Source: an uncultured Bacilli bacterium (GTDB taxonomy: Bacteria > Bacillota_I > Bacilli_A > RF39 > UBA660). Taken from it: a stretch of DNA of 64,000 nucleotides. The DNA lies in assembly GCA_934183185.1 (NCBI GenBank), contig CAKPSO010000002.1, positions 3,050 to 67,049 on the forward strand, written 5' to 3'. The position numbers were made by a program, and so were the translations under genes. The notes below the pieces were generated by a model. The model ran no database searches. It was not told the DNA's origin and saw nothing but the letters and a program-made list of their open reading frames with translations. Positions 1-64,000 of the stretch are shown here, in pieces; position 1 is the first letter of the stretch; the number at the start of each line of letters is the position of its first letter.

Positions 1-1283
1 ATTCCTGATAAGCTAATACCATTTAGAATAGCTGCCATAGCGTGTTCACGAACTCCAAACCAGATGTTTTTACCGGTTCTATTAGTTGGGGAGAAGTCAC
101 CCATATCTTCTAAATAAGTTTTGGTTGAAGAACTAAGATCAGCACTACCGCCCATTATAAATGGGTAAGTTTTAGCATATTGATTTAGTATTTTACCATT
201 AGTTACTCTTAGGGCTTCATTTTCAGTAGCTATAATAGAATAATCGATATTATTATCTAGAATAATACTATTCTTCTGAGTTAAATTTTCTAAATCAGCT
301 TTATCTTCTGGCGTAAGTCTTGCTTCTGTTTCTAATGATGCCTTATAGTAAGGCTCTATTCTCTCATGAATTAATCCTTGCATTAAGTCTATAGTATCTT
401 GAGAGACAGTAAATGGTATATCGCGTAGTCCTAACTGAGTTTTAATAGTCTTTATTTCTTCTTTATCTAAAACCATACCATGAGCAAGGTTAGTTCCTTG
501 ATTTTTAGAATATCTTCCTATTACAGTTTGAACTATAATTAGCGTTGGTTTATCGATTGATGTTTTAGCTTTTTCAATAGCATGATCTAGGCTAGTTAAA
601 TCTTCTCCATCCTGTACTACTAGAACATTCCAATTCATTCCTTGAAATCTAGTCATAACGTTTTCTGTAAAAGTCATATTAATATTTCCATCTAATGTGA
701 CTTGGTTACAATCATATATAGCTATTAAATGACTTAGTTTTAAAGTACCAGCTAAAGATGCAGCTTCATATGATACTCCTTCCATTAAATCACCATCACT
801 ACATAATGTATATGTATAATAGTTTATGAATGGTAGGTTCTTTTTCAAATAATAGTTACGTAAGTATTCTTCAGATATAGCCATACCTACTGCTGATGCA
901 AAGCCTTGCCCTAATGGTCCAGTAGTCATATCAACCCCAGGCGTTACTCCATATTCAGGATGTCCAGGTGTTTTAGAATCTATTTTTCTGAATTGTTTCA
1001 AATCTTCTAAAGTTAAATCGTAACCTGATATAAATAAAGTTGCATAGAGTAAAGCAGAAGCATGACCGCATGATAACACGAAATGATCCCTATTATACCA
1101 TTTAGGATCCTCAGGATTTATTTTTAAGTGTTTTGCGTAAAGTGTATATAGTATTGGTGCAGCATCTAATACTATTCCTGAATGACCACTACCAGCTTCA
1201 TTAATCATGTCAAGTGCTAAGCAACGTATTGTATCAACTATTTTTTTCTCTTCTGTAGACTTATCTTTATCCCAAAATAACAT
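1..1283 (-). CDS. tkt: Transketolase, N-terminal portion (C-terminus lies beyond window start)
   Basis: Minus-strand translation from ATG at 1283 (RBS AGGAGTG) gives SGHSG TPP-binding motif and RDHFVLSCGHAS/LLYATLFISGY transketolase signatures; ORF runs off the window edge. Confidence 0.85.
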   Translation of the reverse strand, partial: MLFWDKDKSTEEKKIVDTIRCLALDMINEAGSGHSGIVLDAAPILYTLYAKHLKINPEDPKWYNRDHFVLSCGHASALLYATLFISGYDLTLEDLKQFRKIDSKTPGHPEYGVTPGVDMTTGPLGQGFASAVGMAISEEYLRNYYLKKNLPFINYYTYTLCSDGDLMEGVSYEAASLAGTLKLSHLIAIYDCNQVTLDGNINMTFTENVMTRFQGMNWNVLVVQDGEDLTSLDHAIEKAKTSIDKPTLIIVQTVIGRYSKNQGTNLAHGMVLDKEEIKTIKTQLGLRDIPFTVSQDTIDLMQGLIHERIEPYYKASLETEARLTPEDKADLENLTQKNSIILDNNIDYSIIATENEALRVTNGKILNQYAKTYPFIMGGSADLSSSTKTYLEDMGDFSPTNRTGKNIWFGVREHAMAAILNGISLSG

Positions 1284-1337
1284 ATATTTTCACTCCTATC
1301 ATTATTAGTATAACATAATTCATAGAAAAAGACGATT

Positions 1338-2741
1338 TTACTCGTCTTCGAATAATTTTTCTACATCATTACGTACTTTTTCATCTGATTTATTATCAAC
1401 AAAATCATCTGGTCTAAACTCACGTGTAGCTTCTAAATCACCGGGCATAATACTATTTGATTTTTTAGTAGTACTTTCTTCTTTAACATCATTATCAGTT
1501 TGGTTAATGGTTTCTTTTTCTTTTTCTTTTTCTTTATCTTTATCTATATTTTTATTTTTCTTTTTACTTTTCTTATCTTTCTTTTTAGTTGATGTAATTA
1601 TATAGAAGTATATACCTATACCACCAATAGCTAATAGAATAAGGCAACCAATAGTTACAAAAACATATCTTAAGGTATGATTAGAACCACTATCTTCATC
1701 TGATGTTCCTACTCCCGTAGCATTACTAGAAGTTGGTGATGTATATTTACTAGAATGTCCTGTTTCTACTCTTTCATCTTCAGCTAATCTAGTAACTACT
1801 ATTTTATATGTCCTTTGATTACCAGAGGTATCAGTAACTGTAACTGTAACTGTATTTTTACCAACTATTAAGCCAGTTGCTCCAGTAATTTTTACGGTAG
1901 CATTACTATCTTCAGTAGCAGCTTGAATAGTAACATCCGTTGCTTCAAATGGAATATCTGCTGTATATTCTAGAATATTAGTATTAAATGTTTCGTTTAG
2001 GGCATACCCTTTTATCTTAAGTGATTTTAAGTTTAGGTTTGATTCTTCTTTTTTTACTGTAAATTTATAAGTCTTATTAGTTTTACCATCTTCAGCTGTT
2101 ACTACTACTTTAACGATAGTACCGGTATGAATTGATGAATTATTAGCTATTTTAGTTCCAGCTTTTTTATCAGATAATTCAATATTGAATTCTAGTTCAG
2201 TAACATCTTTAGCTACAGTTACTATATATTCTTCATCTGATTGTTTAAAAGCTTTATCTAAAGTACCATTTTTGATACTTAGATTTTTTATAGTTGCATC
2301 ATTTGATTTAACTGTTTCTTGTTTTGCTGCTACTTCTATTTCACAGGTAGCTTTTTTAGCTTGATCATCTTTTGCAGAAGCTGTAATAGTTGCATTTCCA
2401 GCTTTTATAGCTGTTACTTTACCATTTTCATCAACAGTAGCTACGCTGGTATTACTACTAGACCAAGTGATTTTGGTATTAGTTGCGTTATCTGGTGTAA
2501 CTGTAGCTTCTAACTGCTTTGTATCACCTACTACCATGTTAATTTTACTTAATGATAGATTAACACCAGTTACTGCTATAGTTGGTTCAACTGATGGTGT
2601 TGGAGTTGGTGATACTACTGGATTAGTAGTTGGCGTTGGAGTTGGTTCTCCCTCCTCAGCAAAAGCCATAGTTGGCATTAATAATAGCATTGTGGTTATA
2701 ATTAATAACTTATTTCGTTTCTTCATATTAAATATAGACAT
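1338..2741 (-). CDS. Membrane-anchored surface protein: signal peptide, TP-rich linker, Big_2 Ig-like domain, two cadherin-like beta-sandwich repeats, C-terminal TM helix and K/E-rich cytoplasmic tail
   Basis: N-terminal hydrophobic signal (LLLMPTMAFA), PTPTPT linker, Big_2-like segment (VTGVNLS...ATVTP), TM segment LRYVFVTIGCLILLAIGGIGIYFYII followed by KKKDKKSKKK and EKEKEKEKE tail. Confidence 0.55.
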   Translation of the reverse strand: MSIFNMKKRNKLLIITTMLLLMPTMAFAEEGEPTPTPTTNPVVSPTPTPSVEPTIAVTGVNLSLSKINMVVGDTKQLEATVTPDNATNTKITWSSSNTSVATVDENGKVTAIKAGNATITASAKDDQAKKATCEIEVAAKQETVKSNDATIKNLSIKNGTLDKAFKQSDEEYIVTVAKDVTELEFNIELSDKKAGTKIANNSSIHTGTIVKVVVTAEDGKTNKTYKFTVKKEESNLNLKSLKIKGYALNETFNTNILEYTADIPFEATDVTIQAATEDSNATVKITGATGLIVGKNTVTVTVTDTSGNQRTYKIVVTRLAEDERVETGHSSKYTSPTSSNATGVGTSDEDSGSNHTLRYVFVTIGCLILLAIGGIGIYFYIITSTKKKDKKSKKKNKNIDKDKEKEKEKETINQTDNDVKEESTTKKSNSIMPGDLEATREFRPDDFVDNKSDEKVRNDVEKLFEDE

Positions 2742-2789
2742 TTTACTACCCTCTCTTTACTATATCAATGAGTATATCATATTTAATAG

Positions 2790-2818
2790 AAAAAGGAAAG
2801 CTATTTTGTGTGCTTTCC
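2790..2818 (-). terminator. Rho-independent terminator immediately after htpG stop
   Basis: Minus-strand hairpin GGAAAGC-ACACAAAAUA-GCUUUCC followed by UUUUU. Confidence 0.6.
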
Positions 2819-4693
2819 TTATACTAAATGGTCACAAATTAAATTACTAAGTTCAGTTGGATTATCTATAGGTAATCCCTCTATTAAACGGGCTTGAGCA
2901 TATAATATTTTACTATATTCTTTTACTGCTTCTGGATTTTCTTGGTAAAGATTTTTTAGTTTTTCAAAAATTGGATGTTTTTCATTTATTTCTAGAATGG
3001 TAGTTGCTTTTACATTTTCATCTGTAGGCATAGCATTAATAACTTTCTCCATTTCAATAGAAACATTACCATCACTAACTAGACATACTGGGTGATTTTT
3101 TAGTTGGTTAGTAATACGTACATCTTTAACATCTTTTATTGCTTCTTTCATTAATTCTAGCATATCATGATTGTCTTTATTTATTTTTTCAAGATCTTTC
3201 TTTTCTTCTTCTGAAGCAAGATCTAGTTTATTAGTAGAAGCATTAATAAATTTTTTATTTTCATATTCTCCAAGTGTCTGTAATACAAATTCATCTACGT
3301 AATCAGTACAATATAGAACATCATAGTTCTTATCCTTTAACTGTTCTACTTGCGGAAGTAAGGCTATTTTGTTTATATTTTCACCACAAGCATAGTAAAT
3401 GGTAGTTTGATCTTTAGACATATTATCTATATATTCTTTTAATGTTATTAGTTTTTCTTGTTTACCAGAATGGAATAAAAGTAAATCTTTTAGACTATCT
3501 TTATGAATACCAAATTCATTGTAGATACCAAATTTTAATTGCATACCGAAGGCTTTATAAAATTTTTCATAGTCCTCACGATTATCTTTTAACATTATTT
3601 CTAGTTCTTTTTTAATTTTTGATTCAATATTTTTAGCTATTAGCTGTAATTTATGATCTTTTTGAAGCATTTCCCTAGAAATGTTAAGTGATAAGTCTGG
3701 GCTATCTACTACTCCCTTTACAAAACTAAAGTAATCTGGCAATAAGTCACTACATTTTTCCATGATTAGAACTCCATTTGAGTATAATTGAAGTCCTTTT
3801 TCAAATTCTTTACTGTAATAATCAAGGGAAGCATGAGATGGAATATATAGTAATGAATTAAATGAGACAAGTCCTTCTAGTGAGTTATGTATTACTCTTA
3901 GCGGTTTTTCATAATCAAAGAATTTATCACTATAGAAAGTATCATACTCATCTTCAGATATTTTATTCTTATCACGTTTCCAAATAGGGATTAATGTATT
4001 AATAGTCTTTATTTCTTTAACAGTTTCGTATTCATCACTGTTTTCTTTTTTCTTTCTAGATTCTACTTCCATTTGAATAGGATATGTGATGTAATCGGAA
4101 TACTTTTTAATTAAATGTTCGATAGTATATGTGTCTAGGTATTGATCATAGTCTTCATCATCTGTATTTTCCTTGATAGTTAAAATTATTTTAGTACCAT
4201 TATCTTTTTTATCTGTTTTTTCAATGGTATAGCCATCTATACCGGTAGATGTCCATTTATACGCCTCATCGCTAGTAAATGATTTAGTGATTACTTCTAC
4301 TTTGTTGCTTACCATAAATGCTGAATAGAAGCCAACTCCAAATTGTCCAATTATATCAATGTTTTCCTTAGCTTCGTTTTCTTCTTTGAATGATAGAGAG
4401 CCACTTTTTGCAATAGTACCAAGATTGTCTTCAAGCTCTTCTTTAGTCATACCACAACCAGCATCAGTAATAGTTAGAGTTCTTTTATCTTTATTAATTT
4501 CAATAAAAATTTTAAAATCGTCTAAGTTTACTTTAACATCTTGATTAGTTAATGATAAGTAATGAAGTTTATCCATTGCATCACTGGCGTTAGAAATTAT
4601 TTCTCTTAGAAATATTTCTTTATTTGTATAGATTGAATTAATCATTAAATCCATTAATTTTTTTGATTCTGCTTTAAATTGGTGTTTTGCCAT
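2819..4693 (-). CDS. htpG: Molecular chaperone HtpG (Hsp90)
   Basis: 624 aa; HATPase_c motifs (NASDAMDKL, ITDAGCGMT, IGQFGVGFYS) and Hsp90 middle/C-terminal domains. Confidence 0.95.
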   Translation of the reverse strand: MAKHQFKAESKKLMDLMINSIYTNKEIFLREIISNASDAMDKLHYLSLTNQDVKVNLDDFKIFIEINKDKRTLTITDAGCGMTKEELEDNLGTIAKSGSLSFKEENEAKENIDIIGQFGVGFYSAFMVSNKVEVITKSFTSDEAYKWTSTGIDGYTIEKTDKKDNGTKIILTIKENTDDEDYDQYLDTYTIEHLIKKYSDYITYPIQMEVESRKKKENSDEYETVKEIKTINTLIPIWKRDKNKISEDEYDTFYSDKFFDYEKPLRVIHNSLEGLVSFNSLLYIPSHASLDYYSKEFEKGLQLYSNGVLIMEKCSDLLPDYFSFVKGVVDSPDLSLNISREMLQKDHKLQLIAKNIESKIKKELEIMLKDNREDYEKFYKAFGMQLKFGIYNEFGIHKDSLKDLLLFHSGKQEKLITLKEYIDNMSKDQTTIYYACGENINKIALLPQVEQLKDKNYDVLYCTDYVDEFVLQTLGEYENKKFINASTNKLDLASEEEKKDLEKINKDNHDMLELMKEAIKDVKDVRITNQLKNHPVCLVSDGNVSIEMEKVINAMPTDENVKATTILEINEKHPIFEKLKNLYQENPEAVKEYSKILYAQARLIEGLPIDNPTELSNLICDHLV

Positions 4694-4726
4694 AATAATC
4701 GTCTCCTTTACATATTGGCATAAAGT

Positions 4727-4755
4727 AATATAACTCTATTTTTGGCAGTTGTCAA
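4727..4755 (-). promoter_or_regulatory. Sigma-A type promoter for htpG (-35 TTGACA, 17-nt spacer, -10 TATATT)
   Basis: Minus-strand TTGACA at 4750-4755 and TATATT at 4727-4732, about 35 nt upstream of htpG ATG. Confidence 0.5.
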
Positions 4756-4768
4756 TAATGAGTGCTAA
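4742..4768 (-). promoter_or_regulatory. CIRCE-like inverted repeat (candidate HrcA operator) overlapping the htpG promoter
   Basis: Minus strand reads TTAGCACTC-N9-AACTGCCAA: perfect CIRCE left half, 9-nt spacer, right half 6/9. Confidence 0.45.
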
Positions 4769-4773
4769 TTTTT

Positions 4774-5034
4774 TTAGCTATTATAAAGAAAATTTGATTT
4801 AATGTATTCTAATAAATCTTTAAATTTTATTTTCTTTTCATAACCATTTATAAATATATCATCACATTCATCAAACATTAAGTAATCTATTTCATTAATA
4901 GTTATTATATGAGGTTTAACATAAGCAAACTTACATATCATATCAACTTTCTTTTTTAATTTCTCACTTATATTTAATTCTTTAGTTTCTATTGTTAACA
5001 CATAATCACTCTCACTTTTTTTCTTAAATAACAA
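4774..5034 (-). CDS. Small hypothetical protein, paralog of ORF 9523..9804; doubtful TTG start without RBS (possibly a remnant)
   Basis: Shares ICKF/ICEF-centred similarity with the 93-aa ORF next to tRNA-Leu; start codon lies in the T-run of an upstream terminator. Confidence 0.3.
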   Translation of the reverse strand: MLFKKKSESDYVLTIETKELNISEKLKKKVDMICKFAYVKPHIITINEIDYLMFDECDDIFINGYEKKIKFKDLLEYIKSNFLYNS

Positions 5035-5079
5035 AAAAAACTAACATTTGTGTTAGTGCTTATTACTCTCGAGACTTTA

Positions 5080-5170
5080 AAAGTTCGAGTTTTCTATCTA
5101 TATGGTGCGAGCGACGTAGAGGTCTACAACTTTTTTTCGGCAATAACGATTCATATGAATCAATCTATAT
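5080..5170. repeat. att-like repeat copy A: diverged copy of the tRNA-Leu 3'-flank (GGTGCGAG..CGTAG..TCTACAACTT)
   Basis: Similar to 7333-7440 and to 9874-9910; preceded by minus-strand terminator hairpin CUAACA-CAAA-UGUUAG plus U-run at 5031-5058. Confidence 0.5.
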
Positions 5171-5255
5171 AAATTATACACTTATTATAAATAATAATAA
5201 AGTTTTTTTAATAAAAGCCATTTAAAAATAGTCTAAAAATTAGACTATTTCGCTA

Positions 5256-5798
5256 TTACATAGTTCTTCCAGATTTTTTCGAACTTTGAATAGAAGCTAA
5301 AACTTCTTCTCTTAATCCTAAACCTTCTACATAAGAATTTAATAATTCATCTGCTTCTTCAAAAGAAATACTTTCTTTATCAGTAATTGATGATAATGGT
5401 TTCATTCCAATTGCTGGATCATATTCACCGTTAATTTTAGAAACAACATTAGCAACTTTCATTTTTTCTTCACCATCAAATTCTTTAGCAAATCTAGCAA
5501 TACTATCACCAATTGCACTATATGATTTTGGTTGTGAATTTTCCCAGTTTAATTCTCCAAGAACTACATTACCAGTTAAATCTTCATATAATTGAACGCC
5601 TTCTAATTTTGGTGTTCCTATTCCAGTCATATTAATTGGATGAATACTTTGACTTATAATATCTTGACCAATTCCATCTACTTTTTTAAATATACCTACA
5701 CCATATTCACCTGTAGTTTGTTTTTCTCCATCTTGTTCCATGTATTTTTGATATACTGCAACAAATGAATTTTGAACATTAATATTTTCCATTTCCAT
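5256..5798 (-). CDS. Hypothetical protein (180 aa)
   Basis: Intact ORF, no recognisable motifs. Confidence 0.4.
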   Translation of the reverse strand: MEMENINVQNSFVAVYQKYMEQDGEKQTTGEYGVGIFKKVDGIGQDIISQSIHPINMTGIGTPKLEGVQLYEDLTGNVVLGELNWENSQPKSYSAIGDSIARFAKEFDGEEKMKVANVVSKINGEYDPAIGMKPLSSITDKESISFEEADELLNSYVEGLGLREEVLASIQSSKKSGRTM

Positions 5799-5922
5799 AT
5801 TTATACCTCCTTGTACAATTTAATTATATCATAAATATTGTTAAATCAATCTTTTTTTATAATTATTTTACATTATAATTCAATCGAACCATTTCTCTCT
5901 AACTGTGATTTCTTAGTTAATT

Positions 5923-6243
5923 TTACGGCTTCATATATATCATATTCTGCGTCTTCCCAATTCTTTTTAATGATTCAAATTTTACATTTTCTTTCACTGA
6001 TATAGCTTTTAAACTCAATACTTCTCCATTATATTCAATATCTCTTTGAGTTAAAGACTTCTTTGCACCTTCTACTGCTTTAATCATATTTCCTGTTTTT
6101 TTATACCAATCTGAAAGTGTTGATCTATTTATACCTTCTTTTTTTGCAATATCAGCCTGACTTAACATTTCGTCAAGATATTCATATAACTCTCCTCGCA
6201 TAATTTTCCTCCATTGCCAAATCATGTCTTTATAAAAATTCAT
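5923..6243 (-). CDS. Small HTH-containing protein (terminase-small-subunit/transposase-HTH-like)
   Basis: LSQADIAKKEGINRSTLSDWYKK helix-turn-helix-like segment. Confidence 0.35.
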   Translation of the reverse strand: MNFYKDMIWQWRKIMRGELYEYLDEMLSQADIAKKEGINRSTLSDWYKKTGNMIKAVEGAKKSLTQRDIEYNGEVLSLKAISVKENVKFESLKRIGKTQNMIYMKP

Positions 6244-6246
6244 AAA

Positions 6247-6585
6247 CTATTCTAAAATAATATTTTTAACACTAATTATTTCTTCATCAATCCACTTTAA
6301 ATATTCTTTATTTATACTTGATATATCATATATAGCAAACTCAAAGCATTCATAACTATGAACATTCCTTATAACATCAAATATTTTAGTTGAACAACTT
6401 TTTTTCGTCTTCATTTGAAGTAAATATTCTTTAGCAGCTTCTCGTTCATTCTTCCAATTCCAAATACTTTCACTTTCTATAGCATGACAACTTGCCACTA
6501 ATTTCTTATCTAATAATTGATTTATAACATTATTTAATTCTTCTTTATTATCAAATGCACTTTCTATCATACAATAATCATTCAT
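6247..6585 (-). CDS. cutA: CutA1 divalent-ion tolerance protein family
   Basis: 112 aa with VASCHAI...SIWNWKNE...NVHSYECFEF pattern typical of the CutA1 trimer family. Confidence 0.65.
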   Translation of the reverse strand: MNDYCMIESAFDNKEELNNVINQLLDKKLVASCHAIESESIWNWKNEREAAKEYLLQMKTKKSCSTKIFDVIRNVHSYECFEFAIYDISSINKEYLKWIDEEIISVKNIILE

Positions 6586-6598
6586 TATAAAAACCTCC

Positions 6599-7168
6599 CT
6601 ATAAATTTAAAATGAAATTATTTCCTTTATTTCTTATTTGTTCCATTTTATCTTTAGTATCTTTTAATTTATAGTCAAATCTATCAACTAACTTATTAAC
6701 ATAATCTAATTCTCTAATATAATTTAAACTCTCATCAAAATATAAACCATATATAAATGCAATATAAGAAATCCATATGTCAATTGGTGTTTTCCTATTC
6801 TTACTTAATATAGTTTTTTCATTCATAAAATCATTAAAAATATTATCTGATATTAATGAATTTTCAATTTCCTCTTGTGTCATATTTGCCATCGTATAAA
6901 TATCATCTTCATACTTTGCTCTAAATGAATCCAATTTATCAGCATCTCTAATAATTTTTGAATGTAATGCTTGTATTTCATCCATACTATCAAAATCAAC
7001 GATATATTTACTATGATTAGATATAGCAATTTTTATAATTTCATCATATTTATCAAATTCAACAAAACTTCTAATTAAATTATTTTCTATTAATAATTTA
7101 TCATTATTTATTTGTTGTTGTAATAATTCTAAATCTTTAATATTTTTATTATTCTTTAATACTTCCAT
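6599..7168 (-). CDS. HD-domain phosphohydrolase-like protein, probably C-terminal fragment
   Basis: Contains IIRDADKLDSFRA (terminal Asp motif of HD domains) but lacks the upstream H..HD motifs. Confidence 0.35.
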   Translation of the reverse strand: MEVLKNNKNIKDLELLQQQINNDKLLIENNLIRSFVEFDKYDEIIKIAISNHSKYIVDFDSMDEIQALHSKIIRDADKLDSFRAKYEDDIYTMANMTQEEIENSLISDNIFNDFMNEKTILSKNRKTPIDIWISYIAFIYGLYFDESLNYIRELDYVNKLVDRFDYKLKDTKDKMEQIRNKGNNFILNL

Positions 7169-7284
7169 TTATTATTATTGGAATAGTATTACAAAAATCA
7201 CATATTACCTTAACCTCGATTCTAAAGATTCTTCAATTTCAATTTCTTCTTTAATAATATTTACCATAGACAAATCCTTTCTAT

Positions 7285-7440
7285 GATTTTTTCAAAAAAA
7301 ACGAAAAAATCAATCATTTCTGATTGATTCATATATATAAGTTCGAATAGTTCGAACAGATTCTCTAGTGGTGCGAGTGTCGTAGTAATCTACAACTTTC
7401 TCACAAAGACGATTGATATTAGAATCAATCTCTAAATTCA
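7285..7440. repeat. att-like repeat copy B: copy of tRNA-Leu 3' end (TGGTGCG), its 3' flank hairpin and a terminator-like hairpin
   Basis: 7333-7375 AGTTCGAATAGTTCGAACAGATTCTCTAGTGGTGCG identical to 9874-9910; upstream 7285-7332 imperfectly matches 9821-9873. Confidence 0.6.
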
Positions 7441-7479
7441 TTTTAACATAAAAAATAAATAGTAGCAATAATTATGCCA

Positions 7480-8274
7480 CTATTTTCTTTTTTTTGTTAA
7501 AGTTGGTCCGTTTTCAGTATGTGATTTTTGTGTTGCTTGTTGTTCTTCTAGTAATTCATTTTTTAAATTTTCTAATGCTTGTTTTTGGTCGCTAATACTT
7601 AATTCTTGTACAGGTTTAGCAACTTCTTCTTTTTTATCATCTGAACTATGACTTAAATCTAAATTAGTGTTATTTCGTAGTGCATTTGCAAAACTCTCTT
7701 TATCACCATATTTTTCCATTCCTGCTGAAACAATATTTTTCCAAGCCTCAATAACTTTTTTCTTTTGTTCATCTACTGTTAATCTAGAAGCATCACCATT
7801 AACTTTTAAAATTGTGATATTTTCTAATGAATCATCCATTTCGTAGAATATTTCACTTTTTTCAGTGTCAGTCTCAATTTTAATTGAAGCAGCTTTTGAT
7901 ATTCTTATTTCATCCTTTAGTGGAATAAGAAGAGCATTTAATCCTGTTGGTTTTTTTTGATATTCTTGCTTTTCTATTTCTGACATTTCTTCTAATGCAT
8001 CCATCACATTTAATTGATCCAATATCATAGGTCTAGCATTATTATATTGAACTGTTCTTTGAAAAACTTGCATAATGTTAAATATTGGTATTAACATTGA
8101 TAAAAGTGTAGCTTTTGATGCATTTGGATTTAATTGTTTACTTAAATCTGACAATCTTCTTATATCAATTTTATATCCAGCATCAGCAACATCCTTAAAC
8201 ATTCTCAATTCATTTGCCATTTCCATGCAAAAACTTGCAATACTTGTACCTAACCATAAAACTAAAAGTTCCAT
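7480..8274 (-). CDS. Hypothetical protein (264 aa), N-terminal hydrophobic segment
   Basis: Intact ORF within the tRNA-associated module, no motifs recognised. Confidence 0.4.
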   Translation of the reverse strand: MELLVLWLGTSIASFCMEMANELRMFKDVADAGYKIDIRRLSDLSKQLNPNASKATLLSMLIPIFNIMQVFQRTVQYNNARPMILDQLNVMDALEEMSEIEKQEYQKKPTGLNALLIPLKDEIRISKAASIKIETDTEKSEIFYEMDDSLENITILKVNGDASRLTVDEQKKKVIEAWKNIVSAGMEKYGDKESFANALRNNTNLDLSHSSDDKKEEVAKPVQELSISDQKQALENLKNELLEEQQATQKSHTENGPTLTKKRK

Positions 8275-8327
8275 AATAAATTCCTCCTTTGAATTAGATC
8301 ATATAATAACACATTTACATATATTAG

Positions 8328-9520
8328 TCAAATTTCCATTTCAAAATCATCTTTTTCTCTTTCATAATCGTGATTTTTACTAAATTCATAAGTATCTTGT
8401 AAATCATCAAATGTCTCTTCTTCAATAATTTTCTTTGAATATAAATCTTCTGCAACGTCCATATATTTTTCACGTTCTTTTTCTTTTCCAAATAGTTTAT
8501 CTTTGATGAAAGATATTACTTTCAAAAATTTATCTTTCCAAAATGATAATGATTGTCTTAAAGAAAGGTTTTCTTCTTTTAAATCTTTGATTGGTTTATC
8601 TTTAACTTTATTATTTTTAGTTAGTGTATCAACTCTTAATTGTAATGCCTCATTATTTTCAGTTAGAGTTTGTATTTCTTTTTGATTTTCTTGTATCCCT
8701 TTATCTACATTATTAAGAGTAATAGATAATGTTTGAATATTTTTATATTCATCATTTGTTGTATCAACTTGATTCATATATTTTTCAATTTTGTCTTTAT
8801 CTTCTTGTTTTAAAATATAGTTGTCTTTCTTAATTAGTGTTGGTTTTAAATCACTTGTTATTTCTTTAACTTCTTTTGACTTGTTATCTAGTTCAAGAGA
8901 TTTTTTATTAGCTTTTTCTAAATTTTCTTGATTCTTTTCTAGTTGTTCTTTCATTTCCATATAATTATCCATTTCAGTTATATGATAATCTCTATTTCTA
9001 CCTTTTTGCTTTTTCTTTAAAGAGTTTGTAAGATTATATTCTTTATTAAATGATTCAATACATAATCTTATCATTTTATCTTGAAGTTCTATTAGTTTTG
9101 TTTTAGTAAAACCATCAGATTTACCAACTTGTTTAGACATACCATTTTTACTTTTATATTTTATTGGAACACCTACAATATGCATATGTGGACTTGTTTC
9201 ATCATAATGAATAATTGCACTTGCTACTTTAAAATTTGGAATTAGATTTTCTAAATCTTTTACTTGTTCTTTATAGACATTAGACATTTTATGTTTAAAA
9301 TTATCATCTTTAGTATCCCAGTACTTTTTATCTCCAAGTTCAATAATTATCTCGCAATCCAAATCATTTTTTGAATTATCACTAATCTTTTAGAAATAGT
9401 CATCTATTTTTCTATCATCTCTTGTTTGTTTTGCATTATATTCAAGTCTTGCTTCTTCAAACTCTTCTTTATATAAATTTTTAACATCATCATATAGTGA
9501 AGTAGTACTCTAACTATTTC
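8328..9520 (-). pseudogene. mob: MobV-family (Mob_Pre) relaxase, N-terminally disrupted/frameshifted
   Basis: 8328..9362 encodes the HYDETSPHMHIVGVPI HxDE..PHxH relaxase motif and a coiled-coil C-terminus, but starts only at TTG. N-terminal-like residues (DDVKNLYKEEFEEARLEYNAKQTRDDRKIDDYF) sit in another frame at 9390-9500 after a stop. Confidence 0.5.
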
Positions 9521-9522
9521 AA

Positions 9523-9804
9523 TTAAATGCCTTTTAAATAATCTTCTAACTCTGATATTTTAATCTTTTGTGATAAATTTTTAATATAAATCTCATTAGA
9601 ATAATTAAAAGCAAGAAATGTTACACCTTTAATGATTATCTTATGTGGCTCTACATAAGAAAGATTAGTTCTTGCTACCTTATGAATATAACCATTTATA
9701 AAAGTAGGTGTAGTATGTGAAAATTCACATATAAATTCTAATCTTTGTCTTAAAGATTCATCAAATGCAATTTCTTGCTTAATAATATTAATCATAAATA
9801 CCAT
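9523..9804 (-). CDS. Small hypothetical protein (93 aa), paralog of 4774..5034
   Basis: ATG with AGGAAAGG RBS; first gene downstream of the tRNA pair. Confidence 0.4.
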   Translation of the reverse strand: MVFMINIIKQEIAFDESLRQRLEFICEFSHTTPTFINGYIHKVARTNLSYVEPHKIIIKGVTFLAFNYSNEIYIKNLSQKIKISELEDYLKGI

Positions 9805-9820
9805 CCTTTCCTAATAGGAT

Positions 9821-9903
9821 GATTTTCCATAAAACGAAAAAATCAACCCAATTTGAGTTGATATTTATATTTAAAGTTCGAATAGTTCGAACAGATTCTC
9901 TAG
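9821..9903. repeat. att-like repeat copy C: native 3' flank of tRNA-Leu (hairpin GTTCGAA-TAG-TTCGAAC plus rho-independent terminator)
   Basis: Minus strand after tRNA 3' end: UCAAC-UCAAAUUGG-GUUGA followed by UUUUUU. Confidence 0.6.
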
Positions 9904-9988
9904 TGGTGCGGGTAACAGGAGTTGAACCTGCAAGCCTTGCGGCGCTAGATCCTAAGTCTAGTGCGTCTGCCAATTCCGCCATACCCGC
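9904..9988 (-). tRNA. tRNA-Leu (anticodon UAG), long variable arm, encoded CCA
   Basis: Reverse complement GCGGGTATGGCGGAATTGGCAGACGCACTAGACTTAGGATCTAGCGCCGCAAGGCTTGCAGGTTCAACTCCTGTTACCCGCACCA. Confidence 0.9.
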
Positions 9989-9993
9989 AAAAA

Positions 9994-10070
9994 TGGTGGA
10001 CCCTGATGGACTCGAACCATCGACCGCCCGGTTATGAGCCGGATGCTCTAACCAACTGAGCTAAGGGTCC
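9994..10070 (-). tRNA. tRNA with CAU anticodon, sequence resembles tRNA-Ile2 (lysidine) more than elongator Met; encoded CCA
   Basis: Reverse complement GGACCCTTAGCTCAGTTGGTTAGAGCATCCGGCTCATAACCGGGCGGTCGATGGTTCGAGTCCATCAGGGTCCACCA closely matches Bacillus tRNA-Ile(CAU) architecture. Confidence 0.8.
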
Positions 10071-10151
10071 ATGACTATTTAATAATAGCACAAAGATAAA
10101 TAGTATGCAACAACTTTTGTTAAAAAAAATTAATTTCCCTTAATTTTATTT

Positions 10152-11051
10152 CTATAGTCTGGATGGTGATTTAATTTTTTCTTTTAATTTGTCTTCTGGC
10201 ATACCTATACTAATGTTTTTTCTTCTTATTAAACCGTCTTTATTCATTTCAGTAAATAAATCATATAGAATTAATCTTTTTGCATTTTTTAGATTAATAA
10301 TATCACTGTCATTATTAGCTAAATAATTTATTGATTTATGTTCACAATAATGCTTTCTAAATATAAACCTTTGAGTACTGTCAGTTAATCCTTGAGATAC
10401 TTGATGAAATTTATCATATATTTTTATAATACTATTAGGATCCATTATTAGCAGTTTTATATCATTATATATTAAATCCATTTCAAAGGGATTTAATATA
10501 TATTTTATTTTTTCTTGTGGCACATGAATATAATAAAGTATTTCTCTATTTTTGATTGCAAATTTAATTCCTAAACTTTCTGGATCAACTGGTTCTCCAT
10601 CTTTACGTAGTAAAGCATTTCGTTCATATAATTTATCTATTGACTCTTTATTACTAGTATCAATACTTCCATATCCAAAAGTATTTTCTAAACTGCAGTT
10701 TCTATCTAATACTGCTACTTTATTTATGTCTTGGCTAACATAAAAATCAAGCATATTAAATGGTGATTTAGAAAATGAAATCCAGCGTGTAGGTACATGA
10801 GTACCATTTAGTAAATGAGCAGCTATATCTTTTCTTATATCTTTATTAAGGTCTTCTGAAATTTGTTTATTTACTATCGATGTAAAACTAGGATTATTAA
10901 TTAGGTCTTTGATATGAATGTTACTATCAAAAATGTTTTGATTTAGTAATATTTCTTCTTTCAATCTTACCAAAATATCTTTACTATACATTCCAAGATT
11001 CTGTTCTACTGTAGCTAAATCAAATTTATTTAAGGCACGATAGATATACAT
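10152..11051 (-). CDS. Hypothetical protein (299 aa)
   Basis: Intact ORF adjacent to tRNA genes, no motifs recognised. Confidence 0.4.
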   Translation of the reverse strand: MYIYRALNKFDLATVEQNLGMYSKDILVRLKEEILLNQNIFDSNIHIKDLINNPSFTSIVNKQISEDLNKDIRKDIAAHLLNGTHVPTRWISFSKSPFNMLDFYVSQDINKVAVLDRNCSLENTFGYGSIDTSNKESIDKLYERNALLRKDGEPVDPESLGIKFAIKNREILYYIHVPQEKIKYILNPFEMDLIYNDIKLLIMDPNSIIKIYDKFHQVSQGLTDSTQRFIFRKHYCEHKSINYLANNDSDIINLKNAKRLILYDLFTEMNKDGLIRRKNISIGMPEDKLKEKIKSPSRL

Positions 11052-11132
11052 TATGCAACACCTCTTTTTTTGCCAATTAATATAACACTAATTATAATTA
11101 ATGTAAATAATAAAAGTAGGAATTTTTATTCC

Positions 11133-11561
11133 CTACTTGTGCAACATATTCATTAATTCAATTTTAAACATATCTCTTTTGGCATTTGACTTAGAAACCA
11201 TAACTCCCTTATATGTTGATAATTCTATTCTATGTCCCTCTTCAAAGATATCTTCTGGAGTTATATTGGTTAGTAATATGGTATTATTCTTAGAAAATAT
11301 AGTATAGTGTAATCTGATTACACCATGAACTTTTTTAAATAAATCATCAGTTGGCAACTCCAATTCATATGATACACTTGATTCATTTTTATTTTCTTCA
11401 ACAACTTTGCCTAAAAAGTTTCCATTTTTAAGCTCAGGATAATACTGGAATACTAATTTTTTATATGCTAACATGTTATATTTACGAAGTGAACGTTCTT
11501 TTAATCTAAAATCGTTTTCATTTAGATAATCAAAAATATATCCTTTTTTCATTTCAACCAT
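11133..11561 (-). CDS. Hypothetical protein with weak RelE/ParE-like C-terminal pattern
   Basis: HGVIRLHYTIFSKNNTILLTNI resembles the RelE/ParE beta-strand core; low confidence. Confidence 0.3.
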   Translation of the reverse strand: MVEMKKGYIFDYLNENDFRLKERSLRKYNMLAYKKLVFQYYPELKNGNFLGKVVEENKNESSVSYELELPTDDLFKKVHGVIRLHYTIFSKNNTILLTNITPEDIFEEGHRIELSTYKGVMVSKSNAKRDMFKIELMNMLHK

Positions 11562-11720
11562 CCCCTATTCATTGTCCCCCAACCTTATTTATATGCTCTA
11601 TGTCTATAATACAAGGTATTCATGATGTTACCACAAAATACCTTTAAAATCAAGCATTTTTAGCTAATATTAGACAGTTAAAAGGAAAAAGTACTAGAAT
11701 TTGACATCTAGTACTCTATT

Positions 11721-13472
11721 TTAATCTTTATTTATTAAATCAATTCCTAAATCAGTTAACTGATTTTTTTCTACAAAATTTGGGCATTCACTCATTAAAC
11801 ATGATGCACTAGCTGTTTTAGGGAAAGCAATTACGTCACGAATGTTTTCTGTATTTGTTAAAAGCATTGTAAGCCTATCTAGTCCTAACGCTAATCCTCC
11901 GTGTGGTGGAGTTCCATAGTCAAATGCTTCTAAGAAGAACCCAAACTTTTCCTTTGCTTGTTCAGGAGTAAAACCCAAAGCTTCAAACATTTTAGCTTGT
12001 ACTTCGTGTTTATGAATACGAATACTTCCACCCCCAGCTTCATAACCGTTAATAACGATATCATAAGCTTTTGAATAGCAGTGTCCTGGATCGGTTATTA
12101 ATTTATCTATATCACTATCTTTAGGGGCTGTAAAAGGATGATGACAAGCTACATATCTATTTTCTTGTTCGCTATATTCAAATGATGGGAAATCTACTAC
12201 CCATAGTAATTTATAGTCATCTTTATCAATAAGATCTAAATCACGAGCTAATTTACATCTTAAAGCTCCTAAAGCTATTTTGGTAATATTATATGAGTTA
12301 GCTACTATTAGTATTAAATCGTTGTTTTCAATATTTAATTTATCTTTTAAAGATTCTAGTTCTTTATCACTAACTACCTTACGAATACTTCCAGTAAATT
12401 CATCATCAGTATATTTTAACCATGCAAGTCCACTAGCTTTATAAGTTTTTACATAGTCAGTTAACTTGTCTATATCCTTACGAGAATATTTATCAGAAGC
12501 ATTTTTAACTACTAAACAGTTAATGATTCCATTATTATCTAAAACTGTTTTAAATACAGTAAATTCTGTACTTTTAAATATATCAGTAATATCCTGTATT
12601 TTCATATCGAATCTTAAATCCGGTTTATCTGAACCATAATTACTAATAGCATCATCATATTTCATTTTCATAAGTGGAAGAGAAATATCTATACTTTTTA
12701 CTTCTTTAAATACTTGGGCTACTAATTTTTCTGTAATACTCATTACATCTTCTTCTTCAACAAAACTCATTTCCATATCAATTTGAGTAAATTCTGGTTG
12801 ACGATCAGCTCTTAAATCTTCGTCTCTAAAACACTTAGCTATTTGAAAATATTTTTCTACTCCACCAATCATTAATAACTGTTTAAATATCTGAGGAGAT
12901 TGTGGTAGGGCATAGAACTTTCCTTTATTAACACGTGATGGTACTAAGTAATCTCTTGCACCTTCAGGAGTTGATTTACATAATACTGGAGTTTCTACTT
13001 CTATAAAGCCATTACTTGCTAGGAAGTTTCTAACAGCCATAGTAATTTTACTACGTGTAATCAATTTATTTTTTAATTCATCTCTTCTTAAATCTAGATA
13101 ACGATATTTAAGTCTAGTGTCTTCTAGAGCAGTTGTGTTATCAGTAATTTCAAATGGTAAGTCATTAGCCATGTTTATAAGTTCTAGACTGGATACTATC
13201 ACTTCTATTTCTCCTGTTGGGATTTTAGTATTTTTACTTTCTCTTTCAACTATTTTTCCAACTATATGGATAACTGATTCACTTTTTAAGCTACTAGCTA
13301 AATCATAATCTTTTGTTTCAGGTCTTACTACAAGTTGAATAATACCACTTCTATCTCTTAAATCTATAAATATTAAGCCACCAAGATTTCTCTTTTTAGC
13401 TACCCAACCATATAATTCTACTTCTTCACCAATATTTTTAATATTAAAATCTGTATTATTATTTTTCTTCAT
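11721..13472 (-). CDS. aspS: Aspartate--tRNA ligase
   Basis: 583 aa; class II aaRS motifs ([35 protein letters not shown]) and N-terminal OB anticodon-binding domain. Confidence 0.95.
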
Positions 13473-13487
13473 ATTTTCAACTTCTTT

Positions 13488-14861
13488 CTAAAACTCTATG
13501 TCATCATGGCAGTGACAATCACCATTACATGAACAGTCGTCACCATTATCATGGCAATTACATTCATGATCGCTGCAACAACATGCATCATCATCTACTA
13601 ATGATTCATCTAAATAATACATTAAATAATCAAGTTCAACTGTTGTTTCCTCTTTAGTTTTATTATTTTTAACTTTAATTTCATTATTTTTTAAGTCTTC
13701 ATCATTTAGAATGATTAGGAATTTACTATTTAATCTATCTGCCTGTTTAAACTGTGATTTTAAACCTCTACCTGTATATTCAGTATCTACTTTAAAGCCA
13801 CTCATACGAAGTTCCTGTACTAAGGTTGCTGCATATTCTTTTTCTGTATCAGATACATACATAACGAAACAGTCAATAGTATTATCTATTGGTAGTTCTA
13901 TGCCTTCTTTTTCTATAGCTAACATAAGTCTACCTATACCCATAGCGAAGCCTATTCCTGGCACTTCTGGCCCACCTAATTGACTAGATAGTGAATTGTA
14001 TCTTCCACCAGCCCCAAGTGCATTTTGACTACCGAATCCCTCAACCATTGCTTCTATCTCAAAAACAGTGTGATCATAATAATCAAGTCCACGTACGACA
14101 TTTGGATTTACTTCAAAATCAATATCCATCTGTGTAAGATATTCTTGAACATTCTCAAATCTTTTGCGGCTTTCATCATTTAGATAATCTATAATCTTAG
14201 GAGCTTTTTTCATAATATCAGTATTTTCATCTACCTTACAGTCTAAAATACGTAGTGGATTTTTCTCTAAACGATTCTTACAGTCATCACACATTTTATC
14301 AATATAAGGTGTAAAGTATTCAATTAAAGATTTGCGATAATTATCACGTGATTCTTTGTCACCTAGTGAGTTAATATTTACTTTAATTCCTTTTAATCCT
14401 ACTAATTTATAGATATTTACAGCCATAGAGATAACTTCAGCATCTATCATAGGATCATCACTACCTATTACTTCTACACCAAACTGAGTAAGTTCTCTAT
14501 CTCTACCTGATTGTGGTCTTTCATAACGATACATTGTACCATTATAATATAGTTTGATAGGTTGTGTTGCTTCTCCATACATTTTGTTTTCAATGTAACT
14601 TCTAACTACTCCAGCTGTTCCTTCTGGTCTTAGAGTCATTTTTCTATCTCCTCGATCGATAAAATCATAGGTTTCTTTAGTAACTATATCACTAGTTTCA
14701 CCTACCCCTCTATGAAATAATTCACTAGATTCAAATATTGGTGTACGAATATACTGATAGTTATATTTTTCACATACTGAGTCTATTAAATCATTTACAT
14801 ATTTCCATTTTTTTGCTTCTATGCCATATATATCATGACATCCCTTTGGTTTTGTTATCAT
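13488..14861 (-). CDS. hisS: Histidine--tRNA ligase with unusual Cys/His-rich C-terminal tail
   Basis: Class II HisRS motifs (RYERPQSGRDRELTQFGVE, GGRYNSL); last ~35 aa DDDACCCSDHECNCHDNGDDCSCNGDCHCHDDIEF. Confidence 0.9.
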   Translation of the reverse strand: MITKPKGCHDIYGIEAKKWKYVNDLIDSVCEKYNYQYIRTPIFESSELFHRGVGETSDIVTKETYDFIDRGDRKMTLRPEGTAGVVRSYIENKMYGEATQPIKLYYNGTMYRYERPQSGRDRELTQFGVEVIGSDDPMIDAEVISMAVNIYKLVGLKGIKVNINSLGDKESRDNYRKSLIEYFTPYIDKMCDDCKNRLEKNPLRILDCKVDENTDIMKKAPKIIDYLNDESRKRFENVQEYLTQMDIDFEVNPNVVRGLDYYDHTVFEIEAMVEGFGSQNALGAGGRYNSLSSQLGGPEVPGIGFAMGIGRLMLAIEKEGIELPIDNTIDCFVMYVSDTEKEYAATLVQELRMSGFKVDTEYTGRGLKSQFKQADRLNSKFLIILNDEDLKNNEIKVKNNKTKEETTVELDYLMYYLDESLVDDDACCCSDHECNCHDNGDDCSCNGDCHCHDDIEF

Positions 14862-14881
14862 ATTATATTCCTTCTTTCTTT

Positions 14882-15340
14882 TTATTTTTTATATTGTTTG
14901 ACAAATTGTTCTAAACTTTCTAAATTCTTACAAGCATTAACACAAAAAAATAATCCTTCTGTAATTTCTTCATATTTCTTATCTTGATCTAAAACGTCAT
15001 AGTAATAATAATCAGAATCAAGATGCTTAAATAATGTTAATTCTTCTTTATCGTTTAAATCCACTAATTTATTTCCATTTATATCATAAATATTTTTCAA
15101 ACCATTGGCATGATTTTTGACTTTAGTTCCTATATAATAAATTTTCATATTTTCAGGTTTTGATAATTCAGAAATTTTTGATAAAGCAAATTGATAATTT
15201 GGTAGTTTTTCTTCAAAAATTTTGGCTATTACTTGTAAATTTTCAATATATTGACTATTTTCTAATTGTACATTTTCTGATTTCGTTGATCTGAAAAATT
15301 TGGGTAATATAGATAATCTACTTACTTTAATATGTTGCAT
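14882..15340 (-). CDS. Hypothetical protein (152 aa) between the His T-box leader and hisS
   Basis: Intact ORF with GGAGGAT RBS directly downstream of the T-box terminator. Confidence 0.4.
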   Translation of the reverse strand: MQHIKVSRLSILPKFFRSTKSENVQLENSQYIENLQVIAKIFEEKLPNYQFALSKISELSKPENMKIYYIGTKVKNHANGLKNIYDINGNKLVDLNDKEELTLFKHLDSDYYYYDVLDQDKKYEEITEGLFFCVNACKNLESLEQFVKQYKK

Positions 15341-15344
15341 AATA

Positions 15345-15590
15345 TCCTCCTTACAATATAAAAAGGTAGTCCATCTAAGGACGAGTTTCCCCGTGGTGCC
15401 ACCTTTATTTTTTCTTAATTCTTTAACGCAGACATACGATTACCATAAATGAAAAGTGTCTTCATTAGTTATTACTAAGTATTTCCATCAACCATACTCT
15501 TTCTATAAGAGATATACTAATTACTCTTCTTTTCAGGTATAAGTTAATTTTACTATAATCATTGGGATTTTTCAAGCTGATTTTCATTTA
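15345..15590 (-). promoter_or_regulatory. T-box riboswitch leader (His specifier CAC) controlling the 152-aa ORF-hisS-aspS operon
   Basis: Minus strand contains T-box sequence AAAGGUGGCACCACGGGG, a terminator plus U-run, stem I AGAGU region and a specifier-like loop GACACUU. Confidence 0.65.
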
Positions 15591-15592
15591 AA

Positions 15593-16600
15593 TTATCTTA
15601 ACGTGAATCTTTTAGCCTTAACTGCATGACATGGATCTCTACTAATTTCTTGATAGTTCTTTAGATATTGTCTTAAAAAGTAAACTTTATCAAGATTGTT
15701 ATCAAATATCATATCTACTAGTTCAAGGGCAAGTGGAAGATTGATTCTGTTATACATATTTAATTCAGTAGCTGAAATTCTATTATTTTCCAGCTTATAA
15801 TCTAAAAAATCTTCATCAATTAATCCTTTAGTTGGTGCAGTCATTAATTTAGCTGCTGTATTAATATTATTTTGCCATATAACTTCATTTAGGGTTCCAT
15901 TTGATGCTCTAAACTCTACGGTATTATCTCCGTATTTATCAGCAAGATCAAAAATATTAATATGCACAAAACTTAAAGCATTATATTTTTCACTTAATAA
16001 GTAACCGTTCTTTAGCATTTCTTTAGTATCTGTATACTTATATGATTTTAAAAGTTGACAGTATATTGCATCAGCTGTTGGCGGGGCATACTGCCATATG
16101 TTTTTTCTGGCATTTACTTTATCTCCATAGAAAAAACGTAATAGTATACTTTCATAGGCTGCATACACTTTCATGAATTGTAACCAGTACTCTCTATTTT
16201 CTCCTAAAATACTAGCTCCAATATGAATGTGGGCACCAGCATTAATATCTGCATTTGCATGCCTATTTTTTAATTTTTGACATATCAGTTTTATTTCACT
16301 CCAAGTTTGTTTTCTATCAGTTAATATTGGTGATATAACTTCACCAACAGATATTAATGAACTATCAGTTGTTGATTTCCAATTACTAACCTTTTTACTT
16401 ACAAATCTATCAATTACTCGCTTTGATAATTTTTCATATTCAATCTCGATTCCGAAAGTAACTGATTCATCCAAGTTTAAACTAGTACGATAAGATAAGT
16501 AATAGTTTTCTATTTGATTAATTAATCCTTCTATATCTGATTTTCCTAATTCTTGAAAGCTATCATTTCTGGTTTCATCAATATAGTTCATATTCATCAC
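15593..16600 (-). CDS. Amidoligase-like enzyme (glutamine-synthetase-fold Amidoligase_2 family)
   Basis: FGIEIEYEK and GAHIHIG motifs match the putative-amidoligase family signature. Confidence 0.45.
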   Translation of the reverse strand: MMNMNYIDETRNDSFQELGKSDIEGLINQIENYYLSYRTSLNLDESVTFGIEIEYEKLSKRVIDRFVSKKVSNWKSTTDSSLISVGEVISPILTDRKQTWSEIKLICQKLKNRHANADINAGAHIHIGASILGENREYWLQFMKVYAAYESILLRFFYGDKVNARKNIWQYAPPTADAIYCQLLKSYKYTDTKEMLKNGYLLSEKYNALSFVHINIFDLADKYGDNTVEFRASNGTLNEVIWQNNINTAAKLMTAPTKGLIDEDFLDYKLENNRISATELNMYNRINLPLALELVDMIFDNNLDKVYFLRQYLKNYQEISRDPCHAVKAKRFTLR

Positions 16601-16661
16601 CTAAATCGTGGCATATTATACTATAAAATACATTAATAGTCAATTAAAATAAGGCTAATAA

Positions 16662-17309
16662 CTATTTATCTAAGTCAGAATGTTTGATTATAAAAAGGCT
16701 TTTTTCTTTATAGAAAGCATAAAAAATATCAGATAATAATACTTTTTCTTCCTTTAGAGTATTTTCTAACCAAGCCCTATCTTTACCTATTGCGTTTAAT
16801 GTTTCATTTTGAATATCACCATCTAGTATGAGTGGTAATGGATAGTTACCAAATTTATTACCTTTCTTTAAAAATATACTTAACTTACCACTAGTTTCTA
16901 GAATTGCATACTCTACTTCTTCTATACTTCTTACATGTTGTTCTCTTAACTGAGTTAATAAATCATCGATGTTGTATCTTTGCTTTACCATTTCTTTAAA
17001 GTTAATTATACCTTTATTTATCATAACTGATGGCACCCCATCAAAGGCATCTCTTACTTTGGCATTTTTTAGAGAATAAAAAGCCATACCTATTTGTATT
17101 AAAACTAAAACTATAATTGGAATGATCGATAAAAAAATACTTTCATGTCTGTTATCTATTGATATAGCTGCCAGTTCAGCTATTAAGATAGAGACTATTA
17201 AATCAACTATTCCTAATTGCCCTACTTCTCTTTTTCCCATAAAACGATATAAAAAAGTAATTAGTACATAAAATAAAATAGTTCTTTCTAACACAATCCA
17301 ATATTCCAT
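16662..17309 (-). CDS. DUF421/YetF-family membrane protein
   Basis: N-terminal TM helices and LRE..V...ELSIFLK architecture typical of YetF/DUF421. Confidence 0.55.
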   Translation of the reverse strand: MEYWIVLERTILFYVLITFLYRFMGKREVGQLGIVDLIVSILIAELAAISIDNRHESIFLSIIPIIVLVLIQIGMAFYSLKNAKVRDAFDGVPSVMINKGIINFKEMVKQRYNIDDLLTQLREQHVRSIEEVEYAILETSGKLSIFLKKGNKFGNYPLPLILDGDIQNETLNAIGKDRAWLENTLKEEKVLLSDIFYAFYKEKSLFIIKHSDLDK

Positions 17310-17374
17310 AGTATCACCTAATTTTATTATGATATTTAGAATACTTTTTTATTCAGATTCATATCTTTAATTAG

Positions 17375-17749
17375 GTGATTTATATGAATTTATTAAAATA
17401 TGCTAAGGTATTATTATATATTTTAGTACCTATTTTAATACTTAGTGTGATTGTGTCTTTATTATATTATTTTAATTTTATTAATATTGTTAGTAGTAGT
17501 TATTTGAAACTGATTATTACTTTACTATCAACTTTAGTTGGAGGAATTTATATAGGAAATAAGGCTACAAAAAAGGGGTGGTTAGAAGGTATAAAGGTTG
17601 GATTTGAGGTAGTAGTACTGTTATTCTTAATAAGTTATTTAGGGTTTGATAAGGGTATAAGTATTAAAACTATGATTTATTATTTCTTGATAATTGCTTC
17701 ATCTATGCTAGGTAGTATGGTTGGTATAAATAGAAGAAAAAGTAACTAA
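17375..17749 (+). CDS. Small polytopic membrane protein (hypothetical)
   Basis: 124 aa, 3-4 predicted TM helices; one of only two plus-strand genes. Confidence 0.4.
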   Translation: MIYMNLLKYAKVLLYILVPILILSVIVSLLYYFNFINIVSSSYLKLIITLLSTLVGGIYIGNKATKKGWLEGIKVGFEVVVLLFLISYLGFDKGISIKTMIYYFLIIASSMLGSMVGINRRKSN

Positions 17750-17755
17750 ACTTAA

Positions 17756-19405
<1,650 letters not shown>

Positions 19406-19414
19406 GGGTATCTC

Positions 19415-20452
19415 CTAATATTTTATTAGCATACTATCGCCAAATGAGAAGAAACGGTATTTTTCTTTTACTGCTTCTTTATAAGCGTTTAGTACATTTT
19501 TTCTACCGGCAAGAGCACTAATTAGCATGATAAGAGTTGACTTTGGTAAATGAAAGTTAGTAATTAAATAGTCAATGGCTTTAAACTCATAACCTGGATA
19601 AATAAAGATATCAGTGTTACCAGTACATTCCCTAAACTCACCATACTTAGTCATAATAGTTTCAAGGGTTCTAACACTAGTTGTTCCAACAGCTATTATT
19701 TTTTTATGATTTTTATGAGTTGATGTTAAAATTTTGGCTGTTTCTTTACTCATTTCATAATATTCTGTATGCATTTTATGTTCAAGAATATTTTCTTCTT
19801 GAACTGGTCTAAAGGTACCAAGCCCTACATGCAAAGTAACATAAGCTATATTTATACCTTTTTCTTTAACTTGTGCTAGTAATTCTTTAGTAAAATGTAG
19901 ACCTGCAGTTGGAGCTGCACTACTACCTATGTTTTTAGCATATACGGTATTGTATCTAGTTTGATCTTCTAGTTTTTCGTGTATATATGGTGGTAGTGGC
20001 ATTGTACCTAGTTTATCAAGTATTTCTAATAATATTCCATTATATATTAATTCATACTTACGAATTCCATCTTCACCCTCAAAAATACATTTAGCTTTTA
20101 ATTCACCATTACCAAAAGAAATAATGGTTCCAACATGTACTCTTTTAGCTGGTCTAGTTAAACATTCCCAAGTGTCATCTTGAATATCTTTTAATAATAA
20201 TACTTCAATAATGGCGCCAGTATCTTCCTTAGTTCCAATTAATCTAGCTGGTAATACTTTGGTATCATTAAGTACTAAAGTATCTCCTTCTTCCATATAA
20301 TCTAAAATGTCTGTAAAATGTCTGTGTTCTATTTCTCCAGTATTTTTGTCTAATACCATTAATCTGGATGAATCTCTTTTTTCTAATGGTACTTGGGCTA
20401 TTAATTCTTCTGGTAAATAATAATCAAAATCTTCTAGTTGCATTATAATCAC
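19415..20452 (-). CDS. queA: S-adenosylmethionine:tRNA ribosyltransferase-isomerase
   Basis: [14 protein letters not shown]-terminus and QueA core motifs. Confidence 0.9.
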
Positions 20453-20459
20453 ATCTTTT

Positions 20460-21026
20460 CTATTTTTCTATTAATTTTAATATTTCGTAATAATCTAATT
20501 TTTCTATATGAGAAGCAAATTCTTTAGCAAATTCATCTATTTGATTGGATTTTACTTTGTTTACTTGAGATAATTTGTAGGCATATTCTAGCATTTCAAC
20601 TCTAGTAAGATTTTCTAATGTTTTAGTACGAACAGCATTTAAAATAGTGCTATTGCCAACTATTGGTAATTCTTTTTCAATAGCATTTATTTCTTTTTCG
20701 TTAAAGTAATCAGTTAATACAAATAAGCTTCCATATTCTAGTTTAGTTATATCTAATTTTCCAAACTTGATTAAACATGAAAGTGTAATGATATAACTGA
20801 TTTTTTCATCTTTAGAAATAAATAAACCATCTATAAATTCTATAAATTCCAAGATATGTAACTGAACTTCTTCACTTTCTAATAAAAGTATTGGTAGGTT
20901 AGTCCATTTTTGAATGTCATCACTATTTTCTACAATTTCAAATTTTTTACCTACTATTTTATTTATTTTGTCAATAACTTGTTTTAAAGTCATTGGCTTC
21001 ATCGGATCTAGTATCTTATCTTCCAT
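20460..21026 (-). CDS. Hypothetical protein (188 aa) between ruvB and queA
   Basis: Intact ORF, no motifs recognised. Confidence 0.4.
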
Positions 21027-21044
21027 TTTTTATTCCCCTTTTCT

Positions 21045-22070
21045 TTAATTAAAAATACTATTTTGATATTCTATTTGCAAGTGTTCATAAGCTAAAGATG
21101 TTACCATTCTACCACGTGGTGTTCGTTTTAGAAAGCCTTGTTGTAGAAGATATGGCTCATATACATCTTCTATAGTAGTAACTTCTTCACCAATAGCTGA
21201 AGCAACTGATTCAATACCTACTGGGCCACCGTTAAATTTATTAATAATTGCTAATAATAATTGGTGGTCAGTATCGTCTAATCCCTTATCATCAATCCTT
21301 AGACGTTGTAGTGCTTTTTTAGTAATATCAATGTCTATTATACCATTTCCTTCAACTAATGCAAAGTCCCTAACACGTTTAAATAAACGGTTAGCTATTC
21401 TTGGCGTACCTCTACTTCTTCTAGCAAGTTCTCGGCTTGCATCGTCTTCAATTGGTACATTTAGTACTTTAGAAGTTCTCTTGACGATATCTATTAATTC
21501 TTCTTCTGTGTAATATTGAAGTTTAGCAATGATTCCAAAACGGTCTCTAAGTGGTGATGTTAAATCTCCAGCTCTAGTTGTAGCTCCCACTAGAGTAAAT
21601 GGTGGTAGGTTAATTCTAATATTTCTACTATTTCCTTCACCACCAATAATTATATCTAATACATAGTCTTCCATTGCTGGATATAATATTTCTTCAATGT
21701 ATGATGGCATACGATGTATTTCGTCTATAAATAGGACATCTCCCGGCTCCAATGAAGATAAAATTGCAGCTAAATCTCCCGATTTTTCAATGCTCGGCCC
21801 ACTAGCTGTTTTTATATTTACACCTAATTCATTAGCAATGATATTAGCTAGGGTAGTTTTTCCTAAACCTGGTGGCCCATAGAGTAAAACATGATCTAGT
21901 GGTTCAGATCTCATTTTGGCTGCTTCAATATAGACTTTAATGTTTTCTTTTACTTCTTTTTGCCCAATATAGTCAGCTAAATACTCCGGTCTTATATTCT
22001 GTTCTACACTATCTTCTTCTAGTTCCTCGTTTGTTATTATTCTATCATCCATCTTATTTTCTCCTTTCAC
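21045..22070 (-). CDS. ruvB: Holliday junction ATP-dependent DNA helicase RuvB
   Basis: Walker [18 protein letters not shown], sensor motifs and RuvB C-terminal winged helix. Confidence 0.95.
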
Positions 22071-22824
22071 CGATTTCTTTTTTTGAAATTATATATGTCA
22101 ACAATTCTTTTACACTATCAGGAAATTTTTCTTCCCAATCTCTGTAAATAATTCCTAAATTAATGTATTTTTCTACTAAATCTAGTGATTCTATTGATAA
22201 ATGTCTTTTTACTCCTATAATCATACTAATATCATCATATTTCACAGTTCTTAGAAAGCCAAAGCGTTCAACTAAGTTGATTACAGAATATTTATTAAAA
22301 TCTACTTTCTGCCACAAATCATTATCTTTAATCAATAAATTATTCAAAATAGTATTAGCTGTAATTTCATGATTTCCGAATTCTTCATCACTTTTGGTTA
22401 TCATGGCTATACCATTTGGATCGATTAACCAACTCTTTAGCAGTTTACCAGTAGGTGATTCGATATTAAGTTCACTATTACTGCTAATAACTAAATCACA
22501 ATAGTAACCAGCGTTATTTTTATCAATAGCATAATTAGATACTTCTTCATATGTAAGGTTACCATCATCAGACTCTATTATAAATAGTTTATTTTTAACT
22601 GCTTTTAAGTAATTCTTATCTTTCATAAATGGATTTATAAATACGTATTTTAGTTTAGTCATAACATAATCAAAATACGGATCAAAGTATGAATAATCTT
22701 TACTAAATTTAATAAAATCATCATAGTTATCTATATTTTCACAAACTATTCTGCAAAAATCATTTACCTCATCATAATCCATAAAAACTGTTTGATTATT
22801 TGGTAACATGAAACCTACTTTCAT
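22054..22824 (-). CDS. Hypothetical protein (256 aa) inserted between ruvA and ruvB
   Basis: Intact ORF; stop overlaps annotated ruvB start; no motifs recognised. Confidence 0.4.
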
Positions 22825-22834
22825 TTAAATACAC

Positions 22835-23395
22835 CTACTTTAATAATAGTTTTAGTGATTCCTTAACTTGGTCTTCTAGAGATAGTTCTTGACTAACTTT
22901 TACTACTACTGATTTTATTTCTTTTTCTTTATAGCCTAATCCTTTTAATACCTCAATTAATTCTTCATAACTATTATTGTTATTAGAATTTTCCACACCT
23001 GTAATAGAAATTTTTCCTTTTAAGTCTAGAATTATTTGCTTAGCTACTTTATCACCTATCTTAGGAAATTTTTTAAGATATAAAATATTTTCTCTTTCAA
23101 TAGCATCCAATATTCCTTTTATAGAACCTGTAGCTAGAATCGGAAGAGCCATTTTTGGTCCTAATCCTTTAACACTGATTAATTTTAAAAACATTTCTTT
23201 TTCTTCCTTAGTCTTAAAGCCATATAAACTATTTTCATCTTCTCTTATAACTTGATACAAATATATTTTTGCCTCGCTATTTACATCAAATGAATATGGA
23301 TTAGGTGTATTTATTAAGTAACCAATTCCATTAACATCAAGAGTAACATTAGTTGCATCTATTTCGGTAATTGTGCCTATCATATAACTATACAT
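22835..23395 (-). CDS. ruvA: Holliday junction DNA helicase RuvA
   Basis: MYSYMIGTITEI N-terminus, HhH motifs (LISVKGLGPKMAL), C-terminal domain III; ORF-track start at 23458 probably too long. Confidence 0.9.
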   Translation of the reverse strand: MYSYMIGTITEIDATNVTLDVNGIGYLINTPNPYSFDVNSEAKIYLYQVIREDENSLYGFKTKEEKEMFLKLISVKGLGPKMALPILATGSIKGILDAIERENILYLKKFPKIGDKVAKQIILDLKGKISITGVENSNNNNSYEELIEVLKGLGYKEKEIKSVVVKVSQELSLEDQVKESLKLLLK

Positions 23396-23502
23396 ATTAA
23401 ATCCTCCAATAACTATATCAATTATATAATATTTTTTAGTAATTGAAAATACGAACAAGAGATTTATAAAATAAAAAGAAGCTTTAGGCCTCCTAAAAGA
23501 TA

Positions 23503-23949
23503 TTAAGAATTTAATTTATTTTTGATTATACTAGATACTATTCCCATATCAGCTTTTCCCTTAACTTTTGGAGTTACTGCTGACATTACTTTTCCCATAT
23601 CTTTGATACTAGTTGGTTTTACTTCCTCAAATACTTGGTTAATAATATCTGTAATTTCTTTTTCTGATAACTGTTCTGGTAAATATTTACTTAAAATATT
23701 AATTTCTGCTTCTGTCTTATCAATTAAGTCCTGACGATTACCTTTTTCAAATTCTTTGATTGATTCGTTTCTAGTTTTAATCTCTTTTGATACTACATCA
23801 ATTAATAATTCATCATTTATTTCTTTTTTGTGATCAATACTTTGTAGCTTCATAGCTCCTTTTACGCCACGAAGTGTTGCTAGGCGGATGCTATCTTTTG
23901 CCTTCATAGCTTCTATAATTTCTCTATCTAATTCTTTTACTAAATCCAT
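23503..23949 (-). CDS. yqeY: GatB/YqeY domain protein
   Basis: 148 aa, typical YqeY-rpsU gene pairing. Confidence 0.7.
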   Translation of the reverse strand: MDLVKELDREIIEAMKAKDSIRLATLRGVKGAMKLQSIDHKKEINDELLIDVVSKEIKTRNESIKEFEKGNRQDLIDKTEAEINILSKYLPEQLSEKEITDIINQVFEEVKPTSIKDMGKVMSAVTPKVKGKADMGIVSSIIKNKLNS

Positions 23950-24002
23950 TTTTATTTCTCCTATTCTTAAATCATTTTTATAGAAAAAGACTAATACTAC
24001 GA

Positions 24003-24203
24003 TTAGTCTCTATTCTTATTAGCTCTATTACGTTTACGAGTATTTTTAATGCCTTCTTTTTTGGCATTTCTTCTTTTTACTCCTGGTTTATCATAACCTT
24101 CTCTTTTCTTACATTCAGAAGGGACTCCATCTCTAGCAACTTTTTGTTTGAATTTTTTTAATGCAAATTCTAGATTTCCATTTTTTACTGCCACTTGTGT
24201 CAT
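24003..24203 (-). CDS. rpsU: 30S ribosomal protein S21
   Basis: 66 aa basic protein MTQVAVKNGNLEFALKKFKQKVARDG... Confidence 0.85.
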   Translation of the reverse strand: MTQVAVKNGNLEFALKKFKQKVARDGVPSECKKREGYDKPGVKRRNAKKEGIKNTRKRNRANKNRD

Positions 24204-24279
24204 ATTTTCCCCTCCTTCCGCGTTTACTAAAATAGATTATACCTCAAAGTTCCTTATATTTCAACATTTTTTGACATTT

Positions 24280-24642
24280 TTATTTCATAACAGGCGTTTT
24301 TGATAAAAACAGGCATTTATTGTTACCATTATTAGTATTTATTGATTCGATAAAGTTACTTCTAATACTTTCTAATTCAGTCATGATATTGGGGTCATCG
24401 TACCATGAAATTATCTCTTTTGATACTAAATCAAATATCTTTATACTTTCTTTCTCAAAGTCTTTTTCAAGTAATATATCCCTAATATATTCTAGAGGAT
24501 TATTTTTATCTTCAAGATAATCATTTAATATTTTTCTTTCATCAATGGTTAATAAATCTTTACCATCTAAATAGTCATAAAGTACTTTTTCTAGATCATA
24601 TTTAATAACTAATACTCTTAAATCTAATGTTTCTCTATTCAA
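24280..24642 (-). CDS. Hypothetical protein (120 aa)
   Basis: Intact ORF downstream of bacteriocin operon terminator. Confidence 0.35.
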   Translation of the reverse strand: MNRETLDLRVLVIKYDLEKVLYDYLDGKDLLTIDERKILNDYLEDKNNPLEYIRDILLEKDFEKESIKIFDLVSKEIISWYDDPNIMTELESIRSNFIESINTNNGNNKCLFLSKTPVMK

Positions 24643-24785
24643 AATATCCTCCTACTAATACTGCATGAGTTTATAATAACAGGATATTTTTACTATGTCA
24701 AAGGAAACTATAAAAATTAATTTTTAATTTTTCTTATATGAAAAGAGAAAATATTTCTATCTTCTCTAACATACAATTCGAAAAA

Positions 24786-24818
24786 CTAAACGGAAGAAGG
24801 TACCTAAGTACCTTCCTA
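24786..24818 (-). terminator. Rho-independent terminator ending the bacteriocin operon
   Basis: Minus strand GGAAGGUAC-UUAG-GUACCUUCUUCC then GUUUAGUUUUUCG. Confidence 0.55.
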
Positions 24819-24929
24819 GCCATAAAATGGTTAAAATACTATAGTTTAATACTACACATATAAGGGGGCATACAACTATTAAAGCAATATTTTTTAATAG
24901 ATTATTATTTAGATTTAGTTTTTTATTCA

Positions 24930-25097
24930 TTATAGTGAACACATTCTATTAGATCCTATTCTGCGAAGAGCTGATCCAAAATTTCTTCCTAAATCAGCAA
25001 CTGTTTTAAACATATTAGAAAAAGCATTTATAATTACGCCGGTAACGTTAAATCCTCCTTCAATGTTCATTAATTCTGTTTTTGATAACTGTGACAT
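24930..25097 (-). CDS. Class II bacteriocin precursor peptide 2 with double-glycine leader (not in ORF track)
   Basis: RBS GGAGGA then MSQLSKTELMNIEGG / FNVTGVIINAFSNMFKTVADLGRNFGSALRRIGSNRMCSL; leader matches the LSxxELxxIxGG consensus exactly. Confidence 0.75.
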   Translation of the reverse strand: MSQLSKTELMNIEGGFNVTGVIINAFSNMFKTVADLGRNFGSALRRIGSNRMCSL

Positions 25098-25109
25098 ATT
25101 TTATTCCTC

Positions 25110-25250
25110 CTATCTACATTTTATTGGTCTAGCTATACCATCAATAACGCCTACTATAAATACTAAGGCATTCACGATACCAAAAGCTGCCCAAAAAGAA
25201 AGCCCACCACCTTGGGTATTTTTTAATTCATTTTGTGTTAATTCTTGCAT
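25110..25250 (-). CDS. Class II bacteriocin precursor peptide 1 with double-glycine leader (not in ORF track)
   Basis: RBS GGAGGA then MQELTQNELKNTQGG / GLSFWAAFGIVNALVFIVGVIDGIARPIKCR; small-xxx-small motifs in mature peptide. Confidence 0.75.
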   Translation of the reverse strand: MQELTQNELKNTQGGGLSFWAAFGIVNALVFIVGVIDGIARPIKCR

Positions 25251-25251
25251 A

Positions 25252-25683
25252 TTACTTCCTCCAAACTTTTTCTTTTAAATAATCCCATAGAGTCATTTTA
25301 TTCTGTTCTAATGATACTTCAATCAGAGGTATAGGAGTAGATAGTTTAGACGTTTCTATTAGAACCGGTAGATAAACTTTATTATTTTCCATTATACTTT
25401 CTCTCTCTATTTTCTTTATATCATATGTATATTTCTTTTTATTGTATAGAAATTTATTACTATTAAGCCATAAATCTATATCTTGGTATGGAACTATTAC
25501 TTGATATAAATTATTCTCTTTTATCTGTATTATAAACTTTTTCTGACCTACATAAGATAATTTAAAAAATATTAAAATAAATAATATTATAAAAATCAAT
25601 AAACTACGATGAAGTACATATAAAGGTAATTTGAAATAATCTCGTTCATAATTACCACTAGTAAGACTATTAATTATTTTCAT
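25252..25683 (-). CDS. Small membrane protein between exporter and bacteriocin genes (candidate immunity protein or truncated HlyD/LcnD-type accessory)
   Basis: 143 aa, one N-terminal TM helix (LLIFIILFILIFF); far shorter than the ~450-aa accessory proteins. Confidence 0.4.
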   Translation of the reverse strand: MKIINSLTSGNYERDYFKLPLYVLHRSLLIFIILFILIFFKLSYVGQKKFIIQIKENNLYQVIVPYQDIDLWLNSNKFLYNKKKYTYDIKKIERESIMENNKVYLPVLIETSKLSTPIPLIEVSLEQNKMTLWDYLKEKVWRK

Positions 25684-27751
25684 AGCAGATACCTTCTCTC
25701 ATTTCTATTTTTCGATTAAATAGATCATTATTGTGGTAACGGTGTGAAATAATTATAAAAGTCTTTTCAGGATACTTAGTAAATATATTGGTAAGTATTT
25801 CTCTTTCTCTATCAATATCTATTTCATTTAGACTCTCATCAAATATATACAAATCAGCATTCTTATAAATAGCTCTGGCAAGAATTATTCTTTGCCTTTC
25901 TCCACCACTTATATTAAAGCCATTTTCTTCTAATAGCATATTATATTTTAATGGATTGTTTTCTACTATTTCATCTACTTTGCATAAGGCGCATATATCT
26001 AAAAATGATTCATATTCTTCTTCGCTATCTAAATGAATATTTTGGTATACTGAGTCTTGAAATAAGATTTCATTCTGAGATAAGTAACATACCTGTCTTT
26101 TTAGAGTATCATTATCATACTCAGATAATGGATATTTATCTAGAGTTATACTTCCAGTAACTTGGGGTATTATTCCAGCTAATATTTTAGCTAGAGTACT
26201 TTTACCACTACCGCTTTTACCATAAATTAATACACGGTCACGAGCTTTTATTTCTAACGAAATTCCATTTAGAATTTTTCTTTTAGGACTATATTGATAA
26301 CTTAAATCCTTTACCATTATATTTCCAATAATTTTCTCTTTCTTCATTTTGATATTCTGAGCTTCATCTTGTGGTATTTGAAATAAGTCATCTACTCTTT
26401 CAATGGAAAGTTTGGCATCCCTCCACTTATATCCTATATCAAAAAGATTTCTAATTGGTTCAAAAAAATAAACTAATAATGTATAGAAAGTGAGAAGTTG
26501 TCCTAATGATATATTATCTTTTAGGACCATGAAAGAGCCTACAATTATAACCAAGAGAATGCCTATTTCTTCGATTAAATCACTTAGTGAACGTAAGTAG
26601 GTAAAAATAGTTGAAGTTCTGTAACTTACTTGTAAATACTCTTTTAATTTGGTAATGAAATTATGTTCTACATACTTTTCTATACCAAATCCACGTACTG
26701 TTTCCATTCCTGATATTGTTTCAACTAAATAAGAATTAGTAATATTAGCTTTTTCTTTTAATACTTTCATTCTTTTAGAAAACAATTGCCAAGATATTAG
26801 TATTATAATAACTAATATTAAAGTAATTACTATTAATATGCTTGATAATTGTATGCTTAGTTTAAGTAATACTATAATAACTGTTATTAAAAGAAAAGTA
26901 TCAACAAAGCAGGTAACAAAAACTTTTCCTAGAAAATCTTTTATATTTTCTAAATCCTGAACTCTAGCTACTATTTCTCCTGTAGAATGATTTTTATAAT
27001 ATAAATATGGGAGGGATAATAATTTGTGGTAAACATCTGTAAGAAGACTATTACTAATTACGTGATTGAAATGATGTAGTAATAAGTTTCTCCATAATTC
27101 AAGCCATTTTTTTAATAATATTACGAACATAAATGAAATTCCACCAAAATAAAGATTCGTAATGGATGAATATTGGATCACATAATCTAGTAATACTTGG
27201 AATTCAAATGATGAGACTATACTTAAAAAAGTAGTAAATGCTGATATTAAAGCTAAGCATATTAAATTCTTTCTATACTTATAAATTATCTTCTTGATTT
27301 TTGGCATTATTAATGATGAGTCTGTGTAATTAGGTATTTTCTTAACGGGGTATAAACATAAATATAAATCAGAAGATATTTTATTGAAGTCAAGAAAACT
27401 TATTTTTTTAATAGACGAGGCTGGATCTGCTATTAAAATCTTTTTTCTTTTATAGTCTATTTTGTAGATAACTATAAAGTGTTGGTAACTATTATTTATA
27501 ACTACGTGGGCTATACATGGTAAATCATTTTGATCCATATCTTCAATTTTACCTTTTAGTCCTTTAGTAGAAAAATTAAACTTTTTTGCAGCTTCCAATA
27601 AAGAATAGGCATCTACTCCATCTTTGGTTGTATGAGTAATATCTCTTAAATATTCTTTTGAAGCTCCACCACCATAATACTTCATTATCATAAGTAAGGA
27701 TGCTACCCCACAATCTTTAATTCCATCTTGAGATACAAATGGATATTTCAT
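25670..27751 (-). CDS. Bacteriocin ABC transporter with N-terminal C39 double-glycine peptidase domain
   Basis: C39 catalytic Cys (QDGIKDCGVASLLMI) and His (QHFIVIY), six TM helices, Walker A GKSGSGKST, signature LSGGERQR; probable start MKYPF at 27751. Confidence 0.9.
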   Translation of the reverse strand: MKYPFVSQDGIKDCGVASLLMIMKYYGGGASKEYLRDITHTTKDGVDAYSLLEAAKKFNFSTKGLKGKIEDMDQNDLPCIAHVVINNSYQHFIVIYKIDYKRKKILIADPASSIKKISFLDFNKISSDLYLCLYPVKKIPNYTDSSLIMPKIKKIIYKYRKNLICLALISAFTTFLSIVSSFEFQVLLDYVIQYSSITNLYFGGISFMFVILLKKWLELWRNLLLHHFNHVISNSLLTDVYHKLLSLPYLYYKNHSTGEIVARVQDLENIKDFLGKVFVTCFVDTFLLITVIIVLLKLSIQLSSILIVITLILVIIILISWQLFSKRMKVLKEKANITNSYLVETISGMETVRGFGIEKYVEHNFITKLKEYLQVSYRTSTIFTYLRSLSDLIEEIGILLVIIVGSFMVLKDNISLGQLLTFYTLLVYFFEPIRNLFDIGYKWRDAKLSIERVDDLFQIPQDEAQNIKMKKEKIIGNIMVKDLSYQYSPKRKILNGISLEIKARDRVLIYGKSGSGKSTLAKILAGIIPQVTGSITLDKYPLSEYDNDTLKRQVCYLSQNEILFQDSVYQNIHLDSEEEYESFLDICALCKVDEIVENNPLKYNMLLEENGFNISGGERQRIILARAIYKNADLYIFDESLNEIDIDREREILTNIFTKYPEKTFIIISHRYHNNDLFNRKIEMREGICYENN

Positions 27752-27850
27752 AATTATTATCACCTCCTGATAATAATTATTATAAGAAAGTTGGAAGATG
27801 ACTGCATTTTTTTTCAAAAAAGTTAAAAAAAATGAAAAAAACAGTATTTT

Positions 27851-30235
27851 TCAACTGTTTCTTACGTAAGAATTGGTTTTTTTCGTTACTTCATCAATTA
27901 TTTTATTAAATATGATCATTACTTCTTCATCACTTAAAGTACGATTTTGATCACTAAATGTTAAGTTGAAAGCAATAGAGCGTTCGTCAGAAGCAACGTT
28001 TTCGCCTTCATATACATCAAATATAGTTATGTTTGTTAGTAAATGCCCAGCTGCTTTTTTGATAACTGTCATTAACAGTTCTGCTGTTGTACCCTTTTTA
28101 ACTACGAAAGCAATGTCTTTAGAAATAGATGGGTATTTAGATAGTTCCTTATATTGCATTTTCTTTACTCTAAATGAGAATAGTTTATCTAAATTTATTT
28201 CCATAACGTAAATAGAATCTTTAGTAATACTTGGGTGTATTTTACCTATTATTCCTATTTTAGTACCATTTAAGATAATAGATGCACTTTGTCCTGGATG
28301 AAGTTCTTTTGGAAGATCAGTAACAGTTAGGGCGTAACGATTTTGATATCCCAAGTATTCTAGTAATTCTTCTAAGATACCCTTTATATAATAGAAGTCT
28401 ACGGTTATTTTTTCTAATCCTACTGAATAATTACCTGTCATTAGTACAGCTAGTTTATTTTCTTCATAGTACTTTCCTTCTTTTTTATAGAAACCTTTAC
28501 CCACCTCATAAAGAAAAATATCTTTTTGGCCTCTAGCTTTATTATAATTATATATATCCATAAGTGATGGAATTAAGCTGTAGCGTAAGCTGTTTCTATC
28601 ATTACTCATTGGATCTAGGACTTTAACCATTTCTACATCATCAGTAGTATATTTGCCTGCTTCTTTATCTGATATAAGAGCATAGCTTAGGGTTTCGTTT
28701 AAGCCAAGCATAGCCATCTTATTGCGTACTATACGTAGATTTTTATTTACACTACCTGGTTTAACTGGTAAAATCATTGCTTTTCCTACTATTTTATCTA
28801 TTCCATATATTCTACCTACTTCTTCTATTAAGTCTTCTTTAATAGAAATATCAATTCTTCTAGTAGGAACTGTTACAGTAATTACATCACTATTAGTAGC
28901 TGTTTCAAATCCTAAGCGTTTAAAAATTGATAGTATTTCGTCTTTAGATATTTCAATACCTAAGACACTATTAATTTTTTCTGTAGTTATAGATATTTTC
29001 TTATCTTGAATATTTAATTTATTATATTCAACCATACCACCAACTATTTCGGCATCGGCATATTTTTCCAATAAATGACAGCTTCTTAGCATAGCCATAT
29101 AAGTTCTTTTAGGATCTAATCCTTTCTCAAAACGATTACTTGCTTCACTTCTTAATACTTTTTTAGAGGTTTTACGAATACTTGTGGCATCAAAAATAGC
29201 TGATTCAATTATTATGTTTTTAGTATCCATTTCTATTTCTGTAGTTAATCCTCCCATAACTCCAGCAAGGCCAACTGCACCATCCTTATTAGCAATTACG
29301 ATATCACTATTAGATAGTGTTCTTAATTCATTATCTAGAGTTACTAGTTCTTCGTTATCTGATGCCATTCTTACGGTTAGACTATTTCCTAACCTATCAC
29401 TATCATAATAATGTAGAGGTTGTCCTGTTTCTAGCATAACATAGTTAGAAATATCAACAATATTATTAATTGGACGAATACCTGATGCTATCAATCTATT
29501 CTTTATGAAATCTGGGCTTTCTTTGATAGTTACATTTTTTACTTGTTTAGCTAAGAATAATTGGCAATTAGAGGTTTCAATATTTAATTTGAAAGTATCA
29601 TTTATATTATCGTTATTTTCTGTAAAAGTTAAATCAATGTCTTTAACTTCTTTATCATATAGGGCTCCTATTTCATAGGCCATTCCTAGGATACTTAGTA
29701 AGTCTCCTCTATTTGAAGTAAGTTCAAAGTCAATTACTTCATCATCTAATCCTAATAATTTTATTGGATCTTCTCCAACTACAGCATCACTAGGTAATTC
29801 ATGTATACCAGCAACATCTTTTTCCTTTAAAAATTTATGTTCAAGACCAAGTTCAGCTATGGAACAAAGCATACCATTTGATTCTTCACCACGAATTGTT
29901 CCCTTTTTGATGACTCCTCCTGGTAATACAGCCCCATCTAAGGCAACTATTACTTTTAATCCAGTTCTAACATTTGGAGCTCCGCAAACTATCTGTAGTA
30001 CTTCTTTTCCAACATTTACTTTGCATATATGTAAGTGATCACTATTAGGATGATTGATACATTCTAATACTTCTCCAATCACTAAATTAGATACTGGTAA
30101 TAATGGGCCACATGAGTCGTATTCATTACCAATACTAGTCATATCTTCAGCTAATGTTTTAGTATCAACAGGAATATCTACATATTCTTTAACAAAATTT
30201 CTACTTAATTTCATTTTCTTCATCCTTTCTGTCAA
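27851..30235 (-). CDS. pheT: Phenylalanine--tRNA ligase beta subunit
   Basis: 794 aa with tRNA-binding, B3/B4, B5 and FDX-ACB domain order. Confidence 0.95.
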   Translation of the reverse strand: MTERMKKMKLSRNFVKEYVDIPVDTKTLAEDMTSIGNEYDSCGPLLPVSNLVIGEVLECINHPNSDHLHICKVNVGKEVLQIVCGAPNVRTGLKVIVALDGAVLPGGVIKKGTIRGEESNGMLCSIAELGLEHKFLKEKDVAGIHELPSDAVVGEDPIKLLGLDDEVIDFELTSNRGDLLSILGMAYEIGALYDKEVKDIDLTFTENNDNINDTFKLNIETSNCQLFLAKQVKNVTIKESPDFIKNRLIASGIRPINNIVDISNYVMLETGQPLHYYDSDRLGNSLTVRMASDNEELVTLDNELRTLSNSDIVIANKDGAVGLAGVMGGLTTEIEMDTKNIIIESAIFDATSIRKTSKKVLRSEASNRFEKGLDPKRTYMAMLRSCHLLEKYADAEIVGGMVEYNKLNIQDKKISITTEKINSVLGIEISKDEILSIFKRLGFETATNSDVITVTVPTRRIDISIKEDLIEEVGRIYGIDKIVGKAMILPVKPGSVNKNLRIVRNKMAMLGLNETLSYALISDKEAGKYTTDDVEMVKVLDPMSNDRNSLRYSLIPSLMDIYNYNKARGQKDIFLYEVGKGFYKKEGKYYEENKLAVLMTGNYSVGLEKITVDFYYIKGILEELLEYLGYQNRYALTVTDLPKELHPGQSASIILNGTKIGIIGKIHPSITKDSIYVMEINLDKLFSFRVKKMQYKELSKYPSISKDIAFVVKKGTTAELLMTVIKKAAGHLLTNITIFDVYEGENVASDERSIAFNLTFSDQNRTLSDEEVMIIFNKIIDEVTKKTNSYVRNS

Positions 30236-31259
30236 ACTGTTTTAGGAAGCGAACATCATTTGTATATAGGTAACGAATATCAGGAATAGCATAACGGAAC
30301 ATTGTGAAACGATCTAATCCAGTTCCAAAGGCAAATCCTGTCCATTCTTCTGGGTCATATCCACCCATTCTTAGAACGTTAGGATGAACCATACCGGCAC
30401 CTAGTACTTCAATCCAACCAGTTTGTTTACATAATGAACACCCTTTACCACCACATTTAAAGCAACTAACGTCTACTTCTACACTAGGTTCAGTGAAGGG
30501 GAAGAAACTTGGTCTAAATCTTACTTTCGTATTTTCTCCTAACATCTTTTTAGCAAATAGTTCTAAAGTCCCCTTTAAGTCAGCTAAACTAATATTTTTA
30601 TCTATTACTAAACCTTCTACTTGCCCAAATTGATGAGAGTGGGTTGCATCATCATCTCTACGATATACTTTACCAGGACAAATCATACGAATTGGTTTCT
30701 TTTCTTCGTTATTTTGCATAGTTCTTGCTTGAACACTTGAAGTTTGAGTTCTTAATAAATATTCATCATCAATATAGAATGTATCTTGACTATCACGAGC
30801 TGGATGTCCTAATGGAACATTTAAACGTTGAAAACAGTTCTCATCAGTTTCTATTTCTGGTCCATCTACTACATCATAACCCATTGATACAAAGAAATCT
30901 TCTACATCTTCTACTATTCTATTAAATGGATGGCGTGTCCCTCTATTTAGTTTTTTACTTGGTAAACTAATGTCAATAGTTTCAGTTAATAATTTGGCAT
31001 CTAATTCCTTCTGTTTTAACTCTTTTTCTTTATCCTCTATTATGGTAGTTACATAAGTTCTTGCTTCATTAATAACCTGACCAAAGTTTTTTCTTTCTTC
31101 TGGTAATAATTCTTTCATTTTACTAGAAAGCTCAGTTACTAGACCTTTTTTTCCTAAATATTTAACTTTTAATTCTTGAACTTCTTTTAAAGATTCAATA
31201 TTTTCTATATCACCATTTAATTCTTCTTTTATAGTTCTGATTTTTTCATTTGTTTCCAT
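30201..31259 (-). CDS. pheS: Phenylalanine--tRNA ligase alpha subunit
   Basis: Class II motifs (FRPSFFPFTEPS, GAGMVHPNVL, GFAFGTGLDR). Confidence 0.95.
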   Translation of the reverse strand: METNEKIRTIKEELNGDIENIESLKEVQELKVKYLGKKGLVTELSSKMKELLPEERKNFGQVINEARTYVTTIIEDKEKELKQKELDAKLLTETIDISLPSKKLNRGTRHPFNRIVEDVEDFFVSMGYDVVDGPEIETDENCFQRLNVPLGHPARDSQDTFYIDDEYLLRTQTSSVQARTMQNNEEKKPIRMICPGKVYRRDDDATHSHQFGQVEGLVIDKNISLADLKGTLELFAKKMLGENTKVRFRPSFFPFTEPSVEVDVSCFKCGGKGCSLCKQTGWIEVLGAGMVHPNVLRMGGYDPEEWTGFAFGTGLDRFTMFRYAIPDIRYLYTNDVRFLKQFDRKDEENEIK

Positions 31260-31951
31260 TTTCTTCCTCCTATTAAAAATGCTTGTATATAGTTTATAAC
31301 TTTTTCTTTTTTTCTTCCTTTTACTAAAACATGTCTCCCATCTTTTACAGTAGTAAAGGTAACTTTAGATGATGGTATATTTTCTTCAATATATTTAAGT
31401 GTTTTATATGGTACTACTTCATCTTTATCTCCTTGCAGTACTAAGGCTTCTACTTTTACTTCTTTTAAACAATCACGATAATTCTTGATTAATTTTCTAA
31501 ATTCCATAACGGTTGAGATAGGAACTTTAATTAGTTTATAGAAAAAGTTTTTATATGATGCTTCACTATCAGATAAGGCTTTAAGATTACGAAAATCTTC
31601 TTTATATTGACTAACACTTAGATAATCATATGCTGCTGATAAAAAGACTACCTTCTTTATTTGGGAATATTTTGATGCTAGATAGCCAGCTAAGACACCA
31701 CCCATGCTATGCCCTATTACGTATATTTTATGGTAACCATTTTTTATTAAATATTCCATCTGCTTATCTACGGCACTAACCCAATCTTCATATTTTACTT
31801 TATTAATAACATATTTTTCATGGGCAGGAAGTGTCCAAGCATATACATCAAATGAATTATTTAATTCTAAAGTATTTACCAGATATTCATTATCTGATAG
31901 ACCAGCACTAAAGCCATGGATAACTAGTATTGCCTTTCTAAATAGTTTCAT
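31229..31951 (-). CDS. Alpha/beta-hydrolase fold esterase/lipase, first gene downstream of the Phe T-box
   Basis: GHSMGG nucleophile elbow; overlaps pheS start by 31 nt; GGAGG RBS directly after T-box terminator. Confidence 0.6.
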   Translation of the reverse strand: MKLFRKAILVIHGFSAGLSDNEYLVNTLELNNSFDVYAWTLPAHEKYVINKVKYEDWVSAVDKQMEYLIKNGYHKIYVIGHSMGGVLAGYLASKYSQIKKVVFLSAAYDYLSVSQYKEDFRNLKALSDSEASYKNFFYKLIKVPISTVMEFRKLIKNYRDCLKEVKVEALVLQGDKDEVVPYKTLKYIEENIPSSKVTFTTVKDGRHVLVKGRKKEKVINYIQAFLIGGRKWKQMKKSEL

Positions 31952-31954
31952 TAT

Positions 31955-32200
31955 TTACCTCCAAAAAAGCGACCACTCGTATAAGGACGAATGATCGCGG
32001 TACCACCTTAATTCATAGTATAAACTATGCAACTTTATTTTTTTAACGCAAAATTACGTCCAATATTAATTGGAAACTCATAAGGTGAATTCATAAGAAT
32101 CTATTTATTTGTTTGCACCAACCACAAATTCTCTGATAATAGATTATCTTATTACTACTTCTTATTCAACGTTTTTATGTCAATGATTATAACTCTAATC
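31955..32200 (-). promoter_or_regulatory. T-box riboswitch leader (Phe specifier UUC) for esterase-pheS-pheT
   Basis: Minus strand AAGGUGGUACCGCGAUC T-box sequence, terminator GCGAUCA...UGGUCGC plus UUUUUU, AGAGA stem I element, GAAUUCACC specifier-like segment. Confidence 0.7.
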
Positions 32201-32218
32201 TTAGAGTTTGTAAAGGTA

Positions 32219-32764
32219 TTAAACTGTCATTAATTCAGTTTCTTTTTCTTTTAGTTTTTCTTCTATTAATTTATTGAATTTATTTACTAAGTCTTGAACT
32301 TTATTTTCTAGACTTTTCTTTTCATCATCTGAAGTCTCTTCTTTTTCAATATCTTCTAAGCTTTCATGTCTAATATTTCTAATAGATACTTTACCATCTT
32401 CTGCCATAGCTTTAACTTGCTTGGTAAGCTCTTTTCTTCTTTCCTCAGTTAATACTGGAATGATGATACGAATAGATTCTCCATCATTATTTGGAGTATA
32501 TCCTAAATTAGATTCAAAAATAGCTTTTTCGATTGCACCTAAAGAGCTTCTATCATATGGTTTAATTAATAATTGTCTTGCTTCTGGTACTGATATAGTA
32601 GCTACTTGCTTTAATGGAGCTTTACTTCCATAATAATCAACTGTAATACCGTCTAAACTAGATGGATTAGCACGTCCTGCACGTACAGTTGAAAATCTAT
32701 GATCTAGATTCTCTAAAGTTTTGTTCATTTTTTCTTCTGTTAACTTAATAACATCTGTATTCAT
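32219..32764 (-). CDS. frr: Ribosome recycling factor
   Basis: 181 aa RRF. Confidence 0.9.
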   Translation of the reverse strand: MNTDVIKLTEEKMNKTLENLDHRFSTVRAGRANPSSLDGITVDYYGSKAPLKQVATISVPEARQLLIKPYDRSSLGAIEKAIFESNLGYTPNNDGESIRIIIPVLTEERRKELTKQVKAMAEDGKVSIRNIRHESLEDIEKEETSDDEKKSLENKVQDLVNKFNKLIEEKLKEKETELMTV

Positions 32765-32838
32765 ATATTTAAATCTCCTTTATTTAACTTATATTCTTAT
32801 TTTAACATTATTAGCATTAATAAACAATAGAAATTTTG

Positions 32839-33987
32839 TTAAGAGGTTACTCTTTTCTTTTTAGATATAAAATTATTGATTAGAATAAATATAATAGAAA
32901 ATATTACTATGACTAGCATATTTATAAATATTGGTAACATATTAGATAAATTCATTACTTCAATAGCTGATAATATATTATTTGAATTAATATACCAGTA
33001 TGCTGGTAGAATATGAGCTACTGTTAGTATTGATGATGGTAACCATTCTGCAGGTATAAAAGCCCCACATAAAAAGGCAGACCCCAAAGCTATTACATTC
33101 ACAATACCACTTATAGCTTCCTTACTACTTACTATAGTACTTATTAATAGGGCTATAGTTAGAGAACAGAATGTAAAAATAAAAGTATTTATAGAATAGA
33201 TTAAACCTTTTATGGTAAATAAATCTCCCTTAAATAGGAACATTCCTAGTAAAATATATAATAACCAAACAATACATGTATAAATAAAACTTGCTAATAA
33301 GATATATTTATTATGAGTTTTATAATTCATACTACTGATAATAGTTCTCTTACGTATAGATTTTTCATGGAAACTAGATAATACTAAACAGATTATATAA
33401 ATAACTACAGCCATAATACTATAACTAGCAAAGTTAAAATATCTAGATACCTTATTCTCAGTATTAGTATCTATTTTAGAGGTTACTTCTATACTTGACT
33501 TTTTATCTAGACTTTGATTAATAGATTCTATTAGATTGCTTTCATTATCAGTAGTCTTAGCATAAATGTTCTGTGTTTTTAAGTATCTAGAGAGCATCAT
33601 TTCAGTTAGACTAGACATATAATCTTTAGTAGATTTAATATCTATCTTAGGATTCAGACCATTTAAAATATCTTTTCTATAACCATTAGGTATATAGATA
33701 ATATAATTAATTTCTCTATAAAATAGAGCATCATCTCTAGCTTCTTCACTATTCTTTACTTTAATAATATTACTATTATTTTCTAGATATTTGATTAGAT
33801 TAGCTGTAAGGCCAATATTCTCATCATTATTTACTATTAATATATCTGGTTTACTAGCAGTAAAAGTAGTAGTCTGATTATTACTTGATGCATTCATACC
33901 ACCAAATATAATAAGCATAACAGTATATATAATAATGGTAACTTTATATTTTTTAACTATTTGCCAATAAGTTTTAAATACTGTCAT
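32839..33987 (-). CDS. ABC-2 type transporter permease
   Basis: Polytopic membrane protein with large extracytoplasmic loop, downstream of ABC ATPase. Confidence 0.6.
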   Translation of the reverse strand: MTVFKTYWQIVKKYKVTIIIYTVMLIIFGGMNASSNNQTTTFTASKPDILIVNNDENIGLTANLIKYLENNSNIIKVKNSEEARDDALFYREINYIIYIPNGYRKDILNGLNPKIDIKSTKDYMSSLTEMMLSRYLKTQNIYAKTTDNESNLIESINQSLDKKSSIEVTSKIDTNTENKVSRYFNFASYSIMAVVIYIICLVLSSFHEKSIRKRTIISSMNYKTHNKYILLASFIYTCIVWLLYILLGMFLFKGDLFTIKGLIYSINTFIFTFCSLTIALLISTIVSSKEAISGIVNVIALGSAFLCGAFIPAEWLPSSILTVAHILPAYWYINSNNILSAIEVMNLSNMLPIFINMLVIVIFSIIFILINNFISKKKRVTS

Positions 33988-35155
33988 ACTTTTCTCTCCT
34001 TAATCCCTGATATGATATTAATAGCATTATAATGGAAAATACTAACAGACTAACTATATTAAAATAATATCTATTTAAAGTATCGTAATAATATAGGGAA
34101 TACAAACCATCAGTTATCATATTAGCAGGATTTATTCTATTTAATATAGGAATATTTTTATCGATAATGTATTTCATAGTAATACCCATCATTCCAGATA
34201 GAAAACTAAAGAACATGGTAATAGCTATCATAATACCTGTTTTAGTATTACTATTAGCTTTAATAACGGTAGATATCATAATACCAAAGGTTAATCCTGC
34301 TAGAGAACCTATAGCAGCTAATAATAATACTAGTGGTAAATTAGTACCGTAATCGACTTTAATTACTAGTATAGTATAAATAAATAATATCATTAGTCCT
34401 AGTAATTGAATAATATAACTAGCTAACAAACTACTAAGTAAAAGCGATGATTTATTGATTGGTGATATGGCAGTTCTCTTACCTACGCCACTCATATTAG
34501 CTAGTTTATAGTTCATAATAAACATTGATATTATGCCTCCATATAGACTAGCCATAGCTATTAGTGTGTAGTATTCAATCATAGTATAACTTAAATTAGT
34601 ATTAGAAATATCATTTATCTTAATATTAGTATTAGATATTAGATTTATGACGTTAGAATATATCTTCTCATAATCAATATTGGTATTACCACTGGCTAAT
34701 TCTTTAGCTATTTCTTGACTAGATAAAGTGTTTATTATTTCTTTCTGACTATTTATTTCATCTACTACGTATCTAAGTATAGTTTCATTAATACCAGATT
34801 TTTTAACAGTTATATTTACGTTATTATCTTTAAAGGTTAAATAGCCTGTAATTTTATCTTTAGCTAACATATCTTTAGAGTTAGATAAATCAGTATAAGT
34901 AATATTAAAAATTTGATTTTTAGTATTTTTATTACTTAAGCTTTCTATAGTATTTTTAAATATAGTGTCGTTTTGATAGTCACTATTATCTATAATAGCT
35001 ATATTTATGATATCTAATGATTCTTTATTTTCAATATCAGAAAAAGCCATATTAAAGAATGTACCTAATATAATAGGAAAGATAAAAGTCCAGAATAAAA
35101 GCATTTTATTTCTTAATAGAGTTTTTATAGTATATTTAAAGTTATGCCAAAACAT
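33974..35155 (-). CDS. ABC-2 type transporter permease
   Basis: N-terminal TM, large extracytoplasmic domain, five C-terminal TM helices. Confidence 0.6.
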   Translation of the reverse strand: MFWHNFKYTIKTLLRNKMLLFWTFIFPIILGTFFNMAFSDIENKESLDIINIAIIDNSDYQNDTIFKNTIESLSNKNTKNQIFNITYTDLSNSKDMLAKDKITGYLTFKDNNVNITVKKSGINETILRYVVDEINSQKEIINTLSSQEIAKELASGNTNIDYEKIYSNVINLISNTNIKINDISNTNLSYTMIEYYTLIAMASLYGGIISMFIMNYKLANMSGVGKRTAISPINKSSLLLSSLLASYIIQLLGLMILFIYTILVIKVDYGTNLPLVLLLAAIGSLAGLTFGIMISTVIKANSNTKTGIMIAITMFFSFLSGMMGITMKYIIDKNIPILNRINPANMITDGLYSLYYYDTLNRYYFNIVSLLVFSIIMLLISYQGLRREKYDSI

Positions 35156-36093
35156 TAGTCTCTTAGTTCCTTTCCAGTTAGTTCTAGGAAAACATCATTT
35201 AGGGTTGGTCTTTCAGAGAATATTTTACTATAAGTAATTTTATTTTCCTTTAGATAATCTATTAAGTCTATTAAGTTATTTTTACCCTTCTTATAAGTAA
35301 TTATTAGATTAGTTCTGGTTTTAGTTACTTCTGCTACATTTTTAAAGCTTTTTATTTCTTCTAAAATAGTAGGTGAAATACTATCTATTTCTATAGTTAT
35401 CTTTTCTTCAATATTAGCTAATGCTTTTAATTCATCTTTATCTCCGGTAGCAAGTATTTTACCTTTATCAAGAATAATAATACGATCACATAATATTTCT
35501 GCTTCTTCCATATAGTGAGTTGTGTAGATGATAGTTGCACCACTATCTCTAAGCTTTTTGATTCCATCTAGAATGTTGTTTCTGCTTTGAGGATCAACTG
35601 CTACTGTTGGTTCATCTAGGATAATAAGTTTGGGTTTATGTGCAATTCCACAAGCGATATTTAGACGTCTCAATAGGCCTCCTGATAGCTGTTTGGGATA
35701 GAATTTTTTAAAGTCCTGCAAACTAACTAAGTTAATTGCATCTTCTATATACTCCATTCTAATAGTTTTATCTTTAATGTATAGTCCACAGAAGTAATCA
35801 ATATTTTCATATACTGTTAGTTCTTCAAATACTGCTACTTCTTGGAAAATAACTCCTATTTGAGATTTAGTTTCATATGAGTCAGGAGTCATTTCTTTAT
35901 CAAATATCTTAATACTACCATTTTGAAATTTTAATAGTGATAAGATACAGTTTATGGTTGTTGATTTACCGCTACCATTAGGTCCAAGTAATCCTAGTAT
36001 TTCTCCTTCTTTTACAGTAAATGATAAATCATTAATAGCAGTAAGTTTATTATAAGTCTTAGTCAAGTGTTTAATTTCAATTATATTATTCAT
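35155..36093 (-). CDS. ABC transporter ATP-binding protein
   Basis: Walker A GPNGSGKST, signature LSGGLLRRL, Walker B LILDEPT. Confidence 0.85.
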   Translation of the reverse strand: MNNIIEIKHLTKTYNKLTAINDLSFTVKEGEILGLLGPNGSGKSTTINCILSLLKFQNGSIKIFDKEMTPDSYETKSQIGVIFQEVAVFEELTVYENIDYFCGLYIKDKTIRMEYIEDAINLVSLQDFKKFYPKQLSGGLLRRLNIACGIAHKPKLIILDEPTVAVDPQSRNNILDGIKKLRDSGATIIYTTHYMEEAEILCDRIIILDKGKILATGDKDELKALANIEEKITIEIDSISPTILEEIKSFKNVAEVTKTRTNLIITYKKGKNNLIDLIDYLKENKITYSKIFSERPTLNDVFLELTGKELRD

Positions 36094-36178
36094 GTTTCAC
36101 CTCTTATATTAAATGATATCATTATAATATTAATTTTAAAAATAGTAAACAAAAAGAAGGCCTAAGCCCTCAGTTTGA

Positions 36179-37057
36179 TTAATCTCCGTTTACTTGATTC
36201 ATTACTTCTTCAGCAAAGTTTTCTTGTCTCTTTTCGATTCCTTCTCCTACTTCATAACGAACCATAGATACGATCTTTCCACCATTTGCTTCTACATATT
36301 GTTTAACAGTTTCTTTATTTTCTGCTTTAATAAAGATTTGATCTTCTAAGCAAATTTCAGAATAGAATTTATTTACTTTTCCAACTAGAATATTATCAAT
36401 TCTGTCAGCTGGTTTACCTTCATTAAGTAATTGTTCTCTCATAACGTCTTTTTCACGTTCTAAGACATCAGCTGGAACTTCACTACTATTTAAGTATAAT
36501 GGATTCATAGCTGCTAAATGCATAGCTACTTCTTTTGCTACTTCTTCGTTTGCTCCTTCTAATACTACTAAACTACCAATTCTACCACCCATATGAGAAT
36601 ATGAACCAAATACTTGACTATCAGTTTTTACAACTTTTTTAAATCTTCTAAAGCTAATTTTTTCTCCTATTTGAGCAATAGCACTAGCTACCATATCAGA
36701 AATAGTTCCAGATGGCGTAGATAATTTAAGAGCACTATCCATATCAGTAACGTCATTATTCATAAGTACATCAGCTAATTCATCAACAAACTTAGTAAAT
36801 TTTTCGTTTTTAGCTACGAAATCTGTTTCTGAATTTACTTCTAATATAACGGCTTTGTTACCATCTATTAACATTTTAGTAATACCTTCAGCTGCAATTC
36901 TTCCTTCTTTTTTAGCAGCTTTAGCCATTCCGTTTTCTCTTAGCCAATCAATAGCCTTATCCATGTCACCATTTGATTCCTGTAATGCTTTCTTACAGTC
37001 CATCATTCCGGCTCCAGTTCTTTCTCTTAAGTCTTTAACATCACTTGCACTAAACAT
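36179..37057 (-). CDS. tsf: Elongation factor Ts
   Basis: MFSASDVKDLRERTGAGMMDCKKAL N-terminus. Confidence 0.95.
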   Translation of the reverse strand: MFSASDVKDLRERTGAGMMDCKKALQESNGDMDKAIDWLRENGMAKAAKKEGRIAAEGITKMLIDGNKAVILEVNSETDFVAKNEKFTKFVDELADVLMNNDVTDMDSALKLSTPSGTISDMVASAIAQIGEKISFRRFKKVVKTDSQVFGSYSHMGGRIGSLVVLEGANEEVAKEVAMHLAAMNPLYLNSSEVPADVLEREKDVMREQLLNEGKPADRIDNILVGKVNKFYSEICLEDQIFIKAENKETVKQYVEANGGKIVSMVRYEVGEGIEKRQENFAEEVMNQVNGD

Positions 37058-37076
37058 ATTAAAATCCCTCCGCTAA

Positions 37077-38015
37077 TTATTTACTTAATACACTGATTAA
37101 TTCAGCTTTTTTCATTGAAGTATATCCGTCGATTCCTTCTTCTTTAGCCATTGCTTTTAGCTCAGATACTGTTTTCTTTGATAAATCAACTTCTTCAGTA
37201 ACTTCTGCTTTAGTTTCTTCTTTCTTAGCTGGTTTTTTTTCTTCAGTAGCAACTTTTTCTTTTACTTCTTCTTTTTTAGTTTCTCTCTTAGATATTTTAT
37301 TTTTATCTTCATCAGTTAAGTAATCTATCATTTCATTTCCATTAGCTTCTGCTATAGCGTTTCCTAAAACACCAATCATTAATTTAACACTTCTTACAGC
37401 ATCATCATTACCTGGAATAACATAGTCAACCATATCTGGATCACAGTTAGTATCAACTACACCAAATACTGGTATACCTAAAATTCTAGCTTCTTTTATA
37501 GCTATTTCTTCTTTACGTGGGTCAACAATTACTAATGCATCTGGGATTTTTTTCATATCACGAATTCCACGTAAGTTTTTATATAATTTATCGTATTCTT
37601 TTTTAATTCCGATAACTTCTTTCTTAGGTAATACTTCAAATACACCGTCAGCTTCCATCTTTTCGATATCTTCTAATCTTTTAATTCTTGAACGGATTGT
37701 CTTAAAGTTTGTTAAAGTTCCTCCTAACCATCTTTCGTTAACGAAATACATGTTAGTTCTTGTAGCATTTTCTTCAGCTGCTTCTTGAGCTTGTTTCTTT
37801 GTACCAACAAATAAAACTTTTCCTCCATTAGCTGCTATTTCTTTTAATGCTTTATATGCTTCTTCTATTTTCTTAGCTGTTTTTTGTAAGTCAATAATGT
37901 AAATATCATCACGTGATGTAAAGATATATTCTTTCATTTTTGGATTCCATCTTCTCTTTTGATGTCCAAAATGTACTCCTGCTTCTAATAAATAATTCAT
38001 TGAAACTACTGTCAT
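37077..38015 (-). CDS. rpsB: 30S ribosomal protein S2 with ~70-aa Lys/Glu-rich C-terminal extension ending in a Rho_N/SAP-like motif
   Basis: S2 core then KKEEVKEK...[36 protein letters not shown]. Confidence 0.9.
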
Positions 38016-38108
38016 ATTATATTTCTCCTTTTCGTTTTTCTTCTATTAATTTCTAAAATTCATCACCATAATTGGCACTTGATAAATCAATTCATTAATA
38101 TGTTTATT

Positions 38109-38663
38109 TTATTTTAAAGCTTCTAGTAAGTCAGCTTTTTTCATTGAAGTATATCCTTCAATACCTTTTTCTTTAGCCATAGCTTTTAATTCAGCTACTG
38201 TTAATTTAGATAAGTCTTTTGCTTCTTCTTTTACAGTTTCTTTAACTGTTTCTTTTTTAGCAGCAACTTTCTTTTCTTCTTTAACTACTTCTTGTTTAGT
38301 AACTTTTCCTGCTTTACCATCTTTAGCTATTTTAACTAATTCAGTAAATGCTTTTGGATCGTTAATAGCAAGTTCTGATAACATTTTTCTGTTAATTTCA
38401 ACTCCTGCTTTATTTAATCCTTCAATAAATCTTGAATAACTGATGTCGTTATTTCTACAAGCAGCATTGATTCTTGCTATCCACAATTTTCTGAAATCTC
38501 TTTTCTTTTGTTTACGATCTCTAAATGCATATTGTCCTGAATGCATTAATTGTTCTTTAGCTGTTTTATATAATCTATGCTTGCTTCCAAAATATCCTTT
38601 AGCTTGTTTTAATACTTTTTTATGACGAGCCTTTGTTACAGCTCCATTTTTAACTCTTGCCAT
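38109..38663 (-). CDS. rplT: 50S ribosomal protein L20 with ~65-aa C-terminal extension ending in the same Rho_N/SAP-like motif
   Basis: L20 core (~117 aa) then [13 protein letters not shown]...[35 protein letters not shown]. Confidence 0.9.
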
Positions 38664-38684
38664 AGTTTTTCCTCCTCAACAATA

Positions 38685-38873
38685 TTAAATAATATTTTTA
38701 AATCTCTTAGCGTCACCTTTACTTAGTTTAGCGCTCTTTCTTACTTTACGATTAAATGCTGAAGTTTTACTTCCAGTATTATGTCTGCTACCTGGATGCC
38801 CCATAGTTACAGTTCCACTTTTTCTTACATTTAATACTTTCTTAGTACCTTTATGTGTTTTTAATTTTCCCAT
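38685..38873 (-). CDS. rpmI: 50S ribosomal protein L35
   Basis: MGKLKTHKGTKKV... 62 aa basic protein. Confidence 0.85.
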   Translation of the reverse strand: MGKLKTHKGTKKVLNVRKSGTVTMGHPGSRHNTGSKTSAFNRKVRKSAKLSKGDAKRFKNII

Positions 38874-38883
38874 AAATATCCTC

Positions 38884-39417
38884 CTATTTTTCCTTTTTTG
38901 GTGCTAATAACATAGTCATGCTTCTACCATCTAGCTTAGCTGTCTGTTCTACTAAAGCAATATCATTTAGACGTGAAGCAAACTTTTCTAGTACTTCTTT
39001 ACCTAATTCAGTATGAGCCATTTGTCTACCTTTGAAACGAATTGATAATTTGATTTTATCTCCCTTTTCAAGGTATTTTGTTACGTTACGAAGTTTAGTA
39101 TCAAAGTCACCAACATCAATTACTGGGGACAAACGAAATTCTTTTATTTGAGAATTGTTAGCCTTTTGTTTCTTGCTAGCTTCTTTTTCTTTTTTCTGTT
39201 TTTCATAACGATATTTGTTATAATCCATAACTTTACATACTGGTGGATTAGCATTTGGGCTTAATAATACTAAATCTAATCCTGCATAGTTAGCTAAAGT
39301 TAGAGCATCTTGAATTGGTTTAACTCCTACTTGTTCTCCATTAGGTCCGATTACTAGAACATTGCTTATTTTGATTTGTTCGTTAATAAGCAAATTGTTT
39401 TTATTATTTGCGATAAT
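38884..39417 (-). CDS. infC: Translation initiation factor IF-3, probable AUU start
   Basis: IF3 N and C domains (VLVIGPNGEQVGV..., DFDTKLRNVTKYLEKGDKIK); ORF-track ATG lies inside the GGAGGUG RBS, AUU 5 nt downstream of it is the likely start. Confidence 0.85.
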   Translation of the reverse strand: MIANNKNNLLINEQIKISNVLVIGPNGEQVGVKPIQDALTLANYAGLDLVLLSPNANPPVCKVMDYNKYRYEKQKKEKEASKKQKANNSQIKEFRLSPVIDVGDFDTKLRNVTKYLEKGDKIKLSIRFKGRQMAHTELGKEVLEKFASRLNDIALVEQTAKLDGRSMTMLLAPKKEK

Positions 39418-39430
39418 TAACACCTCCATT

Positions 39431-39463
39431 AAATATAAAAAAGTGAATACGAATGGTATCCAC
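39431..39463 (-). promoter_or_regulatory. Leader attenuator/terminator upstream of infC (candidate L20 autoregulation site)
   Basis: Minus strand GUGGAUAC-CAUUC-GUAUUCAC then UUUUUUAUAUUU just 5' of the infC RBS; upstream AUAUCCACCCGAUUACGAAUAG could compete. Confidence 0.4.
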
Positions 39464-39568
39464 TTAAATCACAAAATTACTAATTAATATTAGTTACTCT
39501 GGCATTTAACCCAAAACTATTCGTAATCGGGTGGATATTTCATCGCTTTCCTTTTTTAAATCTTCTTA

Positions 39569-39597
39569 ATTTTACTAAAAATATACGTAATTGTCAA
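39569..39597 (-). promoter_or_regulatory. Sigma-A promoter of infC-rpmI-rplT operon (-35 TTGACA, 17 nt, -10 TAAAAT)
   Basis: Seen on minus strand ~140 nt upstream of infC. Confidence 0.45.
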
Positions 39598-39678
39598 TAT
39601 TTTATGATGAATTTATATATTTTCACGTAAATTCGTAGATTTATTAAAAGTCAATATCGAAATACTGACTTTTATAAT

Positions 39679-42234
39679 TTATCTTGTTTTTTGCACTGAT
39701 TCTTCTACTACTTGATCAACACTATCCATTGCTTGTAAATCTTCTGAGTAGGATGATTGTTGTTCAAATTGTTTGATCAATTCATCTTCATCAAAATATG
39801 TAGCATTTGGTGGAGTAATATTACCATCTACGATTGGTGCATAATCAGGTGTTGGTGTAGGATTAACATCTGGCGTTGGAGTAACGTCTGGTGTTGGTTC
39901 TACAGTAGGTTCAGTAGTAGGTTGTGGGGTAATAACAGGTTCAGGTGTAGGAACATCTTTATTAGAATCTTCACTATTTCCTTTATTGATTACATCATCT
40001 ATTGTACCATTATTCCCTGTTGGATCAGTAGTTATTGTTCCAGGCTGAACATAATCTGGAACTTTGTTTGCTTCTTGCATACGTTTTTGATAGTCAGCTT
40101 GGCCATCTGATTTACCTTGGCTATAAGCACTACGGATAGTGCTATTTGCTGATGATGCATAACTACTATTATACTCATCTGTTCCACCTTGATTATAGTA
40201 GTTATAGGTATTAGCATATACGTTTTTATATAAGTTATCTAAGCCATCTTTCTTTGCTTTCTCATATCTATTTTTAACATTGGCATCGGTAGATGTTGAA
40301 TACTTAGTCATTTCACCAGTATTACCACTGGCAAAATAGTTAAATACATCATTATAATCAACTTGAAGTGCTGCTTTTTCTTGTCTTGCAATTTGCTCAT
40401 GTTTTTGCTTTGTGGCATCAGTATCTCTTTCAGAACCTACTGCTTTAGATGCGTCTTCTTCAGACTTAATAATTCCAGCTTCTGCCTCTGCTGGTGTGTT
40501 ACCATTGGCTACTAATGAATCTTTAGCTGCAGCTGTATTAGATGTTTCTAATATTTCTTGAAGTTTACTAGAATATGCTTTATCTGAGCCACCAATTTTT
40601 GATAATTCTTGTAAAGCTGTTTCAGTAACTTTTTCCCAGAAGGTATTAGAGTACATTTCGTTTTTGGTTAATGATTCAAGTTTTTGGTTAAGCATTGAAG
40701 CTATTAAATCATTATCATATGTATACTTAGTAAGTTCACCAATTACTGCATCTTCATTATCAAAATTCATATTACTAACTGCTTCAGCTACTTTATCAGC
40801 ATCTATTTTACCATCTTCGTCAGTATATACTGTAAGTTGTGCTTTTAAAGCTTGTTTATTATCTTCAACCATTTTGTCAGATGTCTCTAAATTTACTCTA
40901 TACTCATCGGCATCTCTAAATTTTTCTTCTTGTTCACCGCAAGATAAATCAGCTATACTTTCCTTAGTTCCATCTATTCCAAGATAATATTTTTCAGGAT
41001 TATATCCTAATTGTTTTAAGAAGTGGTTTTCATCAAACTCAGCAAATCCTTGAACATATCTACTCATAAATACTTCATCGAATAGATCTACCTTTACTTC
41101 AACTTCTTTAGCAGTACCAGTTGTATATATAGTCATTTTATCTTTATAATTTCTTAAATCAGCTTCTCTTTGATCTGCAGGTAACATTGTTCTTAATAGA
41201 TAAGAAGTTGAGCCAGCACGTGCTTTAGTTTCTTTACCTTCAATATCACTATTGAAGTAATCTTTATACATTTCTTTTTCTGCTTGCATTAATGTTTCTT
41301 TTTCATTAATTCCGGCACTCATCATTTTAGCATGATGTTCTTCAAATGTATTTATTACTTCTTTATCATGTTCATCATTGAAAAGTGATGAAATATTTGA
41401 TGTCTGATTACTTAATGAATAATATAAATTCATTTTTTCCATGAAATCATTACTTAAATCCATTATTTCATCAGCATTTATATTGCTTCCATTACAGATA
41501 GTAATTAATTCCTCATCAGTAAAATTATTAAATCTTAAATAGAAAGCCATTGTTTCTTTTGGCGTAAATCCAAATCTTGATTCTTGACCATTATTATTAG
41601 TTCTTGTCATCCAAGATTGTGAGTTATTGAATTCAAGTAGCCAAGTGCCTACTTTTGTCCAAGCTTCTTTTTGAATACTATCAATAGCATTTTCTGTGTA
41701 ATAATCCCAATCTTGACCATCCATACTAGGTTTTACTATCTCATCATTTACTTCTTCTTGAGTTTCTTCTGTAACTGGTTCTGCTTGATGATTACGAGCA
41801 TATGTAACACCCGCAACAGCTCCAGCTGTTACAGCAATGCCCAAACCAGTAAGTGCCATAGCTGTAGTAAGACGTGATTTACCGTTATTATCAACATTAT
41901 CATTCAAACTATCTCTATATTGTTCATATAATTCTAAACTTTTAGAGTTAGAAGCTTTGAAAAATTGTAAATCTTCTGAATCTTTTAATACTCCATTTTG
42001 TTTATTCAATGTGAATGAATTAGCAGAAAGACATTGACTAAATAATTTAGTCATATTTTGTCTTCCTTTAATATCATTCATTGCTTCGGCACTTACTATA
42101 CCATTTGTACCATCAGCATATTCAATTAATAATTGATAAACGCAATCTTTTTGAGTAACTTTAGGATCTGTTGCTTTATCAATTAATACTACTTTTAAAT
42201 TTTTAATATTTTTTGTATTAATTTGTTCTTCCAT
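39679..42234 (-). CDS. Large bitopic protein: ~120-aa cytoplasmic N-domain, one TM helix, ~700-aa extracellular domain, PT-rich C-terminal tail
   Basis: TM LTTAMALTGLGIAVTAGAVAGV; C-terminal TPEPVITPQPTTEPTVEPTPDVTPTPDVNPTPTPD. Confidence 0.45.
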   Translation of the reverse strand: MEEQINTKNIKNLKVVLIDKATDPKVTQKDCVYQLLIEYADGTNGIVSAEAMNDIKGRQNMTKLFSQCLSANSFTLNKQNGVLKDSEDLQFFKASNSKSLELYEQYRDSLNDNVDNNGKSRLTTAMALTGLGIAVTAGAVAGVTYARNHQAEPVTEETQEEVNDEIVKPSMDGQDWDYYTENAIDSIQKEAWTKVGTWLLEFNNSQSWMTRTNNNGQESRFGFTPKETMAFYLRFNNFTDEELITICNGSNINADEIMDLSNDFMEKMNLYYSLSNQTSNISSLFNDEHDKEVINTFEEHHAKMMSAGINEKETLMQAEKEMYKDYFNSDIEGKETKARAGSTSYLLRTMLPADQREADLRNYKDKMTIYTTGTAKEVEVKVDLFDEVFMSRYVQGFAEFDENHFLKQLGYNPEKYYLGIDGTKESIADLSCGEQEEKFRDADEYRVNLETSDKMVEDNKQALKAQLTVYTDEDGKIDADKVAEAVSNMNFDNEDAVIGELTKYTYDNDLIASMLNQKLESLTKNEMYSNTFWEKVTETALQELSKIGGSDKAYSSKLQEILETSNTAAAKDSLVANGNTPAEAEAGIIKSEEDASKAVGSERDTDATKQKHEQIARQEKAALQVDYNDVFNYFASGNTGEMTKYSTSTDANVKNRYEKAKKDGLDNLYKNVYANTYNYYNQGGTDEYNSSYASSANSTIRSAYSQGKSDGQADYQKRMQEANKVPDYVQPGTITTDPTGNNGTIDDVINKGNSEDSNKDVPTPEPVITPQPTTEPTVEPTPDVTPTPDVNPTPTPDYAPIVDGNITPPNATYFDEDELIKQFEQQSSYSEDLQAMDSVDQVVEESVQKTR

Positions 42235-42247
42235 TATGTTTCACCCC

Positions 42248-43780
42248 TTATTTATTTCTTGTTTTTCCGGTATATGTATAACCATTATTTAATAAGTTTT
42301 TATCTCCGTATGAACTCCATAAGTAAGTAGTTTTAGCTTCTTGAACATTAGTACATGTTTTCTCACGATAGAAATGAACATCACCATAAATTGCCTTTTC
42401 AGCTGATTTTTGAACTGTTTTAATTTCAGTTATAGTTCTATTTATATATAATGGGATTGAACGTGTTTCTACACTTGTACAAGTAGCTGTTACAGTAGCT
42501 GCAGAAGTGTGAGAAGTTCCATTACGTTTATATAAATGCCATACTGTATATGGGTGATTTGTACATGTTGCACCACATTCACCATAGTCTACCCCAACAG
42601 GTAACCATTTTGCAGTAGGGGTTGGATCTGATGGTGGATTGTATCCTCTATGTTCTTGTTTAGTATCATACCAATCACCTGTTACTTGAGTAATAGTATT
42701 TCCTGATACAACGTAATTATATCCTGTACATACTTTATAATCATGAGTGCCTACTTGAACTTGTTCAGGATAAGTAAATGTTACTTTTTCATAAACGGCT
42801 GGTTCAGTACCAATTTGTACTTTCTTAGTGCCTAAATCTTCTACTACTTTATAAATGTTATTTACTGTAGTTAAACTTTGTCCTGATTTAAGAAGTTTTG
42901 TTGACCAATTTGACCAGTTACTACAATAAGCTTCAGTATATTTTCTATATTCATATTCTTTTACTGGATTGTTACTTGGTTTTGGAGTACATTCATCTTT
43001 CCAAGTTTCAAAACTTACTTCAGTTGCATTTTTACCATAGTATTTACCATCTTTTATCTCACAAGCCTTTGGAACATCTGGAGTAACTGTTGGTGTTGGA
43101 GTTACTGTAGGTGTAGTTGTTGGCGTTGTAGTTGGTGTAGGTGTAGGTTTAACAGTTGGTGTATTAGTTGGAGTAAGTGTTGGTCTTGGGCTGTTACTTG
43201 GTTTAGGTGTTGGTTTATTAGTTAGTTTAGGTGTAGTTGAAGGTTTTTCAGTATTATTAGGTTTAGCTTCACAAATATCTGTTGAACAGTATGAGTAGCA
43301 TCCTAAATGTACTAAAATATAGTTTTCTTCTTCACTACATTTTAAGTTAACTTTCATTAGATATTCAGTATCTTTTTTCTCTAATGATACATATGATGCT
43401 GTTACATCACATGCTTTACCATTCTTATCAACAAATGGTATTAATAACTTCATGTCTAACATTTCTTGTAATGTCATTTTCTTAACATCACCTACATTTT
43501 CTGGTAATCTCTCAGTTGTATAGTAAGTGATTGCAGCATTCTTCATTTCTTGAATGTTAGCATTGAATATTTGATCCTTTAATGGGTTTAAAGCATCAAT
43601 ATATGAGTCCATTTTAGGCCATGGTACTAGCCATATAAGTAATAACACAAAGATGATAATCAAAATTAGCTTTAGTAAAAAGCTTTTTAGTAGATTTCCT
43701 TTTCTTTCTTCTGTATACATATTATAATCTCCCCCTTTGTTTATGTGCCGTATTATAGCATAAAACAAATTTTTTGTCAA
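42248..43780 (-). CDS. Signal-anchored Cys-rich extracellular protein with PT-rich linker
   Basis: N-terminal TM LLKLILIIIFVLLLIWLV, linker PTPKPSNSPRPTLTPTNTPTVKPTPTPTTTPTTTPTVTPTPTVTP, many Cys; 14-nt gap to upstream gene. Confidence 0.45.
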   Translation of the reverse strand: MTKNLFYAIIRHINKGGDYNMYTEERKGNLLKSFLLKLILIIIFVLLLIWLVPWPKMDSYIDALNPLKDQIFNANIQEMKNAAITYYTTERLPENVGDVKKMTLQEMLDMKLLIPFVDKNGKACDVTASYVSLEKKDTEYLMKVNLKCSEEENYILVHLGCYSYCSTDICEAKPNNTEKPSTTPKLTNKPTPKPSNSPRPTLTPTNTPTVKPTPTPTTTPTTTPTVTPTPTVTPDVPKACEIKDGKYYGKNATEVSFETWKDECTPKPSNNPVKEYEYRKYTEAYCSNWSNWSTKLLKSGQSLTTVNNIYKVVEDLGTKKVQIGTEPAVYEKVTFTYPEQVQVGTHDYKVCTGYNYVVSGNTITQVTGDWYDTKQEHRGYNPPSDPTPTAKWLPVGVDYGECGATCTNHPYTVWHLYKRNGTSHTSAATVTATCTSVETRSIPLYINRTITEIKTVQKSAEKAIYGDVHFYREKTCTNVQEAKTTYLWSSYGDKNLLNNGYTYTGKTRNK

Positions 43781-44031
43781 CTTTTCTTTTTGATAGTTAC
43801 TATTGTACTACCGTCGTTAAAAAAATCTAAATAATACTTTTCTACATAAGTATTATTCTTTAATACTTCATGAACTGTTTTTCTTAAAATACCCGTTCCT
43901 TTTCCATGAATTATTATTACCTTTTCATTTCCCATTTTGTAGTGATCACTAATGAATTCATTTACTAATATTCTGGTTATTTCTCTATCTAGACCATGTA
44001 AGTCTAAACTAGGTCTATTTTCATAATACAT
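43777..44031 (-). CDS. Smr-domain protein
   Basis: LDLHGL ... IIHGKGTG motifs of the Smr (small MutS-related) domain. Confidence 0.6.
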   Translation of the reverse strand: MYYENRPSLDLHGLDREITRILVNEFISDHYKMGNEKVIIIHGKGTGILRKTVHEVLKNNTYVEKYYLDFFNDGSTIVTIKKKS

Positions 44032-44938
44032 CTATTTTACTCCTAACTAGCACATCACTAAGTTCTGGCATAGAATTTTTACCACCAAGTTTCATTACTG
44101 ATAAAGCTCCAGCAATATTAGAAAGATTAAGTGTTTCTTCAAGAGAATAGCCATTACTGATAAAGTAAGTAAATGCTCCATGAAATATATCACCTGCACC
44201 AGTTGAATCTACTGGATGCTCAACTTTTAATGTAGGAATTATTTTATATATATTATCTATCTTGGCAAAAGATCCATAACCTTCTAGAGTAATTACTACT
44301 GTATTTTTAAATTCATCAGATAGTTCTTTATGAATTTCAATTAAAGTATTAATATCACTACAATCAATTTTCTTATTGGTATACTCTTCAGCAAAGTCTT
44401 TAGAACAAACTAAGTACTTAACATATTTACATAGTTCTACTATTGGTTCTTTTAAATTACCAGCATCTAACACACTTATACAGGTTGGATTATCAATTAA
44501 AACTCTTTTAGATATTTCTAATTCTTCTCCATCAACTAATATTACATCTGGTTTTATATTTAAATCAAGGTTTCTAACTCCATGATCTTTATTACGACTA
44601 ACAATAATCGTTCTAGAACCATTACTACTATTTGCAAGAATATAACTTGTAGTTGTGTTAAAATCATTAGCTGTTTCTAAGTAATCAATATTAGTACCAA
44701 TATCAGTAAACTCTTTCTTGATTCTTTCTCCATATAGATCATTACCTACTACTCCTACAAAGTAAGTATCCATTCCCCATTTGGATAAGAGGTAAGCTGC
44801 ATTTGCTGCAGCCCCACCCCCACACTCAACACCTGGTGCGATTCTCATTTTTGTATTTTCAATGGGAAATTCTGAAACAGGTAAAGTTATATCATAGGCA
44901 GCATGTCCTATACACATGTATTTTTTCATAACTACCAC
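44021..44938 (-). CDS. pfkB/ribokinase-family sugar kinase
   Basis: GG motif near N-terminus and DSTGAGDIFHGAF anion-hole motif. Confidence 0.7.
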   Translation of the reverse strand: MVVMKKYMCIGHAAYDITLPVSEFPIENTKMRIAPGVECGGGAAANAAYLLSKWGMDTYFVGVVGNDLYGERIKKEFTDIGTNIDYLETANDFNTTTSYILANSSNGSRTIIVSRNKDHGVRNLDLNIKPDVILVDGEELEISKRVLIDNPTCISVLDAGNLKEPIVELCKYVKYLVCSKDFAEEYTNKKIDCSDINTLIEIHKELSDEFKNTVVITLEGYGSFAKIDNIYKIIPTLKVEHPVDSTGAGDIFHGAFTYFISNGYSLEETLNLSNIAGALSVMKLGGKNSMPELSDVLVRSKIDVL

Positions 44939-45003
44939 CTACTTAAGTATAACAAATTATAGACTATCATGGAAGAATAATCTTTAAATTATTTATATTT
45001 TTT

Positions 45004-46755
45004 CTAGAAATACCAGCTGCTTAGCCATTTAAGACTATCAATATAGTCACTATTAGTAAGCATTCCTGATATTACTGGATAGAAACAAATAAACATTAAT
45101 ATTACAATAGCTACATAGAATAAGTAAACACTATTATTTTTGATTTTTTCAGTTATCCATTTAATGAAAGCTGTTATAGCTAACATAACAAATGGTAAAG
45201 TTGGGAAATAATGATACATAAACATAACTCTTCCAATAAATAAATATGGTAACCAACTACATAGTATAAATACTAGGATAAAAGCATATTCTCTTTTTTT
45301 CTTTAGAATAGTCATGATTAATACAAAGATACTTGCAAGTATTCCAAACCACCAAATAGCTGGATTACCAATACCTACGATAGTAGATTTAATATTTCCA
45401 CCGTGATATCCTACATAATACCAAACTGGTTTATACATAATTGGCCATGTATACCATTTAGAAGAAAAATCATGAGTAGCAGTTAATTTAGAATGATATT
45501 CATACATATTTTTAGTTTGTTCTATTAGGCCACTAATACCTGATACTTTACCAGGATAAATAGTTGGGAATAATAAGTATGCTAGTGTATAAATTACGAT
45601 AGGCATTACTACAAAGAATAGTATGCAAGCAAGAATTATTTTACCTAAATCTTTTTCTTTTCTACCTCTTCTATTTTGAAGAATAATATGAGTAAAGAAC
45701 ACAATAGCTAGTCCTAATCCAATGTATAATCCAGTCCATTTAGTAGCTATAGCACATCCTATAAATAAGCCTGATAGGAATAGATTTAATAATTTTTTGC
45801 TTAGTCTTTCTCTCTTATCCATAACGATATATTTATACATAAATAGTACTGATAACATCATGAATAATACTAAGAAGCTATCTACAGTTCCCATTCTGGT
45901 TTGTGCAAAATGGAAACAATCAAATGTCATAAGTAATGCTGCAAGTATAGCCCATTTTCTATTTTTGAAAATGTTTTTAGCTAATGAATAGATAACAGGT
46001 ATCATTAATATACCAGCAATATTACCCATTAGACGGTAAGCAAATGTACACATTCCAAATAACATAATTGGAAGAGTCATAAGTAATTTACCAAGTGGTG
46101 GATGAACCCATTCATTAGTTGGAATACCATGAATATATTCATAGGCACTTCTAGCAAAATAAACTTCATCAAAGTAAGCACTATTTTTATAGCTTATTGT
46201 TGCTGGAACAGTGTTTGCTTCATCTATTACTACTTTACTTTGATCATCATTAGCTATAGCAGTTATTTTTTCACCATATTTATCATATAGTTGAATTTCT
46301 CCTATAACGCTTCCTTTATCTTTAGCAACAAATTTAATATATTTACCTGTAGTATCTATATTAAAATCATTCCAAGAGAATACCATATTTTGTTCTATGG
46401 TTGTTAGATAGTCATAATTTTCTCCATCGTTAGATGCAAATATATCATAACTACCTACTTCATAACCAGAGTAGATTCTTGCAAGTCCTACTTCTTGGTT
46501 AGGTTTTTGTAATTCTAGGCCAATTTCTTCTCCAGAATATTGGAATTCATAAAAAGTTTGTGGATTTTTAAGAGTTCCTAAATCTTTAAAAGATAAAATA
46601 GCATAGAATAATACGAATACTGCAATTATTATCCAGTCTGTCTTTTTAAGTTTACGATCATCATCACGAAGATATGATTTCACTTTAGAAAACCAAGTCG
46701 TTTTCTGTTTGTTTTCTTTTGTTTCTTTTTTCTTTTTCATATGACTATGATTCAA
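45004..46755 (-). CDS. GT39 (PMT/ArnT-like) protein O-mannosyltransferase-like membrane glycosyltransferase with inserted N-terminal discoidin-like domain
   Basis: YFDEVYFARSAYEYI DE motif and HPPLGKLLM, more than 10 TM helices; ~140-aa soluble domain between TM1 and the DE motif. Confidence 0.65.
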   Translation of the reverse strand: MNHSHMKKKKETKENKQKTTWFSKVKSYLRDDDRKLKKTDWIIIAVFVLFYAILSFKDLGTLKNPQTFYEFQYSGEEIGLELQKPNQEVGLARIYSGYEVGSYDIFASNDGENYDYLTTIEQNMVFSWNDFNIDTTGKYIKFVAKDKGSVIGEIQLYDKYGEKITAIANDDQSKVVIDEANTVPATISYKNSAYFDEVYFARSAYEYIHGIPTNEWVHPPLGKLLMTLPIMLFGMCTFAYRLMGNIAGILMIPVIYSLAKNIFKNRKWAILAALLMTFDCFHFAQTRMGTVDSFLVLFMMLSVLFMYKYIVMDKRERLSKKLLNLFLSGLFIGCAIATKWTGLYIGLGLAIVFFTHIILQNRRGRKEKDLGKIILACILFFVVMPIVIYTLAYLLFPTIYPGKVSGISGLIEQTKNMYEYHSKLTATHDFSSKWYTWPIMYKPVWYYVGYHGGNIKSTIVGIGNPAIWWFGILASIFVLIMTILKKKREYAFILVFILCSWLPYLFIGRVMFMYHYFPTLPFVMLAITAFIKWITEKIKNNSVYLFYVAIVILMFICFYPVISGMLTNSDYIDSLKWLSSWYF

Positions 46756-46942
46756 TTATGAATCATTCCTCCTTTTCTTTTATATTACATCTATATAAAT
46801 TTTATAAATGCCTGAAATTCGTGGCCGCGGCTTTTCATAAAAGGAGAAAAGCTATAGCCTCATATATCAATATTTTTTTAATTAATGATTTATACTTTTC
46901 TCCAATTCCTGTTTACGCGAGTGTTAACGGCACATTCGGTGC

Positions 46943-48871
46943 CTACGGAGCAAGCACTACACGAAAAGAATTGTACGTGTCCACATCGCCTGGACCGAAG
47001 CCGAATGCAAATGCACCAGATTCAGTGGCATTGTACCAATAGCCCCCGCGTACGAACCAAGGAAAATAAAAATCAGCAAAGAGAGCGAGATCTCCATACC
47101 AACTTGATTTTTGCCTAGTTGTACCATCTGGATCTTTTTCACTTCCAAATGGGCCCATCTCTCCAGTTGCATCTCCTAAAATTCTATTATTATATTGTGT
47201 TTTAGAAATTGATGTATATTTATCCCAATATTTTGTATAAGTACTATTAGTAAAGAAGTCTTGATATATACTAGTTATTTCGCTTTTTCCCCCTACTGTT
47301 GTTGCACCAGTAGTATAGCCTGCTACATATTCCCAGGCACCTCCTGCCATATCATAAATTCCACTTCTATTTCCTGTAGTTGATGCTACACCTGAGTTAG
47401 CATTTAAATAATTTACAGTATAGGTTCCATCTACTCCTAAAGAAGTTGATTCATGTCTATTAGTATCGGTACTTGAACTAGTTGGACCAGTTGTTGGCTC
47501 AGTAGTTGATGCATAACCGGTAATATATGCTTCATTATTATTTATTCTGATACTAGCTTTACTACCATATACTGAATGTTGTAAGTATGCTACCGCTCCC
47601 CACTCTGTATTCTTCATCATATGTGAATCTAAATTTCTTTGATAATCATAACTATTTTTAAAAGCATTACCTACAGTTATATTTCGCCAACTATATACAT
47701 TTGGTTTTATTATTATCTTACTTGTATCTACACTGTTTACTTGGGCGGCACTAGTACTTGTAGCTTTATCATATCCAGTTTCAAACTTTCCTACCCAGAA
47801 ACCATTTGAATCAAAACTAGTAAATGCTGGATGAGTTAACCATGAGTCCTTAGTAGTTCCATTTGATGGAGTTGTATCTTTATTCTCAAATACTACATTT
47901 ATGGTTTGAACTTTGTTTTCGATACTAGTTAGGCTTGTATAATTACCTTCATCAAATATTTGGTATTTGAACCTAGGTATCCATACAAAGTATGACTCAA
48001 TATTATCTTCTGGTATTGTTTCTCCATTATTATAAGTTTTTGTTTCATCTTTTAATATTATGGCATTGGCCCATTCTTTATTTTCATACTTGTACCATTC
48101 TTTACTTATGTCTGCCTTAGTTACTGTTCCATCACCAGCTATTTTTATTGGTATTAAATTACCCTTTAATACTGGGTCTGTTCCATTTAATATTGTTTCT
48201 TTATATGCAGTTGTTTCTTTTTCTATATCCACATTTGAATATACATTTACTGTTGCTTTAAACGTTTTATCATTATATGGATATACTTGATTACCACTAT
48301 TATCTTTTGTTGGTGAAAAGTCTGTAGCCTCATCTATCCATATTCTTAATCTAAAACTCTTTTCATAATTAGTAGTATTTGCTTTTATTGTTGATTGGTA
48401 TAAAGTCTTTTCTATATTACCATTTACTTCTACCTTTGTATCAGCTAATTGATTATACTTAGTTGGTGCTACTAATACTCTTTCCGTTGTATCTGTAGTA
48501 TCAGTTAAATATACTTTTACTACACTAGAATCTAGTGTTGAATCGCTACTCTTTCTTAATGTTACTTCATATGGCATAATAGTATCTCCAGTATTTGTTG
48601 CCTGTACTTTAAAATCAAAAATATTATTATTACCTTCTAATAGTTTTCCTTGACTATCTGATATTGGAAAGGCATTAGTCATAGTTATACCATTTCCTCC
48701 ACCACTATTTTCTGTATATATAAATTTTAATGTTCCTGTAGTTACTGTATTATCTGTAGTTCCTAATTTTGTATAAGTAAATACTGCATAAGTTACTCCC
48801 GTAGTTATTAATAGTAGGCTAGCTATTCCAAGTAAAGATACTATTATTTGTCTACTCTTATTACTCATCAT
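46943..48871 (-). CDS. TasA/camelysin-like secreted protein (SipW-cognate signal) with C-terminal FGE-sulfatase-like domain
   Basis: N-terminus LLLITTGVTYAVFTYTKLGTTDNTVTTGTLKF matches GxTxAxF(S/T)D...GTL pattern of TasA/CalY; C-terminal GIYDMAGGAWEY and RGGYW...FRVV resemble FGE-sulfatase fold. Confidence 0.6.
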   Translation of the reverse strand: MMSNKSRQIIVSLLGIASLLLITTGVTYAVFTYTKLGTTDNTVTTGTLKFIYTENSGGGNGITMTNAFPISDSQGKLLEGNNNIFDFKVQATNTGDTIMPYEVTLRKSSDSTLDSSVVKVYLTDTTDTTERVLVAPTKYNQLADTKVEVNGNIEKTLYQSTIKANTTNYEKSFRLRIWIDEATDFSPTKDNSGNQVYPYNDKTFKATVNVYSNVDIEKETTAYKETILNGTDPVLKGNLIPIKIAGDGTVTKADISKEWYKYENKEWANAIILKDETKTYNNGETIPEDNIESYFVWIPRFKYQIFDEGNYTSLTSIENKVQTINVVFENKDTTPSNGTTKDSWLTHPAFTSFDSNGFWVGKFETGYDKATSTSAAQVNSVDTSKIIIKPNVYSWRNITVGNAFKNSYDYQRNLDSHMMKNTEWGAVAYLQHSVYGSKASIRINNNEAYITGYASTTEPTTGPTSSSTDTNRHESTSLGVDGTYTVNYLNANSGVASTTGNRSGIYDMAGGAWEYVAGYTTGATTVGGKSEITSIYQDFFTNSTYTKYWDKYTSISKTQYNNRILGDATGEMGPFGSEKDPDGTTRQKSSWYGDLALFADFYFPWFVRGGYWYNATESGAFAFGFGPGDVDTYNSFRVVLAP

Positions 48872-48944
48872 ATCACTCCCGTTTATTATTACTACTTTAG
48901 TCTACCATAATTTATTTACTTTATCAATTGTATTACTTAATAAA

Positions 48945-48981
48945 ATTTAAAAAAAGAGTTTTACATACTAGTAAAACTCTT
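48945..48981 (-). terminator. Rho-independent terminator after ABC permease gene
   Basis: Minus strand AAGAGUUUUAC-UAGUAU-GUAAAACUCUU plus UUUUUUU. Confidence 0.6.
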
Positions 48982-48987
48982 AATTAG

Positions 48988-50310
48988 TTATTTACTTTTT
49001 GCAGCTTTGAATAACCTATGCCACATCTTATCAGTAGAATAATTTAAAATACCTACTTTATATATTCTTAAACCATACTTAATAGCTATAAAAATAAATA
49101 CTATTAGGGCTATAATTGATATTAAAACATCTATTACTGTTATTTGGCCTATTACTAATAAAGCTGGTGCTAATAAACAAGATATAAATGGTAAATAAGA
49201 TAATATTCTAATAATAGTAGAGCCCTCAAACATACCTGCCATAATAGCTAAGTAGTATGATAATAAACATACTAGCATGATTGGCGTTTGTATTTGTTGA
49301 AAATCCTCTACATTTACAGTCATAGATGCTAATATTCCAGCAACTAATGAATATGCTAAGAAAGATAAAACCATTAGTATTAAAGTAAGTGGTATAATAT
49401 AATACATTTTATCCATTAAACCACTAGTTGATAGAGTCTGCCATACTTCTCCTATACTATCAGTAATACTATTAGCACTACTAGTTATACCTATACTATT
49501 TCTTATTAATAATCCAATAAACGCATATAAGAATAATAATATTCCTTGACCTATAACGAATATATTAGAAGCTAATATCTTAGAAAAGAAATGAGTTTTG
49601 GGGCTTACATTAGATATAATTATTTCCATACTTCTAGTAGATTTTTCTTCATTTATTTCAGAACCTAACATCTGTACTAAAAATACTACTAACATAAAGA
49701 AAGGTAAGATTACAGTTGGAAATACTGTACCCATTATCATAGCCATACTTTCTTCTTCACTCTTAGCTTCTTCATCTAATATAACTCTATCTATAGGTAT
49801 AGATGAAGTGATTCTATTTAATTCACTAAAGTCAATAGTAGTTAAATTCATAGCTACCTCTGTTTTAGTAGATGTTAGTGCCTGTACTAAAGTTTGATAA
49901 TACATAGTATCTATCTTCTCTTTTGACATAATAGTAGCTTTAATATAAGCACTGTCATCTTCATCAAAGATGATTGCTATCTTATTGGAATCATTTATTT
50001 CTTTCTTCAAATCTTCTTCACTTTTAGTAGTTATTTCTACTTTAGTTTTATAATCATTTCCTAAAAGTGTATTAGTACTATTTAAATTCTTTTCAAATAT
50101 ATCGCCTACTAAATTAGATTTATCTAATACAATTACATTTACTGTATCATTAAAATCTCCACCAAAAAAGTGTATGATATTATCCATATTTATTAAACAA
50201 GTTATTACGATTAATAGAATAATATTAGCTATTAAAAACCATTTAGTTTTTACCTTTTTCTTTAGTGATACTCCTACTAAATACCAAAATTTACTATTCA
50301 TACTTCTCAC
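48988..50310 (-). CDS. ABC-2 type transporter permease
   Basis: N-terminal TM, large extracytoplasmic loop, five C-terminal TM helices; overlaps ATPase gene. Confidence 0.6.
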   Translation of the reverse strand: MRSMNSKFWYLVGVSLKKKVKTKWFLIANIILLIVITCLINMDNIIHFFGGDFNDTVNVIVLDKSNLVGDIFEKNLNSTNTLLGNDYKTKVEITTKSEEDLKKEINDSNKIAIIFDEDDSAYIKATIMSKEKIDTMYYQTLVQALTSTKTEVAMNLTTIDFSELNRITSSIPIDRVILDEEAKSEEESMAMIMGTVFPTVILPFFMLVVFLVQMLGSEINEEKSTRSMEIIISNVSPKTHFFSKILASNIFVIGQGILLFLYAFIGLLIRNSIGITSSANSITDSIGEVWQTLSTSGLMDKMYYIIPLTLILMVLSFLAYSLVAGILASMTVNVEDFQQIQTPIMLVCLLSYYLAIMAGMFEGSTIIRILSYLPFISCLLAPALLVIGQITVIDVLISIIALIVFIFIAIKYGLRIYKVGILNYSTDKMWHRLFKAAKSK

Positions 50311-51223
50311 CTACTTTAGAGATAAATATTTCGTTTAGAGTTGGTTCTTCTACCACAAACTTAGTTATCTTATTCTTAGAAATAGATTCAAATACAGAGT
50401 CAACAACTTCTTCATCTTTAATTTTAACTTCGTATTCATTAGCTAATTTTTCTACTTTTATTACACCGTCTATTGATTTTATTTTTTCTATATCAATATC
50501 ACCTATAATATGGATATTCTTTTTACGATATTCTTTCTTAATATCTTTTAAATACCCTTCTAATACTACTTTACCTTTTACTAGAATTATTAATTTTTCA
50601 CAAAACATTTCTATATGTTCCATTTGATGTGATGAAAAGATAATAGAGCATCCTTTTTTCTGTAGTTCATAGATTGCTTGTTTAAACATTTCTACATTTA
50701 TTGGATCTAAGCCAGTAAATGGTTCATCTAATATTAATAGTTTTGGTTCATTTATTACTGCTGAAATAAACTGTATTTTCTGTTGATTACCTTTAGATAA
50801 TTCTTTTATTTTTCTATTTTTATATTCTTCTATTTTGAACTTTTTTAACCATTCATCAAGTCTTTCTAATACTACCTCTTCTCTCATACCTTTTAATATG
50901 CCATAATATACTATCTGATCTTTTACAGTCATTTTAGTAAGTAGGCTTCTTTCTTCAGTAACGAAACCAATTTTATCAGTAACAGTATAATCTATTTTTT
51001 TATCATCTAAAGTTACTGTACCATTATCTGCTTCTAACAAGCCCATAATAATACGAAAGGTAGTAGTTTTACCTGCACCATTAGCTCCTAATAATCCAAA
51101 TATTTCCCCATCTTTAACGGTAAATGATAAATTATCTACAGCTAAGTTACTTCCATATGATTTTGAGATATTTTTTACTTTTAGCATTTTGTCACCCCAC
51201 AATATAAAACATTGCTTAAGCAA
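50294..51223 (-). CDS. ABC transporter ATP-binding protein
   Basis: Walker A GANGAGKTT, signature LSKGNQQK, Walker B LLILDEPF. Confidence 0.85.
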   Translation of the reverse strand: MLKQCFILWGDKMLKVKNISKSYGSNLAVDNLSFTVKDGEIFGLLGANGAGKTTTFRIIMGLLEADNGTVTLDDKKIDYTVTDKIGFVTEERSLLTKMTVKDQIVYYGILKGMREEVVLERLDEWLKKFKIEEYKNRKIKELSKGNQQKIQFISAVINEPKLLILDEPFTGLDPINVEMFKQAIYELQKKGCSIIFSSHQMEHIEMFCEKLIILVKGKVVLEGYLKDIKKEYRKKNIHIIGDIDIEKIKSIDGVIKVEKLANEYEVKIKDEEVVDSVFESISKNKITKFVVEEPTLNEIFISKVGEKYE

Positions 51224-51232
51224 TGTTTACTT

Positions 51233-51709
51233 TTACTTACAAGTTGCTCCTATACTTTCGTATACAGCTTGAATATCAGCAAGTTTAACCTTACCATCTT
51301 TGATTAAACTACTATTATTACTGTCAATTTCAATTAACTTATCTGTATCAATTTTACTGTAATCAATAGTTACTACACTAGTCATTGTGTCATCTTTTAC
51401 TGTTACATCATAATCATAATATTTAACATCTTTGTATGGTGAATATATTGATTCTACTTGGGTTTTATAGGCTTCTAAATATGATTCTTGGTTGCTGATA
51501 ACTTTTTCTGTTGATTTTACAGTAGTAACATAATCTCCTTTATAGTTTACTTCATAACGTAAGTCAGCTTTAACACCATCTGTGATAGTAGTTGTGTTAG
51601 TACATGTTAGTTTTTTCTCACTTTCGTTAGATTTTGATTCACATCCAGCTAATGTGAATACTCCTACAGTAATTAGTAATAAACTTAAAAATTTTTTCAT
51701 TCCTCTCAC
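51233..51709 (-). CDS. Lipoprotein
   Basis: Signal peptide with lipobox LAGC (MKKFLSLLLITVGVFTLAGCES). Confidence 0.6.
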   Translation of the reverse strand: MRGMKKFLSLLLITVGVFTLAGCESKSNESEKKLTCTNTTTITDGVKADLRYEVNYKGDYVTTVKSTEKVISNQESYLEAYKTQVESIYSPYKDVKYYDYDVTVKDDTMTSVVTIDYSKIDTDKLIEIDSNNSSLIKDGKVKLADIQAVYESIGATCK

Positions 51710-51835
51710 CTTTCTTTTTTAAGCTTTTTTTGCTTATCTTGATGCATTACTATTTAATTCTATCATACTATTTTATGTTTGATAAGACTAATTTTTGGTA
51801 AAAAGAAAAAAGATACTCATTACTTGAGTATCCAT

Positions 51836-52171
51836 CTATATTTCTAGGTCTGATAGCTTAGTTTGAAAGCAATTAAGTTTTTCCTCAATTTTACTATCAG
51901 GTGCTTTTTCTAGGGTATACCAACCATTTTTAAACATCAGGTTGTATATGTCACGTGCCATATCTTTAGTATCTTCAAACATTGAAAAATAATTTTCATA
52001 TAAATCATCATTACTAGCTTCACTTAGAGCTATAGAATAATCGTTAGATAAATTTTTTTCTAATTCTAAGATGCTGTTTAAATAATCTCTATCATTCATT
52101 TCAATACCTGTAGGTACTTCTGTTTTTCTATTTCCCACTTTATTCTCCTTCATCATATTCCTCCTCATCAT
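51836..52171 (-). CDS. Spore coat protein F (Coat_F domain)-like protein
   Basis: DYLNSILELEKNLSNDYSIALSEASN...MFKNGWY pattern. Confidence 0.45.
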   Translation of the reverse strand: MMRRNMMKENKVGNRKTEVPTGIEMNDRDYLNSILELEKNLSNDYSIALSEASNDDLYENYFSMFEDTKDMARDIYNLMFKNGWYTLEKAPDSKIEEKLNCFQTKLSDLEI

Positions 52172-52391
52172 ATTCTACTTCTAAATAGGCATCACCATTT
52201 AAAATTGAAACCAAATATAATAAGTGATTATAGTGCATATTTTGTGCACTTTCTAGTAGTTCTTTTATTTCAGGCTGTTTGATATTAGATATATAACTGT
52301 TTATTTGCTTATATGCTGTATAATTCCATTCAAACATATCAGAAATATAAGATAAATCTTTAGTTGATATCATTTGTGGTACTGTATCCAT
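52140..52391 (-). CDS. Small Coat_F-like protein
   Basis: ISTKDLSYISDMFEWNYTAYKQ...LESAQNMHYNHL pattern; overlaps downstream gene. Confidence 0.35.
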   Translation of the reverse strand: MDTVPQMISTKDLSYISDMFEWNYTAYKQINSYISNIKQPEIKELLESAQNMHYNHLLYLVSILNGDAYLEVEYDEEEYDEGE

Positions 52392-52543
52392 AATTTTTTT
52401 CCTCCCAATATTATATTGAGATAATTTGGTTACTATTATTCACAATTTATTTATTATTTTAAATATATAGATAAACTCAAAAAAATAACTGAATTTATTA
52501 TTTTTAATAAATCAGTTATTCAACTATTGGTTAGATTTAATTT

Positions 52544-52750
52544 TTATAACGATAACTCTTTTAATCTTAATAATTCTACTACTGCTCCTGCTCTACCTGT
52601 TACTCCTAGTTTTTGAATTACGTTTGAAATATGATTTCTTACGGTTTTTTCACTAATATTTAGTTTACTAGCTATTTCTTTAGTAGTTTTATTTAAAACT
52701 AATAAAGAGAAAACTTCATATTCTCTTTTGGTTAAGATACCTGTATTCAC
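52544..52750 (-). CDS. gerE: LuxR/GerE-family HTH transcriptional regulator
   Basis: 68 aa: LTKREYEVFSLLVLNKTTKEIASKLNISEKTVRNHISNVIQKLGV. Confidence 0.7.
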   Translation of the reverse strand: MNTGILTKREYEVFSLLVLNKTTKEIASKLNISEKTVRNHISNVIQKLGVTGRAGAVVELLRLKELSL

Positions 52751-52830
52751 ATTTTCACTCCTTCTATTTAATACACATTATTACTCATATTATTTTATGT
52801 AATTAGCTATTAAATAGATAGTGAATCTGC

Positions 52831-53346
52831 CTACTTTTCAAATTTTACAGTTACATATACTTTATCCTGAAATTCTTCTTGAATAGCCTTCATTATTTGA
52901 TTGGCTAAATTACTATCATGTTCTTTTTTTACAGCCACTACTTTTACTTCACTGTTATCGATTTTAACAAAGCTATCTAGGCTAAAATTCTTTTTTATTT
53001 TTTCTTCTAGGGCTTCTTCTTTTCCTTTTATGTCTGTTAAGTATTTAATCTGTTCATAAGCATTATTTTTTTCTTCAGTAGTTGCTTTATCATTGGTTAG
53101 TGTTCCTTTTAAATCTGATACCATTTCTTCTCTTTCCTGCTCTAAATTTACTCTCATAGAAACAAGGGCTTCACTTTCTTTTATTGTAACAGTAGGTTCT
53201 TCTTCCTTATTTACTTTATCTTCTTTATCTGTATAGCTACTATTATTAGTAAGTAATAATTCATTTGGCATAGTGATGTAGTAAACACTTAATACTAGTA
53301 TTAGACTAAATAATGTTAAAAACCATAGACTTTGTTTATTTATCAT
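52831..53346 (-). CDS. Membrane-anchored hypothetical protein (possible SpoIIIAH-like)
   Basis: N-terminal TM, charged linker, C-terminal beta-rich domain; located next to efp as spoIIIA genes are in Bacillus; weak. Confidence 0.3.
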   Translation of the reverse strand: MINKQSLWFLTLFSLILVLSVYYITMPNELLLTNNSSYTDKEDKVNKEEEPTVTIKESEALVSMRVNLEQEREEMVSDLKGTLTNDKATTEEKNNAYEQIKYLTDIKGKEEALEEKIKKNFSLDSFVKIDNSEVKVVAVKKEHDSNLANQIMKAIQEEFQDKVYVTVKFEK

Positions 53347-53417
53347 ATCTATTTCTCCTCTTTTCTAATACATTGTATGAGAGCGTTATAAATTTATGCG
53401 AAAAAAAAGAGCATTAA

Positions 53418-53975
53418 TTATGCTCTTGATGCGTATTTACCATCTTTAGTAGTAACTAAGATTGTTTCACCTTCACCTATAAATAAAGGTACTTTAATAG
53501 TCATACCATTTTCTAGAGTAGCATCTTTCATTGCTCCAGTAGATGTATTACCTTTAACAGCAGGTTCAGAATGAGTAATAACATACTCAATTTTATCAGG
53601 AAGTGATATTCCTAGTACTTCACCTTCATAGAAAGTAATATTAACCATTAAATTTTCTTTTAAGAATTTGGCATCATCTCCAAGAGAAGATTTGTTTAAC
53701 TCTATTTGATCGTAAGTTTCCATATTCATAAAATAGTAAACTCCACTCATTTCATATAGGTATTGCATATCTCTCTTTTCAATACGAGCTGCTTCTACTT
53801 TAGTACCGGCATTAAATCTTTCTTCAATAATAGAACCAGTTCTTAAGTTTTTTAATTTAGCAGTAACGAAAGCTGCACCTTTACCTGGCTTTACATGACC
53901 TGTTTCTAATACTGTAAAAAGATTACCATCCATTTGAATTGTCATACCGGCTTTTAAATCATTTGTATTAATCAT
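53418..53975 (-). CDS. efp: Elongation factor P
   Basis: 185 aa, conserved KPGKGAAF loop. Confidence 0.95.
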   Translation of the reverse strand: MINTNDLKAGMTIQMDGNLFTVLETGHVKPGKGAAFVTAKLKNLRTGSIIEERFNAGTKVEAARIEKRDMQYLYEMSGVYYFMNMETYDQIELNKSSLGDDAKFLKENLMVNITFYEGEVLGISLPDKIEYVITHSEPAVKGNTSTGAMKDATLENGMTIKVPLFIGEGETILVTTKDGKYASRA

Positions 53976-54032
53976 TGTGATCCTCCTTTAGAAAATAATA
54001 GGAGAATCATGTTCTCCCTATATTTTATCTTA

Positions 54033-54197
54033 CTATTTCTTTTCTTTATGTGTTGTATGCTTTTGGCATCTTGGGCAGTATTTACTTATTTCAAGTCTGT
54101 CTGTCGTATTTTTTACATTCTTACTAACTCTATAATTTTCTTCATTACACTCTGTACAAACTAGAGTTTTATTTTGTCTATTTCCAACTTTTGCCAT
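54033..54197 (-). CDS. rpmG: 50S ribosomal protein L33 (C4 zinc-ribbon form), missing from ORF track
   Basis: RBS GGAGGG then [54 protein letters not shown]. Confidence 0.8.
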
Positions 54198-54303
54198 TAT
54201 ATCCCTCCTCGTTTCCTATATGTATTATACATTAGTATAGAGAAAAATGCAAAATCTTTTTTTACTTGTTTTAATTTTTTATACTTTTTACATAGTTTTA
54301 CAG

Positions 54304-56343
54304 TTAATTATTAGTATTATTTTTCATTTCAAAATACTTGTTTGATACAAATCTAGCTATTCTACGATTAACATAACTATGAAAATTAATATCTGTATTA
54401 GGATCTTCTACATCAGGAGATGTTACTGTAATAGTCATTTCTGGGTTTTCAAATGGAGCATAACCAACAAAGGCATTACTTACTGTTTCAGTATCTATTT
54501 TTCCATCATTATCAGTATCAATAAAGCTTTCACTTGTTCCTGTTTTACCTGCAGGATTAGGACTATCTCCCATAACATTTTTACCTAAGCCAATAGTCAT
54601 AACTGCTTTAAATCCTTCTTGAATACGAGCTAAATATTCAGGCTTAGTAGTTACAGTATTTAGAATAATTGGTTCTACTTTGTAAGCAAGTTTGCCTAGA
54701 TTATTACCTTTAGTAGATTCATATACTTCTTTTAATAACTGGGGTTTATATCTTTTACCATTAGAAGCTATTGTGGTTATATATTGAGATAATTGAATTG
54801 GAGTATAAGTATCATACTGTCCAATAGAGTAATTAAGGAGTAAGTCTGGGGCTTTATTAGTACCAATATAACCTAAGCTTTCTACTGGTAAGTCTATTTC
54901 TGTTTTTACTCCTAGACCAAATTCATTAAAGGTTTTACGATAAATATTAAAAGCATTTTCATCTATATTTAGAGGTCCATTATAAGTATAATTAGATTTA
55001 CCTACTCTCATAGCTATTTTAAACTGATATACATTTGATGATTCGGCTAACGCAATTATATCATTTAATCTACCTACCCTATGAGATGAACATTTCTTTG
55101 GCTTATTTTTTATTTTTATACATTCATCAGTCATTACTTCTCCTATTTTTAATACCTCAGTATTGTATCCAACTAACATAGATGCTCCTTTTACTACTGA
55201 ACCTGGAGCCATTGGATCAGTTAGAGCATAAGGAGTAATATCATAGCTTTTATAACTATTATCACTTTTATATAGATTACGTCCTGACATAGCTAATATT
55301 TCTCCTGTTGTTGGGCTAGTGATTATAACATAGGTTTTATTTAAATATTTAGTATTAGCTTCACTCTTAGCTCTAATTAACTGTTCTTCAATAATATTAT
55401 CTATTTCCTTTACTAAATTAATATCTATACTTAAAACAATATCATTACCACGTTTAGCATCACTTATCTTTTCTAATGTATTATTAGATTTTTTTATATA
55501 TTTAGCTTTAGTCCCTTTTAATATATCTTCATACTGTTTTTCAATGTTACTGATACCTACCTTATCAGTTAGAGAATATCCTTTATTTAGATAAGCATTT
55601 TTATTTTCTTTAGGTATACTACCTACACTACCTAGTATACTCTTTAGAGTATCTCCATATAAATACTTTCTTTTCCAAGTTACTTTAGTATTGATTCCAT
55701 TATAGGTTTCACTATTTTCAGAAAAGTAAGAAAATTCTTCATCTGTAGCATTACTTTTAATTACTTTTTCTTCATAAGAATACCCATGATTCATTAGATA
55801 ATATAAGTAGGCAGCCTTTTTATCAAGTTCAGTATAATTTTCTAAATCCTTATCAGTAATTCGATCTAATTTTAAATTTTCTATATCACTAGTAGATAAG
55901 ATTCTACGTTTTAACTTTTCATATTCTTCTTTAGTTATTCTATTTCTTGCTTCTATATTATTATTTGCTAACCAGAATTCTTTTAAATTACGAGTAGTTA
56001 GTTTAGTAGTATCTATATCTAGATGTTCTAGTATTTTATATATTAATGATATTTCTTCACTGATAGAGATATTCTTTGGCTTTTGATAATAGATTATTGG
56101 AACTGAAGCATTATCTACTAATAGATTATAATTTCTATCATATATCCTACCACGTGGAGCTGTTTCTCCTTCTATTATTACCTCAGTTAATGATACTAGT
56201 TTTTTACTATAATATTCATTTTGAAAATAAATAATCTTAACTAAAGATATAGTTAAAAAGAAAAAACTAATTATTATTAAAGTAGCTATTATATAGATTC
56301 TTTTCTCCATTTCTTTTTTTCTTTTTTTCATAGATTTCACCAT
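54304..56343 (-). CDS. Class B penicillin-binding protein (PBP2/FtsI/SpoVD-like transpeptidase)
   Basis: N-terminal TM, dimerisation domain, SVVK (SxxK), SSN and KTGTS motifs. Confidence 0.85.
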   Translation of the reverse strand: MVKSMKKRKKEMEKRIYIIATLIIISFFFLTISLVKIIYFQNEYYSKKLVSLTEVIIEGETAPRGRIYDRNYNLLVDNASVPIIYYQKPKNISISEEISLIYKILEHLDIDTTKLTTRNLKEFWLANNNIEARNRITKEEYEKLKRRILSTSDIENLKLDRITDKDLENYTELDKKAAYLYYLMNHGYSYEEKVIKSNATDEEFSYFSENSETYNGINTKVTWKRKYLYGDTLKSILGSVGSIPKENKNAYLNKGYSLTDKVGISNIEKQYEDILKGTKAKYIKKSNNTLEKISDAKRGNDIVLSIDINLVKEIDNIIEEQLIRAKSEANTKYLNKTYVIITSPTTGEILAMSGRNLYKSDNSYKSYDITPYALTDPMAPGSVVKGASMLVGYNTEVLKIGEVMTDECIKIKNKPKKCSSHRVGRLNDIIALAESSNVYQFKIAMRVGKSNYTYNGPLNIDENAFNIYRKTFNEFGLGVKTEIDLPVESLGYIGTNKAPDLLLNYSIGQYDTYTPIQLSQYITTIASNGKRYKPQLLKEVYESTKGNNLGKLAYKVEPIILNTVTTKPEYLARIQEGFKAVMTIGLGKNVMGDSPNPAGKTGTSESFIDTDNDGKIDTETVSNAFVGYAPFENPEMTITVTSPDVEDPNTDINFHSYVNRRIARFVSNKYFEMKNNTNN

Positions 56344-56398
56344 TATTAGTGTGTGAATTTTTACTATAAAAATTACATATATTTTAAAGGGAGGAAAA

Positions 56399-56647
56399 AT
56401 GAAAAAATTAATAGCACTTTATGTGCAGAATATGACTATTAATGATGCTAAAAGATTTTTAGAAAAGAATCAGATAAAAGCATCAGATCATGACTTGGAA
56501 ATAATACTTGATTATAGCAAAAAGTATTGGGAACAGATATATGAAGGTGATACTTCTATTTTTGAAAAAATAAAAAAAGATATAGCTCCTGATACTTATC
56601 AAACAATGATTAATTTGTATGAACAGTATAAAGGATATATATCTTAG
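56399..56647 (+). CDS. Small hypothetical protein (82 aa), plus strand
   Basis: GGGAGG RBS then ATG; second plus-strand gene in window. Confidence 0.4.
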   Translation: MKKLIALYVQNMTINDAKRFLEKNQIKASDHDLEIILDYSKKYWEQIYEGDTSIFEKIKKDIAPDTYQTMINLYEQYKGYIS

Positions 56648-56657
56648 TTAGGGCTTC

Positions 56658-57539
56658 TTAGGAAGCTTTTCTTATATCTTCTAGTAGATTATTATTCATT
56701 TTATTTTCTCTTAGCATTTCTATTTCATATTTATATGGTGGATATTCTTTATCTACATATGGCGTTTCAAGTATTTTAGGTATTTTAGATAGTTTAGGAT
56801 TATGAACAATACTATTTAGAGTTTCAAAACCAATAGTACCTAATCCTATATTTTCATGTCTATCTTTATGAGATGCAATTTGGTTTTTACTATCGTTTAT
56901 ATGAATGCACATTACTTTATCTAGACCTATTTTGTTATCAATTATAGTTAGTAATTCATCAAACTTAGTAAGATCATAACCAGCATCATTTAAGTGACAC
57001 GTATCTAGGCATATTCCTATTCTTTCTTTATTAGTAATACCATCTATTATTTTTTCTAATTCATCAATATTACTGCCTATTTCGGAACCTTTACCAGCCA
57101 TTGTTTCTAGTAAAATCTTAACATTATTTTGAGATAAATCAAATACTTTGTTTAGACCAAATATAATATTTTCAATTCCCTTATCTATTCCTAGTCCTAC
57201 ATGACTACCAGGATGAAGGACAACTTTATCTATTCCTAGTTCATTACATCTAGCTAATTCTTCAACAAGAAAATGAATACTAAAATCTATATTATTGATA
57301 TTAGCAAGGTTAATGATATATGGGGCATGAACAATTACTTGACTATAATCAATATTATTTTCAGCCATTAGTTTAACTGCTTCTTTAGTTTTTTCTATAT
57401 CTATTTTAGAACGATTAGTGTTTTGTGGAGCACCAGTATAAAACATGAAGGTAGTAGCATTATAACTAATAGCTTCTTTAGTACTTTTAACTAATTGATC
57501 TTTTTTATCAAAAGATACATGAGAACCAATTAATAACAT
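56658..57539 (-). CDS. nfo: Endonuclease IV (AP endonuclease, TIM-barrel)
   Basis: HAPYIINL, LHPGSH, metal-binding His/Asp/Glu pattern. Confidence 0.85.
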   Translation of the reverse strand: MLLIGSHVSFDKKDQLVKSTKEAISYNATTFMFYTGAPQNTNRSKIDIEKTKEAVKLMAENNIDYSQVIVHAPYIINLANINNIDFSIHFLVEELARCNELGIDKVVLHPGSHVGLGIDKGIENIIFGLNKVFDLSQNNVKILLETMAGKGSEIGSNIDELEKIIDGITNKERIGICLDTCHLNDAGYDLTKFDELLTIIDNKIGLDKVMCIHINDSKNQIASHKDRHENIGLGTIGFETLNSIVHNPKLSKIPKILETPYVDKEYPPYKYEIEMLRENKMNNNLLEDIRKAS

Positions 57540-57548
57540 ATTTTCCTC

Positions 57549-58148
57549 CTATGATGCACAGGTATTGCTACTATATATAGTAGCAATCCAATCTATTCTA
57601 TTACCGTTAGTATCGGTTGGTTGAAGATTTTCTAAGCCTTTGATAGTTGACAAAACAGCTTTTTTACCAGATGGGGTTCCACATAGAGACTGAATAGTTA
57701 CTTCCATTTTATTCTTAGCATCTGATATTACTTCACTACGATTTACATCATCAATATTCATTAGTGGAATAGCATGACGATCTTTGTCCTGCCCAGCTAC
57801 AAGATATGTATATTCAATATTATTAGGAGTTCCAGTATTTACAACTGCTACATAACTTTTACTTTTTACCCACTCACTGTCAAAGGAAGATGAAAATTTA
57901 CCTTTATCAAGTGGTATTGATTCTAATGAAACGATTAAAACTTGATTAAAATCTATTGGTGCCGTATAATCTTCTGCTGCTATTCCTTTACGAACTGCAT
58001 CTACATATTCAGATAAAACATCGGCGAAGGCTTCTCTTTTAGATGAATCTATATAATTAGAAGCTGCTGGAATAGCTATAGTTAAAACAATACTTAATAT
58101 TACTACTACGCCTAATAATTCTACTAGTGTAAAGCCTTTTCTATTCAT
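57549..58148 (-). CDS. Type IV pilin-like protein (prepilin N-terminus, C-terminal disulfide loop)
   Basis: MNRKGFTLVELLGVVVIL class III signal with G-F cleavage site and E+5; Cys pair near C-terminus. Confidence 0.75.
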   Translation of the reverse strand: MNRKGFTLVELLGVVVILSIVLTIAIPAASNYIDSSKREAFADVLSEYVDAVRKGIAAEDYTAPIDFNQVLIVSLESIPLDKGKFSSSFDSEWVKSKSYVAVVNTGTPNNIEYTYLVAGQDKDRHAIPLMNIDDVNRSEVISDAKNKMEVTIQSLCGTPSGKKAVLSTIKGLENLQPTDTNGNRIDWIATIYSSNTCAS

Positions 58149-58226
58149 GTTCTCACATCCCTATGTTAATAATATCATAAATTTTATAAAAGTACAAAAG
58201 AAAAACCCAACTTTGTGGGTTTCTTT

Positions 58227-58826
58227 TTATTTAGCTACTTCTTTTACAGTGATGACATTCTGTTCAGTGCTACTAGCTTTTTCTAATCTACCGTTAGTTG
58301 CTACTTTAAAATAAGTTGGTGTTGATGAAGTAGTATCATATATTTTTTCAAAACCATTGCTGTCTAGACGAATTACATCTGATGCTTTTAGACTTTTTTC
58401 ATCTATTATTTCAAGATTTTTATTTGAACCAGTTACATATTTACCATCTGATGCTGTTACATAATAATCGTATTTTGGTGAATCTGCTGATCCTGTATTT
58501 ACTATTATTACATAAGAATTATCTAACTTCCATGGTAAGTCATATGAACTATTTACTCCACCTTTTTCAATAGCGATACTTAATACGCTAAATGGTACTA
58601 CTGTTGCATCGTTAGTATCGATTGGATAACTATATTCATCTCCTAATGTTGCTCCTTTTCTTGCAGCATCTATAAATTGAATTAAGTTATCTTTATATCC
58701 ATTCTTTCTTGATTTAGTTATATATTGAGATACAGCTGGGATAGCTATTCCTAATACTACAGCTAAAATTACGATTACAGCTAGTAATTCAATTAATGTG
58801 AACCCTTTCTTATTTAATTTCTTCAT
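58227..58826 (-). CDS. Type IV pilin-like protein, copy 1 of duplicated gene
   Basis: MKKLNKKGFTLIELLAVIVILAVVLGIAIP prepilin motif; first ~140 codons identical to 61292..61873. Confidence 0.75.
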   Translation of the reverse strand: MKKLNKKGFTLIELLAVIVILAVVLGIAIPAVSQYITKSRKNGYKDNLIQFIDAARKGATLGDEYSYPIDTNDATVVPFSVLSIAIEKGGVNSSYDLPWKLDNSYVIIVNTGSADSPKYDYYVTASDGKYVTGSNKNLEIIDEKSLKASDVIRLDSNGFEKIYDTTSSTPTYFKVATNGRLEKASSTEQNVITVKEVAK

Positions 58827-58845
58827 AATAACTATTCTCCTCTCT
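58410..58845. repeat. Direct repeat copy 1 (~436 bp, near-identical to 61454..61892) covering pilin 5' half and RBS
   Basis: Line-by-line identity over coding 5' region and ATAATAACTATTCTCCTCTCT RBS region. Confidence 0.8.
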
Positions 58846-58931
58846 ATTATTATATTTTAATTTTACTACTAATAATTTTTAATTGTCAACAAAGGGCAAT
58901 ACTTTTAAAAATTATTGTCACTAGTTTACAT

Positions 58932-59435
58932 TTAGTTACTACAAGTTCTAATTCCACCAGTTACACCAGTGATACTACGAATATCGCTATCAGTTGGCAC
59001 TGTAAAGTTTTTAACTACATAGCTTAATTTGCCATCTTCATCAAGTTTTTTCTTTTCTGTTAGGCGAATTCCTCTATTCTTACCGTTTTCACCAGCTACA
59101 AGATTAACATAGTAGACTAGTTCTTCGTCTTTATGGACCACAATCACAAAGGAATCAGTTTCGCTATATTCATTTCCATCAGGATCTTTAGTTAGGTCCT
59201 GATTATCAACACATGATAGGTTGATTCTTACTATTTCACCAGCTACTGGTTTACTGATTGTGTTAGCTAATTCTGTTTTGGCTTGGGTTAAAAACTTTTT
59301 AGCATCTGATATATAAGTTTCTTTTTTGCTTTTTTCTAAGCTAGATACTATATTTGGTATAGCTATTCCCATAATAATAGAGAGAATTACCAATACTGCT
59401 AAAAGTTCTATTAATGTAAATCCACGTTTATTCAT
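58932..59435 (-). CDS. Type IV pilin-like protein with C-terminal Cys pair
   Basis: MNKRGFTLIELLAVLVILSIIMGIAIP prepilin motif. Confidence 0.75.
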   Translation of the reverse strand: MNKRGFTLIELLAVLVILSIIMGIAIPNIVSSLEKSKKETYISDAKKFLTQAKTELANTISKPVAGEIVRINLSCVDNQDLTKDPDGNEYSETDSFVIVVHKDEELVYYVNLVAGENGKNRGIRLTEKKKLDEDGKLSYVVKNFTVPTDSDIRSITGVTGGIRTCSN

Positions 59436-59466
59436 ATTTTTTCTCCTTTTTTGAATTGATTTTTAT

Positions 59467-61197
59467 TTAACTTATAACGTATGGGTCAGAACTTGTCCCA
59501 GTTCCCGTTACCAGCATGTCAGCATTCAGGCTCAAAACTGCACGAAGGCGATTAGTAACATTAACATTGTCGTTATTGATGTTACCTGACGTATTTACGC
59601 GCCATACAGTCGAACCCAAGAAGCCGGCCGGGCTCATTGTCCACCAATTAATAGCTGAATTATATAAATAATATTTACTATTATCTTTTCCATAATAACC
59701 ACCTGCATGTACTACTTCATCATAACTTAATAATCCCACACTGGCATTGACTGGTCCTTTTCCATTTCCATCGGTTGTACATTTAAAATCTGGCGTATAA
59801 CTTGAGTATAATGTCATTGTTGCACTTCCCGATGTCCAACTTGAATCACATTTAGCTTTTGCTTGTTCACAATAATAATTGCCACTAGCTACATTTTTAA
59901 CTAAGTCTGCTTTACTTCCGATATTCGTTTGATACCAGCTTTCAAGTTGAGTCTTAGCTTCACTATTTGAATAATACATATAAGTATAGTTTTTATAATT
60001 TGGATTAAATGCAATATTAGCATTACTATTGATTCCATCTTGCATTACGATTCTTATTGTTCCATCTTCATTTACTCTTACTATTCTCCATGTTTGACCA
60101 GCAAACTTTACATAGTTATTAGTAACATTTCCTCTAAAGTAATATGTTGGATTTCCTGTATTAGTAGCAGTCGATTTATATAATCCACTTGCATCACTTG
60201 TATTATTACTTGATGTAGTAAGTGTTGGATTAGCTGTAATTATTGTATTTTTCATTATTTCATCTTTTAATGGTACTGCCTGTTTTACTTTAATATTAAT
60301 TTTGTATTCTTTAGTTACTGTTTGATCTGTACTAGTAATAGTTACTTTATAGATATTATTACCACCTACTAGACTTACTTCACTATTATTTGATATTACT
60401 TGATTATCTTTTTCTATCTTTACATTAGCTAATGAATACTTAGGTACTATATTTAACTTAGTAGTAGTTTCACTATCTAACTCTACTTCATAGTTCCAGT
60501 CTTTTCCTTCTACTTTAGTTAAACTGGTATCTCCTATAGTTATATCTTTTATATCAGTATTACTTCTTAATACTTGTTCTTCAGCTGATATTACTTTAGC
60601 ATTTGAATATACATTTACTGTTGCTGTAAAGGTTTGTCCTCCTATAACGCTTAAATCTGCATTTTCATCTAACCACATTTTTAATCTAAATGTCTTTAAA
60701 TAATTATTAGTATTTCCTGCTACTTCTCCTTTATAGATACTCTTTTCTACATTATTTCCAACATCAGTAGTAGTTTGTACTAATTTACTATATAGTGTTG
60801 GTGTTAGTAATTCTGTTTGATCTATCCCATCTTGAAGATATACTTTTATATTATCTTCTCCCATAGTAGAAGTAGCTTTCTTTCTTAGTGTTACTTCATA
60901 TGGTATTACTTCACTTCCAGTATTTGTTCCTTCTACTTTGAAATCAAATACATTATTATCTCCTACTAATTCTTTACCCTTAGTATCTGATATTGGTTCT
61001 GCTTCAGTTATACTTATTCCATTACCATTAGTATTATTTTCTGTATACAAGAACTTTAATGTACCAGTAGTTATGATATTATCTGTAGTTCCTTCCTTTG
61101 TATAAGTAAATACTGCATAGGTTACTCCTATAGTTATTAAAAATAAACTTACTATTCCTAGTAATGATACTATTAGTTGCCTCCTATTAGTCTTCAT
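59467..61197 (-). CDS. TasA/camelysin-like secreted protein (SipW-cognate signal) paralog with distinct C-terminal domain
   Basis: LFLITIGVTYAVFTYTKEGTTDNIITTGTLKF; first ~200 aa homologous to 46943..48871; C-terminus WWTMSPAG...NRLRAVLSL. Confidence 0.6.
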   Translation of the reverse strand: MKTNRRQLIVSLLGIVSLFLITIGVTYAVFTYTKEGTTDNIITTGTLKFLYTENNTNGNGISITEAEPISDTKGKELVGDNNVFDFKVEGTNTGSEVIPYEVTLRKKATSTMGEDNIKVYLQDGIDQTELLTPTLYSKLVQTTTDVGNNVEKSIYKGEVAGNTNNYLKTFRLKMWLDENADLSVIGGQTFTATVNVYSNAKVISAEEQVLRSNTDIKDITIGDTSLTKVEGKDWNYEVELDSETTTKLNIVPKYSLANVKIEKDNQVISNNSEVSLVGGNNIYKVTITSTDQTVTKEYKINIKVKQAVPLKDEIMKNTIITANPTLTTSSNNTSDASGLYKSTATNTGNPTYYFRGNVTNNYVKFAGQTWRIVRVNEDGTIRIVMQDGINSNANIAFNPNYKNYTYMYYSNSEAKTQLESWYQTNIGSKADLVKNVASGNYYCEQAKAKCDSSWTSGSATMTLYSSYTPDFKCTTDGNGKGPVNASVGLLSYDEVVHAGGYYGKDNSKYYLYNSAINWWTMSPAGFLGSTVWRVNTSGNINNDNVNVTNRLRAVLSLNADMLVTGTGTSSDPYVIS

Positions 61198-61291
61198 CTA
61201 TAAATACTCCCTTCTATTTTCTACATTACCAGTATAATTCATTAGTAAAATAGCAGTCAAGAAAAAATGTATAAAAAAAGAAGAAGCTTTT

Positions 61292-61873
61292 TTATTTAGA
61301 AGCTACTTCTTTTACAGTTATTGTTCCATTAGAATCAGATGTTAGTCTACCAGTTGATGCGTTAACAGTAAATTTATTACCAACTGCTATAGTACTGAAT
61401 CCATTATTATCTAGACGAATTACATCTGCTGCTTTTAAATTCTTTTCATTAATAATTTCAAGATTTTTATTTGAACCAGTTACATATTTACCATCTGATG
61501 CTGTTACATAATAATCGTATTTTGGTGAATCTGCTGATCCTGTATTTACTATTATTACATAAGAATTATCTAACTTCCATGGTAAGTCATATGAACTATT
61601 TACTCCACCTTTTTCAATAGCGATACTTAATACGCTAAATGGTACTACTGTTGCATCGTTAGTATCGATTGGATAACTATATTCATCTCCTAATGTTGCT
61701 CCTTTTCTTGCAGCATCTATAAATTGAATTAAGTTATCTTTATATCCATTCTTTCTTGATTTAGTTATATATTGAGATACAGCTGGGATAGCTATTCCTA
61801 ATACTACAGCTAAAATTACGATTACAGCTAGTAATTCAATTAATGTGAACCCTTTCTTATTTAATTTCTTCAT
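61292..61873 (-). CDS. Type IV pilin-like protein, copy 2 of duplicated gene
   Basis: Identical N-terminal 140 aa to 58227..58826, divergent C-terminus. Confidence 0.75.
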   Translation of the reverse strand: MKKLNKKGFTLIELLAVIVILAVVLGIAIPAVSQYITKSRKNGYKDNLIQFIDAARKGATLGDEYSYPIDTNDATVVPFSVLSIAIEKGGVNSSYDLPWKLDNSYVIIVNTGSADSPKYDYYVTASDGKYVTGSNKNLEIINEKNLKAADVIRLDNNGFSTIAVGNKFTVNASTGRLTSDSNGTITVKEVASK

Positions 61874-61892
61874 AATAACTATTCTCCTCTCT
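61454..61892. repeat. Direct repeat copy 2 (~439 bp)
   Basis: Near-identical to 58410..58845. Confidence 0.8.
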
Positions 61893-61964
61893 TTATTATC
61901 AATCTAATTGTACAAGAGGAGAATAGTTTTGTCAATTATATTAGAAATTTTATTTAGAAAGATT

Positions 61965-63992
61965 TTACTCAACTTCTTCAAACTGAGAGTTATATAAATC
62001 AGCATAGAAGCCATTTTTTCTCATCAATTGATTATGATTACCCATTTCAATAATATTTCCCTCTTTCATTACTAATATTAAATCAGCATTTTTGATAGTT
62101 GATAATCTATGGGCAATTATAAATGATGTTTTCCCTTCAGTTAATTTATCCATGGCTTTTTGAACTAATTCCTCAGTTCTAGTATCAACATTAGATGTTG
62201 CTTCATCTAAAATTAAGAATGGAGCTTTTTCTATCATACCACGGGCTATAGTTAATAGCTGTTTCTGTCCCTGACTGATAGTATCACTGTCTAGAATTTC
62301 TGAATGGATACCACCTGGTAAGGTTTTAATAAAATGATCTATTCCTACTACTTTGCATGATTCCCATACTTCTTTTTCGGTTACATTTTCATTATTAAAC
62401 TTAATATTTTCTAAAATACTTCCCTCAAATAACCAGGTATCCTGTAGTACCATACAGAAAAGGTCATGAATATTTTCCCTAGTTAATTCTTTAGTTGATA
62501 CACCATCTATTAATATTTCGCCATCATTTATTTCATAGAATTTCATTAATAGATTTACCATTGTGGTTTTACCAGCACCAGTAGGACCAACAATAGCTAT
62601 TTTTTGTCCTGGTTTTACATGAACACTAAAATCTTTAATAATAGTTCTAGTATCATCATAGCCAAACTTAACGTGTTTAAATTCTATTTCACCCTTTACT
62701 TTGGTTTTTTCTAACTTTTTAGTTATATGATTTTGATTAGACATTTCTTTTTCATCTAAAAATTCAAATACCCTTTCACTAGCTGCAGCAGTAGACTGTA
62801 AGTATGTCATAGCTTGAGCAATTTGAGTAAGAGGATTAGTAAATAAACGTACATAAATAATAAAAGCAACTATTACTCCAAATGATATTTGATTATTTAT
62901 TACTAATAATGCTCCAACAATGCAAACTGCTAGGTAGCCAAAGTTTCCAATAAAGCCCATAATCGGTTGCATAAGTCCTGATAAAAATTGACTCTTACGA
63001 TTAGAATTATATAATTTTTTATTTAACATAGAAAAATGTTCTATAGCTTCATTACTACCATTATAAGCTTTAACTACATTGTGGCCTGAATACATTTCTT
63101 CAATATAACCATTTAAATCACCAAGTTCTGCTTGCTTTTCAGTAAAGTACTTTTGCGATTTTCCTAGTATTATAAACATTATAGAAAAACCAATTAAGCT
63201 AGATAATATAGCAGTAATTGCCATAATCCAGTTAGTTACAAACATCATTATTACTGAACCAATAAATAATGTAGAACTACTTACTAAGCTAGCTAAACTT
63301 TGATTTAAGTTTTGACTAATAGTATCAACATCATTAGTTACTCTTGATAAAATATCTCCAGTTTCATGGGTATCAAAATACTTAAGTGGTAATTTATTAA
63401 TTTTAGTACTTATCTTACTTCTTAGCTTTTTAGCAAAATTATTAGAAACTGTAGTCATTGAGAAGTTTTGAATAAAACTAAATATTGCGCTTATTACATA
63501 TAATGATGCTAGTAAAAATACATATTTATATACTTTATTCATATCTATTTTAGGCTCTACTAATTTATAAATAGAGGCAGGTAATTTATCTAATTCATTT
63601 AGTACTTGAGAATCTTTTTTATCACTAATTGAAGACATTAAAGTAATAAATTCTAGTTGGTCTTTACTGGTAATTGTTTGATTATCTATTTTAATGTCAT
63701 CAAACATTTCTAATAGAATATTAGGAGGAAGATTAGTTATCTGTTTTATATATTCTTTACTATTAGTATTAGTTAGAAAATCCTGTAAGGCTAGTTTATC
63801 AGTAGTACTTATGTCGGGATTAGTTAGTATATTTTTTATTTTTACTTCTAATTTATCTTCAGTAAAATTACTTGAAATAGTTTTAGTTACCTCTTCTAAT
63901 TTTTCAGTATTTGGTTTTAATCCTTCAGTTATTATATCAGTAAAATCTGATAGTTTATTAGGAGCAATTAGGGCTAATATTGCGCTAGCCAT
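61965..63992 (-). CDS. ABC exporter (fused TMD-NBD), N-terminus probably continues beyond window end
   Basis: Walker A GPTGAGKTT, signature ISQGQKQLL, Walker B FLILDEATS; frame open to position 64000. Confidence 0.8.
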   Translation of the reverse strand: MASAILALIAPNKLSDFTDIITEGLKPNTEKLEEVTKTISSNFTEDKLEVKIKNILTNPDISTTDKLALQDFLTNTNSKEYIKQITNLPPNILLEMFDDIKIDNQTITSKDQLEFITLMSSISDKKDSQVLNELDKLPASIYKLVEPKIDMNKVYKYVFLLASLYVISAIFSFIQNFSMTTVSNNFAKKLRSKISTKINKLPLKYFDTHETGDILSRVTNDVDTISQNLNQSLASLVSSSTLFIGSVIMMFVTNWIMAITAILSSLIGFSIMFIILGKSQKYFTEKQAELGDLNGYIEEMYSGHNVVKAYNGSNEAIEHFSMLNKKLYNSNRKSQFLSGLMQPIMGFIGNFGYLAVCIVGALLVINNQISFGVIVAFIIYVRLFTNPLTQIAQAMTYLQSTAAASERVFEFLDEKEMSNQNHITKKLEKTKVKGEIEFKHVKFGYDDTRTIIKDFSVHVKPGQKIAIVGPTGAGKTTMVNLLMKFYEINDGEILIDGVSTKELTRENIHDLFCMVLQDTWLFEGSILENIKFNNENVTEKEVWESCKVVGIDHFIKTLPGGIHSEILDSDTISQGQKQLLTIARGMIEKAPFLILDEATSNVDTRTEELVQKAMDKLTEGKTSFIIAHRLSTIKNADLILVMKEGNIIEMGNHNQLMRKNGFYADLYNSQFEEVE

Positions 63993-64000
63993 AGCTAATA

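Follow-up and report, generated by a model that had tools for sequence, protein, structure and literature searches.

The clostridial mobilizable transposons Tn4451 and Tn4453 encode a large serine recombinase (TnpX), TnpV, and a relaxase of the Mob/Pre type (TnpZ), and Tn4451 proper recombines through a 2-bp crossover. They are small elements (about 6 kb) of the integrative and mobilizable type, with one large serine recombinase encoded at one end and the Mob_Pre relaxase gene placed after a structured non-coding region; the insertion of Tn4451 is of low specificity (PMC5704250). The serine-integrase IMEs and ICEs of Firmicutes (rumA, traG, maff2, snf2) insert inside genes, disrupting them (PMC5704250, PMC5357655), and SCCmec (CcrAB) uses the 3' end of one protein-coding gene, rlmH; these elements have a sole large serine recombinase, a very short core, and a site-specific insertion. 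The 3' ends of tRNA and tmRNA genes are the targets of the classical tyrosine-integrase islands and prophages, which preserve the gene and frequently form tandem arrays. Lastly, the CIMEs and the tandem IME/ICE accretion described in streptococci by the Guedon group consist of elements that have kept att-type ends, have lost the genes for integration and transfer, and are stacked at the 3' end of their target (PMC5704250, PMC5357655); the described cases at tRNA genes and other 3' gene ends use tyrosine integrases and long segments of identity.

The locus analyzed in this work lies in a 64-kb stretch of DNA (hereafter the window) from an uncultured Bacilli bacterium and shows the order tRNA-Leu / E1 (9903-7376) / E2 (7368-5110) / E3 stub (5102-4774) / htpG (Table 1). 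We suggest, with a probability of roughly 0.85, that three decayed elements, all belonging to a single family of integrative mobilizable elements, accreted here into a tandem array. The family is similar to Tn4451/Tn4453 in size and gene layout, and TnpV (PF14198) is found in 12 relatives; however, its insertion sites lie past the CCA of tRNA and tmRNA genes, its tRNA-proximal end carries in addition a terminator and a conserved small orphan gene, and the copies in the window are devoid of the recombinase.

Table 1. Features of the array and of its flanks (positions within the window).
Feature	Position	Strand	Basis or remarks
tRNA-Met(CAT)	9994-10070	minus	ARAGORN and Rfam; partner upstream of the target tRNA
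tRNA-Leu(TAG)	9904-9988	minus	ARAGORN and Rfam; intact, CCA encoded; integration target at the 3' end, which forms the B half of attL
Core copy A	9904-9910	minus	CGCACCA on the minus strand; tRNA/E1 junction (attL)
E1 P' arm	9805-9903	minus	Motif and hairpin comparison
93-aa small orphan gene of E1	9523-9804	minus	First gene in the element family
E1 deletion junction	9521-9528	minus	blastn against intact L022
Mob_Pre (MobV-type) relaxase pseudogene	8328-9512	minus	Pfam and alignment
264-aa ORF	7480-8274	minus	Function not assigned; backbone or cargo of the E1 lineage; 96%-identical copy in L130
E1 P arm	7376-7448	minus	Hairpin, then pseudo-tRNA 3' end AAAGTTGTAGATTACTACGACACTCGCACCA
Core copy B	7369-7375	minus	attP-like junction, E1 P arm / E2 P' arm
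E2 P' arm	7268-7368	minus	Same 30 nt as E1, then diverged terminator hairpin (~7308-7329)
E2 small-gene remnant	~7150-7267	minus	Frameshifted and truncated; three-frame translation, alignment
E2 cargo region	5256-7168	minus	No recombinase, no relaxase
E2 cargo 189-aa ORF	6599-7168	minus	
E2 cargo CutA1	6247-6585	minus	
E2 cargo HTH protein	5923-6243	minus	
E2 cargo 180-aa ORF	5256-5798	minus	
E2 P arm	5110-5170	minus	Hairpin, then pseudo-tRNA 3' end AAAGTTGTAGACCTCTACGTCGCTCGCACCA
Core copy C	5103-5109	minus	Junction of E2 P arm / E3-type arm
E3 stub	4774-5102	minus	Diverged P'-type arm (TATAGATAGAAAACTCGAAC.., two hairpins), then 86-aa small-gene paralog
htpG	2819-4693	minus	First chromosomal gene past the array

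The original prediction, made from the sequence alone, described two identical repeats of the tRNA-Leu flank. A 37-nt segment does occur exactly at 7339-7375 and 9874-9910 (0 matches expected from shuffles), and its TGGTGCG (9904-9910), the reverse complement of the last 7 nt of tRNA-Leu(TAG), represents the tRNA 3' end, since ARAGORN and Rfam place this gene there on the minus strand. Nevertheless, these 7 nt (CGCACCA) are the only portion common to the tRNA, and the other 30 nt, i.e., the bulk of the repeat, are the element's own conserved arm. The similarity between copies A and B runs on through a terminator-like hairpin (9842-9862 vs. ~7308-7329), in line with the diverged recurring hairpins or terminators that had been proposed, and reaches the start of the small gene (7223-7268 vs. 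9751-9796, 85%). The third, more degenerate copy, said to share an extension with copy B, was also recovered: the 7-nt core recurs at 5103-5109 and the 31-nt extension common to B and C, TGGTGCGAGnnnCGTAGnnnTCTACAACTTT, matches 5103-5133 and 7369-7399 only, with 0 expected.

Each unit opens with a conserved arm made up of the GTTCGAAC hairpin and a terminator, followed by the small orphan gene. In E1 this P' arm carries the invariant TCTGTTCGAAC (9885-9895), a GTTCGAA/TTCGAAC hairpin (9876-9892), and a stem covering the SD and the start codon (9800-9823), and it is near-identical to the arm that follows tRNA-Thr in L001-L006. E1 and E2 close with a pseudo-tRNA 3' end (..AAGTTGTAGAnnnCTACG..GCACCA), which the E3 stub lacks. 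The E1 P arm and its counterpart at attR in L010 share 78% identity. Both P' and P arms are kept in E1 and E2, in agreement with the family consensus. The pseudo-tRNA ends are not tRNA genes, because neither ARAGORN nor Rfam detects any there; the Rfam E-value scan returned two tRNAs only and no RNA family over the arms. Copies B and C are attP-like or attR-like junctions with a pseudo-tRNA end, rather than copies of a tRNA flank. This organization differs from that of the tyrosine-integrase islands, in that no replacement tRNA 3' segment is carried and the direct repeats do not comprise a substantial 3' portion of the tRNA, and from the described CIMEs at tRNA genes, in that only about 7 nt are common to the tRNA.

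The comparison with intact relatives supports this reading. In a collection containing one genome per species, the same arms flank an element of 5-9 kb in at least 573 loci of gut Bacilli MAGs, whose intact order is small orphan gene, large serine recombinase of about 640 aa (Resolvase, Recombinase, and Zn ribbon domains, on which Pfam, PHROGs, and NCBIfam agree), conserved intergenic region, 460-aa Mob_Pre relaxase, and variable cargo. Of the 73 informative loci, 58 have a recombinase homolog after the small gene, and the relaxase comes next in the same order. The intergenic region, 230 nt of which are conserved with inverted repeats upstream of mob, is probably the oriT, and in E1 it falls inside the deletion described below. 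Among the recombinases of the plasmid and phage collections, none exceeds 31% identity to that of the family. In the loci L001-L087, the P' arm and the small gene lie about 100 nt past the CCA of tRNA-Thr, Arg, Leu (4 anticodons), Gly, Tyr, Met, and tmRNA, and in some of them after pseudo-tRNA ends; targets of any other kind were not found in the family, unlike the low-specificity insertion of Tn4451. Moreover, recombinases 94-98% identical to each other sit at different tRNAs or tmRNA, and six MAGs each harbor two copies at different tRNAs. The element is closed by a conserved P arm with terminal GC(A/T)CCA, as observed at 29 attR-type and 4 tandem junctions.

These data leave very little room for the idea that the repeats are simply a conserved terminator or processing motif of tRNA genes, unrelated to mobile elements. 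A terminator-like hairpin does lie within the repeat, and in the sister species arm-like flanks follow tRNAs even where element genes are missing; however, no tRNA accompanies copies B and C, the arm motifs occur nowhere else inside the window, and in hundreds of genomes the arms bracket recombinase and relaxase genes. The survey of recombinases and arms, with near-identical enzymes at different tRNAs, contradicts it as well. Hardly more probable is the possibility that the units are remnants of prophages or phage satellites rather than of a conjugatively mobilizable element. Large serine recombinases are common phage integrases, the best PHROG match of the recombinase is annotated as "integrase", and one relative encodes a KilA-N protein; yet structural and packaging genes are absent, the ORFs of the window gave nothing but a generic HTH against PHROGs, the scan of viral contigs for the repeat gave 0 matches, and a MobV relaxase and TnpV are present.

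As predicted, no recombinase is associated with the array: tblastn revealed no large serine recombinase encoded in the 64-kb window (best E 0.48), and Pfam detected no integrase or recombinase domain, Phage_integrase included, in the ten ORFs of 4774-11561. The units of the window are derivatives and not functional members of the Tn4451 type, because no large serine recombinase is encoded in the 64 kb; the integrase that they miss is, judging from the intact relatives, a large serine recombinase. A tyrosine integrase, expected in a classical island, is found neither in the ORFs of the array (Pfam) nor in most relatives, the exception being L077, in which one follows the small gene (the sole one that proved to be of the tyrosine type among the integrases checked with Pfam in 87 family loci).

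The history of E1 can be read from its alignment with the intact element L022 (blastn): window 9981-9521 corresponds to L022 5-465 and window 9528-8328 to L022 2976-4177, so that E1 is L022 minus a clean 2.5 kb comprising the recombinase gene, the recombinase-relaxase intergenic region, and relaxase codons 1-68. What is left of the relaxase aligns at 68% identity with residues 69-460 of its intact counterpart, with one interruption by a TAA nonsense codon (9390-9392). The disrupted MobV relaxase with an intact HxDE..PHxH motif had been recognized correctly, whereas its N-terminus had been assigned to another frame: the first 68 codons are deleted, not frameshifted, and the remaining part shares the frame of the 344-aa ORF, from which the single TAA separates it. 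E1 possesses a Mob_Pre domain but not a functional relaxase. Reading of the gene with code 4 (TGA=Trp) was considered as the source of the disruption and rejected, because table 11 leaves the long housekeeping ORFs uninterrupted and the codon concerned is TAA. A single 2.5-kb deletion removed the recombinase together with the putative oriT and the N-terminal part of the relaxase, the nonsense codon being acquired later. The 264-aa gene belongs to the same lineage, since L130, which shows this lineage in intact form, has a 96%-identical copy behind an intact Mob of 462 aa and a recombinase gene that runs into the end of the contig (order: recombinase, Mob, 264-aa gene, P arm). In a blastn search of E1 against plasmids, the relaxase core was the sole match.

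E2 and E3 are more decayed than E1. E2 retains only the two arms, the small-gene remnant, and cargo; the proposal that its ORF 6599-7168 is an HD-domain fragment found no support in Pfam, NCBIfam, or PHROGs, nor in the comparison with the HD_3 protein of L001, and was abandoned. Homologs of the E2 cargo were not detected in the 87 family loci, save two partial matches of the 189-aa ORF. Concerning E3, in L127 an E3-type arm and a small-gene paralog lie directly after tRNA-Leu(CAA). The paralogy of the 93- and 86-aa genes next to copies A and C, already noticed in the sequence, is statistically supported (BLASTP E 2e-11), and a frameshifted remnant next to copy B had been overlooked. The 93-aa protein has 1606 homologs (886 clusters at 50% identity), no match in Pfam, PHROGs, or NCBIfam, and an AF2 model with pLDDT 86 and no fold match; its exact database look-up was empty because databases call a 90-aa form.

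The comparison with an empty tRNA-Leu junction, suggested together with the original prediction, was possible in the sister species (L090-L094), where CACCA is followed directly by TATTGATA..AACTCG.. after tRNA-Leu(TAG), a flank homologous to the E3 arm (window 5058-5102). Since the tRNA CCA of the sister species abuts the E3-type arm, 5103-9903 is an insertion flanked by CGCACCA, and E1 and E2 together are, on this alignment, a precise 4.8-kb insertion relative to the sister species. No strain polymorphism was found, and contigs with identical HtpG carry the same array. With the arms of intact relatives and the clean deletion in E1, this finding bears out the idea of tandem att-type junctions bounding decayed mobilizable remnants without integrase.

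The joint absence of E1 and E2 from the sister species would also be expected if a composite E1+E2, already decayed or not, had arrived in one event as a tandem unit via its outermost sites, and the transfer of composite CIME-IME or CIME-ICE elements is known (PMC5704250). We consider this unlikely, albeit deserving some weight: no intermediate or identical composite was seen elsewhere, the related pieces of the mosaic array L127 are shuffled in another order, and the gradient of decay (E1 least, E3 most) suits a stepwise accretion at least equally well. A general rule that the tRNA-proximal unit is the youngest was rejected, given that in L016, L042, and L087 the more intact unit is distal. 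It appears rather improbable that A and B arose locally, by duplication of a segment or by gene conversion inside a single resident island, in which case E1 and E2 would be one rearranged element instead of separate insertions. The 100% identity of A and B over 37 nt and the CTAGAG variant of the P' start, common to E1 and E2 and seen in no other locus, could be so explained, and shuffled mosaics such as L127 do exist; but beyond the 37 nt the proximal arms are only ~72-85% identical, E1 as well as E2 shows the full P'..P pair of a single intact element, and P-P' junctions occur in other genomes (L009, L012, L036, L048).

According to the accretion model, a recombinase would join the element attP to an attB corresponding to the 3' end of a tRNA or tmRNA gene. 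The attP would consist of the P arm (pseudo-tRNA 3' end ..GC(A/T)CCA) joined to the P' arm (start nnGACGwwTCTGTTCGAAC), and the crossover would fall within or beside the discriminator-CCA (mapped to NCCA at finest), so that the tRNA would stay intact and receive a new terminator from the P' arm. An early model of relaxase-mediated, oriT-like integration was dropped once the relatives showed the recombinase. The attachment sites of large serine recombinases (attP ~50 bp, attB ~40 bp) have imperfect inverted symmetry around a central dinucleotide, and these enzymes normally read both half-sites. At the P-P' junctions, AACTTT can be read 26-31 nt to the left and to the right of the CCA end, symmetry being otherwise weak and the B' flanks diverse; GTT(C/G) can be read at -24 in tRNAs and at -28 in P arms. 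Some observations do not fit easily with the accretion model: beyond attR the flanking sequences vary greatly, which is hard to reconcile with the specificity of an enzyme that normally reads both half-sites, the shared CTAGAG could mean gene conversion or common origin instead of independent insertions, and both the tyrosine integrase of L077 and the near-absence of the E2 cargo from the family loci are unexpected.

E1 and E2 have att-type ends on both sides and are without functional recombination and transfer genes of their own, as in CIMEs, which derive from autonomous elements by deletion; E1 corresponds to L022 minus 2.5 kb. E1, E2, and E3 are all non-autonomous, and at most an intact relative might mobilize them in cis or in trans, as with a CIME. 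It might be speculated, with less than even confidence, that this recombinase lineage reads generic features of tRNA 3' ends (the T-loop GTTCRA at a fixed distance plus the discriminator-CCA) as attB, so that every tRNA or tmRNA gene with an encoded CCA could serve as a landing pad; near-identical enzymes would fill many tRNAs, sometimes several per genome, piling up in arrays, the conserved small orphan protein, whose start site is sequestered, would govern the direction or the timing, and stubs without recombinase, such as E1 and E2, would stay movable in trans.

The window itself contains wreckage only, and integrative elements are known to end up as decayed arrays of this kind. The family, in turn, is abundant in uncultured gut Bacilli, accounts for many contig breaks beside tRNAs in these MAGs, and pairs a serine recombinase with the class of target usual for tyrosine integrases; whereas serine IMEs/ICEs and SCCmec disrupt genes or use one protein-gene end, it uses many tRNA and tmRNA genes and leaves them intact. 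It appears to be undescribed, the literature searched yielding no serine-recombinase element that targets tRNA ends. If its apparent pan-tRNA specificity is confirmed, the family would provide a test case for enzymes reading a half-site-poor attB and a natural serine integrase whose landing site is present in nearly all bacteria, a tool for the engineering of non-model gut species.

The repeats that the original prediction had placed at the 3' flank of tRNA-Leu are real: the 37-nt sequence AAGTTCGAATAGTTCGAACAGATTCTCTAGTGGTGCG is present in two exact copies (copy A, 9874-9910, and copy B, 7339-7375; 0 expected by chance), its last 7 nt being the reverse complement of the terminal CGCACCA of the tRNA, and a third TGGTGCG core (copy C, 5103-5109) shares with copy B a 31-nt extension, TGGTGCGAGnnnCGTAGnnnTCTACAACTTT, followed by a hairpin. 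The likeness of copies A and B does not stop at the 37 nt: it extends over a terminator-like hairpin and reaches the beginning of a small gene. Every gene within 2.8-16 kb of the window lies on the minus strand, and ARAGORN and Rfam find in the 64 kb only the two tRNA genes listed in the table, with no tRNA at junctions B or C. The repeats delimit three tandem units (E1 to E3), whose tRNA-proximal end is termed here the P' arm; the opposite end of E1 and E2, which carries a pseudo-tRNA 3' end, is the P arm. The E1 P arm terminates in the pseudo-tRNA 3' end AAAGTTGTAGATTACTACGACACTCGCACCA and that of E2 in GTAGACCTCTACGTCGCTCGCACCA; one CutA1 and one HTH protein are among the E2 cargo, and htpG follows the 86-aa gene of E3. 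Since the E1 P arm, the core and the E2 P' start succeed one another in this order, junction B is an attP-like P|P' joint rather than the duplicated tRNA flank that had been proposed.

Features of the array and of intact relatives (L-numbers denote loci of related genomes; other positions are those of the window)
Feature	Position	Strand	Content or evidence
tRNA-Met	9994-10070	minus	ARAGORN, Rfam
tRNA-Leu(TAG)	9904-9988	minus	ARAGORN, Rfam; terminal CGCACCA
E1	9903-7376	minus	P' arm, 93-aa gene, relaxase pseudogene, 264-aa gene, P arm
E2	7368-5110	minus	P' start as in E1, frameshifted small-gene remnant, four cargo ORFs, P arm
E3	5102-4774	minus	diverged arm and 86-aa small-gene paralog (BLASTP E 2e-11)
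htpG	2819-4693	minus	
Intact element	L010 474-6514		
Intact element	L035 9900-19023		
Intact element	L060 9902-16264		

The database counts for the 93-aa protein are 1606 homologs and, at 50% identity, 886 clusters; it has no family assignment in Pfam, PHROG or NCBIfam, and its AF2 model is confident, yet without a fold match. With each species represented by one genome, at least 573 matching loci were returned, the best 80 of which (L008-L087) were fetched; all 80 belong to uncultured MAGs, mostly gut-derived and labelled Bacilli, 'Tenericutes' or Clostridia. In about 60 of the 87 fetched family loci (L001-L087) the small gene starts approximately 100 nt past the CCA end of a tRNA (Thr, Arg, Leu with four anticodons, Gly, Tyr or Met), and in the remaining ones it lies behind a pseudo-tRNA end or the 3' end of tmRNA. 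All these 87 loci share the junction CCA|nnGACGwwTCTGTTCGAAC, beyond which come a hairpin, a terminator, the RBS and then the small gene. At window 9800-9823 (minus strand), moreover, CATCC pairs with the GGATG that holds the small-gene start codon and adjoins the SD; at the corresponding position of L001-L087 almost all of the 72 unique sequences can form the stem, and its variants covary (CAACC/GGTTG, CTTCC/GGAGG, plus G-U variants), which suggests that the small gene is under translational control.

Behind the small gene, 58 of the 73 informative loci encode a large serine recombinase (about 640 aa) that has Resolvase, Recombinase and Zn-ribbon domains and is matched as 'integrase' in PHROG and as Ccr/XisF-like in NCBIfam. 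Next in order are a 230-nt conserved stretch that contains inverted repeats, a 460-aa Mob_Pre relaxase and a variable cargo (TnpV, KilA-N, YhcG and others). The highly conserved recombinase-relaxase intergenic region (L022 2555-2800, L010 2968-3210, L060 12460-12705), with the inverted repeats CTAGGGA..TCCCTAG and ATTTTGA..TCAAAAT, is a candidate oriT. The elements, 6-9 kb long when intact, are closed by a strongly conserved P arm ending in AAAAAGTTGTAGATAnCTACGnnnnnnGC(A/T)CCA, outside which lie diverse native flanks, many of them terminators. At one tRNA-Tyr (L077 10001-11745) a tyrosine integrase (Phage_integrase, E 4e-29) with a truncated relaxase behind it replaces the serine recombinase after the P' arm and small gene, which may represent an exchange of modules or a nested insertion. 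Behind tRNA-Thr(GGT), six loci (L001-L006; L003 1163-2596) carry a 1.4-kb unit without recombinase, which matches E1 almost completely in its P' arm and at 97% identity in its small gene, and whose degenerate end reads GGGCACCA, then TTCGAAC; thus, mini-derivatives recur at other tRNAs.

The absence of an integrase from the array was borne out: no large serine recombinase is encoded within the 64 kb, and Pfam shows no integrase or recombinase domain in the ten ORFs of 4774-11561. E1 aligns with the intact element L022 in two blocks (window 9981-9521 with L022 5-465, 88%; window 9528-8328 with L022 2976-4177, 78%) that overlap by 8 nt. The clean 2.5-kb deletion between them took with it the recombinase gene, the candidate oriT and codons 1-68 of the relaxase. 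The relaxase N-terminus is therefore deleted and not, as had been suggested, in another frame: the remainder (68% identity to residues 69-460) is in a single frame, with one nonsense codon (AAA to TAA, 9390-9392). The E1 lineage is found intact in locus L130, where a recombinase truncated by the end of the contig is followed by a 462-aa Mob, a 264-aa protein 96% identical to that of E1, and a P arm. In E2 neither relaxase nor recombinase was found, and its cargo has no counterpart among the 87 family loci except for two partial matches of a 189-aa ORF.

As for target choice, recombinases of 94-98% identity occupy different sites (98% between Leu-TAG and Thr-GGT, 97% between tmRNA and Leu-GAG), those at Met, Tyr, Leu, Arg and tmRNA sites share 92-95%, and six MAGs hold two copies at different tRNAs. 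Many contigs break directly past the small gene, as expected if the element is a repeat. In each locus that shows its two ends, tRNA and P arm have the same discriminator base, A or T (sequences read by eye), from which we infer an exchange point in or adjoining NCCA. In the targets the T-loop GTTC is 24 nt away from the end, and in the P arms a similar GTTG is 28 nt away, an offset reminiscent of the different domain spacing of attB and attP that is reported for serine integrases.

An empty site, the comparison that had been proposed, is offered by a sister species (L090-L094; AspRS 88% identical) with the order AspRS, p142 (a 142-aa protein), tRNA-Met, tRNA-Leu(TAG), and with small gene, recombinase and relaxase all absent downstream. 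Its tRNA-Leu end, CCCGCACCA|TATTGATATCGAACTCGGGCTTTTATAGTTCGAG, is joined to a flank homologous to window 5102-5058, so that window 5103-9903 (4801 bp, E1 plus E2), with CGCACCA on both flanks, is a precise insertion. That flank is itself the arm of a diverged subfamily, found directly after tRNA-Leu(CAA) in L127 and present also in L074, in both with a gene like the 86-aa one (s86), and alone in L027, L051 and L085; on this basis E3 would be the oldest and most eroded occupant. Stepwise accretion beside the tRNA fits the gradient from E1, the least decayed, to E3, the most decayed, but this order is tentative because the more intact unit is distal in other arrays. The P' start CTAGAG, common to E1 and E2 and found in no other locus, could reflect common descent, gene conversion or a composite arrival.

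A decayed mosaic array is also found elsewhere, at the tRNA-Leu(CAA) of another genome (L127 6437-12430; also L128, L129 and L131). Its pieces are an E3-type arm and its s86-like gene, the C-terminal part of a relaxase together with the 264-aa gene, a P arm in which CCA has become CTA, a second remnant of the small gene, 111 aa of a recombinase and, at the end, a P arm. In the window, a 299-aa ORF (10152-11051; weak DUF7587 match) separates p142 from tRNA-Met, which directly follows p142 in the sister species; it is a second indel, on the upstream side of the tRNA locus. The genes for a Big_2 surface protein and a transketolase beyond tRNA-Leu are conserved, but what lies in between differs: htpG in the window species, and in the sister species (L093 12655-17823) two genes of an ABC-transporter type and one for a 206-aa protein. 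The entire stretch downstream of tRNA-Leu is a variable region. Further along (13488-14861), a histidyl-tRNA synthetase ORF has an unusual Cys/His/Asp-rich tail, DDDACCCSDHECNCHDNGDDCSCNGDCHCHDDIEF.

In architecture the family resembles the mobilizable transposons Tn4451/Tn4453 (PMC5704250), of which Tn4451 inserts with low specificity (PMC5704250). Published serine-integrase IMEs insert inside genes (PMC5704250, PMC5357655), whereas here a serine recombinase is found at tRNA and tmRNA 3' ends of many tRNA identities; our literature search returned no description of such a family, and no member of the plasmid and phage collections exceeds 31% identity with the recombinase. Recombinase activity, excision and the position of the crossover are predicted from sequence comparisons. 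Tandem accretion and decay are well known from CIMEs (PMC5704250, PMC5357655). The units of the window are wrecks, and their state is ordinary decay; what is unusual is the family, in the pairing of a serine recombinase with tRNA and tmRNA 3' ends.

What the first reader, a model, noticed from the sequence alone, without database searches (positions are those of the whole stretch)
24766..27817. Two-peptide double-glycine bacteriocin locus whose peptide genes are absent from the ORF track
Downstream of a C39-peptidase ABC exporter and a 143-aa membrane protein, the minus strand carries two tandem small ORFs, each with a strong GGAGGA RBS. Peptide 2 (24930-25097) has leader MSQLSKTELMNIEGG, a perfect LSxxELxxIxGG double-glycine leader, and a 40-aa mature part. 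Peptide 1 (25110-25250) has leader MQELTQNELKNTQGG and a 31-aa hydrophobic mature part with small-xxx-small motifs. Two co-transcribed GG-leader peptides plus a dedicated C39 exporter is the architecture of class IIb two-peptide bacteriocins (lactococcin G / plantaricin EF type), or of a GG-leader pheromone system. The usual ~450-aa HlyD/LcnD accessory is represented only by a 143-aa protein. A third possible 54-aa hydrophobic ORF (24766-24930, ATG overlapping peptide 2's stop) would be an immunity candidate, but it runs through the operon terminator hairpin. The mature peptide sequences did not match any bacteriocin I recognise.
Basis: partly seen in the sequence, partly recalled or inferred. 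Interest (0 to 1): 0.78.

Follow-up and report, generated by a model that had tools for sequence, protein, structure and literature searches.

The report
Conserved two-peptide bacteriocin-like operon, gut Bacilli
An uncultured human-gut bacterium carries a compact five-gene operon (peptide-cleaving exporter, miniature helper protein, two secreted double-glycine peptides, and a small membrane protein that is a tethered copy of one of the peptides); it looks like a two-peptide bacteriocin with its immunity gene but is inherited vertically across about 90 related species.

Summary
Both small ORFs are protein-coding: dN/dS against a relative with a 53%-identical accessory protein is 0.23 and 0.35. 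Each founds a peptide family with no curated model for its mature part.

The doubted third ORF (24766-24930) is also a real gene. It has the same length and position in relatives, with synonymous changes through the supposed "terminator". It is found in 79 of 95 loci and is translationally coupled to peptide 2. The true terminator lies just after its stop (24767-24741), as in 82% of 68 loci.

The cassette occurs in at least 92 species-level MAGs (uncultured Bacilli/Mollicutes-like, gut and rumen), usually just upstream of rpsU-yqeY. It co-diverges with housekeeping genes. Each mature peptide keeps one C-terminal Cys and a GxxxG motif.

Best reading: a class IIb-like two-peptide bacteriocin with a mimic-type immunity protein. 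Activity is untested. Its core-like conservation leaves room for a non-antagonistic role.

The parts
27821..27860 (-). Terminator of the upstream pheST operon. It is a hairpin, AAACAGT-TGAAAAAT-ACTGTTT, overlapping the pheT stop codon, followed by a long T-run. It marks the 5' boundary of the cassette transcription unit.
   Evidence: Read directly from the sequence. Terminator function is inferred.
27779..27784 (-). Perfect -10 hexamer (TATAAT), the candidate cassette promoter. No good -35 hexamer is present; the upstream region is AT-rich.
   Evidence: Sequence. Inferred; the consensus scan did not list it because the -35 is poor.
27761..27768 (-). Shine-Dalgarno sequence AGGAGGTG, 7 nt upstream of the ABC start codon.
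   Evidence: Sequence.
25670..27751 (-). Peptidase-containing ABC transporter (PCAT), 693 aa, with C39 peptidase, transmembrane and ATPase domains.
   Evidence: Pfam PF03412, PF00664 and PF00005. It aligns end to end with PCAT1 (4RY2, E 1.4e-99), and the catalytic Cys (DCG), His (HFIVIY) and Asp (ADP) align with identical residues. Public gene callers use this start.
25252..25683 (-). 143-aa accessory protein, a "mini-MFP": an N-terminal TM helix (about residues 12-41), one beta-rich extracytoplasmic domain and a C-terminal helix. It overlaps the ABC stop by 14 nt.
25110..25250 (-). pep1, a 46-aa precursor: a 15-aa GG leader plus a 31-aa hydrophobic mature peptide, GLSFWAAFGIVNALVFIVGVIDGIARPIKCR. 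The motif F-x-[IV]-G-[VI]-I-D-G-x-[VA]-R-P-x-x-C is conserved.
   Evidence: dN/dS is 0.23 against L009. The family is found in at least 92 species genomes. Invariant residues are F31, G34, I36, D37, G38, P42 and C45. 28 of 31 members hit TIGR03949.
24930..25097 (-). pep2, a 55-aa precursor: a 15-aa GG leader plus a 40-aa cationic mature peptide, FNVTGVIINAFSNMFKTVADLGRNFGSALRRIGSNRMCSL. G37, G41 (a GxxxG motif) and C53 are invariant, and an RR pair is nearly invariant.
   Evidence: dN/dS is 0.35. There are 78 representatives at 50% identity and more than 200 clusters. No curated model covers the mature part.
24766..24930 (-). ORF3, 54 aa, leaderless. It has a basic N-terminus, one TM helix and a C-terminal LGRYLGTFFRLVFRIVC segment. 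It is homologous to mature pep2 and is the candidate immunity protein. Its start overlaps the pep2 stop (TAATG).
   Evidence: It has the same length and position in L009, with pS 0.82 and pN 0.30. It is present in 79 of 95 loci. A start/stop overlap is seen in nearly all loci, and most have no SD of their own. hhalign against pep2 gives E 3.6e-8 and 5.1e-7.
24741..24767 (-). Operon terminator: a 10-bp stem, AGAGAAGATA-GAAA-TATTTTCTCT, followed by TTT. It starts within the ORF3 stop codon.
   Evidence: The 61 nt after the ORF3 stop fold to -12.3 kcal/mol (z -2.8). An equivalent hairpin with a T-run follows the ORF3 stop in 82% of 68 loci (mean z -2.56), and in L009 its stem sequence differs while pairing is kept.
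24794..24817 (-). It lies inside the ORF3 codons for GRYLGTFF and is specific to this species.
   Evidence: Found by the scan, but with a poor T-tail. It is stable in the window (z -3.5) but not in L009 (z -0.6) nor family-wide (mean z -0.15). Seven synonymous changes in L009 destroy the pairing while keeping the peptide.

Best explanation
The locus is one transcription unit of about 3 kb on the minus strand. It runs from a -10 box at 27784 to a terminator at 24741 and encodes a class IIb-like two-peptide bacteriocin system.

Proposed mechanism:
- pep1 and pep2 are made as precursors with 15-residue double-glycine leaders.
- The PCAT (C39 peptidase plus ABC exporter) cleaves after GG and exports the 31-aa hydrophobic pep1 and the 40-aa cationic pep2. 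It is assisted by a miniature membrane-fusion-like accessory (TM anchor plus one beta-barrel).
- Outside the cell, the two peptides pair through their conserved GxxxG motifs (GVIDG in pep1, GRNFG in pep2). [quoted passage not shown]
- The single conserved Cys near each C-terminus could link the pair covalently or act as a redox switch.
- ORF3 is translationally coupled to pep2. It is a leaderless paralogue of mature pep2, anchored in the producer's membrane. It most likely confers immunity by mimicry: it occupies pep1, or the receptor site that pep2 would use, so no active complex forms in the producer.

Shown here: coding status, family conservation, operon boundaries, PCAT catalytic residues, the accessory fold class (at moderate confidence), ORF3-pep2 homology, and vertical inheritance.

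Inferred: antimicrobial activity, peptide pairing, any disulfide, ORF3 topology (N-in/C-out), and the immunity mechanism.
For: - Architecture and leaders.
- C39, ABC-membrane and ABC-ATPase domains. Full-length alignment to PCAT1 with the catalytic Cys, His and Asp aligned.
- Purifying selection on all three small ORFs, with the off-frames full of stops.
- The same gene order in nearly all of 96 loci, with one copy of each peptide gene.
- GxxxG motifs are present in 79/79 pep1, 78/81 pep2 and 72/72 ORF3 sequences. Exactly one mature Cys occurs in 70/79 pep1 and 80/81 pep2 sequences, always 0-4 residues from the C-terminus.
- 28 of 31 pep1-family members hit the class IIb family TIGR03949 (best E 3.5e-7).
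- The criteria for class IIb are adjacent genes in one operon, a 15-30-residue GG leader, a dedicated ABC transporter, an immunity gene in the same operon, an accessory protein, and GxxxG motifs in all known members. They are taken from PMC2850506.
- Single-TMD immunity proteins of 42-55 aa, encoded directly after the peptide genes (CbnZ, which is N-in/C-out, plus BrcI, EnkIaz and AbpIM), are precedents from PMC6957408.
- ORF3-pep2 homology gives hhalign probability 95% (E 3.6e-8) and 92% (E 5.1e-7). Negative controls give E 0.4-0.8.
- The terminator sits after ORF3, and ORF3 is translationally coupled to pep2.
- The accessory fold matches MFP beta-barrels.
- No kinase or response regulator lies nearby.
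Against: - No activity, expression or peptide-level evidence exists.
- The cassette behaves like a core gene block, not a typical bacteriocin island. It sits just upstream of rpsU in 48 of 72 informative loci.
- Its ABC divergence tracks YqeY divergence as well as S21 divergence does (rho 0.63 against 0.61).
- It is present in all 8 informative strain contigs of this species.
- Its GC content is ordinary, and it is not found on viral contigs.
- The peptides evolve no faster than the housekeeping neighbours (mean pairwise identity 0.57 and 0.49, against 0.56 for YqeY).
- The window's own peptides fall below every curated bacteriocin cutoff. The exception is the generic 15-residue GG-leader model TIGR01847, which pep2 just passes (16.9 against 15.7 bits).
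- The canonical accessory of about 450 aa is absent.
- A conserved lone Cys in each peptide is not a described class IIb feature.
- The accessory model is only moderately confident (pLDDT 67), and small beta-barrels match many folds.
- The loci were found through pep1, so the result that the cassette is nearly always complete is partly by construction.
Confidence: 0.6

Rival explanations
1. The cassette encodes a lineage-conserved, non-antagonistic membrane-peptide system. The PCAT exports and trims pep1 and pep2 so that they insert from outside into the cell's own membrane. There they assemble with their tethered paralogue ORF3, through GxxxG motifs and C-terminal Cys residues, into a small complex. 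That complex would have a physiological role such as envelope homeostasis, ion leak or stress response, or host or surface interaction. The bacteriocin-like parts would be borrowed machinery.
For: - Vertical inheritance and fixed synteny next to rpsU-yqeY across dozens of species with small genomes (one closed chromosome is 1.31 Mb).
- No presence/absence polymorphism among strains.
- Housekeeping-like substitution rates.
- One-to-one-to-one gene stoichiometry.
- ORF3 is a homologue of pep2, not an unrelated immunity fold.
- A remotely related pair of ABC exporter and mini-accessory exists as curated families named after Mycoplasma genes (Mbov_0121 and MAG1140). No bacteriocin role turned up for them in the literature search.
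Against: - Every sequence-level hallmark of class IIb bacteriocins is present.
- pep1 relatives hit a class IIb family.
- Some bacteriocin-type loci are also species-wide, for example the pneumococcal blp and cib loci (from general knowledge, not tested here).
- No precedent is known to me for PCAT-exported peptides acting as the cell's own structural membrane subunits.
- A serine-recombinase element disrupts pep1 in one strain (L013) without obvious loss of the organism.
Confidence: 0.25
2. The cassette is a GG-leader peptide pheromone or quorum-sensing system. One or both exported peptides would be signals sensed by the population, as with ComC or BlpC.
For: GG leaders and a PCAT are shared with ComC/BlpC systems. 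There are weak leader-only hits to the BlpC and ComC models.
Against: - No histidine kinase or response regulator lies within about 5 kb on either side, in the window or in related loci.
- The mature peptides are long (31 and 40 aa), hydrophobic or amphipathic, and carry GxxxG motifs.
- Two peptides plus a membrane paralogue is not a pheromone layout.
- The model hits cover only the leader.
Confidence: 0.06
3. ORF3 is not a gene. The operon would end at the 24794-24817 hairpin after pep2, and the system would lack an immunity gene in cis.
For: The hairpin is stable in this species (z -3.5). Gene callers do not call ORF3 in this species. ORF3 lacks its own strong SD.
Against: - ORF3 is 54 aa with the same TAATG overlap in the divergent L009. 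There, seven synonymous changes abolish the hairpin but keep GRYLGTFFRL.
- ORF3 homologues sit at the same place in 79 of 95 loci.
- ORF3 is called as a 53-aa gene in L012.
- The terminator follows ORF3 in 82% of loci, whereas the inside of ORF3 is unstructured family-wide.
- The hairpin has no proper T-run.
Confidence: 0.03

Closest known systems
Class IIb (unmodified two-peptide) bacteriocins, such as lactococcin G, plantaricin EF/JK and carnobacteriocin XY, as defined in Nissen-Meyer et al. 2010 (PMC2850506)
   Same: - Two different peptide genes adjacent in one operon.
- 15-residue GG leaders.
- A dedicated C39-ABC exporter and an accessory gene in the same operon, as for lactococcin G.
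- A small membrane protein gene directly downstream.
- Mature peptides of 30-40 residues, cationic or hydrophobic, each with a conserved GxxxG motif.
   Different: - The mature sequences are unrelated to lactococcin G, enterocin 1071 and Bacteriocin_IIc beyond the leader, and score below the cutoffs.
- The accessory is about 140 aa rather than about 450 aa.
- One conserved Cys lies near each C-terminus.
- The immunity candidate is a paralogue of one peptide.
- The cassette is vertically inherited and fixed in position across about 90 species. It is not plasmid- or island-borne.
Lactobin A/cerein 7B family of class IIb bacteriocins (NCBIfam TIGR03949)
   Same: 28 of 31 pep1-family members match it (best E 3.5e-7). 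The match covers the leader plus the Gly-rich hydrophobic N-terminal part of the mature peptide.
   Different: - The window's pep1 scores 18.3 bits, below the 21.5-bit cutoff.
- The pep1 signature IGVIDGxVRPLKC at the C-terminus lies beyond the matched stretch of the model (model positions 2-34 of 45).
- pep2 matches only through its leader.
Short single-TMD immunity proteins of two-peptide bacteriocins: CbnZ (42 aa), BrcI (53), EnkIaz (52) and AbpIM (55) (PMC6957408)
   Same: The size (54 aa), the single predicted TMD, the basic N-terminus, and the gene position immediately after the two peptide genes.
   Different: No sequence relation was tested or is known. ORF3 is demonstrably homologous to its neighbouring peptide pep2. 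To my knowledge this has not been described for those immunity proteins. The function of ORF3 is untested.
PCAT1 of Clostridium thermocellum (PDB 4RY2) and ComA-type peptidase-containing ABC transporters
   Same: The full-length architecture and the catalytic Cys/His/Asp of the C39 domain. E is 1.4e-99 to PCAT1 and 1.2e-78 to ComA.
   Different: It scores below the curated cutoffs of TIGR01193 (389 against 524 bits) and of the Mycoplasma-type NF045998 (328 against 500 bits). It is therefore a distinct subfamily, and it is paired with a mini-accessory.
Mycoplasma-type pair: the Mbov_0121-family C39 ABC transporter (NF045998) and the MAG1140 family protein (NF045999)
   Same: An ABC exporter with a C39 domain, followed by a protein of about 126-145 aa with a TM helix and a beta domain. 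14 of 37 accessory homologues hit MAG1140_fam along its full length.
   Different: All scores are below the curated cutoffs. The pep1 motif was found only in uncultured MAGs, with no named Mycoplasma species among the 80 loci kept. No function is published for the Mycoplasma pair in the searched literature. That the two families are genomic neighbours in Mycoplasma is my inference from their names and adjacent accession numbers. It was not tested.
Membrane-fusion (HlyD/MacA/AcrA-type) adaptor proteins, including the LcnD/ComB accessories
   Different: It lacks the lipoyl and alpha-hairpin domains and is a third of the size. There is no sequence-level Pfam HlyD hit. The model has pLDDT 67, and generic small beta-barrels (Gar1, RimM, translation-factor domain II) score similarly.

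Membership tests
Class IIb two-peptide bacteriocins (criteria of PMC2850506) | [quoted passage not shown] | tested here: met
   pep1 (25110-25250) and pep2 (24930-25097) are 12 nt apart on the same strand, between one promoter region and one terminator. The same pairing is seen in 95 loci.
Class IIb two-peptide bacteriocins (criteria of PMC2850506) | Preforms with a 15-30-residue double-glycine leader | tested here: met
   The leaders are MSQLSKTELMNIEGG and MQELTQNELKNTQGG. pep2 passes TIGR01847 bacteriocin_sig (16.9 bits against a 15.7-bit cutoff). The leader motif is present in 79/84 pep1 and 81/82 pep2 homologues.
Class IIb two-peptide bacteriocins (criteria of PMC2850506) | A dedicated ABC transporter that cleaves the leader | tested here: met
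   A C39 + ABC_membrane + ABC_tran protein is encoded in the same operon. Its catalytic residues align with those of PCAT1. Cleavage itself was not assayed.
Class IIb two-peptide bacteriocins (criteria of PMC2850506) | GxxxG (or GxxxG-like) motifs in both peptides | tested here: met
   GVIDG is in pep1 and GRNFG is in pep2. Family-wide the motif is present in 79/79 and 78/81 sequences, and the glycines are invariant.
Class IIb two-peptide bacteriocins (criteria of PMC2850506) | An immunity gene in the same operon | tested here: inconclusive
   ORF3 is a conserved, translationally coupled, single-TMD gene at the expected position. It matches the size class of CbnZ, BrcI and AbpIM. Protection has not been tested.
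Class IIb two-peptide bacteriocins (criteria of PMC2850506) | [quoted passage not shown] | not testable with these tools
   This needs synthetic or purified peptides and indicator strains.
Class IIb two-peptide bacteriocins (criteria of PMC2850506) | A canonical accessory protein (LcnD/HlyD-type, about 450 aa) | tested here: not met
   Only a 143-aa protein is present. It has no HlyD Pfam hit, and its fold resembles the MFP beta-barrel domain alone. The review calls the accessory's role unclear and does not list it as universal.
NCBIfam TIGR03949 (class IIb, lactobin A/cerein 7B family) | Score at or above the curated cutoff of 21.5 bits | tested here: not met
   The window's pep1 scores 18.3 bits and pep2 scores 17.1 bits. 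28 of 31 pep1 relatives match at E <= 0.01, with a best E of 3.5e-7. This is a remote relationship for pep1 only.
Pfam PF10439 Bacteriocin_IIc; NCBIfam lactococcin G alpha/beta (NF038035, NF038034) | Score at or above the gathering/curated cutoff (27.1 bits; 37 bits) | tested here: not met
   The scores are 13.7-14.5 bits (Pfam) and 14.4-16.7 bits (NCBIfam). The pep2 match covers only its leader, while the pep1 matches run into the mature part.
Peptidase-containing ABC transporters (PCAT; TIGR01193 bacteriocin_ABC) | An N-terminal C39 domain with catalytic Cys/His, a 6-TM ABC exporter core and an NBD; TIGR01193 cutoff 523.85 bits | tested here: inconclusive
   The architecture and catalytic residues are met. 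The TIGR01193 score is 388.9 bits, below the cutoff. It is a PCAT by architecture, but from a divergent subfamily.
NCBIfam NF045999 MAG1140 family | Score at or above 35 bits | tested here: not met
   The window protein scores 19.9 bits (E 6.3e-4) over nearly the full model length. 14 of 37 homologues match, with a best E of 8.6e-7. It is a remote homologue, not a member.
Membrane-fusion protein (HlyD/MFP) family | A lipoyl domain, an alpha-helical hairpin and a beta-barrel domain | tested here: not met
   The model shows a TM helix plus a single beta domain. Only the beta-barrel part aligns to MFP structures.
GG-leader pheromone systems (ComC/BlpC type) | A cognate histidine kinase and response regulator encoded with the peptide | tested here: not met
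   The neighbours are pheST, an unknown 120-aa gene, rpsU, yqeY and ruvAB. No HK or RR domains appear in the window flanks or in related loci.

The most novel reading that the evidence does not exclude
The cassette is an ancient, vertically inherited feature of a whole lineage of uncultured, small-genome, Mollicutes-related gut Bacilli. Its protective component arose by duplicating the toxin peptide itself. In this reading, ORF3 is a leaderless, membrane-tethered copy of pep2. It neutralises the system by mimicry, pairing with pep1 through the shared GxxxG helix and possibly the shared C-terminal Cys. The active species would be a Cys-linked or redox-gated pep1-pep2 heterodimer, exported with a one-domain mini-MFP. 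A still more novel version is that the three peptides form the cell's own membrane complex with a housekeeping role, and are not a weapon.
Probability: 0.3. Interest if true: 0.8.

Novelty: new variant of a known kind. Interest (0 to 1): 0.62.

Why it matters
- It would add a large, wholly uncultured clade of human and animal gut bacteria (at least 92 species-level genomes) to the known producers of two-peptide bacteriocins. The peptide families involved have no curated model for the mature peptides.
- It offers a testable and, as far as I could find, undescribed immunity principle: a tethered paralogue of the toxin peptide.
- It defines a minimal accessory of about 140 aa (TM anchor plus one beta-barrel) for PCAT exporters. 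This could clarify what the long-enigmatic LcnD/ComB-type accessories actually contribute.
- It also links this accessory to an uncharacterised Mycoplasma gene pair.
- The vertical, core-like inheritance raises the question of whether such cassettes are weapons at all in reduced-genome symbionts.
- In practice, the two peptides are short enough (31 and 40 aa; 3304 and 4379 Da) to synthesise and test directly.

Tried and rejected
1. The search for related loci with the pep2 alignments (A1, A2) failed because no stretch was conserved enough. The pep1 motif worked instead.
2. A direct homologue search with the 143-aa protein found only one non-trivial relative. The profile search was also limited by the word index, giving 12 hits. 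The structure model therefore rests on a shallow alignment of 10 sequences (pLDDT 67).
4. The literature searches found no description of this system or of these features. The searches covered RF39 + bacteriocin, Mbov_0121/MAG1140, double-glycine + Mollicutes, and two-peptide bacteriocin + interchain disulfide. The library holds open-access papers only, so absence of a hit is weak evidence.
5. I rejected the idea that the cassette is phage- or island-borne. There is no true match on viral contigs, the GC content is ordinary, and the chromosomal position is fixed.
6. I rejected the 24794-24817 hairpin as the operon terminator.
7. I rejected the 715-aa TTG start for the ABC gene.
8. A scan of the whole window for further GG-leader ORFs found none apart from one spurious antisense ORF.
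9. I considered AgrD-like thiolactone or CaaX-like processing of the C-terminal Cys. I dropped both for lack of any modifying enzyme in the cassette, and because the Cys spacing (C+1 to C+3) fits neither. This rests on inference only.
10. The lineage name (RF39-like) could not be verified. The record titles say only Bacilli, Tenericutes, Mollicutes or Mycoplasmatota bacterium.

Full report
**1. The observation**

- pep1 is at 25110-25250: 46 aa, leader MQELTQNELKNTQGG, 31-aa hydrophobic mature part.
- pep2 is at 24930-25097: 55 aa, leader MSQLSKTELMNIEGG, 40-aa cationic mature part.
- Each is preceded by GGAGGA.
- A 54-aa ORF3 at 24766-24930 has an ATG that overlaps the pep2 stop (TAATG).
- A 143-aa membrane protein is at 25252-25683, and upstream of it lies a C39/ABC exporter gene.

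The window has 28.5% G+C. All its genes lie on the minus strand, and the cassette sits between pheST and an unknown 120-aa gene followed by rpsU, yqeY and ruvA.

The peptide genes are not missing from public annotation. The exact pep1 and pep2 sequences were called on about 70 contigs from human-gut metagenomes and one NCBI MAG. ORF3 was never called in this species.

**2. All three small ORFs are real genes**

A divergent relative (L009; accessory protein 53% identical) has the same layout. Its peptide genes are again 46, 55 and 54 codons long.

Nei-Gojobori analysis gives dN/dS of 0.23 for pep1 and 0.35 for pep2. For ORF3, synonymous sites are saturated (pS 0.82) while pN is 0.30. Substitutions are concentrated at third codon positions. 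The two off-frames are full of stops and give ratios of 0.7-3.8.

In ORF3 the stretch GRYLGTFFRL is kept through seven synonymous changes.

**3. Families and distribution**

*pep2.* An exhaustive HMMER search with pep2 found 78 full-length representatives at 50% identity. A profile search found more than 200 clusters, nearly all metagenomic. The few with names are called "MAG: bacteriocin" or "hypothetical protein [Bacilli bacterium]". The family signature is a GG leader followed by IxGxLINA...G[RQ]xxGSxIRRI...C. G37, G41 and C53 are invariant. No Pfam or NCBIfam model covers the mature part.

*pep1.* The conserved pep1 motif (FxIGVIDGxV) retrieved the cassette from at least 92 species-level genomes, of which 80 loci were kept. 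All are uncultured MAGs titled Bacilli, Tenericutes, Mollicutes or Mycoplasmatota bacterium. They come from human, rabbit, ruminant, rodent and digester samples, and one is a closed 1.31-Mb chromosome.

*Census of 96 loci.* The order ABC, accessory, pep1, pep2, ORF3 holds nearly everywhere, with one copy of each peptide gene. A 128-155-aa ORF fills the accessory slot, and 71 of 78 such ORFs are linked to the window's protein by jackhmmer.

**4. Operon boundaries**

*5' end.* The pheT stop is embedded in a hairpin followed by a long T-run (27860-27821). After it come a perfect TATAAT (27784-27779), AGGAGGTG (27768-27761) and the ATG at 27751. The exporter is therefore the 693-aa form used by the gene callers. 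The 715-aa TTG form, which sets the finding's end coordinate, is not supported.

*3' end.* A 10-bp stem with a GAAA loop and a T-run begins in the ORF3 stop codon (24767-24741). Across 68 loci, the 61 nt after the ORF3 stop are strongly structured: mean z is -2.56, and 82% of loci are below -1.5. The last 60 nt inside ORF3 are not structured: mean z is -0.15, with 13% below -1.5. The window's internal hairpin (z -3.5) is specific to this species and lacks a T-run.

*Coupling.* ORF3 usually has no SD of its own. Its start overlaps the pep2 3' end by 1-16 nt in almost all loci, which points to translational coupling.

**5. The exporter and its accessory**

The exporter has C39, ABC-membrane and ABC-ATPase domains. 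It aligns end to end with PCAT1 (4RY2, E 1.4e-99) and ComA. The catalytic Cys (DCG), His (HFIVIY) and Asp (ADP) align with identical residues. It falls below the curated cutoffs of TIGR01193 and of the Mycoplasma-type NF045998.

I read it as a one-domain "mini-MFP".

14 of 37 family members hit NCBIfam MAG1140_fam over its full length (best E 8.6e-7), and no other family competes. So the pair of exporter and mini-accessory has remote relatives named after Mycoplasma genes. I found no functional literature on those.

**6. ORF3 is a tethered paralogue of pep2**

Profile-profile comparison of mature pep2 with ORF3 gives probability 95% and E 3.6e-8 over the C-terminal 28 residues.

A second run used different alignments and kept the pep2 leaders. 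It gives 92% and E 5.1e-7 over 44 columns, which is essentially the whole mature peptide. The GxxxG glycines, the following Arg and the C-terminal Cys align.

The controls, pep1 against ORF3 and pep1 against pep2, give E 0.4-0.8.

ORF3 lacks a GG leader. It has a basic N-terminus and one hydrophobic helix where pep2 has an amphipathic one. No curated family matches it.

**7. Conserved chemistry**

GxxxG motifs occur in 79/79 pep1, 78/81 pep2 and 72/72 ORF3 sequences.

Exactly one Cys occurs in 70/79 mature pep1 sequences (1-2 residues from the end) and in 80/81 mature pep2 sequences (0-4 residues from the end). 52 of 72 ORF3 proteins have a Cys in the last four residues.

Median net charge is +1 for pep1 and +3 for pep2. 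The window's mature peptides are 3304 and 4379 Da, with pI 9.5 and 11.5.

**8. Inheritance**

- rpsU follows within 1.6 kb in 48 of 72 informative loci. The upstream neighbour varies: an RsmD-like gene in 18 of 70 loci, PheT in 1, and something else in 51.
- Pairwise ABC identity correlates with YqeY identity (Spearman 0.63) as well as S21 identity does (0.61).
- The peptides are as conserved as their neighbours, with mean identity 0.57 and 0.49 against 0.56 for YqeY.
- All 8 informative contigs that carry this species' exact S21 also carry the cassette.
- There is no true match on viral contigs and no compositional anomaly.

This is vertical, core-like inheritance, which is unusual for bacteriocin loci. 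One caveat applies: the loci were found through pep1, so completeness of the cassette is partly by construction. Synteny and co-divergence are not.

**9. Interpretation**

By the published criteria for class IIb bacteriocins (PMC2850506), every sequence-level feature is met:
- adjacent peptide genes in one operon;
- GG leaders of 15-30 residues;
- a dedicated ABC exporter;
- an accessory gene;
- an immunity-type gene in the same operon;
- GxxxG motifs.

The accessory is miniature, and activity is untested. pep1 relatives hit the class IIb family TIGR03949 (28 of 31), although the window's own pep1 is just below the cutoff. Short single-TMD immunity proteins (CbnZ at 42 aa, which is N-in/C-out; BrcI at 53; EnkIaz at 52; AbpIM at 55), encoded right after the peptide genes, are established precedents (PMC6957408).

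I therefore favour a two-peptide bacteriocin, with confidence about 0.6. Because ORF3 is homologous to pep2, I propose that it protects the producer by mimicry.

The main rival, at about 0.25, is a non-antagonistic self-membrane peptide complex. The core-like inheritance motivates it. A pheromone role is unlikely because no kinase or regulator is nearby.

**10. Novelty**

This is a new variant of a known kind. The export logic and peptide design are class IIb. Four things are new, as far as the curated libraries and the searched literature show:
- the pep2, ORF3 and accessory families;
- an immunity candidate that is a paralogue of the toxin peptide;
- the conserved lone cysteines;
- lineage-wide vertical inheritance in uncultured, small-genome gut Bacilli.

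Noticed in passing
L005 6546-7673; L006 6546-7673; L099 3206-4333; L102 3207-4334 (equivalent to window about 24650-24740): In some strains of the window species, an IS605-family TnpB/OrfB gene (375 aa) is inserted between the ORF3 terminator and the 120-aa gene. The window strain lacks it.
   Followed up: no
L013 about 1-4960 (junction near 4950), compared with L012 4845-4988: A mobile element with a large serine recombinase (565 aa) and phage-like cargo (a CI-like repressor) is integrated inside the 3' end of pep1. The junction lies at the codons for ...IDG|FVRPLSCNN. It separates pep2 and ORF3 from the rest of the cassette. The conserved end of pep1 seems to serve as an attachment site.
   Followed up: partly
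window 22054-22824 (-): A 256-aa ORF with no Pfam hit is wedged between ruvA and ruvB. It is present in all strains examined.
   Followed up: no
window 24280-24642 (-), promoter 24701-24673: A 120-aa acidic protein of unknown function has a near-consensus promoter (TTGACA-17-TATTAT with TG). It was found only in the closest relatives (11 loci) and lies between the cassette and rpsU.
   Followed up: no
window 31980-32178 (-) and 15374-15540 (-): Two T-box leaders are present. The first lies upstream of pheST, so the gene upstream of the cassette is under tRNA-sensing control. A terminator separates it from the cassette.
   Followed up: no
L009 1-745: In the divergent relative, the 3' part of the ABC gene is split into 133-aa and 103-aa pieces. 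The contig has only 2x coverage, so this could be a sequencing error or a pseudogene.
   Followed up: no
L048, L055, L060, L061, L070, L071, L079, L080, L085, L087, L090 (record titles): Several MAGs that carry the cassette are titled Muribaculaceae or Ignavibacteriales. These are probably mislabelled or contaminated bins.
   Followed up: no

Follow-up and report, generated by a model that had tools for sequence, protein, structure and literature searches.

A GT39-family membrane glycosyltransferase from an uncultured, low-GC gut Bacilli lineage probably functions as a general protein O-glycosyltransferase for Pro/Thr/Ser-rich segments of surface proteins (probability about 0.55). The best-supported candidate acceptors are two membrane proteins encoded downstream, p510 and p851. 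Judged by homology, the enzyme (GT-C fold) would most likely draw its sugar from a polyprenol-phosphate carrier at the outer face of the membrane and pass it to Ser/Thr residues of exported proteins emerging unfolded. This role has a precedent in Cbes_1864 of Caldicellulosiruptor bescii, the deletion of which leaves secreted Thr/Pro-linker proteins unglycosylated (PMC6151902).

The analyzed DNA is a 64-kb stretch (the window; Table 1). A preliminary description had proposed a different system, in which GT39 serves a neighboring 642-aa TasA-like protein. The minus-strand gene order that it gave was recovered at the expected positions, and the neighbor identities agreed with Pfam matches to DUF1307 (with an LAGC lipobox), ABC_tran, ABC2_membrane_3, PMT/PMT_2/PMT_4TMC, PfkB, and Smr. 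A terminator-like hairpin indeed separates the ABC-2 permease gene from the 642-aa gene. Between the latter and GT39, no terminator was detected. A single strand carries every gene of the window, and gene adjacency is therefore weak evidence.

Table 1. Features of the locus, with positions in the window
Feature	Position	Strand	Basis or remark
p851, bitopic membrane protein with Pro/Thr-rich C-terminal segment	39679..42234	-	one TM segment, residues 122-140
p510, N-terminally anchored membrane protein, uncharacterized family	42248..43720	-	likely true start MYTEE at 43720
p510 Pro/Thr-rich linker (TPKPSNSPRPTLTPTNTPTVKPTPTPTTTPTTTPTVTPTPTVTP)	43067..43255	-	window 0.88, top Pro/Thr/Ser value of the 64-kb window
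Sigma-70-like promoter, TTGACA-17-TATAAT with TG, just 5' of the p510 start	43752..43780	-	12/12, pattern match only
Stand-alone Smr-domain protein, 84 aa, conserved neighbor	43777..44031	-	Pfam Smr 1.3e-17
pfkB-family sugar kinase, conserved neighbor	44021..44938	-	Pfam PfkB 4e-40
GT39/PMT-family membrane glycosyltransferase, 583 aa	45004..46755	-	Pfam and profile vs structures
HPPLGK motif, H218-K223	46087..46104	-	H, P, P, G, K invariant across 18 homologs
Catalytic DE motif, D196 E197 (YFDEVYF)	46165..46170	-	invariant across 18 homologs
CBM32/discoidin-like domain, about residues 60-165	46261..46578	-	two weak independent matches
642-aa protein, residues 216-642: beta-rich subdomain and C-type-lectin/FGE-like ligand-binding head module	46943..48226	-	AF2, Foldseek
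642-aa protein, residues 1-215: SipW-type leader (GVTYA|VF) and TasA/camelysin-like beta-sandwich N-domain	48227..48871	-	hhalign
Terminator-like hairpin between ABC-2 permease gene and 642-aa gene	48954..48981	-	11-bp stem, then T-run
DUF1307 lipoprotein, ABC ATPase, and ABC-2 permease	48988..51709	-	Pfam; neighbors only, outside the unit

Identity of the glycosyltransferase

The GT39 ORF matched Pfam PMT (3e-24), PMT_4TMC (5.9e-26), and PMT_2 (4e-17), each above its gathering threshold. When a profile built from 18 homologs was compared with structures, only fungal/yeast Pmt1, Pmt2, and Pmt4 were matched (E = 1.6e-18 to 3.4e-10), and ArnT structures gave no match at E ≤ 0.01. The DE and HPPLGK motifs listed in the preliminary description are both present and invariant in the 18 homologs. 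In the profile alignment, they align with 'FDEVHF' and 'vhpplGkl' of fungal PMTs, respectively. Their counterparts in Streptomyces coelicolor Pmt are the hallmark DE motif and strongly conserved residues that were probed by mutagenesis, with H159/P161/K164 corresponding to HPPLGK (PMC8698208). Judged by these sequence features, the product is a genuine GT39/PMT-type glycosyltransferase, and the previously suggested role in protein O-glycosylation is plausible. The score against the NCBIfam Pmt equivalog was 89.5 bits (cut-off 800).

The inserted discoidin-like domain, also described previously, was borne out by two weak independent matches, to Pfam F5_F8_type_C (E = 0.0033, 18 bits, below the gathering threshold) and to CBM32 of CpGH89 (4a42; E = 0.0023, profile positions 65-151). 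The domain is inserted after TM1 and ahead of the DE motif, within extracytoplasmic loop 1.

Since a glycan polymer is a possible ligand of such a CBM32-like domain, we considered that GT39 acts on a non-protein acceptor (lipoteichoic acid, a wall polysaccharide, or a lipid) and that its surface-protein neighbors are coincidental. GT-C enzymes of this kind are known, namely ArnT and YfhO. The weak secondary NCBIfam matches of the ORF were to ArnT and archaeal STT3, no donor-synthesis gene was found nearby (a Ppm1-like polyprenol-phosphate sugar synthase is absent from the window), and the uniform strand bias leaves adjacency uninformative. We nevertheless regard this explanation as quite unlikely: PMT and the PMT-specific 4TMC domain were the strongest matches, PMT structures alone were matched, and the sole characterized Firmicute enzyme of the same architecture glycosylates proteins (PMC6151902).

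Conserved neighborhood and candidate acceptors

We surveyed 80 genomes/loci with a GT39 homolog, 73 of which have an upstream ORF. A conserved block, GT39-(pfkB)-Smr-p510-p851-like, was found at 55 of the 80 loci, and GT39 identities across the GT39-(pfkB)-Smr-p510 block range from 44% to 100%. Downstream of GT39, the Smr gene was present at 57/80 loci, p510 at 55/80, and pfkB at approximately 44/80. The top NCBIfam match of the pfkB-family kinase was ribokinase, at 116 bits and below the cut-off of 299.65. The lasting neighbors of GT39 are the downstream pfkB, Smr, p510, and p851-like genes, not those for the 642-aa protein or the ABC exporter.

The p510 protein has a single TM segment (residues 14-32), and a hypervariable Pro/Thr/Ser linker joins its conserved N-domain to its C-domain, both of which contain Cys. 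Except for the PT repeat, no relatives were found in Pfam or the PDB. Pro-Thr linkers of Cellulomonas are heavily mannosylated. The composition of the p510 linker equals that of known GT39 acceptor linkers (PMC12757957, PMC6151902). Among the p510 homologs, 98% reach 60% Pro/Thr/Ser or more in some 25-aa window, versus 7% of all ORFs; Pro/Thr/Ser richness is near-universal, and the linker sequence is not conserved. Within the 55 block loci, ORFs with a Pro/Thr/Ser window of at least 0.72 were p510 in 46/55 cases, and most others were p851-like. The p851 protein itself gave no Pfam match and reaches a window value of 0.68. Proteins resembling it (approximately 700-950 aa) come after p510 in most loci, many with Ser/Thr/Pro-rich stretches. 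Thus, p510 is the most conserved candidate acceptor of GT39, and p851 is the second candidate. PT-rich exported proteins encoded far from GT39 also exist, for example, ORF 1338-2741.

The conservation of this block, together with a linker that stays Pro/Thr/Ser-rich despite its unconserved sequence, would fit a co-evolved envelope module of GT39, pfkB, Smr, p510, and p851-like, with the p510/p851 linkers as specific substrates of GT39. Linker richness is also lower where GT39 is not adjacent: a window of at least 0.6 was present in 64/66 p510 homologs adjoining GT39 versus 8/17 without upstream GT39, an association that is confounded by phylogeny. However, the pfkB-Smr-p510 arrangement, including pfkB, is frequent without upstream GT39 (21 of the 33 metagenome loci having enough upstream sequence), and inherited synteny beside infC-rpmI-rplT could thus account for the GT39-p510 linkage. 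Conversely, p510 is missing from the vicinity of GT39 at 25 of the 80 loci, and a PT-rich neighbor was found in 1 of these 25. In addition, p510 has a promoter-like site of its own, PT-rich exported proteins such as that of ORF 1338-2741 are distant from GT39, and the C. bescii enzyme is general, not dedicated (PMC6151902). Such a specific module is rather unlikely, and a general O-glycosyltransferase with p510 and p851 among its candidate acceptors remains our preferred reading. The conserved block and the linker richness speak for this reading too; the GT39-free blocks, the promoter-like site of p510, the 25 loci lacking p510, the low Pmt equivalog score, and the absence of a Ppm1-like gene from the window weigh against it.

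The 642-aa protein upstream of GT39

The whole 642-aa protein gave no Pfam or NCBIfam matches. Its designation as TasA-like fits residues 1-215 only, and distantly, as judged by profile comparison. This N-domain was aligned by hhalign (99.2% probability, E = 1.9e-19) with a family of approximately 190-aa proteins, one member of which (L004:328-960) scores 25.5 bits on Pfam Peptidase_M73 (threshold 22.5). The designation does not hold for residues 216-642, the head module. This module was modeled with a mean pLDDT of 96.2 and a pTM of 0.95, and Foldseek matched it to TaqVP 5VF4 (E = 2e-9, prob 1.0), Mtd 1YU0-3 (approximately 3e-4), and PvdO (8.7e-4). It models as a C-type-lectin/FGE-like fold, and its nearest counterparts are variable proteins from diversity-generating retroelements (DGRs). 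The leader and N-domain would probably serve anchoring or polymerization, and the lectin-fold head may bind a ligand. The head module is widespread (4789 cluster representatives at E ≤ 1e-3), and the leaders that precede it are of TasA-like or type IV pilin type. A second copy of the large, modular, multi-copy family to which the 642-aa protein belongs lies inside the window.

Three Ser/Thr stretches had been singled out as suited to O-glycosylation. All are real, but in Pro/Thr/Ser content even the richest (residues 452-476) comes no higher than 4th among the 62 window ORFs. Stretches 370-383 and 452-476 lie in the head module at a block-mean pLDDT of at least 91; being confidently folded, they were rejected as disordered linkers. 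The TTDTTERV stretch lies in the N-domain (pLDDT 84-90 in a first, poorer model).

The proposed co-occurrence of GT39 with TasA-like genes was seen in part. A TasA-like N-domain gene is located directly 5' of GT39 (position -1) in L001, L003, L004-L008, and L012, which represent four related lineages. Elsewhere within approximately 10 kb of the 80 GT39 loci, an HMM search detected only one, at position -5 in L009. At 65 of the 73 loci, the upstream ORF is a different one. The domains behind the N-domain at -1 vary (a C-type-lectin module, Cadherin-like with DUF6273, a glycine-rich ALK_LTK domain, or none). Near relatives of the 642-aa protein with 85% and 74% identity (P0007 and P0012) have unrelated gene neighborhoods that contain no PMT within 8 kb. 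Only in L001 and L083, which are of the same or sister species, do the ABC-2 exporter and lipoprotein adjoin GT39.

These data make the original proposal very improbable, namely that GT39 works with the 642-aa protein, ABC-2 exporter, and lipoprotein as a dedicated O-glycosylation/export system for a SipW-type fiber or adhesin. The position of the 642-aa gene immediately 5' of GT39 with no detected terminator, the positive loci, and the moderately Ser/Thr/Pro-rich stretch are consistent with that proposal. However, the four lineages may reflect one ancestral arrangement, adjacency is missing at most loci, the head domains differ, near-orthologs do without a PMT, the family is very large, and the Ser/Thr stretches of the head are in well-modeled regions. 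Moreover, neither sipW nor tapA is present in the window. The exporter and lipoprotein, behind the terminator-like hairpin, would belong to an unrelated transcription unit. The 642-aa protein is a possible acceptor of GT39, and the enzyme is not dedicated to it.

Comparison with known systems

The fold modeled for approximately residues 346-642 is that of DGR variable proteins (TaqVP 5VF4, Mtd 1YU0, TvpA 2Y3C) and the FGE/PvdO/EgtB superfamily; its motifs are 'NTEWGAVAYL' and 'GIYDMxGGxWEYV', and its C-terminal surface is variable. In contrast to these proteins, the head is preceded by an extra beta-rich subdomain and fused to a TasA-like or pilin-like N-terminus; it has no Pfam FGE-sulfatase match, and a reverse transcriptase and template repeat are absent from the window. 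With TasA/camelysin (PF12389), the 642-aa protein shares the leader end 'YA|VF', in which Phe occupies P2', then a 'TTGTL' strand rich in T, and a putative beta-sandwich domain, which is homologous to small proteins above the PF12389 threshold. It differs in lacking a direct PF12389 match, in that the domain is the first third of a multidomain protein, and, from Bacillus subtilis tapA-sipW-tasA, in having neither sipW nor tapA near its gene.

GT39 has in common with actinobacterial Pmt (Mycobacterium tuberculosis Rv1002c, S. coelicolor Pmt) and fungal Pmt1/2/4 the GT-C fold, the loop-1 DE motif, HPPLGK, a conserved Arg, and the C-terminal 4-TM region; the likeness would extend to preferred substrates, which are Sec-exported and have Ser/Thr(/Pro)-rich regions. 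Unlike these enzymes, it carries the CBM32-like insertion (approximately 125 aa) between TM1 and the DE motif. It lacks the MIR domain of fungal and animal PMTs, and it is far under the NCBIfam equivalog cut-off, with Ppm1 unseen in the window.

The closest parallel is Cbes_1864, a Firmicute GT39 of 556 aa and thus close in size to the 583-aa enzyme (Russell et al. 2018, PMC6151902). The hosts differ, a thermophilic cellulolytic member of the Clostridia versus an uncultured mesophilic gut Bacilli, and so do the acceptors, which are multidomain cellulases in C. bescii versus the candidates here, membrane-anchored p510 and p851 and adhesin-like proteins. By the described architecture, both enzymes have an N-terminal membrane anchor followed by a loop-1 sugar-binding/CBM-like domain, and a lipid-phosphate-linked sugar donor is predicted for both (PMC6151902). 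The Cbes_1864 gene is near that of its acceptor CelA, a few genes from exported Thr/Pro-linker proteins that the enzyme glycosylates (PMC6151902), and GT39 is similarly placed relative to its candidate acceptors. This precedent weakens the novelty claimed for the combination: GT39 belongs to an enzyme type already known in Firmicutes.

Family assignment of GT39

GT39, the membrane glycosyltransferase encoded directly downstream of the 642-aa surface protein, had initially been described as carrying a DE motif and an HPPLGK motif, and this description was upheld. The protein exceeded the thresholds of the Pfam profiles PF02366 (PMT; 86.4 bits against 22.7, profile positions 13 to 237 of 245) and PF16192 (the PMT-specific C-terminal four-TM region; 91.6 bits against 32.4, positions 4 to 202 of 202). 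The Pfam profile PMT_2 was also well over threshold. In 18 homologs, residues D196, E197, H218, P219, P220, G222, K223, and R241 were invariant. The DE motif of extracytoplasmic loop 1, the HPPxGK motif, and the Arg correspond to D113/E114, H159/P161/K164, and R182 of Streptomyces coelicolor Pmt, in which the DE motif and counterpart conserved residues were picked for mutagenesis (PMC8698208).

The comparison with PMT and ArnT structures proposed in the preliminary description was performed as a PDB profile search using an 18-homolog GT39 profile. It matched exclusively fungal and yeast Pmt1/2/4 (E 1.6e-18 to 3.4e-10), and neither ArnT nor OST was retrieved at E<=0.01. The alignment spanned the C-terminal half as well as the catalytic N-terminal one, brought the invariant residues onto the fungal PMT motifs, and placed 'YFDEIYF' on 'FDEVHF'. 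NCBIfam matches to ArnT and STT3 were far weaker than those to PMT. Thus, the predicted GT39/PMT assignment of the gene is solid. GT39 scored 89.5 bits against the cut-off of 800 for NF058602, the NCBIfam equivalog model of characterized bacterial Pmt, and is, as judged from its sequence, a PMT family member and not an actinobacterial Pmt equivalog. Bacterial Pmt normally has no MIR domain; accordingly, Pfam gave no match to this loop 5 domain of eukaryotic PMTs. No GT2/Ppm1-like ORF of the polyprenol-phosphate-mannose donor pathway was seen within the 64-kb window.

Between TM1 and the DE motif, GT39 contains an insertion of approximately 125 residues. The discoidin-like domain proposed for this insertion was recovered by two weak, independent matches spanning residues 65 to 151, one to Pfam F5/8-C (E=0.0033) and one to the CBM32 structure 4a42 in the PDB (E=0.0023).

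Gene neighborhood and the downstream p510-p851 block

The window has a low GC content (approximately 28%), and nearly all long ORFs lie on the minus strand. Contigs identical or near-identical to it are from gut metagenomes, and the genome records nearest to it are MAGs of uncultured "Bacilli/Tenericutes", Candidatus Scybalousia among them. The GT39 region is listed in the table.

Features of the GT39 region in minus-strand reading order
Feature	Coordinates	Strand	Remark
DUF1307 lipoprotein	51233-51709	-	first gene of the region
ABC ATPase	50294-51223	-	
ABC-2 permease	48988-50310	-	
Terminator-like hairpin	48954-48981	-	between ABC-2 permease and 642-aa gene
642-aa protein	46943-48871	-	
GT39	45004-46755	-	
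pfkB kinase	44021-44938	-	
Smr	43777-44031	-	
p510	42248-43720/43780	-	490/510-aa membrane protein
p851	39679-42234	-	851-aa membrane protein
infC-rpmI-rplT		-	next after p851

Several features outside this region were also recorded. The lowest GC content (approximately 25%) was found at 5000-11100 (minus strand), where there are several uncharacterised ORFs; one of them, 8328-9362 (minus strand), contains a Mob_Pre-like relaxase motif, HMHIVGVPI, and judged by eye this stretch may be a mobile-element remnant. The histidyl-tRNA synthetase-like protein encoded at 13488-14861 (minus strand) has an unusual C-terminal tail rich in Cys and His, DDDACCCSDHECNCHDNGDDCSCNGDCHCHDD. A 715-aa ABC transporter with an N-terminal C39-peptidase-like domain, of the bacteriocin-exporter type by eye, is encoded at 25252-27817 (minus strand), directly followed by a gene for a small membrane protein, also recognized by eye.

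Neighborhood conservation was analyzed in 80 GT39 loci from species-representative genomes (44-100% GT39 identity, 1.28 Mb in total). Downstream of GT39, Smr was present in 57 of the 80 loci and pfkB in approximately 44. The order GT39-(pfkB)-Smr-p510, followed by a protein of approximately 700-950 aa, was found in 55; p510 is not universal near GT39 and was missing from the other 25. The p510 protein, which has no Pfam or PDB relative beyond low-complexity PT matches, starts with a short N-terminus ('MYTEE') on the cytoplasmic side. A single TM helix leads to a conserved domain containing Cys, after which come a hypervariable linker of low complexity and a C-terminal domain that likewise contains Cys.

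The Pro/Thr/Ser fraction of the richest window is 0.88 in p510 and 0.68 in p851. Of 55 p510 homologs, 54 have a stretch of 25 aa that is at least 60% Pro/Thr/Ser, compared with 7% of the full ORF set of those loci. The p510 homologs accounted for 46 of the 55 ORFs reaching 72%, and the other ORFs with a window of at least 64% were mostly p851-like proteins encoded after p510. The Pro/Thr/Ser-rich linker is the sole constant feature outside the folded domains, making p510 and p851 concrete candidate acceptors in a gut commensal lineage, and we regard their conserved linkers as the best candidates for GT39. Far from GT39, the ORF at 1338-2741 (minus strand) encodes an exported protein in which a Pro/Thr-rich stretch directly follows the signal peptide; Big_2 and Cadherin-like domains come next, ahead of a C-terminal membrane anchor. 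It is plausibly another PMT acceptor candidate.

In a reciprocal metagenome search, 33 p510 loci had enough upstream sequence; GT39 was upstream in 12 but not in the other 21. Linker richness of at least 0.6 was found in 10 of 11 GT39-adjacent cases vs 8 of 17 GT39-less cases. This is suggestive of linker richness tracking GT39 adjacency, but it is confounded by relatedness and limited by the possibility that those genomes encode GT39 elsewhere. At one metagenome locus (L109:2987-7334), GT39 and pfkB are fragmented across several frames, owing either to pseudogenisation or to an error of assembly; the p510 homolog there has a window of 0.32, the poorest of the GT39-adjacent cases.

A role of pfkB as a donor-pathway enzyme was rejected for lack of support, with pfkB remaining beside Smr-p510 in loci without GT39. 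Inside the 5' extension of the mechanically called p510 ORF, at 43752-43780 (minus strand), the sequence matches the sigma-70 consensus perfectly (TTGACA-17 nt-TATAAT, TG upstream). This would place the true p510 start at the MYTEE codons at 43720. Since the consensus lies just upstream of this start, p510-p851 may be a separate transcription unit.

The TasA-like protein upstream of GT39

The family of the 642-aa protein is very large, with no fewer than 7962 matching clusters when grouped at 90% identity and 4789 matching representatives at the 50% level. It was termed TasA-like in the preliminary description, which holds for its N-domain (residues 1-215) by homology at one remove. The protein itself has no Pfam or NCBIfam match, and the TasA/camelysin profile PF12389 (Peptidase_M73) was absent even at E<=10. 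The N-domain is nevertheless homologous to the c10 family of stand-alone proteins of approximately 190 aa (hhalign 99.2%, E=1.9e-19, 170 columns), and one c10 member (L004:328-960) scored 25.5 bits with PF12389 (threshold 22.5), covering only profile positions 18 to 84 of 196. Read from the sequence, the leader has 'GVTYA' before and 'VFTYT' after the predicted SipW-type cleavage site, with Phe at P2', and is followed by a beta-sandwich domain. TasA, which is cleaved by SipW, also has Phe at P2' (PMC10269814). No sipW or other signal-peptidase gene was recognised in the window. PDB profile searches with the full-length 642-aa family and with the small TasA-like family missed TasA. The structural model of the N-domain, moderate in confidence within a poor whole-protein model, gave generic beta-sandwiches and no TasA in Foldseek.

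That whole-protein AF2 model, built from 36 close homologs, was discarded (pLDDT 46, C-terminal part unusable). The 427-aa head module (residues 216-642; 46943-48226, minus strand) could be modeled because a diverse 49-sequence C-module alignment replaced the close homologs (pLDDT 96.2, pTM 0.95). Foldseek matched this model to TaqVP (5VF4; E=2e-9, prob 1.0) and also to Mtd, TvpA, and PvdO/EgtB, and the sequence profile pointed weakly to 5vf4 as well (E=0.007). The predicted fold, encoded at 46943-47836 (minus strand), is a C-type-lectin/FGE-like ligand-binding fold, nearest to DGR variable proteins. DGR targeting of this head is unsupported because neither a template repeat of the gene's 3'-terminal 458 nt nor a plausible reverse transcriptase ORF is present within the 64-kb window. 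The final ~40 residues of the head module are the most variable stretch of the family alignment.

In other organisms, the head module recurs after TasA/SipW-type leaders or type IV pilin leaders 'KKGFTLIELL' (proteins P0241-P0390); thus, the same ligand-binding head is apparently mounted on two fibre-type N-termini. The 642-aa protein is best described as a putative modular adhesin-like surface protein with a TasA-like stalk or anchor and a lectin-fold head. In a 576-aa paralog at 59467-61197 (minus strand), the same TasA-like N-domain precedes Cadherin-like and DUF6273 domains. The paralog is surrounded by four type IV pilin-like genes with N_methyl leaders (57549-61873, minus strand). Two of the pilin ORFs, 58227-58826 and 61292-61873, share identical sequence across roughly their first 140 residues, pointing to a recent duplication on either side of the paralog.

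Ser/Thr-rich stretches that had been considered suitable for O-glycosylation are present in the 642-aa protein, but two of them (residues 370-383 and 452-476) lie inside the confidently folded head (block-mean pLDDT >=91), and the richest ranks only 4th among 62 window ORFs, after p510, p851, and ORF 1338-2741. The third, TTDTTERV, is located in the N-domain (pLDDT 84-90 in the poorer first model).

A dedicated O-glycosylation operon of enzyme, acceptor, and exporter was originally proposed. Its components proved not to be consistently co-localised across relatives, and the gene upstream of GT39 is highly variable among the 80 loci; examples include pyruvate phosphate dikinase, lipoprotein/acyltransferase pairs, and a sigma factor whose gene is followed by one for a membrane protein. 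The 642-aa homologs P0007 (85% identity) and P0012 (74%), which derive from one sample at similar coverage, are encoded in unrelated genomic settings, where the surrounding 8 kb contain no PMT. The ABC-2 exporter with the DUF1307 lipoprotein, counted as part of the proposed system, is found beside GT39 in two loci only (L001 and L083), from the same or sister species, and the terminator-like hairpin intervenes. A role as glycoconjugate or fibre exporter was therefore rejected, and the ABC-2 exporter is unrelated to the GT39 unit.

Co-occurrence of GT39 with TasA-like genes was confirmed in part. All 1108 ORFs of the 80 loci were searched with a TasA-like N-domain HMM, which matched in L001, L012, and L004-L008, and at position -5 in L009; tblastn added L003, in which the TasA-like gene is cut by the contig end. 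The family member is directly upstream of GT39 in L001, L003, L012, and L004-L008, but this amounts to just 8 of 73 loci with a position -1 gene. Apart from the L009 copy, no further N-domain copies were found within approximately 10 kb of any GT39. The four lineages concerned are fairly close relatives (GT39 identity >=56%) with differing head domains. The arrangement could be a single ancestral one with later turnover, or it could reflect a real functional link. In L004-L008, the ~2.5 kb directly upstream of GT39 hold a tight four-gene cluster of small TasA/camelysin-like proteins (172-219 aa) with 'GGSYAYFTAT' leaders and no signal-peptidase gene inside the cluster.

No paper linking O-glycosylation to TasA or SipW substrates was found in the literature searched. 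We consider it quite unlikely that, within this group of uncultured gut Bacilli, the slot directly upstream of GT39 is preferred by TasA-like N-domain genes with interchangeable adhesin heads and that GT39 O-glycosylates these together with the PT-linker proteins. If true, it would be the first case of a TasA-type fibre being glycosylated, tying PMT-type modification to gut adhesion, whether to the host or to glycans. The lectin-headed 642-aa protein would at most be one further GT39 substrate.

Comparison with Cbes_1864

To our knowledge, work on PMT-type protein glycosylation in bacteria has been confined almost entirely to Actinobacteria, with one thermophilic Firmicute in addition. The GT39 architecture, in which loop 1 holds a carbohydrate-binding domain, is widespread among gut Bacilli that are uncultured; relatives were confirmed at 376 sites across 185,579 species genomes. 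The features worth following are the TasA-like slot that recurs upstream of GT39 and the pair of uncharacterised proteins p510 and p851.

Cbes_1864 (556 aa) is the single GT39 gene product of the Firmicute Caldicellulosiruptor bescii; its loop-1 domain (residues 32-124) was modelled as a carbohydrate-binding module, its gene is close to celA, the gene of its acceptor, and its deletion left no detectable glycosylation on secreted enzymes with Thr/Pro linkers (PMC6151902). The Pro-Thr linkers of Cellulomonas are the classic case of PMT acceptors with heavy mannosylation (PMC12757957). Judged by the published description of Cbes_1864, the GT39 enzyme studied here resembles it in size, architecture, and genomic habit. 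It also has a CBM-like loop-1 domain straight after the N-terminal anchor, and its gene is likewise near genes for exported proteins with Thr/Pro-rich linkers (p510, 0.88; p851, 0.68). This locus does not establish a new kind of system; the architecture is already known from Cbes_1864. We infer donor, acceptor, and activity alike, and in the most economical reading this lineage of gut Bacilli would possess, in GT39, a general protein O-glycosyltransferase of the Cbes_1864 type.

Follow-up and report, generated by a model that had tools for sequence, protein, structure and literature searches.

The GC-rich patch at the 3' end of gene 46943-48871 is almost certainly the variable region (VR) of a target gene of a diversity-generating retroelement (DGR). 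In such systems a template repeat (TR) is transcribed, and a dedicated reverse transcriptase (RT) acting with Avd makes a cDNA, misincorporating opposite template adenines, that is installed in place of the VR at the end of the target gene. The window, that is, the whole stretch of 64 kb of DNA that was analysed, contains neither TR nor RT; the template and the RT therefore lie outside it, and the gene is a non-adjacent target. We infer that the genome still carries a cognate TR and RT elsewhere and that the target is diversified in trans.

We propose that repeated overwriting from the TR would give the VR the composition of the TR instead of the AT-rich codon usage of the host. The TR places its adenines in AAY or AAA codons at presumed ligand-contact positions and keeps the scaffold codons largely free of A (CGC and not AGA for Arg, GGC or GGG and not GGA for Gly, CTC or CTT and not TTA for Leu, GTG for Val), and mutagenesis would strip around half of the remaining adenines. 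The outcome would be a patch that is GC-rich because it is A-poor, with a sharp 5' edge at 47089 and with a conserved post-stop hairpin and spacer behind it. GC-rich TR and VR flanks, MSL accessory genes and non-adjacent targets have all been described for DGRs (PMC5758913). All the observed features agree with published DGR biology. A known mechanism accounts for a striking local anomaly of composition, and no new one is implied.

Table 1. Features of the proposed DGR target gene and its 3' flank, in window coordinates.
Feature	Position	Strand	Remarks
DGR target gene	46943..48871	-	642 aa; from the ORF list and full-length homologs
VR	46946..47089	-	144 nt; co-linear with the TR of L168, L169 and L170 (CTCGCT...GCTCCG)
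Mutagenised tract of the VR	46975..47083	-	bounded by the outermost adenine-derived differences from the TR; TR positions 7-115
Constant 3' end of the VR, TCTTTTCGTGTAGTGCTTGCTCCG	46946..46970	-	25 nt, in IMH position
Hairpin GGCAC-CGAAT-GTGCC	46929..46943	-	begins within the stop codon
Conserved spacer	46770..46928	-	downstream of the target gene; contains the CGTGGCCGCGGC element (46820-46831, +)
TR, CTCGCTAAC...GCTCCG			on L168, L169 and L170

The template repeat and its adenines

A TR translation was predicted from the VR alignment. Used as a protein query, it hit six short proteins, of which three are ORFs derived from a TR. The best match, P0121, is 96% identical to the predicted translation, and its contigs (L168, L169 and L170, from gut metagenome) carry the 144-nt TR around 200 nt downstream of a near-identical target gene. 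This TR has AAY or AAA at each hypervariable codon (12 AAY and one AAA). Aligned without gaps, the window VR and the TR are identical at 118 of 144 positions, and 19 of the 26 mismatches fall at TR adenines (binomial p = 6e-7). The same holds for the VRs that adjoin the TR on L169 and L170, where 16 of 18 and 15 of 17 mismatches to their own TR are at adenines, and for the syntenic ortholog L005, where all 15 interior mismatches are.

The protein family carries the corresponding imprint. In an alignment of 115 full-length homologs, 14 columns within the last ~55 residues have an entropy of 3 bits or more. Invariant scaffold positions separate them, their residues are mostly those encoded by NNY (Y, N, S, H, D, G and others), and the hypervariable codons fall inside the mutagenised tract. 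The VR closes the ORF, with the last sense codon at 46946, and its position in the sequence is that of a DGR target, with an IMH-like constant segment and then an inverted repeat. The IMH/IMH* concept is that of PMC5758913. The constant end in the window strain is identical to the end of the TR bar one C>T, and in L005, L004 and L168 it shows two differences from the TR (ACC for GCT).

A shared cassette, for which the first-pass annotation had suggested a search, has no second copy in the window by repeat search and blastn; with a strict degenerate scan in which any non-A base may be A, these methods likewise found no TR or second VR copy in the window or in L001-L005. A TR-specific pattern recognises the actual TR but has no match in GTDB representative genomes. 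An invariant 18-mer gave 18 matches in a scan of the genome collection and two in viral collections, all at chance level, and IMG/VR and INPHARED held no protein relatives. A generic GNWNNG pattern recovered 64 phage DGR TRs from the viral collections, which are unrelated. TR alleles differ between lineages. L172 was considered as a variant allele and rejected, with 35 non-A mismatches to the window VR vs seven for the TR of L168; L171, considered as a route to the RT of the lineage, is a chimeric assembly in which a TR is joined to the VR of another paralog.

Complete cassettes in a sister clade

In sister-clade homologs (~48% identity in the C-terminal domain) the target is followed, in order, by TR, MutS_I, bAvd (PF22296) and RVT_1. 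Over eight such loci, 104 of 114 VR mismatches are at TR adenines, and loci with different VRs have RTs that are 100% identical. This RT adjoins the TR and carries RVT_1 together with IGxxxSQ and YMDD motifs; the profile scores of its accessory genes are 56.6 bits for bAvd (PF22296) and 39.3 bits for MutS_I. Closer to the window, L168 bears a gene starting MSKIYN ~190 nt past the TR, which we take to be the usual MSL N-terminus. It is the only contig that reaches past the TR, and an IS element cuts its MSL gene after the first six codons. The RT of the window's own lineage was not recovered; the contigs end or are IS-cut at this point. Within the window, a YxDD regular expression and tblastn with DGR RT, Avd and MSL found none of the three, and the 10-kb flanks of the syntenic loci contain no TR or RT. 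An MSL-profile search, with a look-up of the commonest MSKIYN cluster, led to another clade without a window-type TR.

Active target or relic

The syntenic orthologs L003 and L005 are 96-100% identical to the window in the flanks and only 50-76% identical in the VR (47090-46970). Their VR changes lie at codon positions 1-2, the third base staying C or T, and in the syntenic orthologs of other strains the GC-rich scaffold codons are retained and the AAY-derived codons alone change. Differences between the VRs of near-identical genomes are seen at the lineage level, in the syntenic strains and at the sister-clade loci with identical RTs.

It is nevertheless conceivable, with somewhat less than even probability in our judgement, that the window VR is a relic, written by a DGR in the past and now a slowly decaying coding sequence whose TR/RT cassette, or its activity, has since been lost. 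Consistent with this reading, the interior of the window VR departs from the best available TR at seven non-adenine sites (six changes are non-synonymous, five are C -> T or A), vs 0-1 in the TR-adjacent VRs and L005. The 64 kb without TR or RT point the same way, as do the clearly decayed VR of the syntenic ortholog L003 (24 non-A differences, with AT-adapted codons), the IS element that cuts the accessory gene beside the TR in L168, and the VR of L001, from the only other sample with the window strain, which is identical to that of the window, so that the strain itself shows no VR variation between the two samples. Against it, none of the rare A-free codons of the scaffold has been lost, the 3' constant end matches the TR bar its one C>T, and active DGRs have been reported with targets that carry ~7 non-A differences (PMC5758913). 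The differences would fit a variant TR allele just as well, and such alleles do vary between lineages. The seven non-adenine differences thus hint that the template of the window VR is a variant TR, or that the VR drifts with no active element behind it.

Composition of the 3' end

The GC-rich patch reported in the first-pass annotation is real: 46900-47099, a stretch that takes in 43 nt past the stop codon of the gene, has exactly the 98 G+C in 200 nt (0.49) counted there. Other cuts give 79/168 (0.47) for 46943-47110 and 92/200 (0.46) for the last 200 nt of the gene. In 200-nt windows, the 64 kb have a mean GC of 0.285 (sd 0.045), which the peak exceeds by ~4.6 sd. Just 0.3% of 168-nt windows are as GC-rich as 46943-47110, and they lie at three sites only, namely a tRNA-Leu/tRNA-Met pair (9904-10070), this gene end and the 3' end of a second paralog (~59.4-59.7 kb). 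The spurious ORFs said to arise on both strands are present in the ORF list (46719-47042 and 46885-47118 on the + strand, 46957-47172 on the - strand). The more specific signal underlying the GC anomaly is adenine depletion on the coding strand. A makes up 14% of 47092-46946 vs 42% elsewhere in the gene, and the VR is the lowest in A among 3,080 in-frame 144-nt windows in the long ORFs of the window (z = -4.7).

The abrupt intragenic shift that had been described also stands. Its edge at 47089 is sharp, with the abrupt onset there of the rare codons CTC, CGC, GGG, GGC, GTG, ACG and CCG; amino-acid composition alone is insufficient, and the 3' module has a history separate from that of the rest of the gene. 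As to its origin, the first-pass annotation had offered recent acquisition or gene conversion. Gene conversion comes nearest, in the sense of a one-way, RNA-mediated replacement, whereas recent acquisition from a GC-rich donor does not fit scaffold codons that are kept in the orthologs. A module brought in from a GC-richer donor by horizontal acquisition or homologous gene conversion, without any retroelement, is very improbable. It would account for a composition edge that is abrupt and a patch that reaches past the stop codon, and the C-terminal half of the target gene is indeed mosaic between strains (78-90% identity); it is already contradicted by the A-specific pattern of VR/TR mismatches. 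The second copy, moreover, does not code for protein, and its neighbours are an MSL gene in this lineage and MSL, Avd and RT genes in the sister clade; the GC-rich scaffold is common to the orthologs with only discrete codons varying, and phage and viral collections yielded no related DNA.

That the GC enrichment is a mere by-product of a composition rich in Gly, Ala, Pro and Arg, an explanation to which we attach scarcely any probability, is refuted by the codon-level analysis: amino-acid composition lifts the expected GC of the last 60 codons from ~0.30 to ~0.40, but 0.47-0.50 is observed, GC3 near the gene end is 0.37-0.43 (~0.40) vs an expected 0.16-0.22, 14 of the last 54 codons have a relative frequency <0.10, and the anomaly runs on into the 38 non-coding nt 3' of the stop, which are 50% GC. 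The same GC-rich codons are common to the orthologs, as had been anticipated for a purely compositional effect; a retroelement template, and not the amino acids, is their cause.

Hairpin and spacer

The hairpin directly 3' of the stop recurs in relatives, as GGCACC-GAA-GGTGCC in most and as GCAC-GAA-GTGC, a compensated shorter stem, in L172; the L151 clade has a hairpin of other sequence at the same place (z = -2.3). It appears in the centroid fold, whose energy does not differ significantly from that of shuffled sequences. DGRs have been described with an inverted repeat behind the IMH (PMC5758913), and by analogy the post-stop hairpin is probably the inverted repeat that accompanies DGR VRs. 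The intergenic CGTGGCCGCGGC named in the first-pass annotation was located at 46820-46831 on the + strand. The spacer around it aligns as a homolog of the first part of the VR-to-TR spacer in TR-bearing contigs. This homology stops near 46770, where those contigs run on to the TR and the window to a PMT-family gene.

An embedded structured nucleic-acid element had also been put forward for the segment, and a riboswitch, sRNA or attachment site overlapping the gene end would agree with the small conserved hairpin and with the conserved GC-rich intergenic element at 46820-46834, yet it is highly implausible, as the best Rfam match is at chance level (18.7 bits vs a gathering score of 100, E = 0.67), folding energies are no better than those of shuffled sequence (z = +0.4 and -0.6), the spacer has no terminator-like site such as a canonical intrinsic terminator, and the hairpin is accounted for as a DGR inverted repeat.

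The target protein

The target consists of an N-terminal signal/anchor segment, a ~300-aa N-terminal domain and a ~335-aa C-terminal domain ending in the VR; the N-terminal domain is common to the target and a paralog at 59467-61197. An exact-protein look-up did not find the 642-aa ORF in records, which hold it only as a 641-aa form from the second Met. The protein has no Pfam or NCBIfam family above threshold. Of the FGE-sulfatase-like end proposed in the first-pass annotation, the Pfam match at the GIYDMAGGAWEY motif was recovered, with a score below the cut-off (16.4 vs 23.3 bits), and sub-threshold matches to FGE-sulfatase (PF03781) occur in 14 of 42 family members. The label TasA-like finds no such footing, the N-terminal 307 aa having no Pfam family even at E <= 10 and no NCBIfam match; membership of TasA/camelysin (Peptidase_M73) was rejected for want of a family-profile match in either collection. 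We take the resemblance to TasA to consist of the N-terminal signal-anchor and a 'YAVFTYT...GTLKF' motif, and to go no further. A profile search of the PDB gave no sequence-level match for the family among solved structures, and AlphaFold2, given the C-terminal 335 aa and an alignment of 42 sequences, reached a pLDDT of only 29. A C-type-lectin or FGE fold for display of the VR found no confirmation in these results. HHalign of the VR scaffold of the family against those of 46 phage DGR targets gave 91.9% probability (E = 7e-7, 49 columns). The target is probably a secreted or surface ligand-binding protein.

Comparison with known DGRs

In the TvpA DGR of Treponema denticola, one RT/TR serves tvpA and seven dispersed target genes (PMC5758913). 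The present system is likewise a cellular and not a phage DGR, with the VR at the extreme 3' end of genes for surface or secreted proteins, the target far from RT and TR, and a VR scaffold of the RGGxW...GFR type. It differs in its host, an uncultured low-GC human-gut Firmicute, in the N-terminal architecture of the target and in the MSL gene of the related cassettes; action in trans is presumed for the 46943-48871 locus. Like the DGR of Legionella pneumophila and other MSL-containing DGRs (the MSL and avd class of Wu et al. 2018), the related cassettes comprise MutS-domain-I (MSL), bAvd and RT, here in this order, and in the window lineage the TR is followed by a gene with an MSL N-terminus, as in MSL-class DGRs. 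Unlike in Legionella, the targets are unrelated to LdtA lipoproteins and the gene order is target, TR, MSL, Avd, RT; compared with that class, the window lineage is known from the first six codons of its MSL, without a recovered Avd or RT.

With the Mtd/Brt/Avd system of Bordetella phage BPP-1, the family shares A-specific transfer from TR to VR, AAY codons at variable sites and, at the place of the IMH, a constant 3' end with a hairpin behind it. The Tyr-rich outcomes found here also fit the published context bias of bRT (PMC12875486). Unlike in BPP-1, the target is not a phage tail-fibre gene (phage context was searched for and none was found), the TR does not adjoin the target in the window, and the hairpin has a shorter stem of 5-6 bp closed by a GAA loop. 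In Bacteroides, DGRs diversify Type V pilus adhesins (bioRxiv 10.1101/2024.11.15.621889); as here, the host is a commensal of the human gut and the DGR acts on a putative surface-binding protein. The two cases differ in phylum, in pilus type (type IV-like prepilins here) and in target architecture, which is unrelated. A possible link to pili is suggested by gene neighbourhood.

The second paralog and wider implications

The paralog at 59467-61197 sits in a cluster of pilin-like genes with N_methyl motifs. An Asn-rich TR-like copy was found for it (P0153, on L173) and rejected as not cognate. It may be speculated, as a rather unlikely extension of these results, that an MSL-type cellular DGR acts in trans on several scattered chromosomal loci and so diversifies a family of secreted two-domain proteins in uncultured low-GC gut Firmicutes, and that the DUF6273 end of the paralog is a second, independent VR class with another template. 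If so, two DGR targets with different folds would lie in the window and the retroelement itself would not; the two would either be served in trans over a long range or show VRs caught in the course of fossilising once the element had gone.

A widespread, unannotated family of presumed surface proteins of gut Firmicutes, with several thousand homologs that have no Pfam or NCBIfam assignment, joins the known DGR targets. The case illustrates why such DGR loci come out fragmented in metagenome assemblies. In AT-rich genomes, coding-strand A depletion at the 3' end of a gene, together with rare A-free codons, serves as a practical flag for a VR even when the retroelement lies off the contig.

Results

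A GC-rich 3' end of the target gene, as the first-pass annotation had claimed, was confirmed: 98 of 200 nucleotides at 46900-47099 are G or C (49%), against a window mean of 28.5% (sd 4.5%, 200-nt windows), and GC is 47% in the narrower range proposed there (46943-47110). The sole stretch of the window with a higher GC is the tRNA-Leu/tRNA-Met pair (9904-10070). Amino-acid composition alone would give a GC of ~0.40 at the gene end and explains part of the excess, codon choice explaining the remainder: GC3 is ~0.40 against 0.16-0.22 expected, the genome-rare codons CTC, CGC, GGG, GGC, GTG, ACG and CCG set in abruptly at 47089, and the anomaly reaches ~38 nt beyond the stop codon. The strand-specific depletion of adenine is a sharper signal than GC. 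Coding-strand adenine is 14% in 47092-46946 and 42% in the remaining gene, the former being the lowest value among the 3,080 in-frame 144-nt windows of the long ORFs of the window (z = -4.7). The feature is real, and a mechanism already known, the diversity-generating retroelement (DGR), accounts for it correctly.

Features of the target locus and of the paralog cluster (window coordinates)
Feature	Coordinates	Strand	Remarks
Target gene (gene 1)	46943-48871	-	642 aa
Variable region (VR)	47089-46946	-
Small hairpin GGCAC-CGAAT-GTGCC	46929-46943		position of the post-IMH inverted repeat
PMT-family (dolichyl-phosphate-mannose-type) glycosyltransferase	45004-46755	-	weak match to F5/8 type C; directly follows the DGR target
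Paralog of gene 1	59467-61197
Prepilin-like gene	57549-58148		N-terminal methylation motif
Prepilin-like gene	58227-58826		N-terminal methylation motif
Prepilin-like gene	58932-59435		N-terminal methylation motif
Prepilin-like gene	61292-61873		N-terminal methylation motif

The target protein has thousands of homologs, none assigned to Pfam or NCBIfam. Over their last ~55 residues, 115 full-length homologs share a rigid scaffold, SSWYGD.A.FA.SS.PWF.RGG.W..GT.SGAFAF....G.T.T..SFR(V/I)VL, broken up by 14 columns with an entropy of at least 3 bits, in which NNY-encoded residues dominate and Tyr is the commonest. Syntenic orthologs were compared on three contigs from other strains: in L003 and L005, identity to the window is 96-100% in the flanks and only 50-76% inside 47090-46970, and L004 has the upstream flank in common and is divergent downstream of the gene. 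The VR differences of the orthologs fall at codon positions 1-2, the third base remaining C or T, which is the signature of DGR adenine mutagenesis of AAY codons. The FGE-sulfatase label initially given to this domain is weakly supported by Pfam (16.4 bits against a 23.3-bit cut-off, with sub-threshold matches in 14 of 42 members), and the TasA-like label found no support in family scans. A PDB profile search with the target family gave no match, and the AlphaFold2 prediction has a pLDDT of 29. A profile-profile comparison of the family C-terminus with those of 46 phage DGR targets aligned 49 VR-scaffold columns (91.9% probability, E = 7e-7).

In the window, neither a reverse transcriptase (RT) nor a second copy of the VR segment was found, the latter by repeat search, blastn and a strict scan allowing a template A at any non-A VR base. 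The template was predicted from the VR alignment, each codon in turn, and its translation was used as a protein-database query, which returned six short proteins, three of them ORFs derived from a template repeat (TR). The best match, P0121, is 96% identical to the predicted peptide and occurs on three contigs: two (L168 and L170) come from gut metagenomes of the Hadza, and the third (L169) from the study that also produced the twin contig of the window. On all three, a near-identical target gene is followed after ~200 nt by a 144-nt non-coding repeat, CTCGCTAAC...GCTCCG, which has AAY/AAA at all hypervariable codons. Window 47300-46770 is homologous to the target 3' end, post-stop hairpin and spacer of these contigs, the conserved spacer including the CGTGGCCGCGGC element flagged in the first-pass annotation; past ~46770, the TR-bearing contigs run on to the TR and the window to the PMT-family gene. 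The TR is absent from all GTDB representative genomes. On L171 (1270-1435), a 5' TR half runs, via the common 40-nt scaffold GGCACTGAATCTGGTGCATTTGCATT, into the 3' half of another paralog's VR and the genes downstream; this fusion is most probably an assembly chimera of the metagenome and illustrates why TR/VR loci finish on short contigs.

The window VR differs from the TR at 26 positions, 19 of them TR adenines (binomial p = 6e-7, with A as 26% of the TR). TR-adjacent VRs differ from their own TR at adenines in 16 of 18 and 15 of 17 mismatches, the non-A differences lying at the extreme end or being a TR-side SNP. In L005, likewise without an adjacent TR, all 15 interior mismatches fall at adenines. 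In this lineage, the chromosomal locus is therefore a true DGR target that is not adjacent to the TR. The seven interior non-adenine differences of the window VR mean either that the TR of this strain is slightly different or that the VR is undergoing drift in the absence of an active element. A decayed VR is exemplified by L003 (24 non-A differences, AT-adapted codons), and ~7 non-A differences have been reported for targets of otherwise canonical DGRs (PMC5758913). The more distant TR allele of L172 fits the window worse than the L168-type TR.

A family-profile scan of metagenomes yielded 78 loci. At eight of them, with homologs ~48% identical in the C-terminal domain, the gene 3' end is copied again ~195 nt downstream, and 104 of 114 mismatches lie at adenines of the downstream copy, which is followed by genes for a MutS-domain-I protein (MSL), a bAvd protein (PF22296) and an RVT_1 RT with IGxxxSQ and YMDD motifs. 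Sister-clade loci with differing VRs have RTs that are 100% identical, which indicates that the DGR is still active in these loci. On L168, the gene after the window-type TR begins MSKIYN, the usual N-terminus of that MSL family (21 of 120 homologs), and is interrupted after six codons by an IS element (743-3124) with a 613-aa transposase-like ORF (weak DDE_Tnp_1 match), bounded by a ~77-nt repeat (808-885 and 3048-3124). Possibly the L168 strain has an inactivated DGR; alternatively, the contig could represent an assembly path through a repeat. No RT was recovered for the window's own lineage, contigs breaking at TR/VR repeats and L171 being chimeric; the most abundant MSKIYN cluster, followed as a route to it, belonged to a different clade. 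Cassettes of another clade (L174, L175, L176, L178, L180, L181) carry MSL, bAvd and an RT called as a 226-aa fragment, followed on L174 (1041-3531) by a separate 430-aa RVT_1 ORF ~500 nt on; on L177, the RT is intact (348 aa). The split could reflect a group II intron or other insertion inside the DGR RT gene. In L174-type cassettes, the target gene lies directly upstream of MSL, without a TR between.

Discussion

From the anatomy of the locus and known DGR biology, we infer how the GC-rich patch may have arisen. TR-derived cDNA would periodically overwrite the VR, which would retain the composition of the TR without adapting to AT-rich host codon usage. Of the 37 TR adenines, 27 lie in 13 AAY/AAA codons and the scaffold codons are largely A-free; the latter would be exactly the rare, GC-rich codons where the host prefers A/T-ending ones. 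Mutagenesis of TR adenines, 19 of 37 being replaced in the window copy, would then lower A in the VR. DGRs in general have GC-rich segments on either side of the mutagenic tract and, after the IMH, the constant VR end, an inverted repeat that is likewise rich in GC (PMC5758913). The post-stop hairpin is kept in relatives, with a shorter, compensated stem in L172; its folding energy is not significant by itself, and an Rfam search gave no credible match. All observations fit known DGR biology: typical are the 3' VR with AAY-templated hypervariability and the IMH-like constant end with its hairpin and, in related cassettes, the MSL, Avd and RT accessory genes. The target is non-adjacent, as in Treponema and other cellular DGRs.

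A tally over the TR/VR pairs of L168-L171 and L146-L159 shows that template adenines are mutated unevenly. In the window's TR family, 89 of the 182 adenines at the first two positions of AAY/AAA codons are changed, against 2 of 42 third-position adenines; the corresponding counts in the independent L151 clade are 56/70 (position 1), 23/70 (position 2) and 1/35 (third position). The rate at AAY position 1 is 63% in the former and 80% in the latter, falling to ~33-35% at position 2, ~14% at isolated adenines and ~4% at third-position (synonymous) adenines. Because every homing event rewrites the VR, this inequality points to context-dependent misincorporation, in agreement with the AAC-context effect recently published for the BPP-1 RT (PMC12875486).

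The 3' end of the paralog (59467-59660, minus strand) is a candidate for another DGR variable region, independent of the first. It is the third-highest GC peak (0.44), shares second place among the A-poorest coding windows (25% A), contains the rare codons CCG GCC GGC, CGC and CTG, and matches DUF6273 (25.3 bits). Compared with its L095 homolog, successive codons are changed at positions 1-2 and keep Y as the third base, after which comes an invariant CTT CGT GCA GTT. An Asn-saturated TR-like copy, P0153 on L173 (...GNINNNNVNNTNRLRP), is not its cognate template, given an indel and non-A differences. The paralog lies within a cluster of four prepilin-like genes (57549-61873), two of them near copies of each other, with 96% identity between 58351-58650 and 61398-61697. 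An N-terminal domain is common to gene 1 and the paralog (48550-48849 and 60879-61178, 79%), and its presence in this cluster suggests a pilus-associated role for the module. The position of the PMT-family gene is kept in L001 (the twin contig), L003 and L005, and a functional link of the putative enzyme to the target is possible; it may, for example, glycosylate the target protein. Elsewhere in the window, 12-nt-periodic GTTGG/GTAGG-rich direct repeats (families D3 and D4; 2565-2646, 39850-39933 and 43079-43214) presumably encode low-complexity linkers in large minus-strand proteins.
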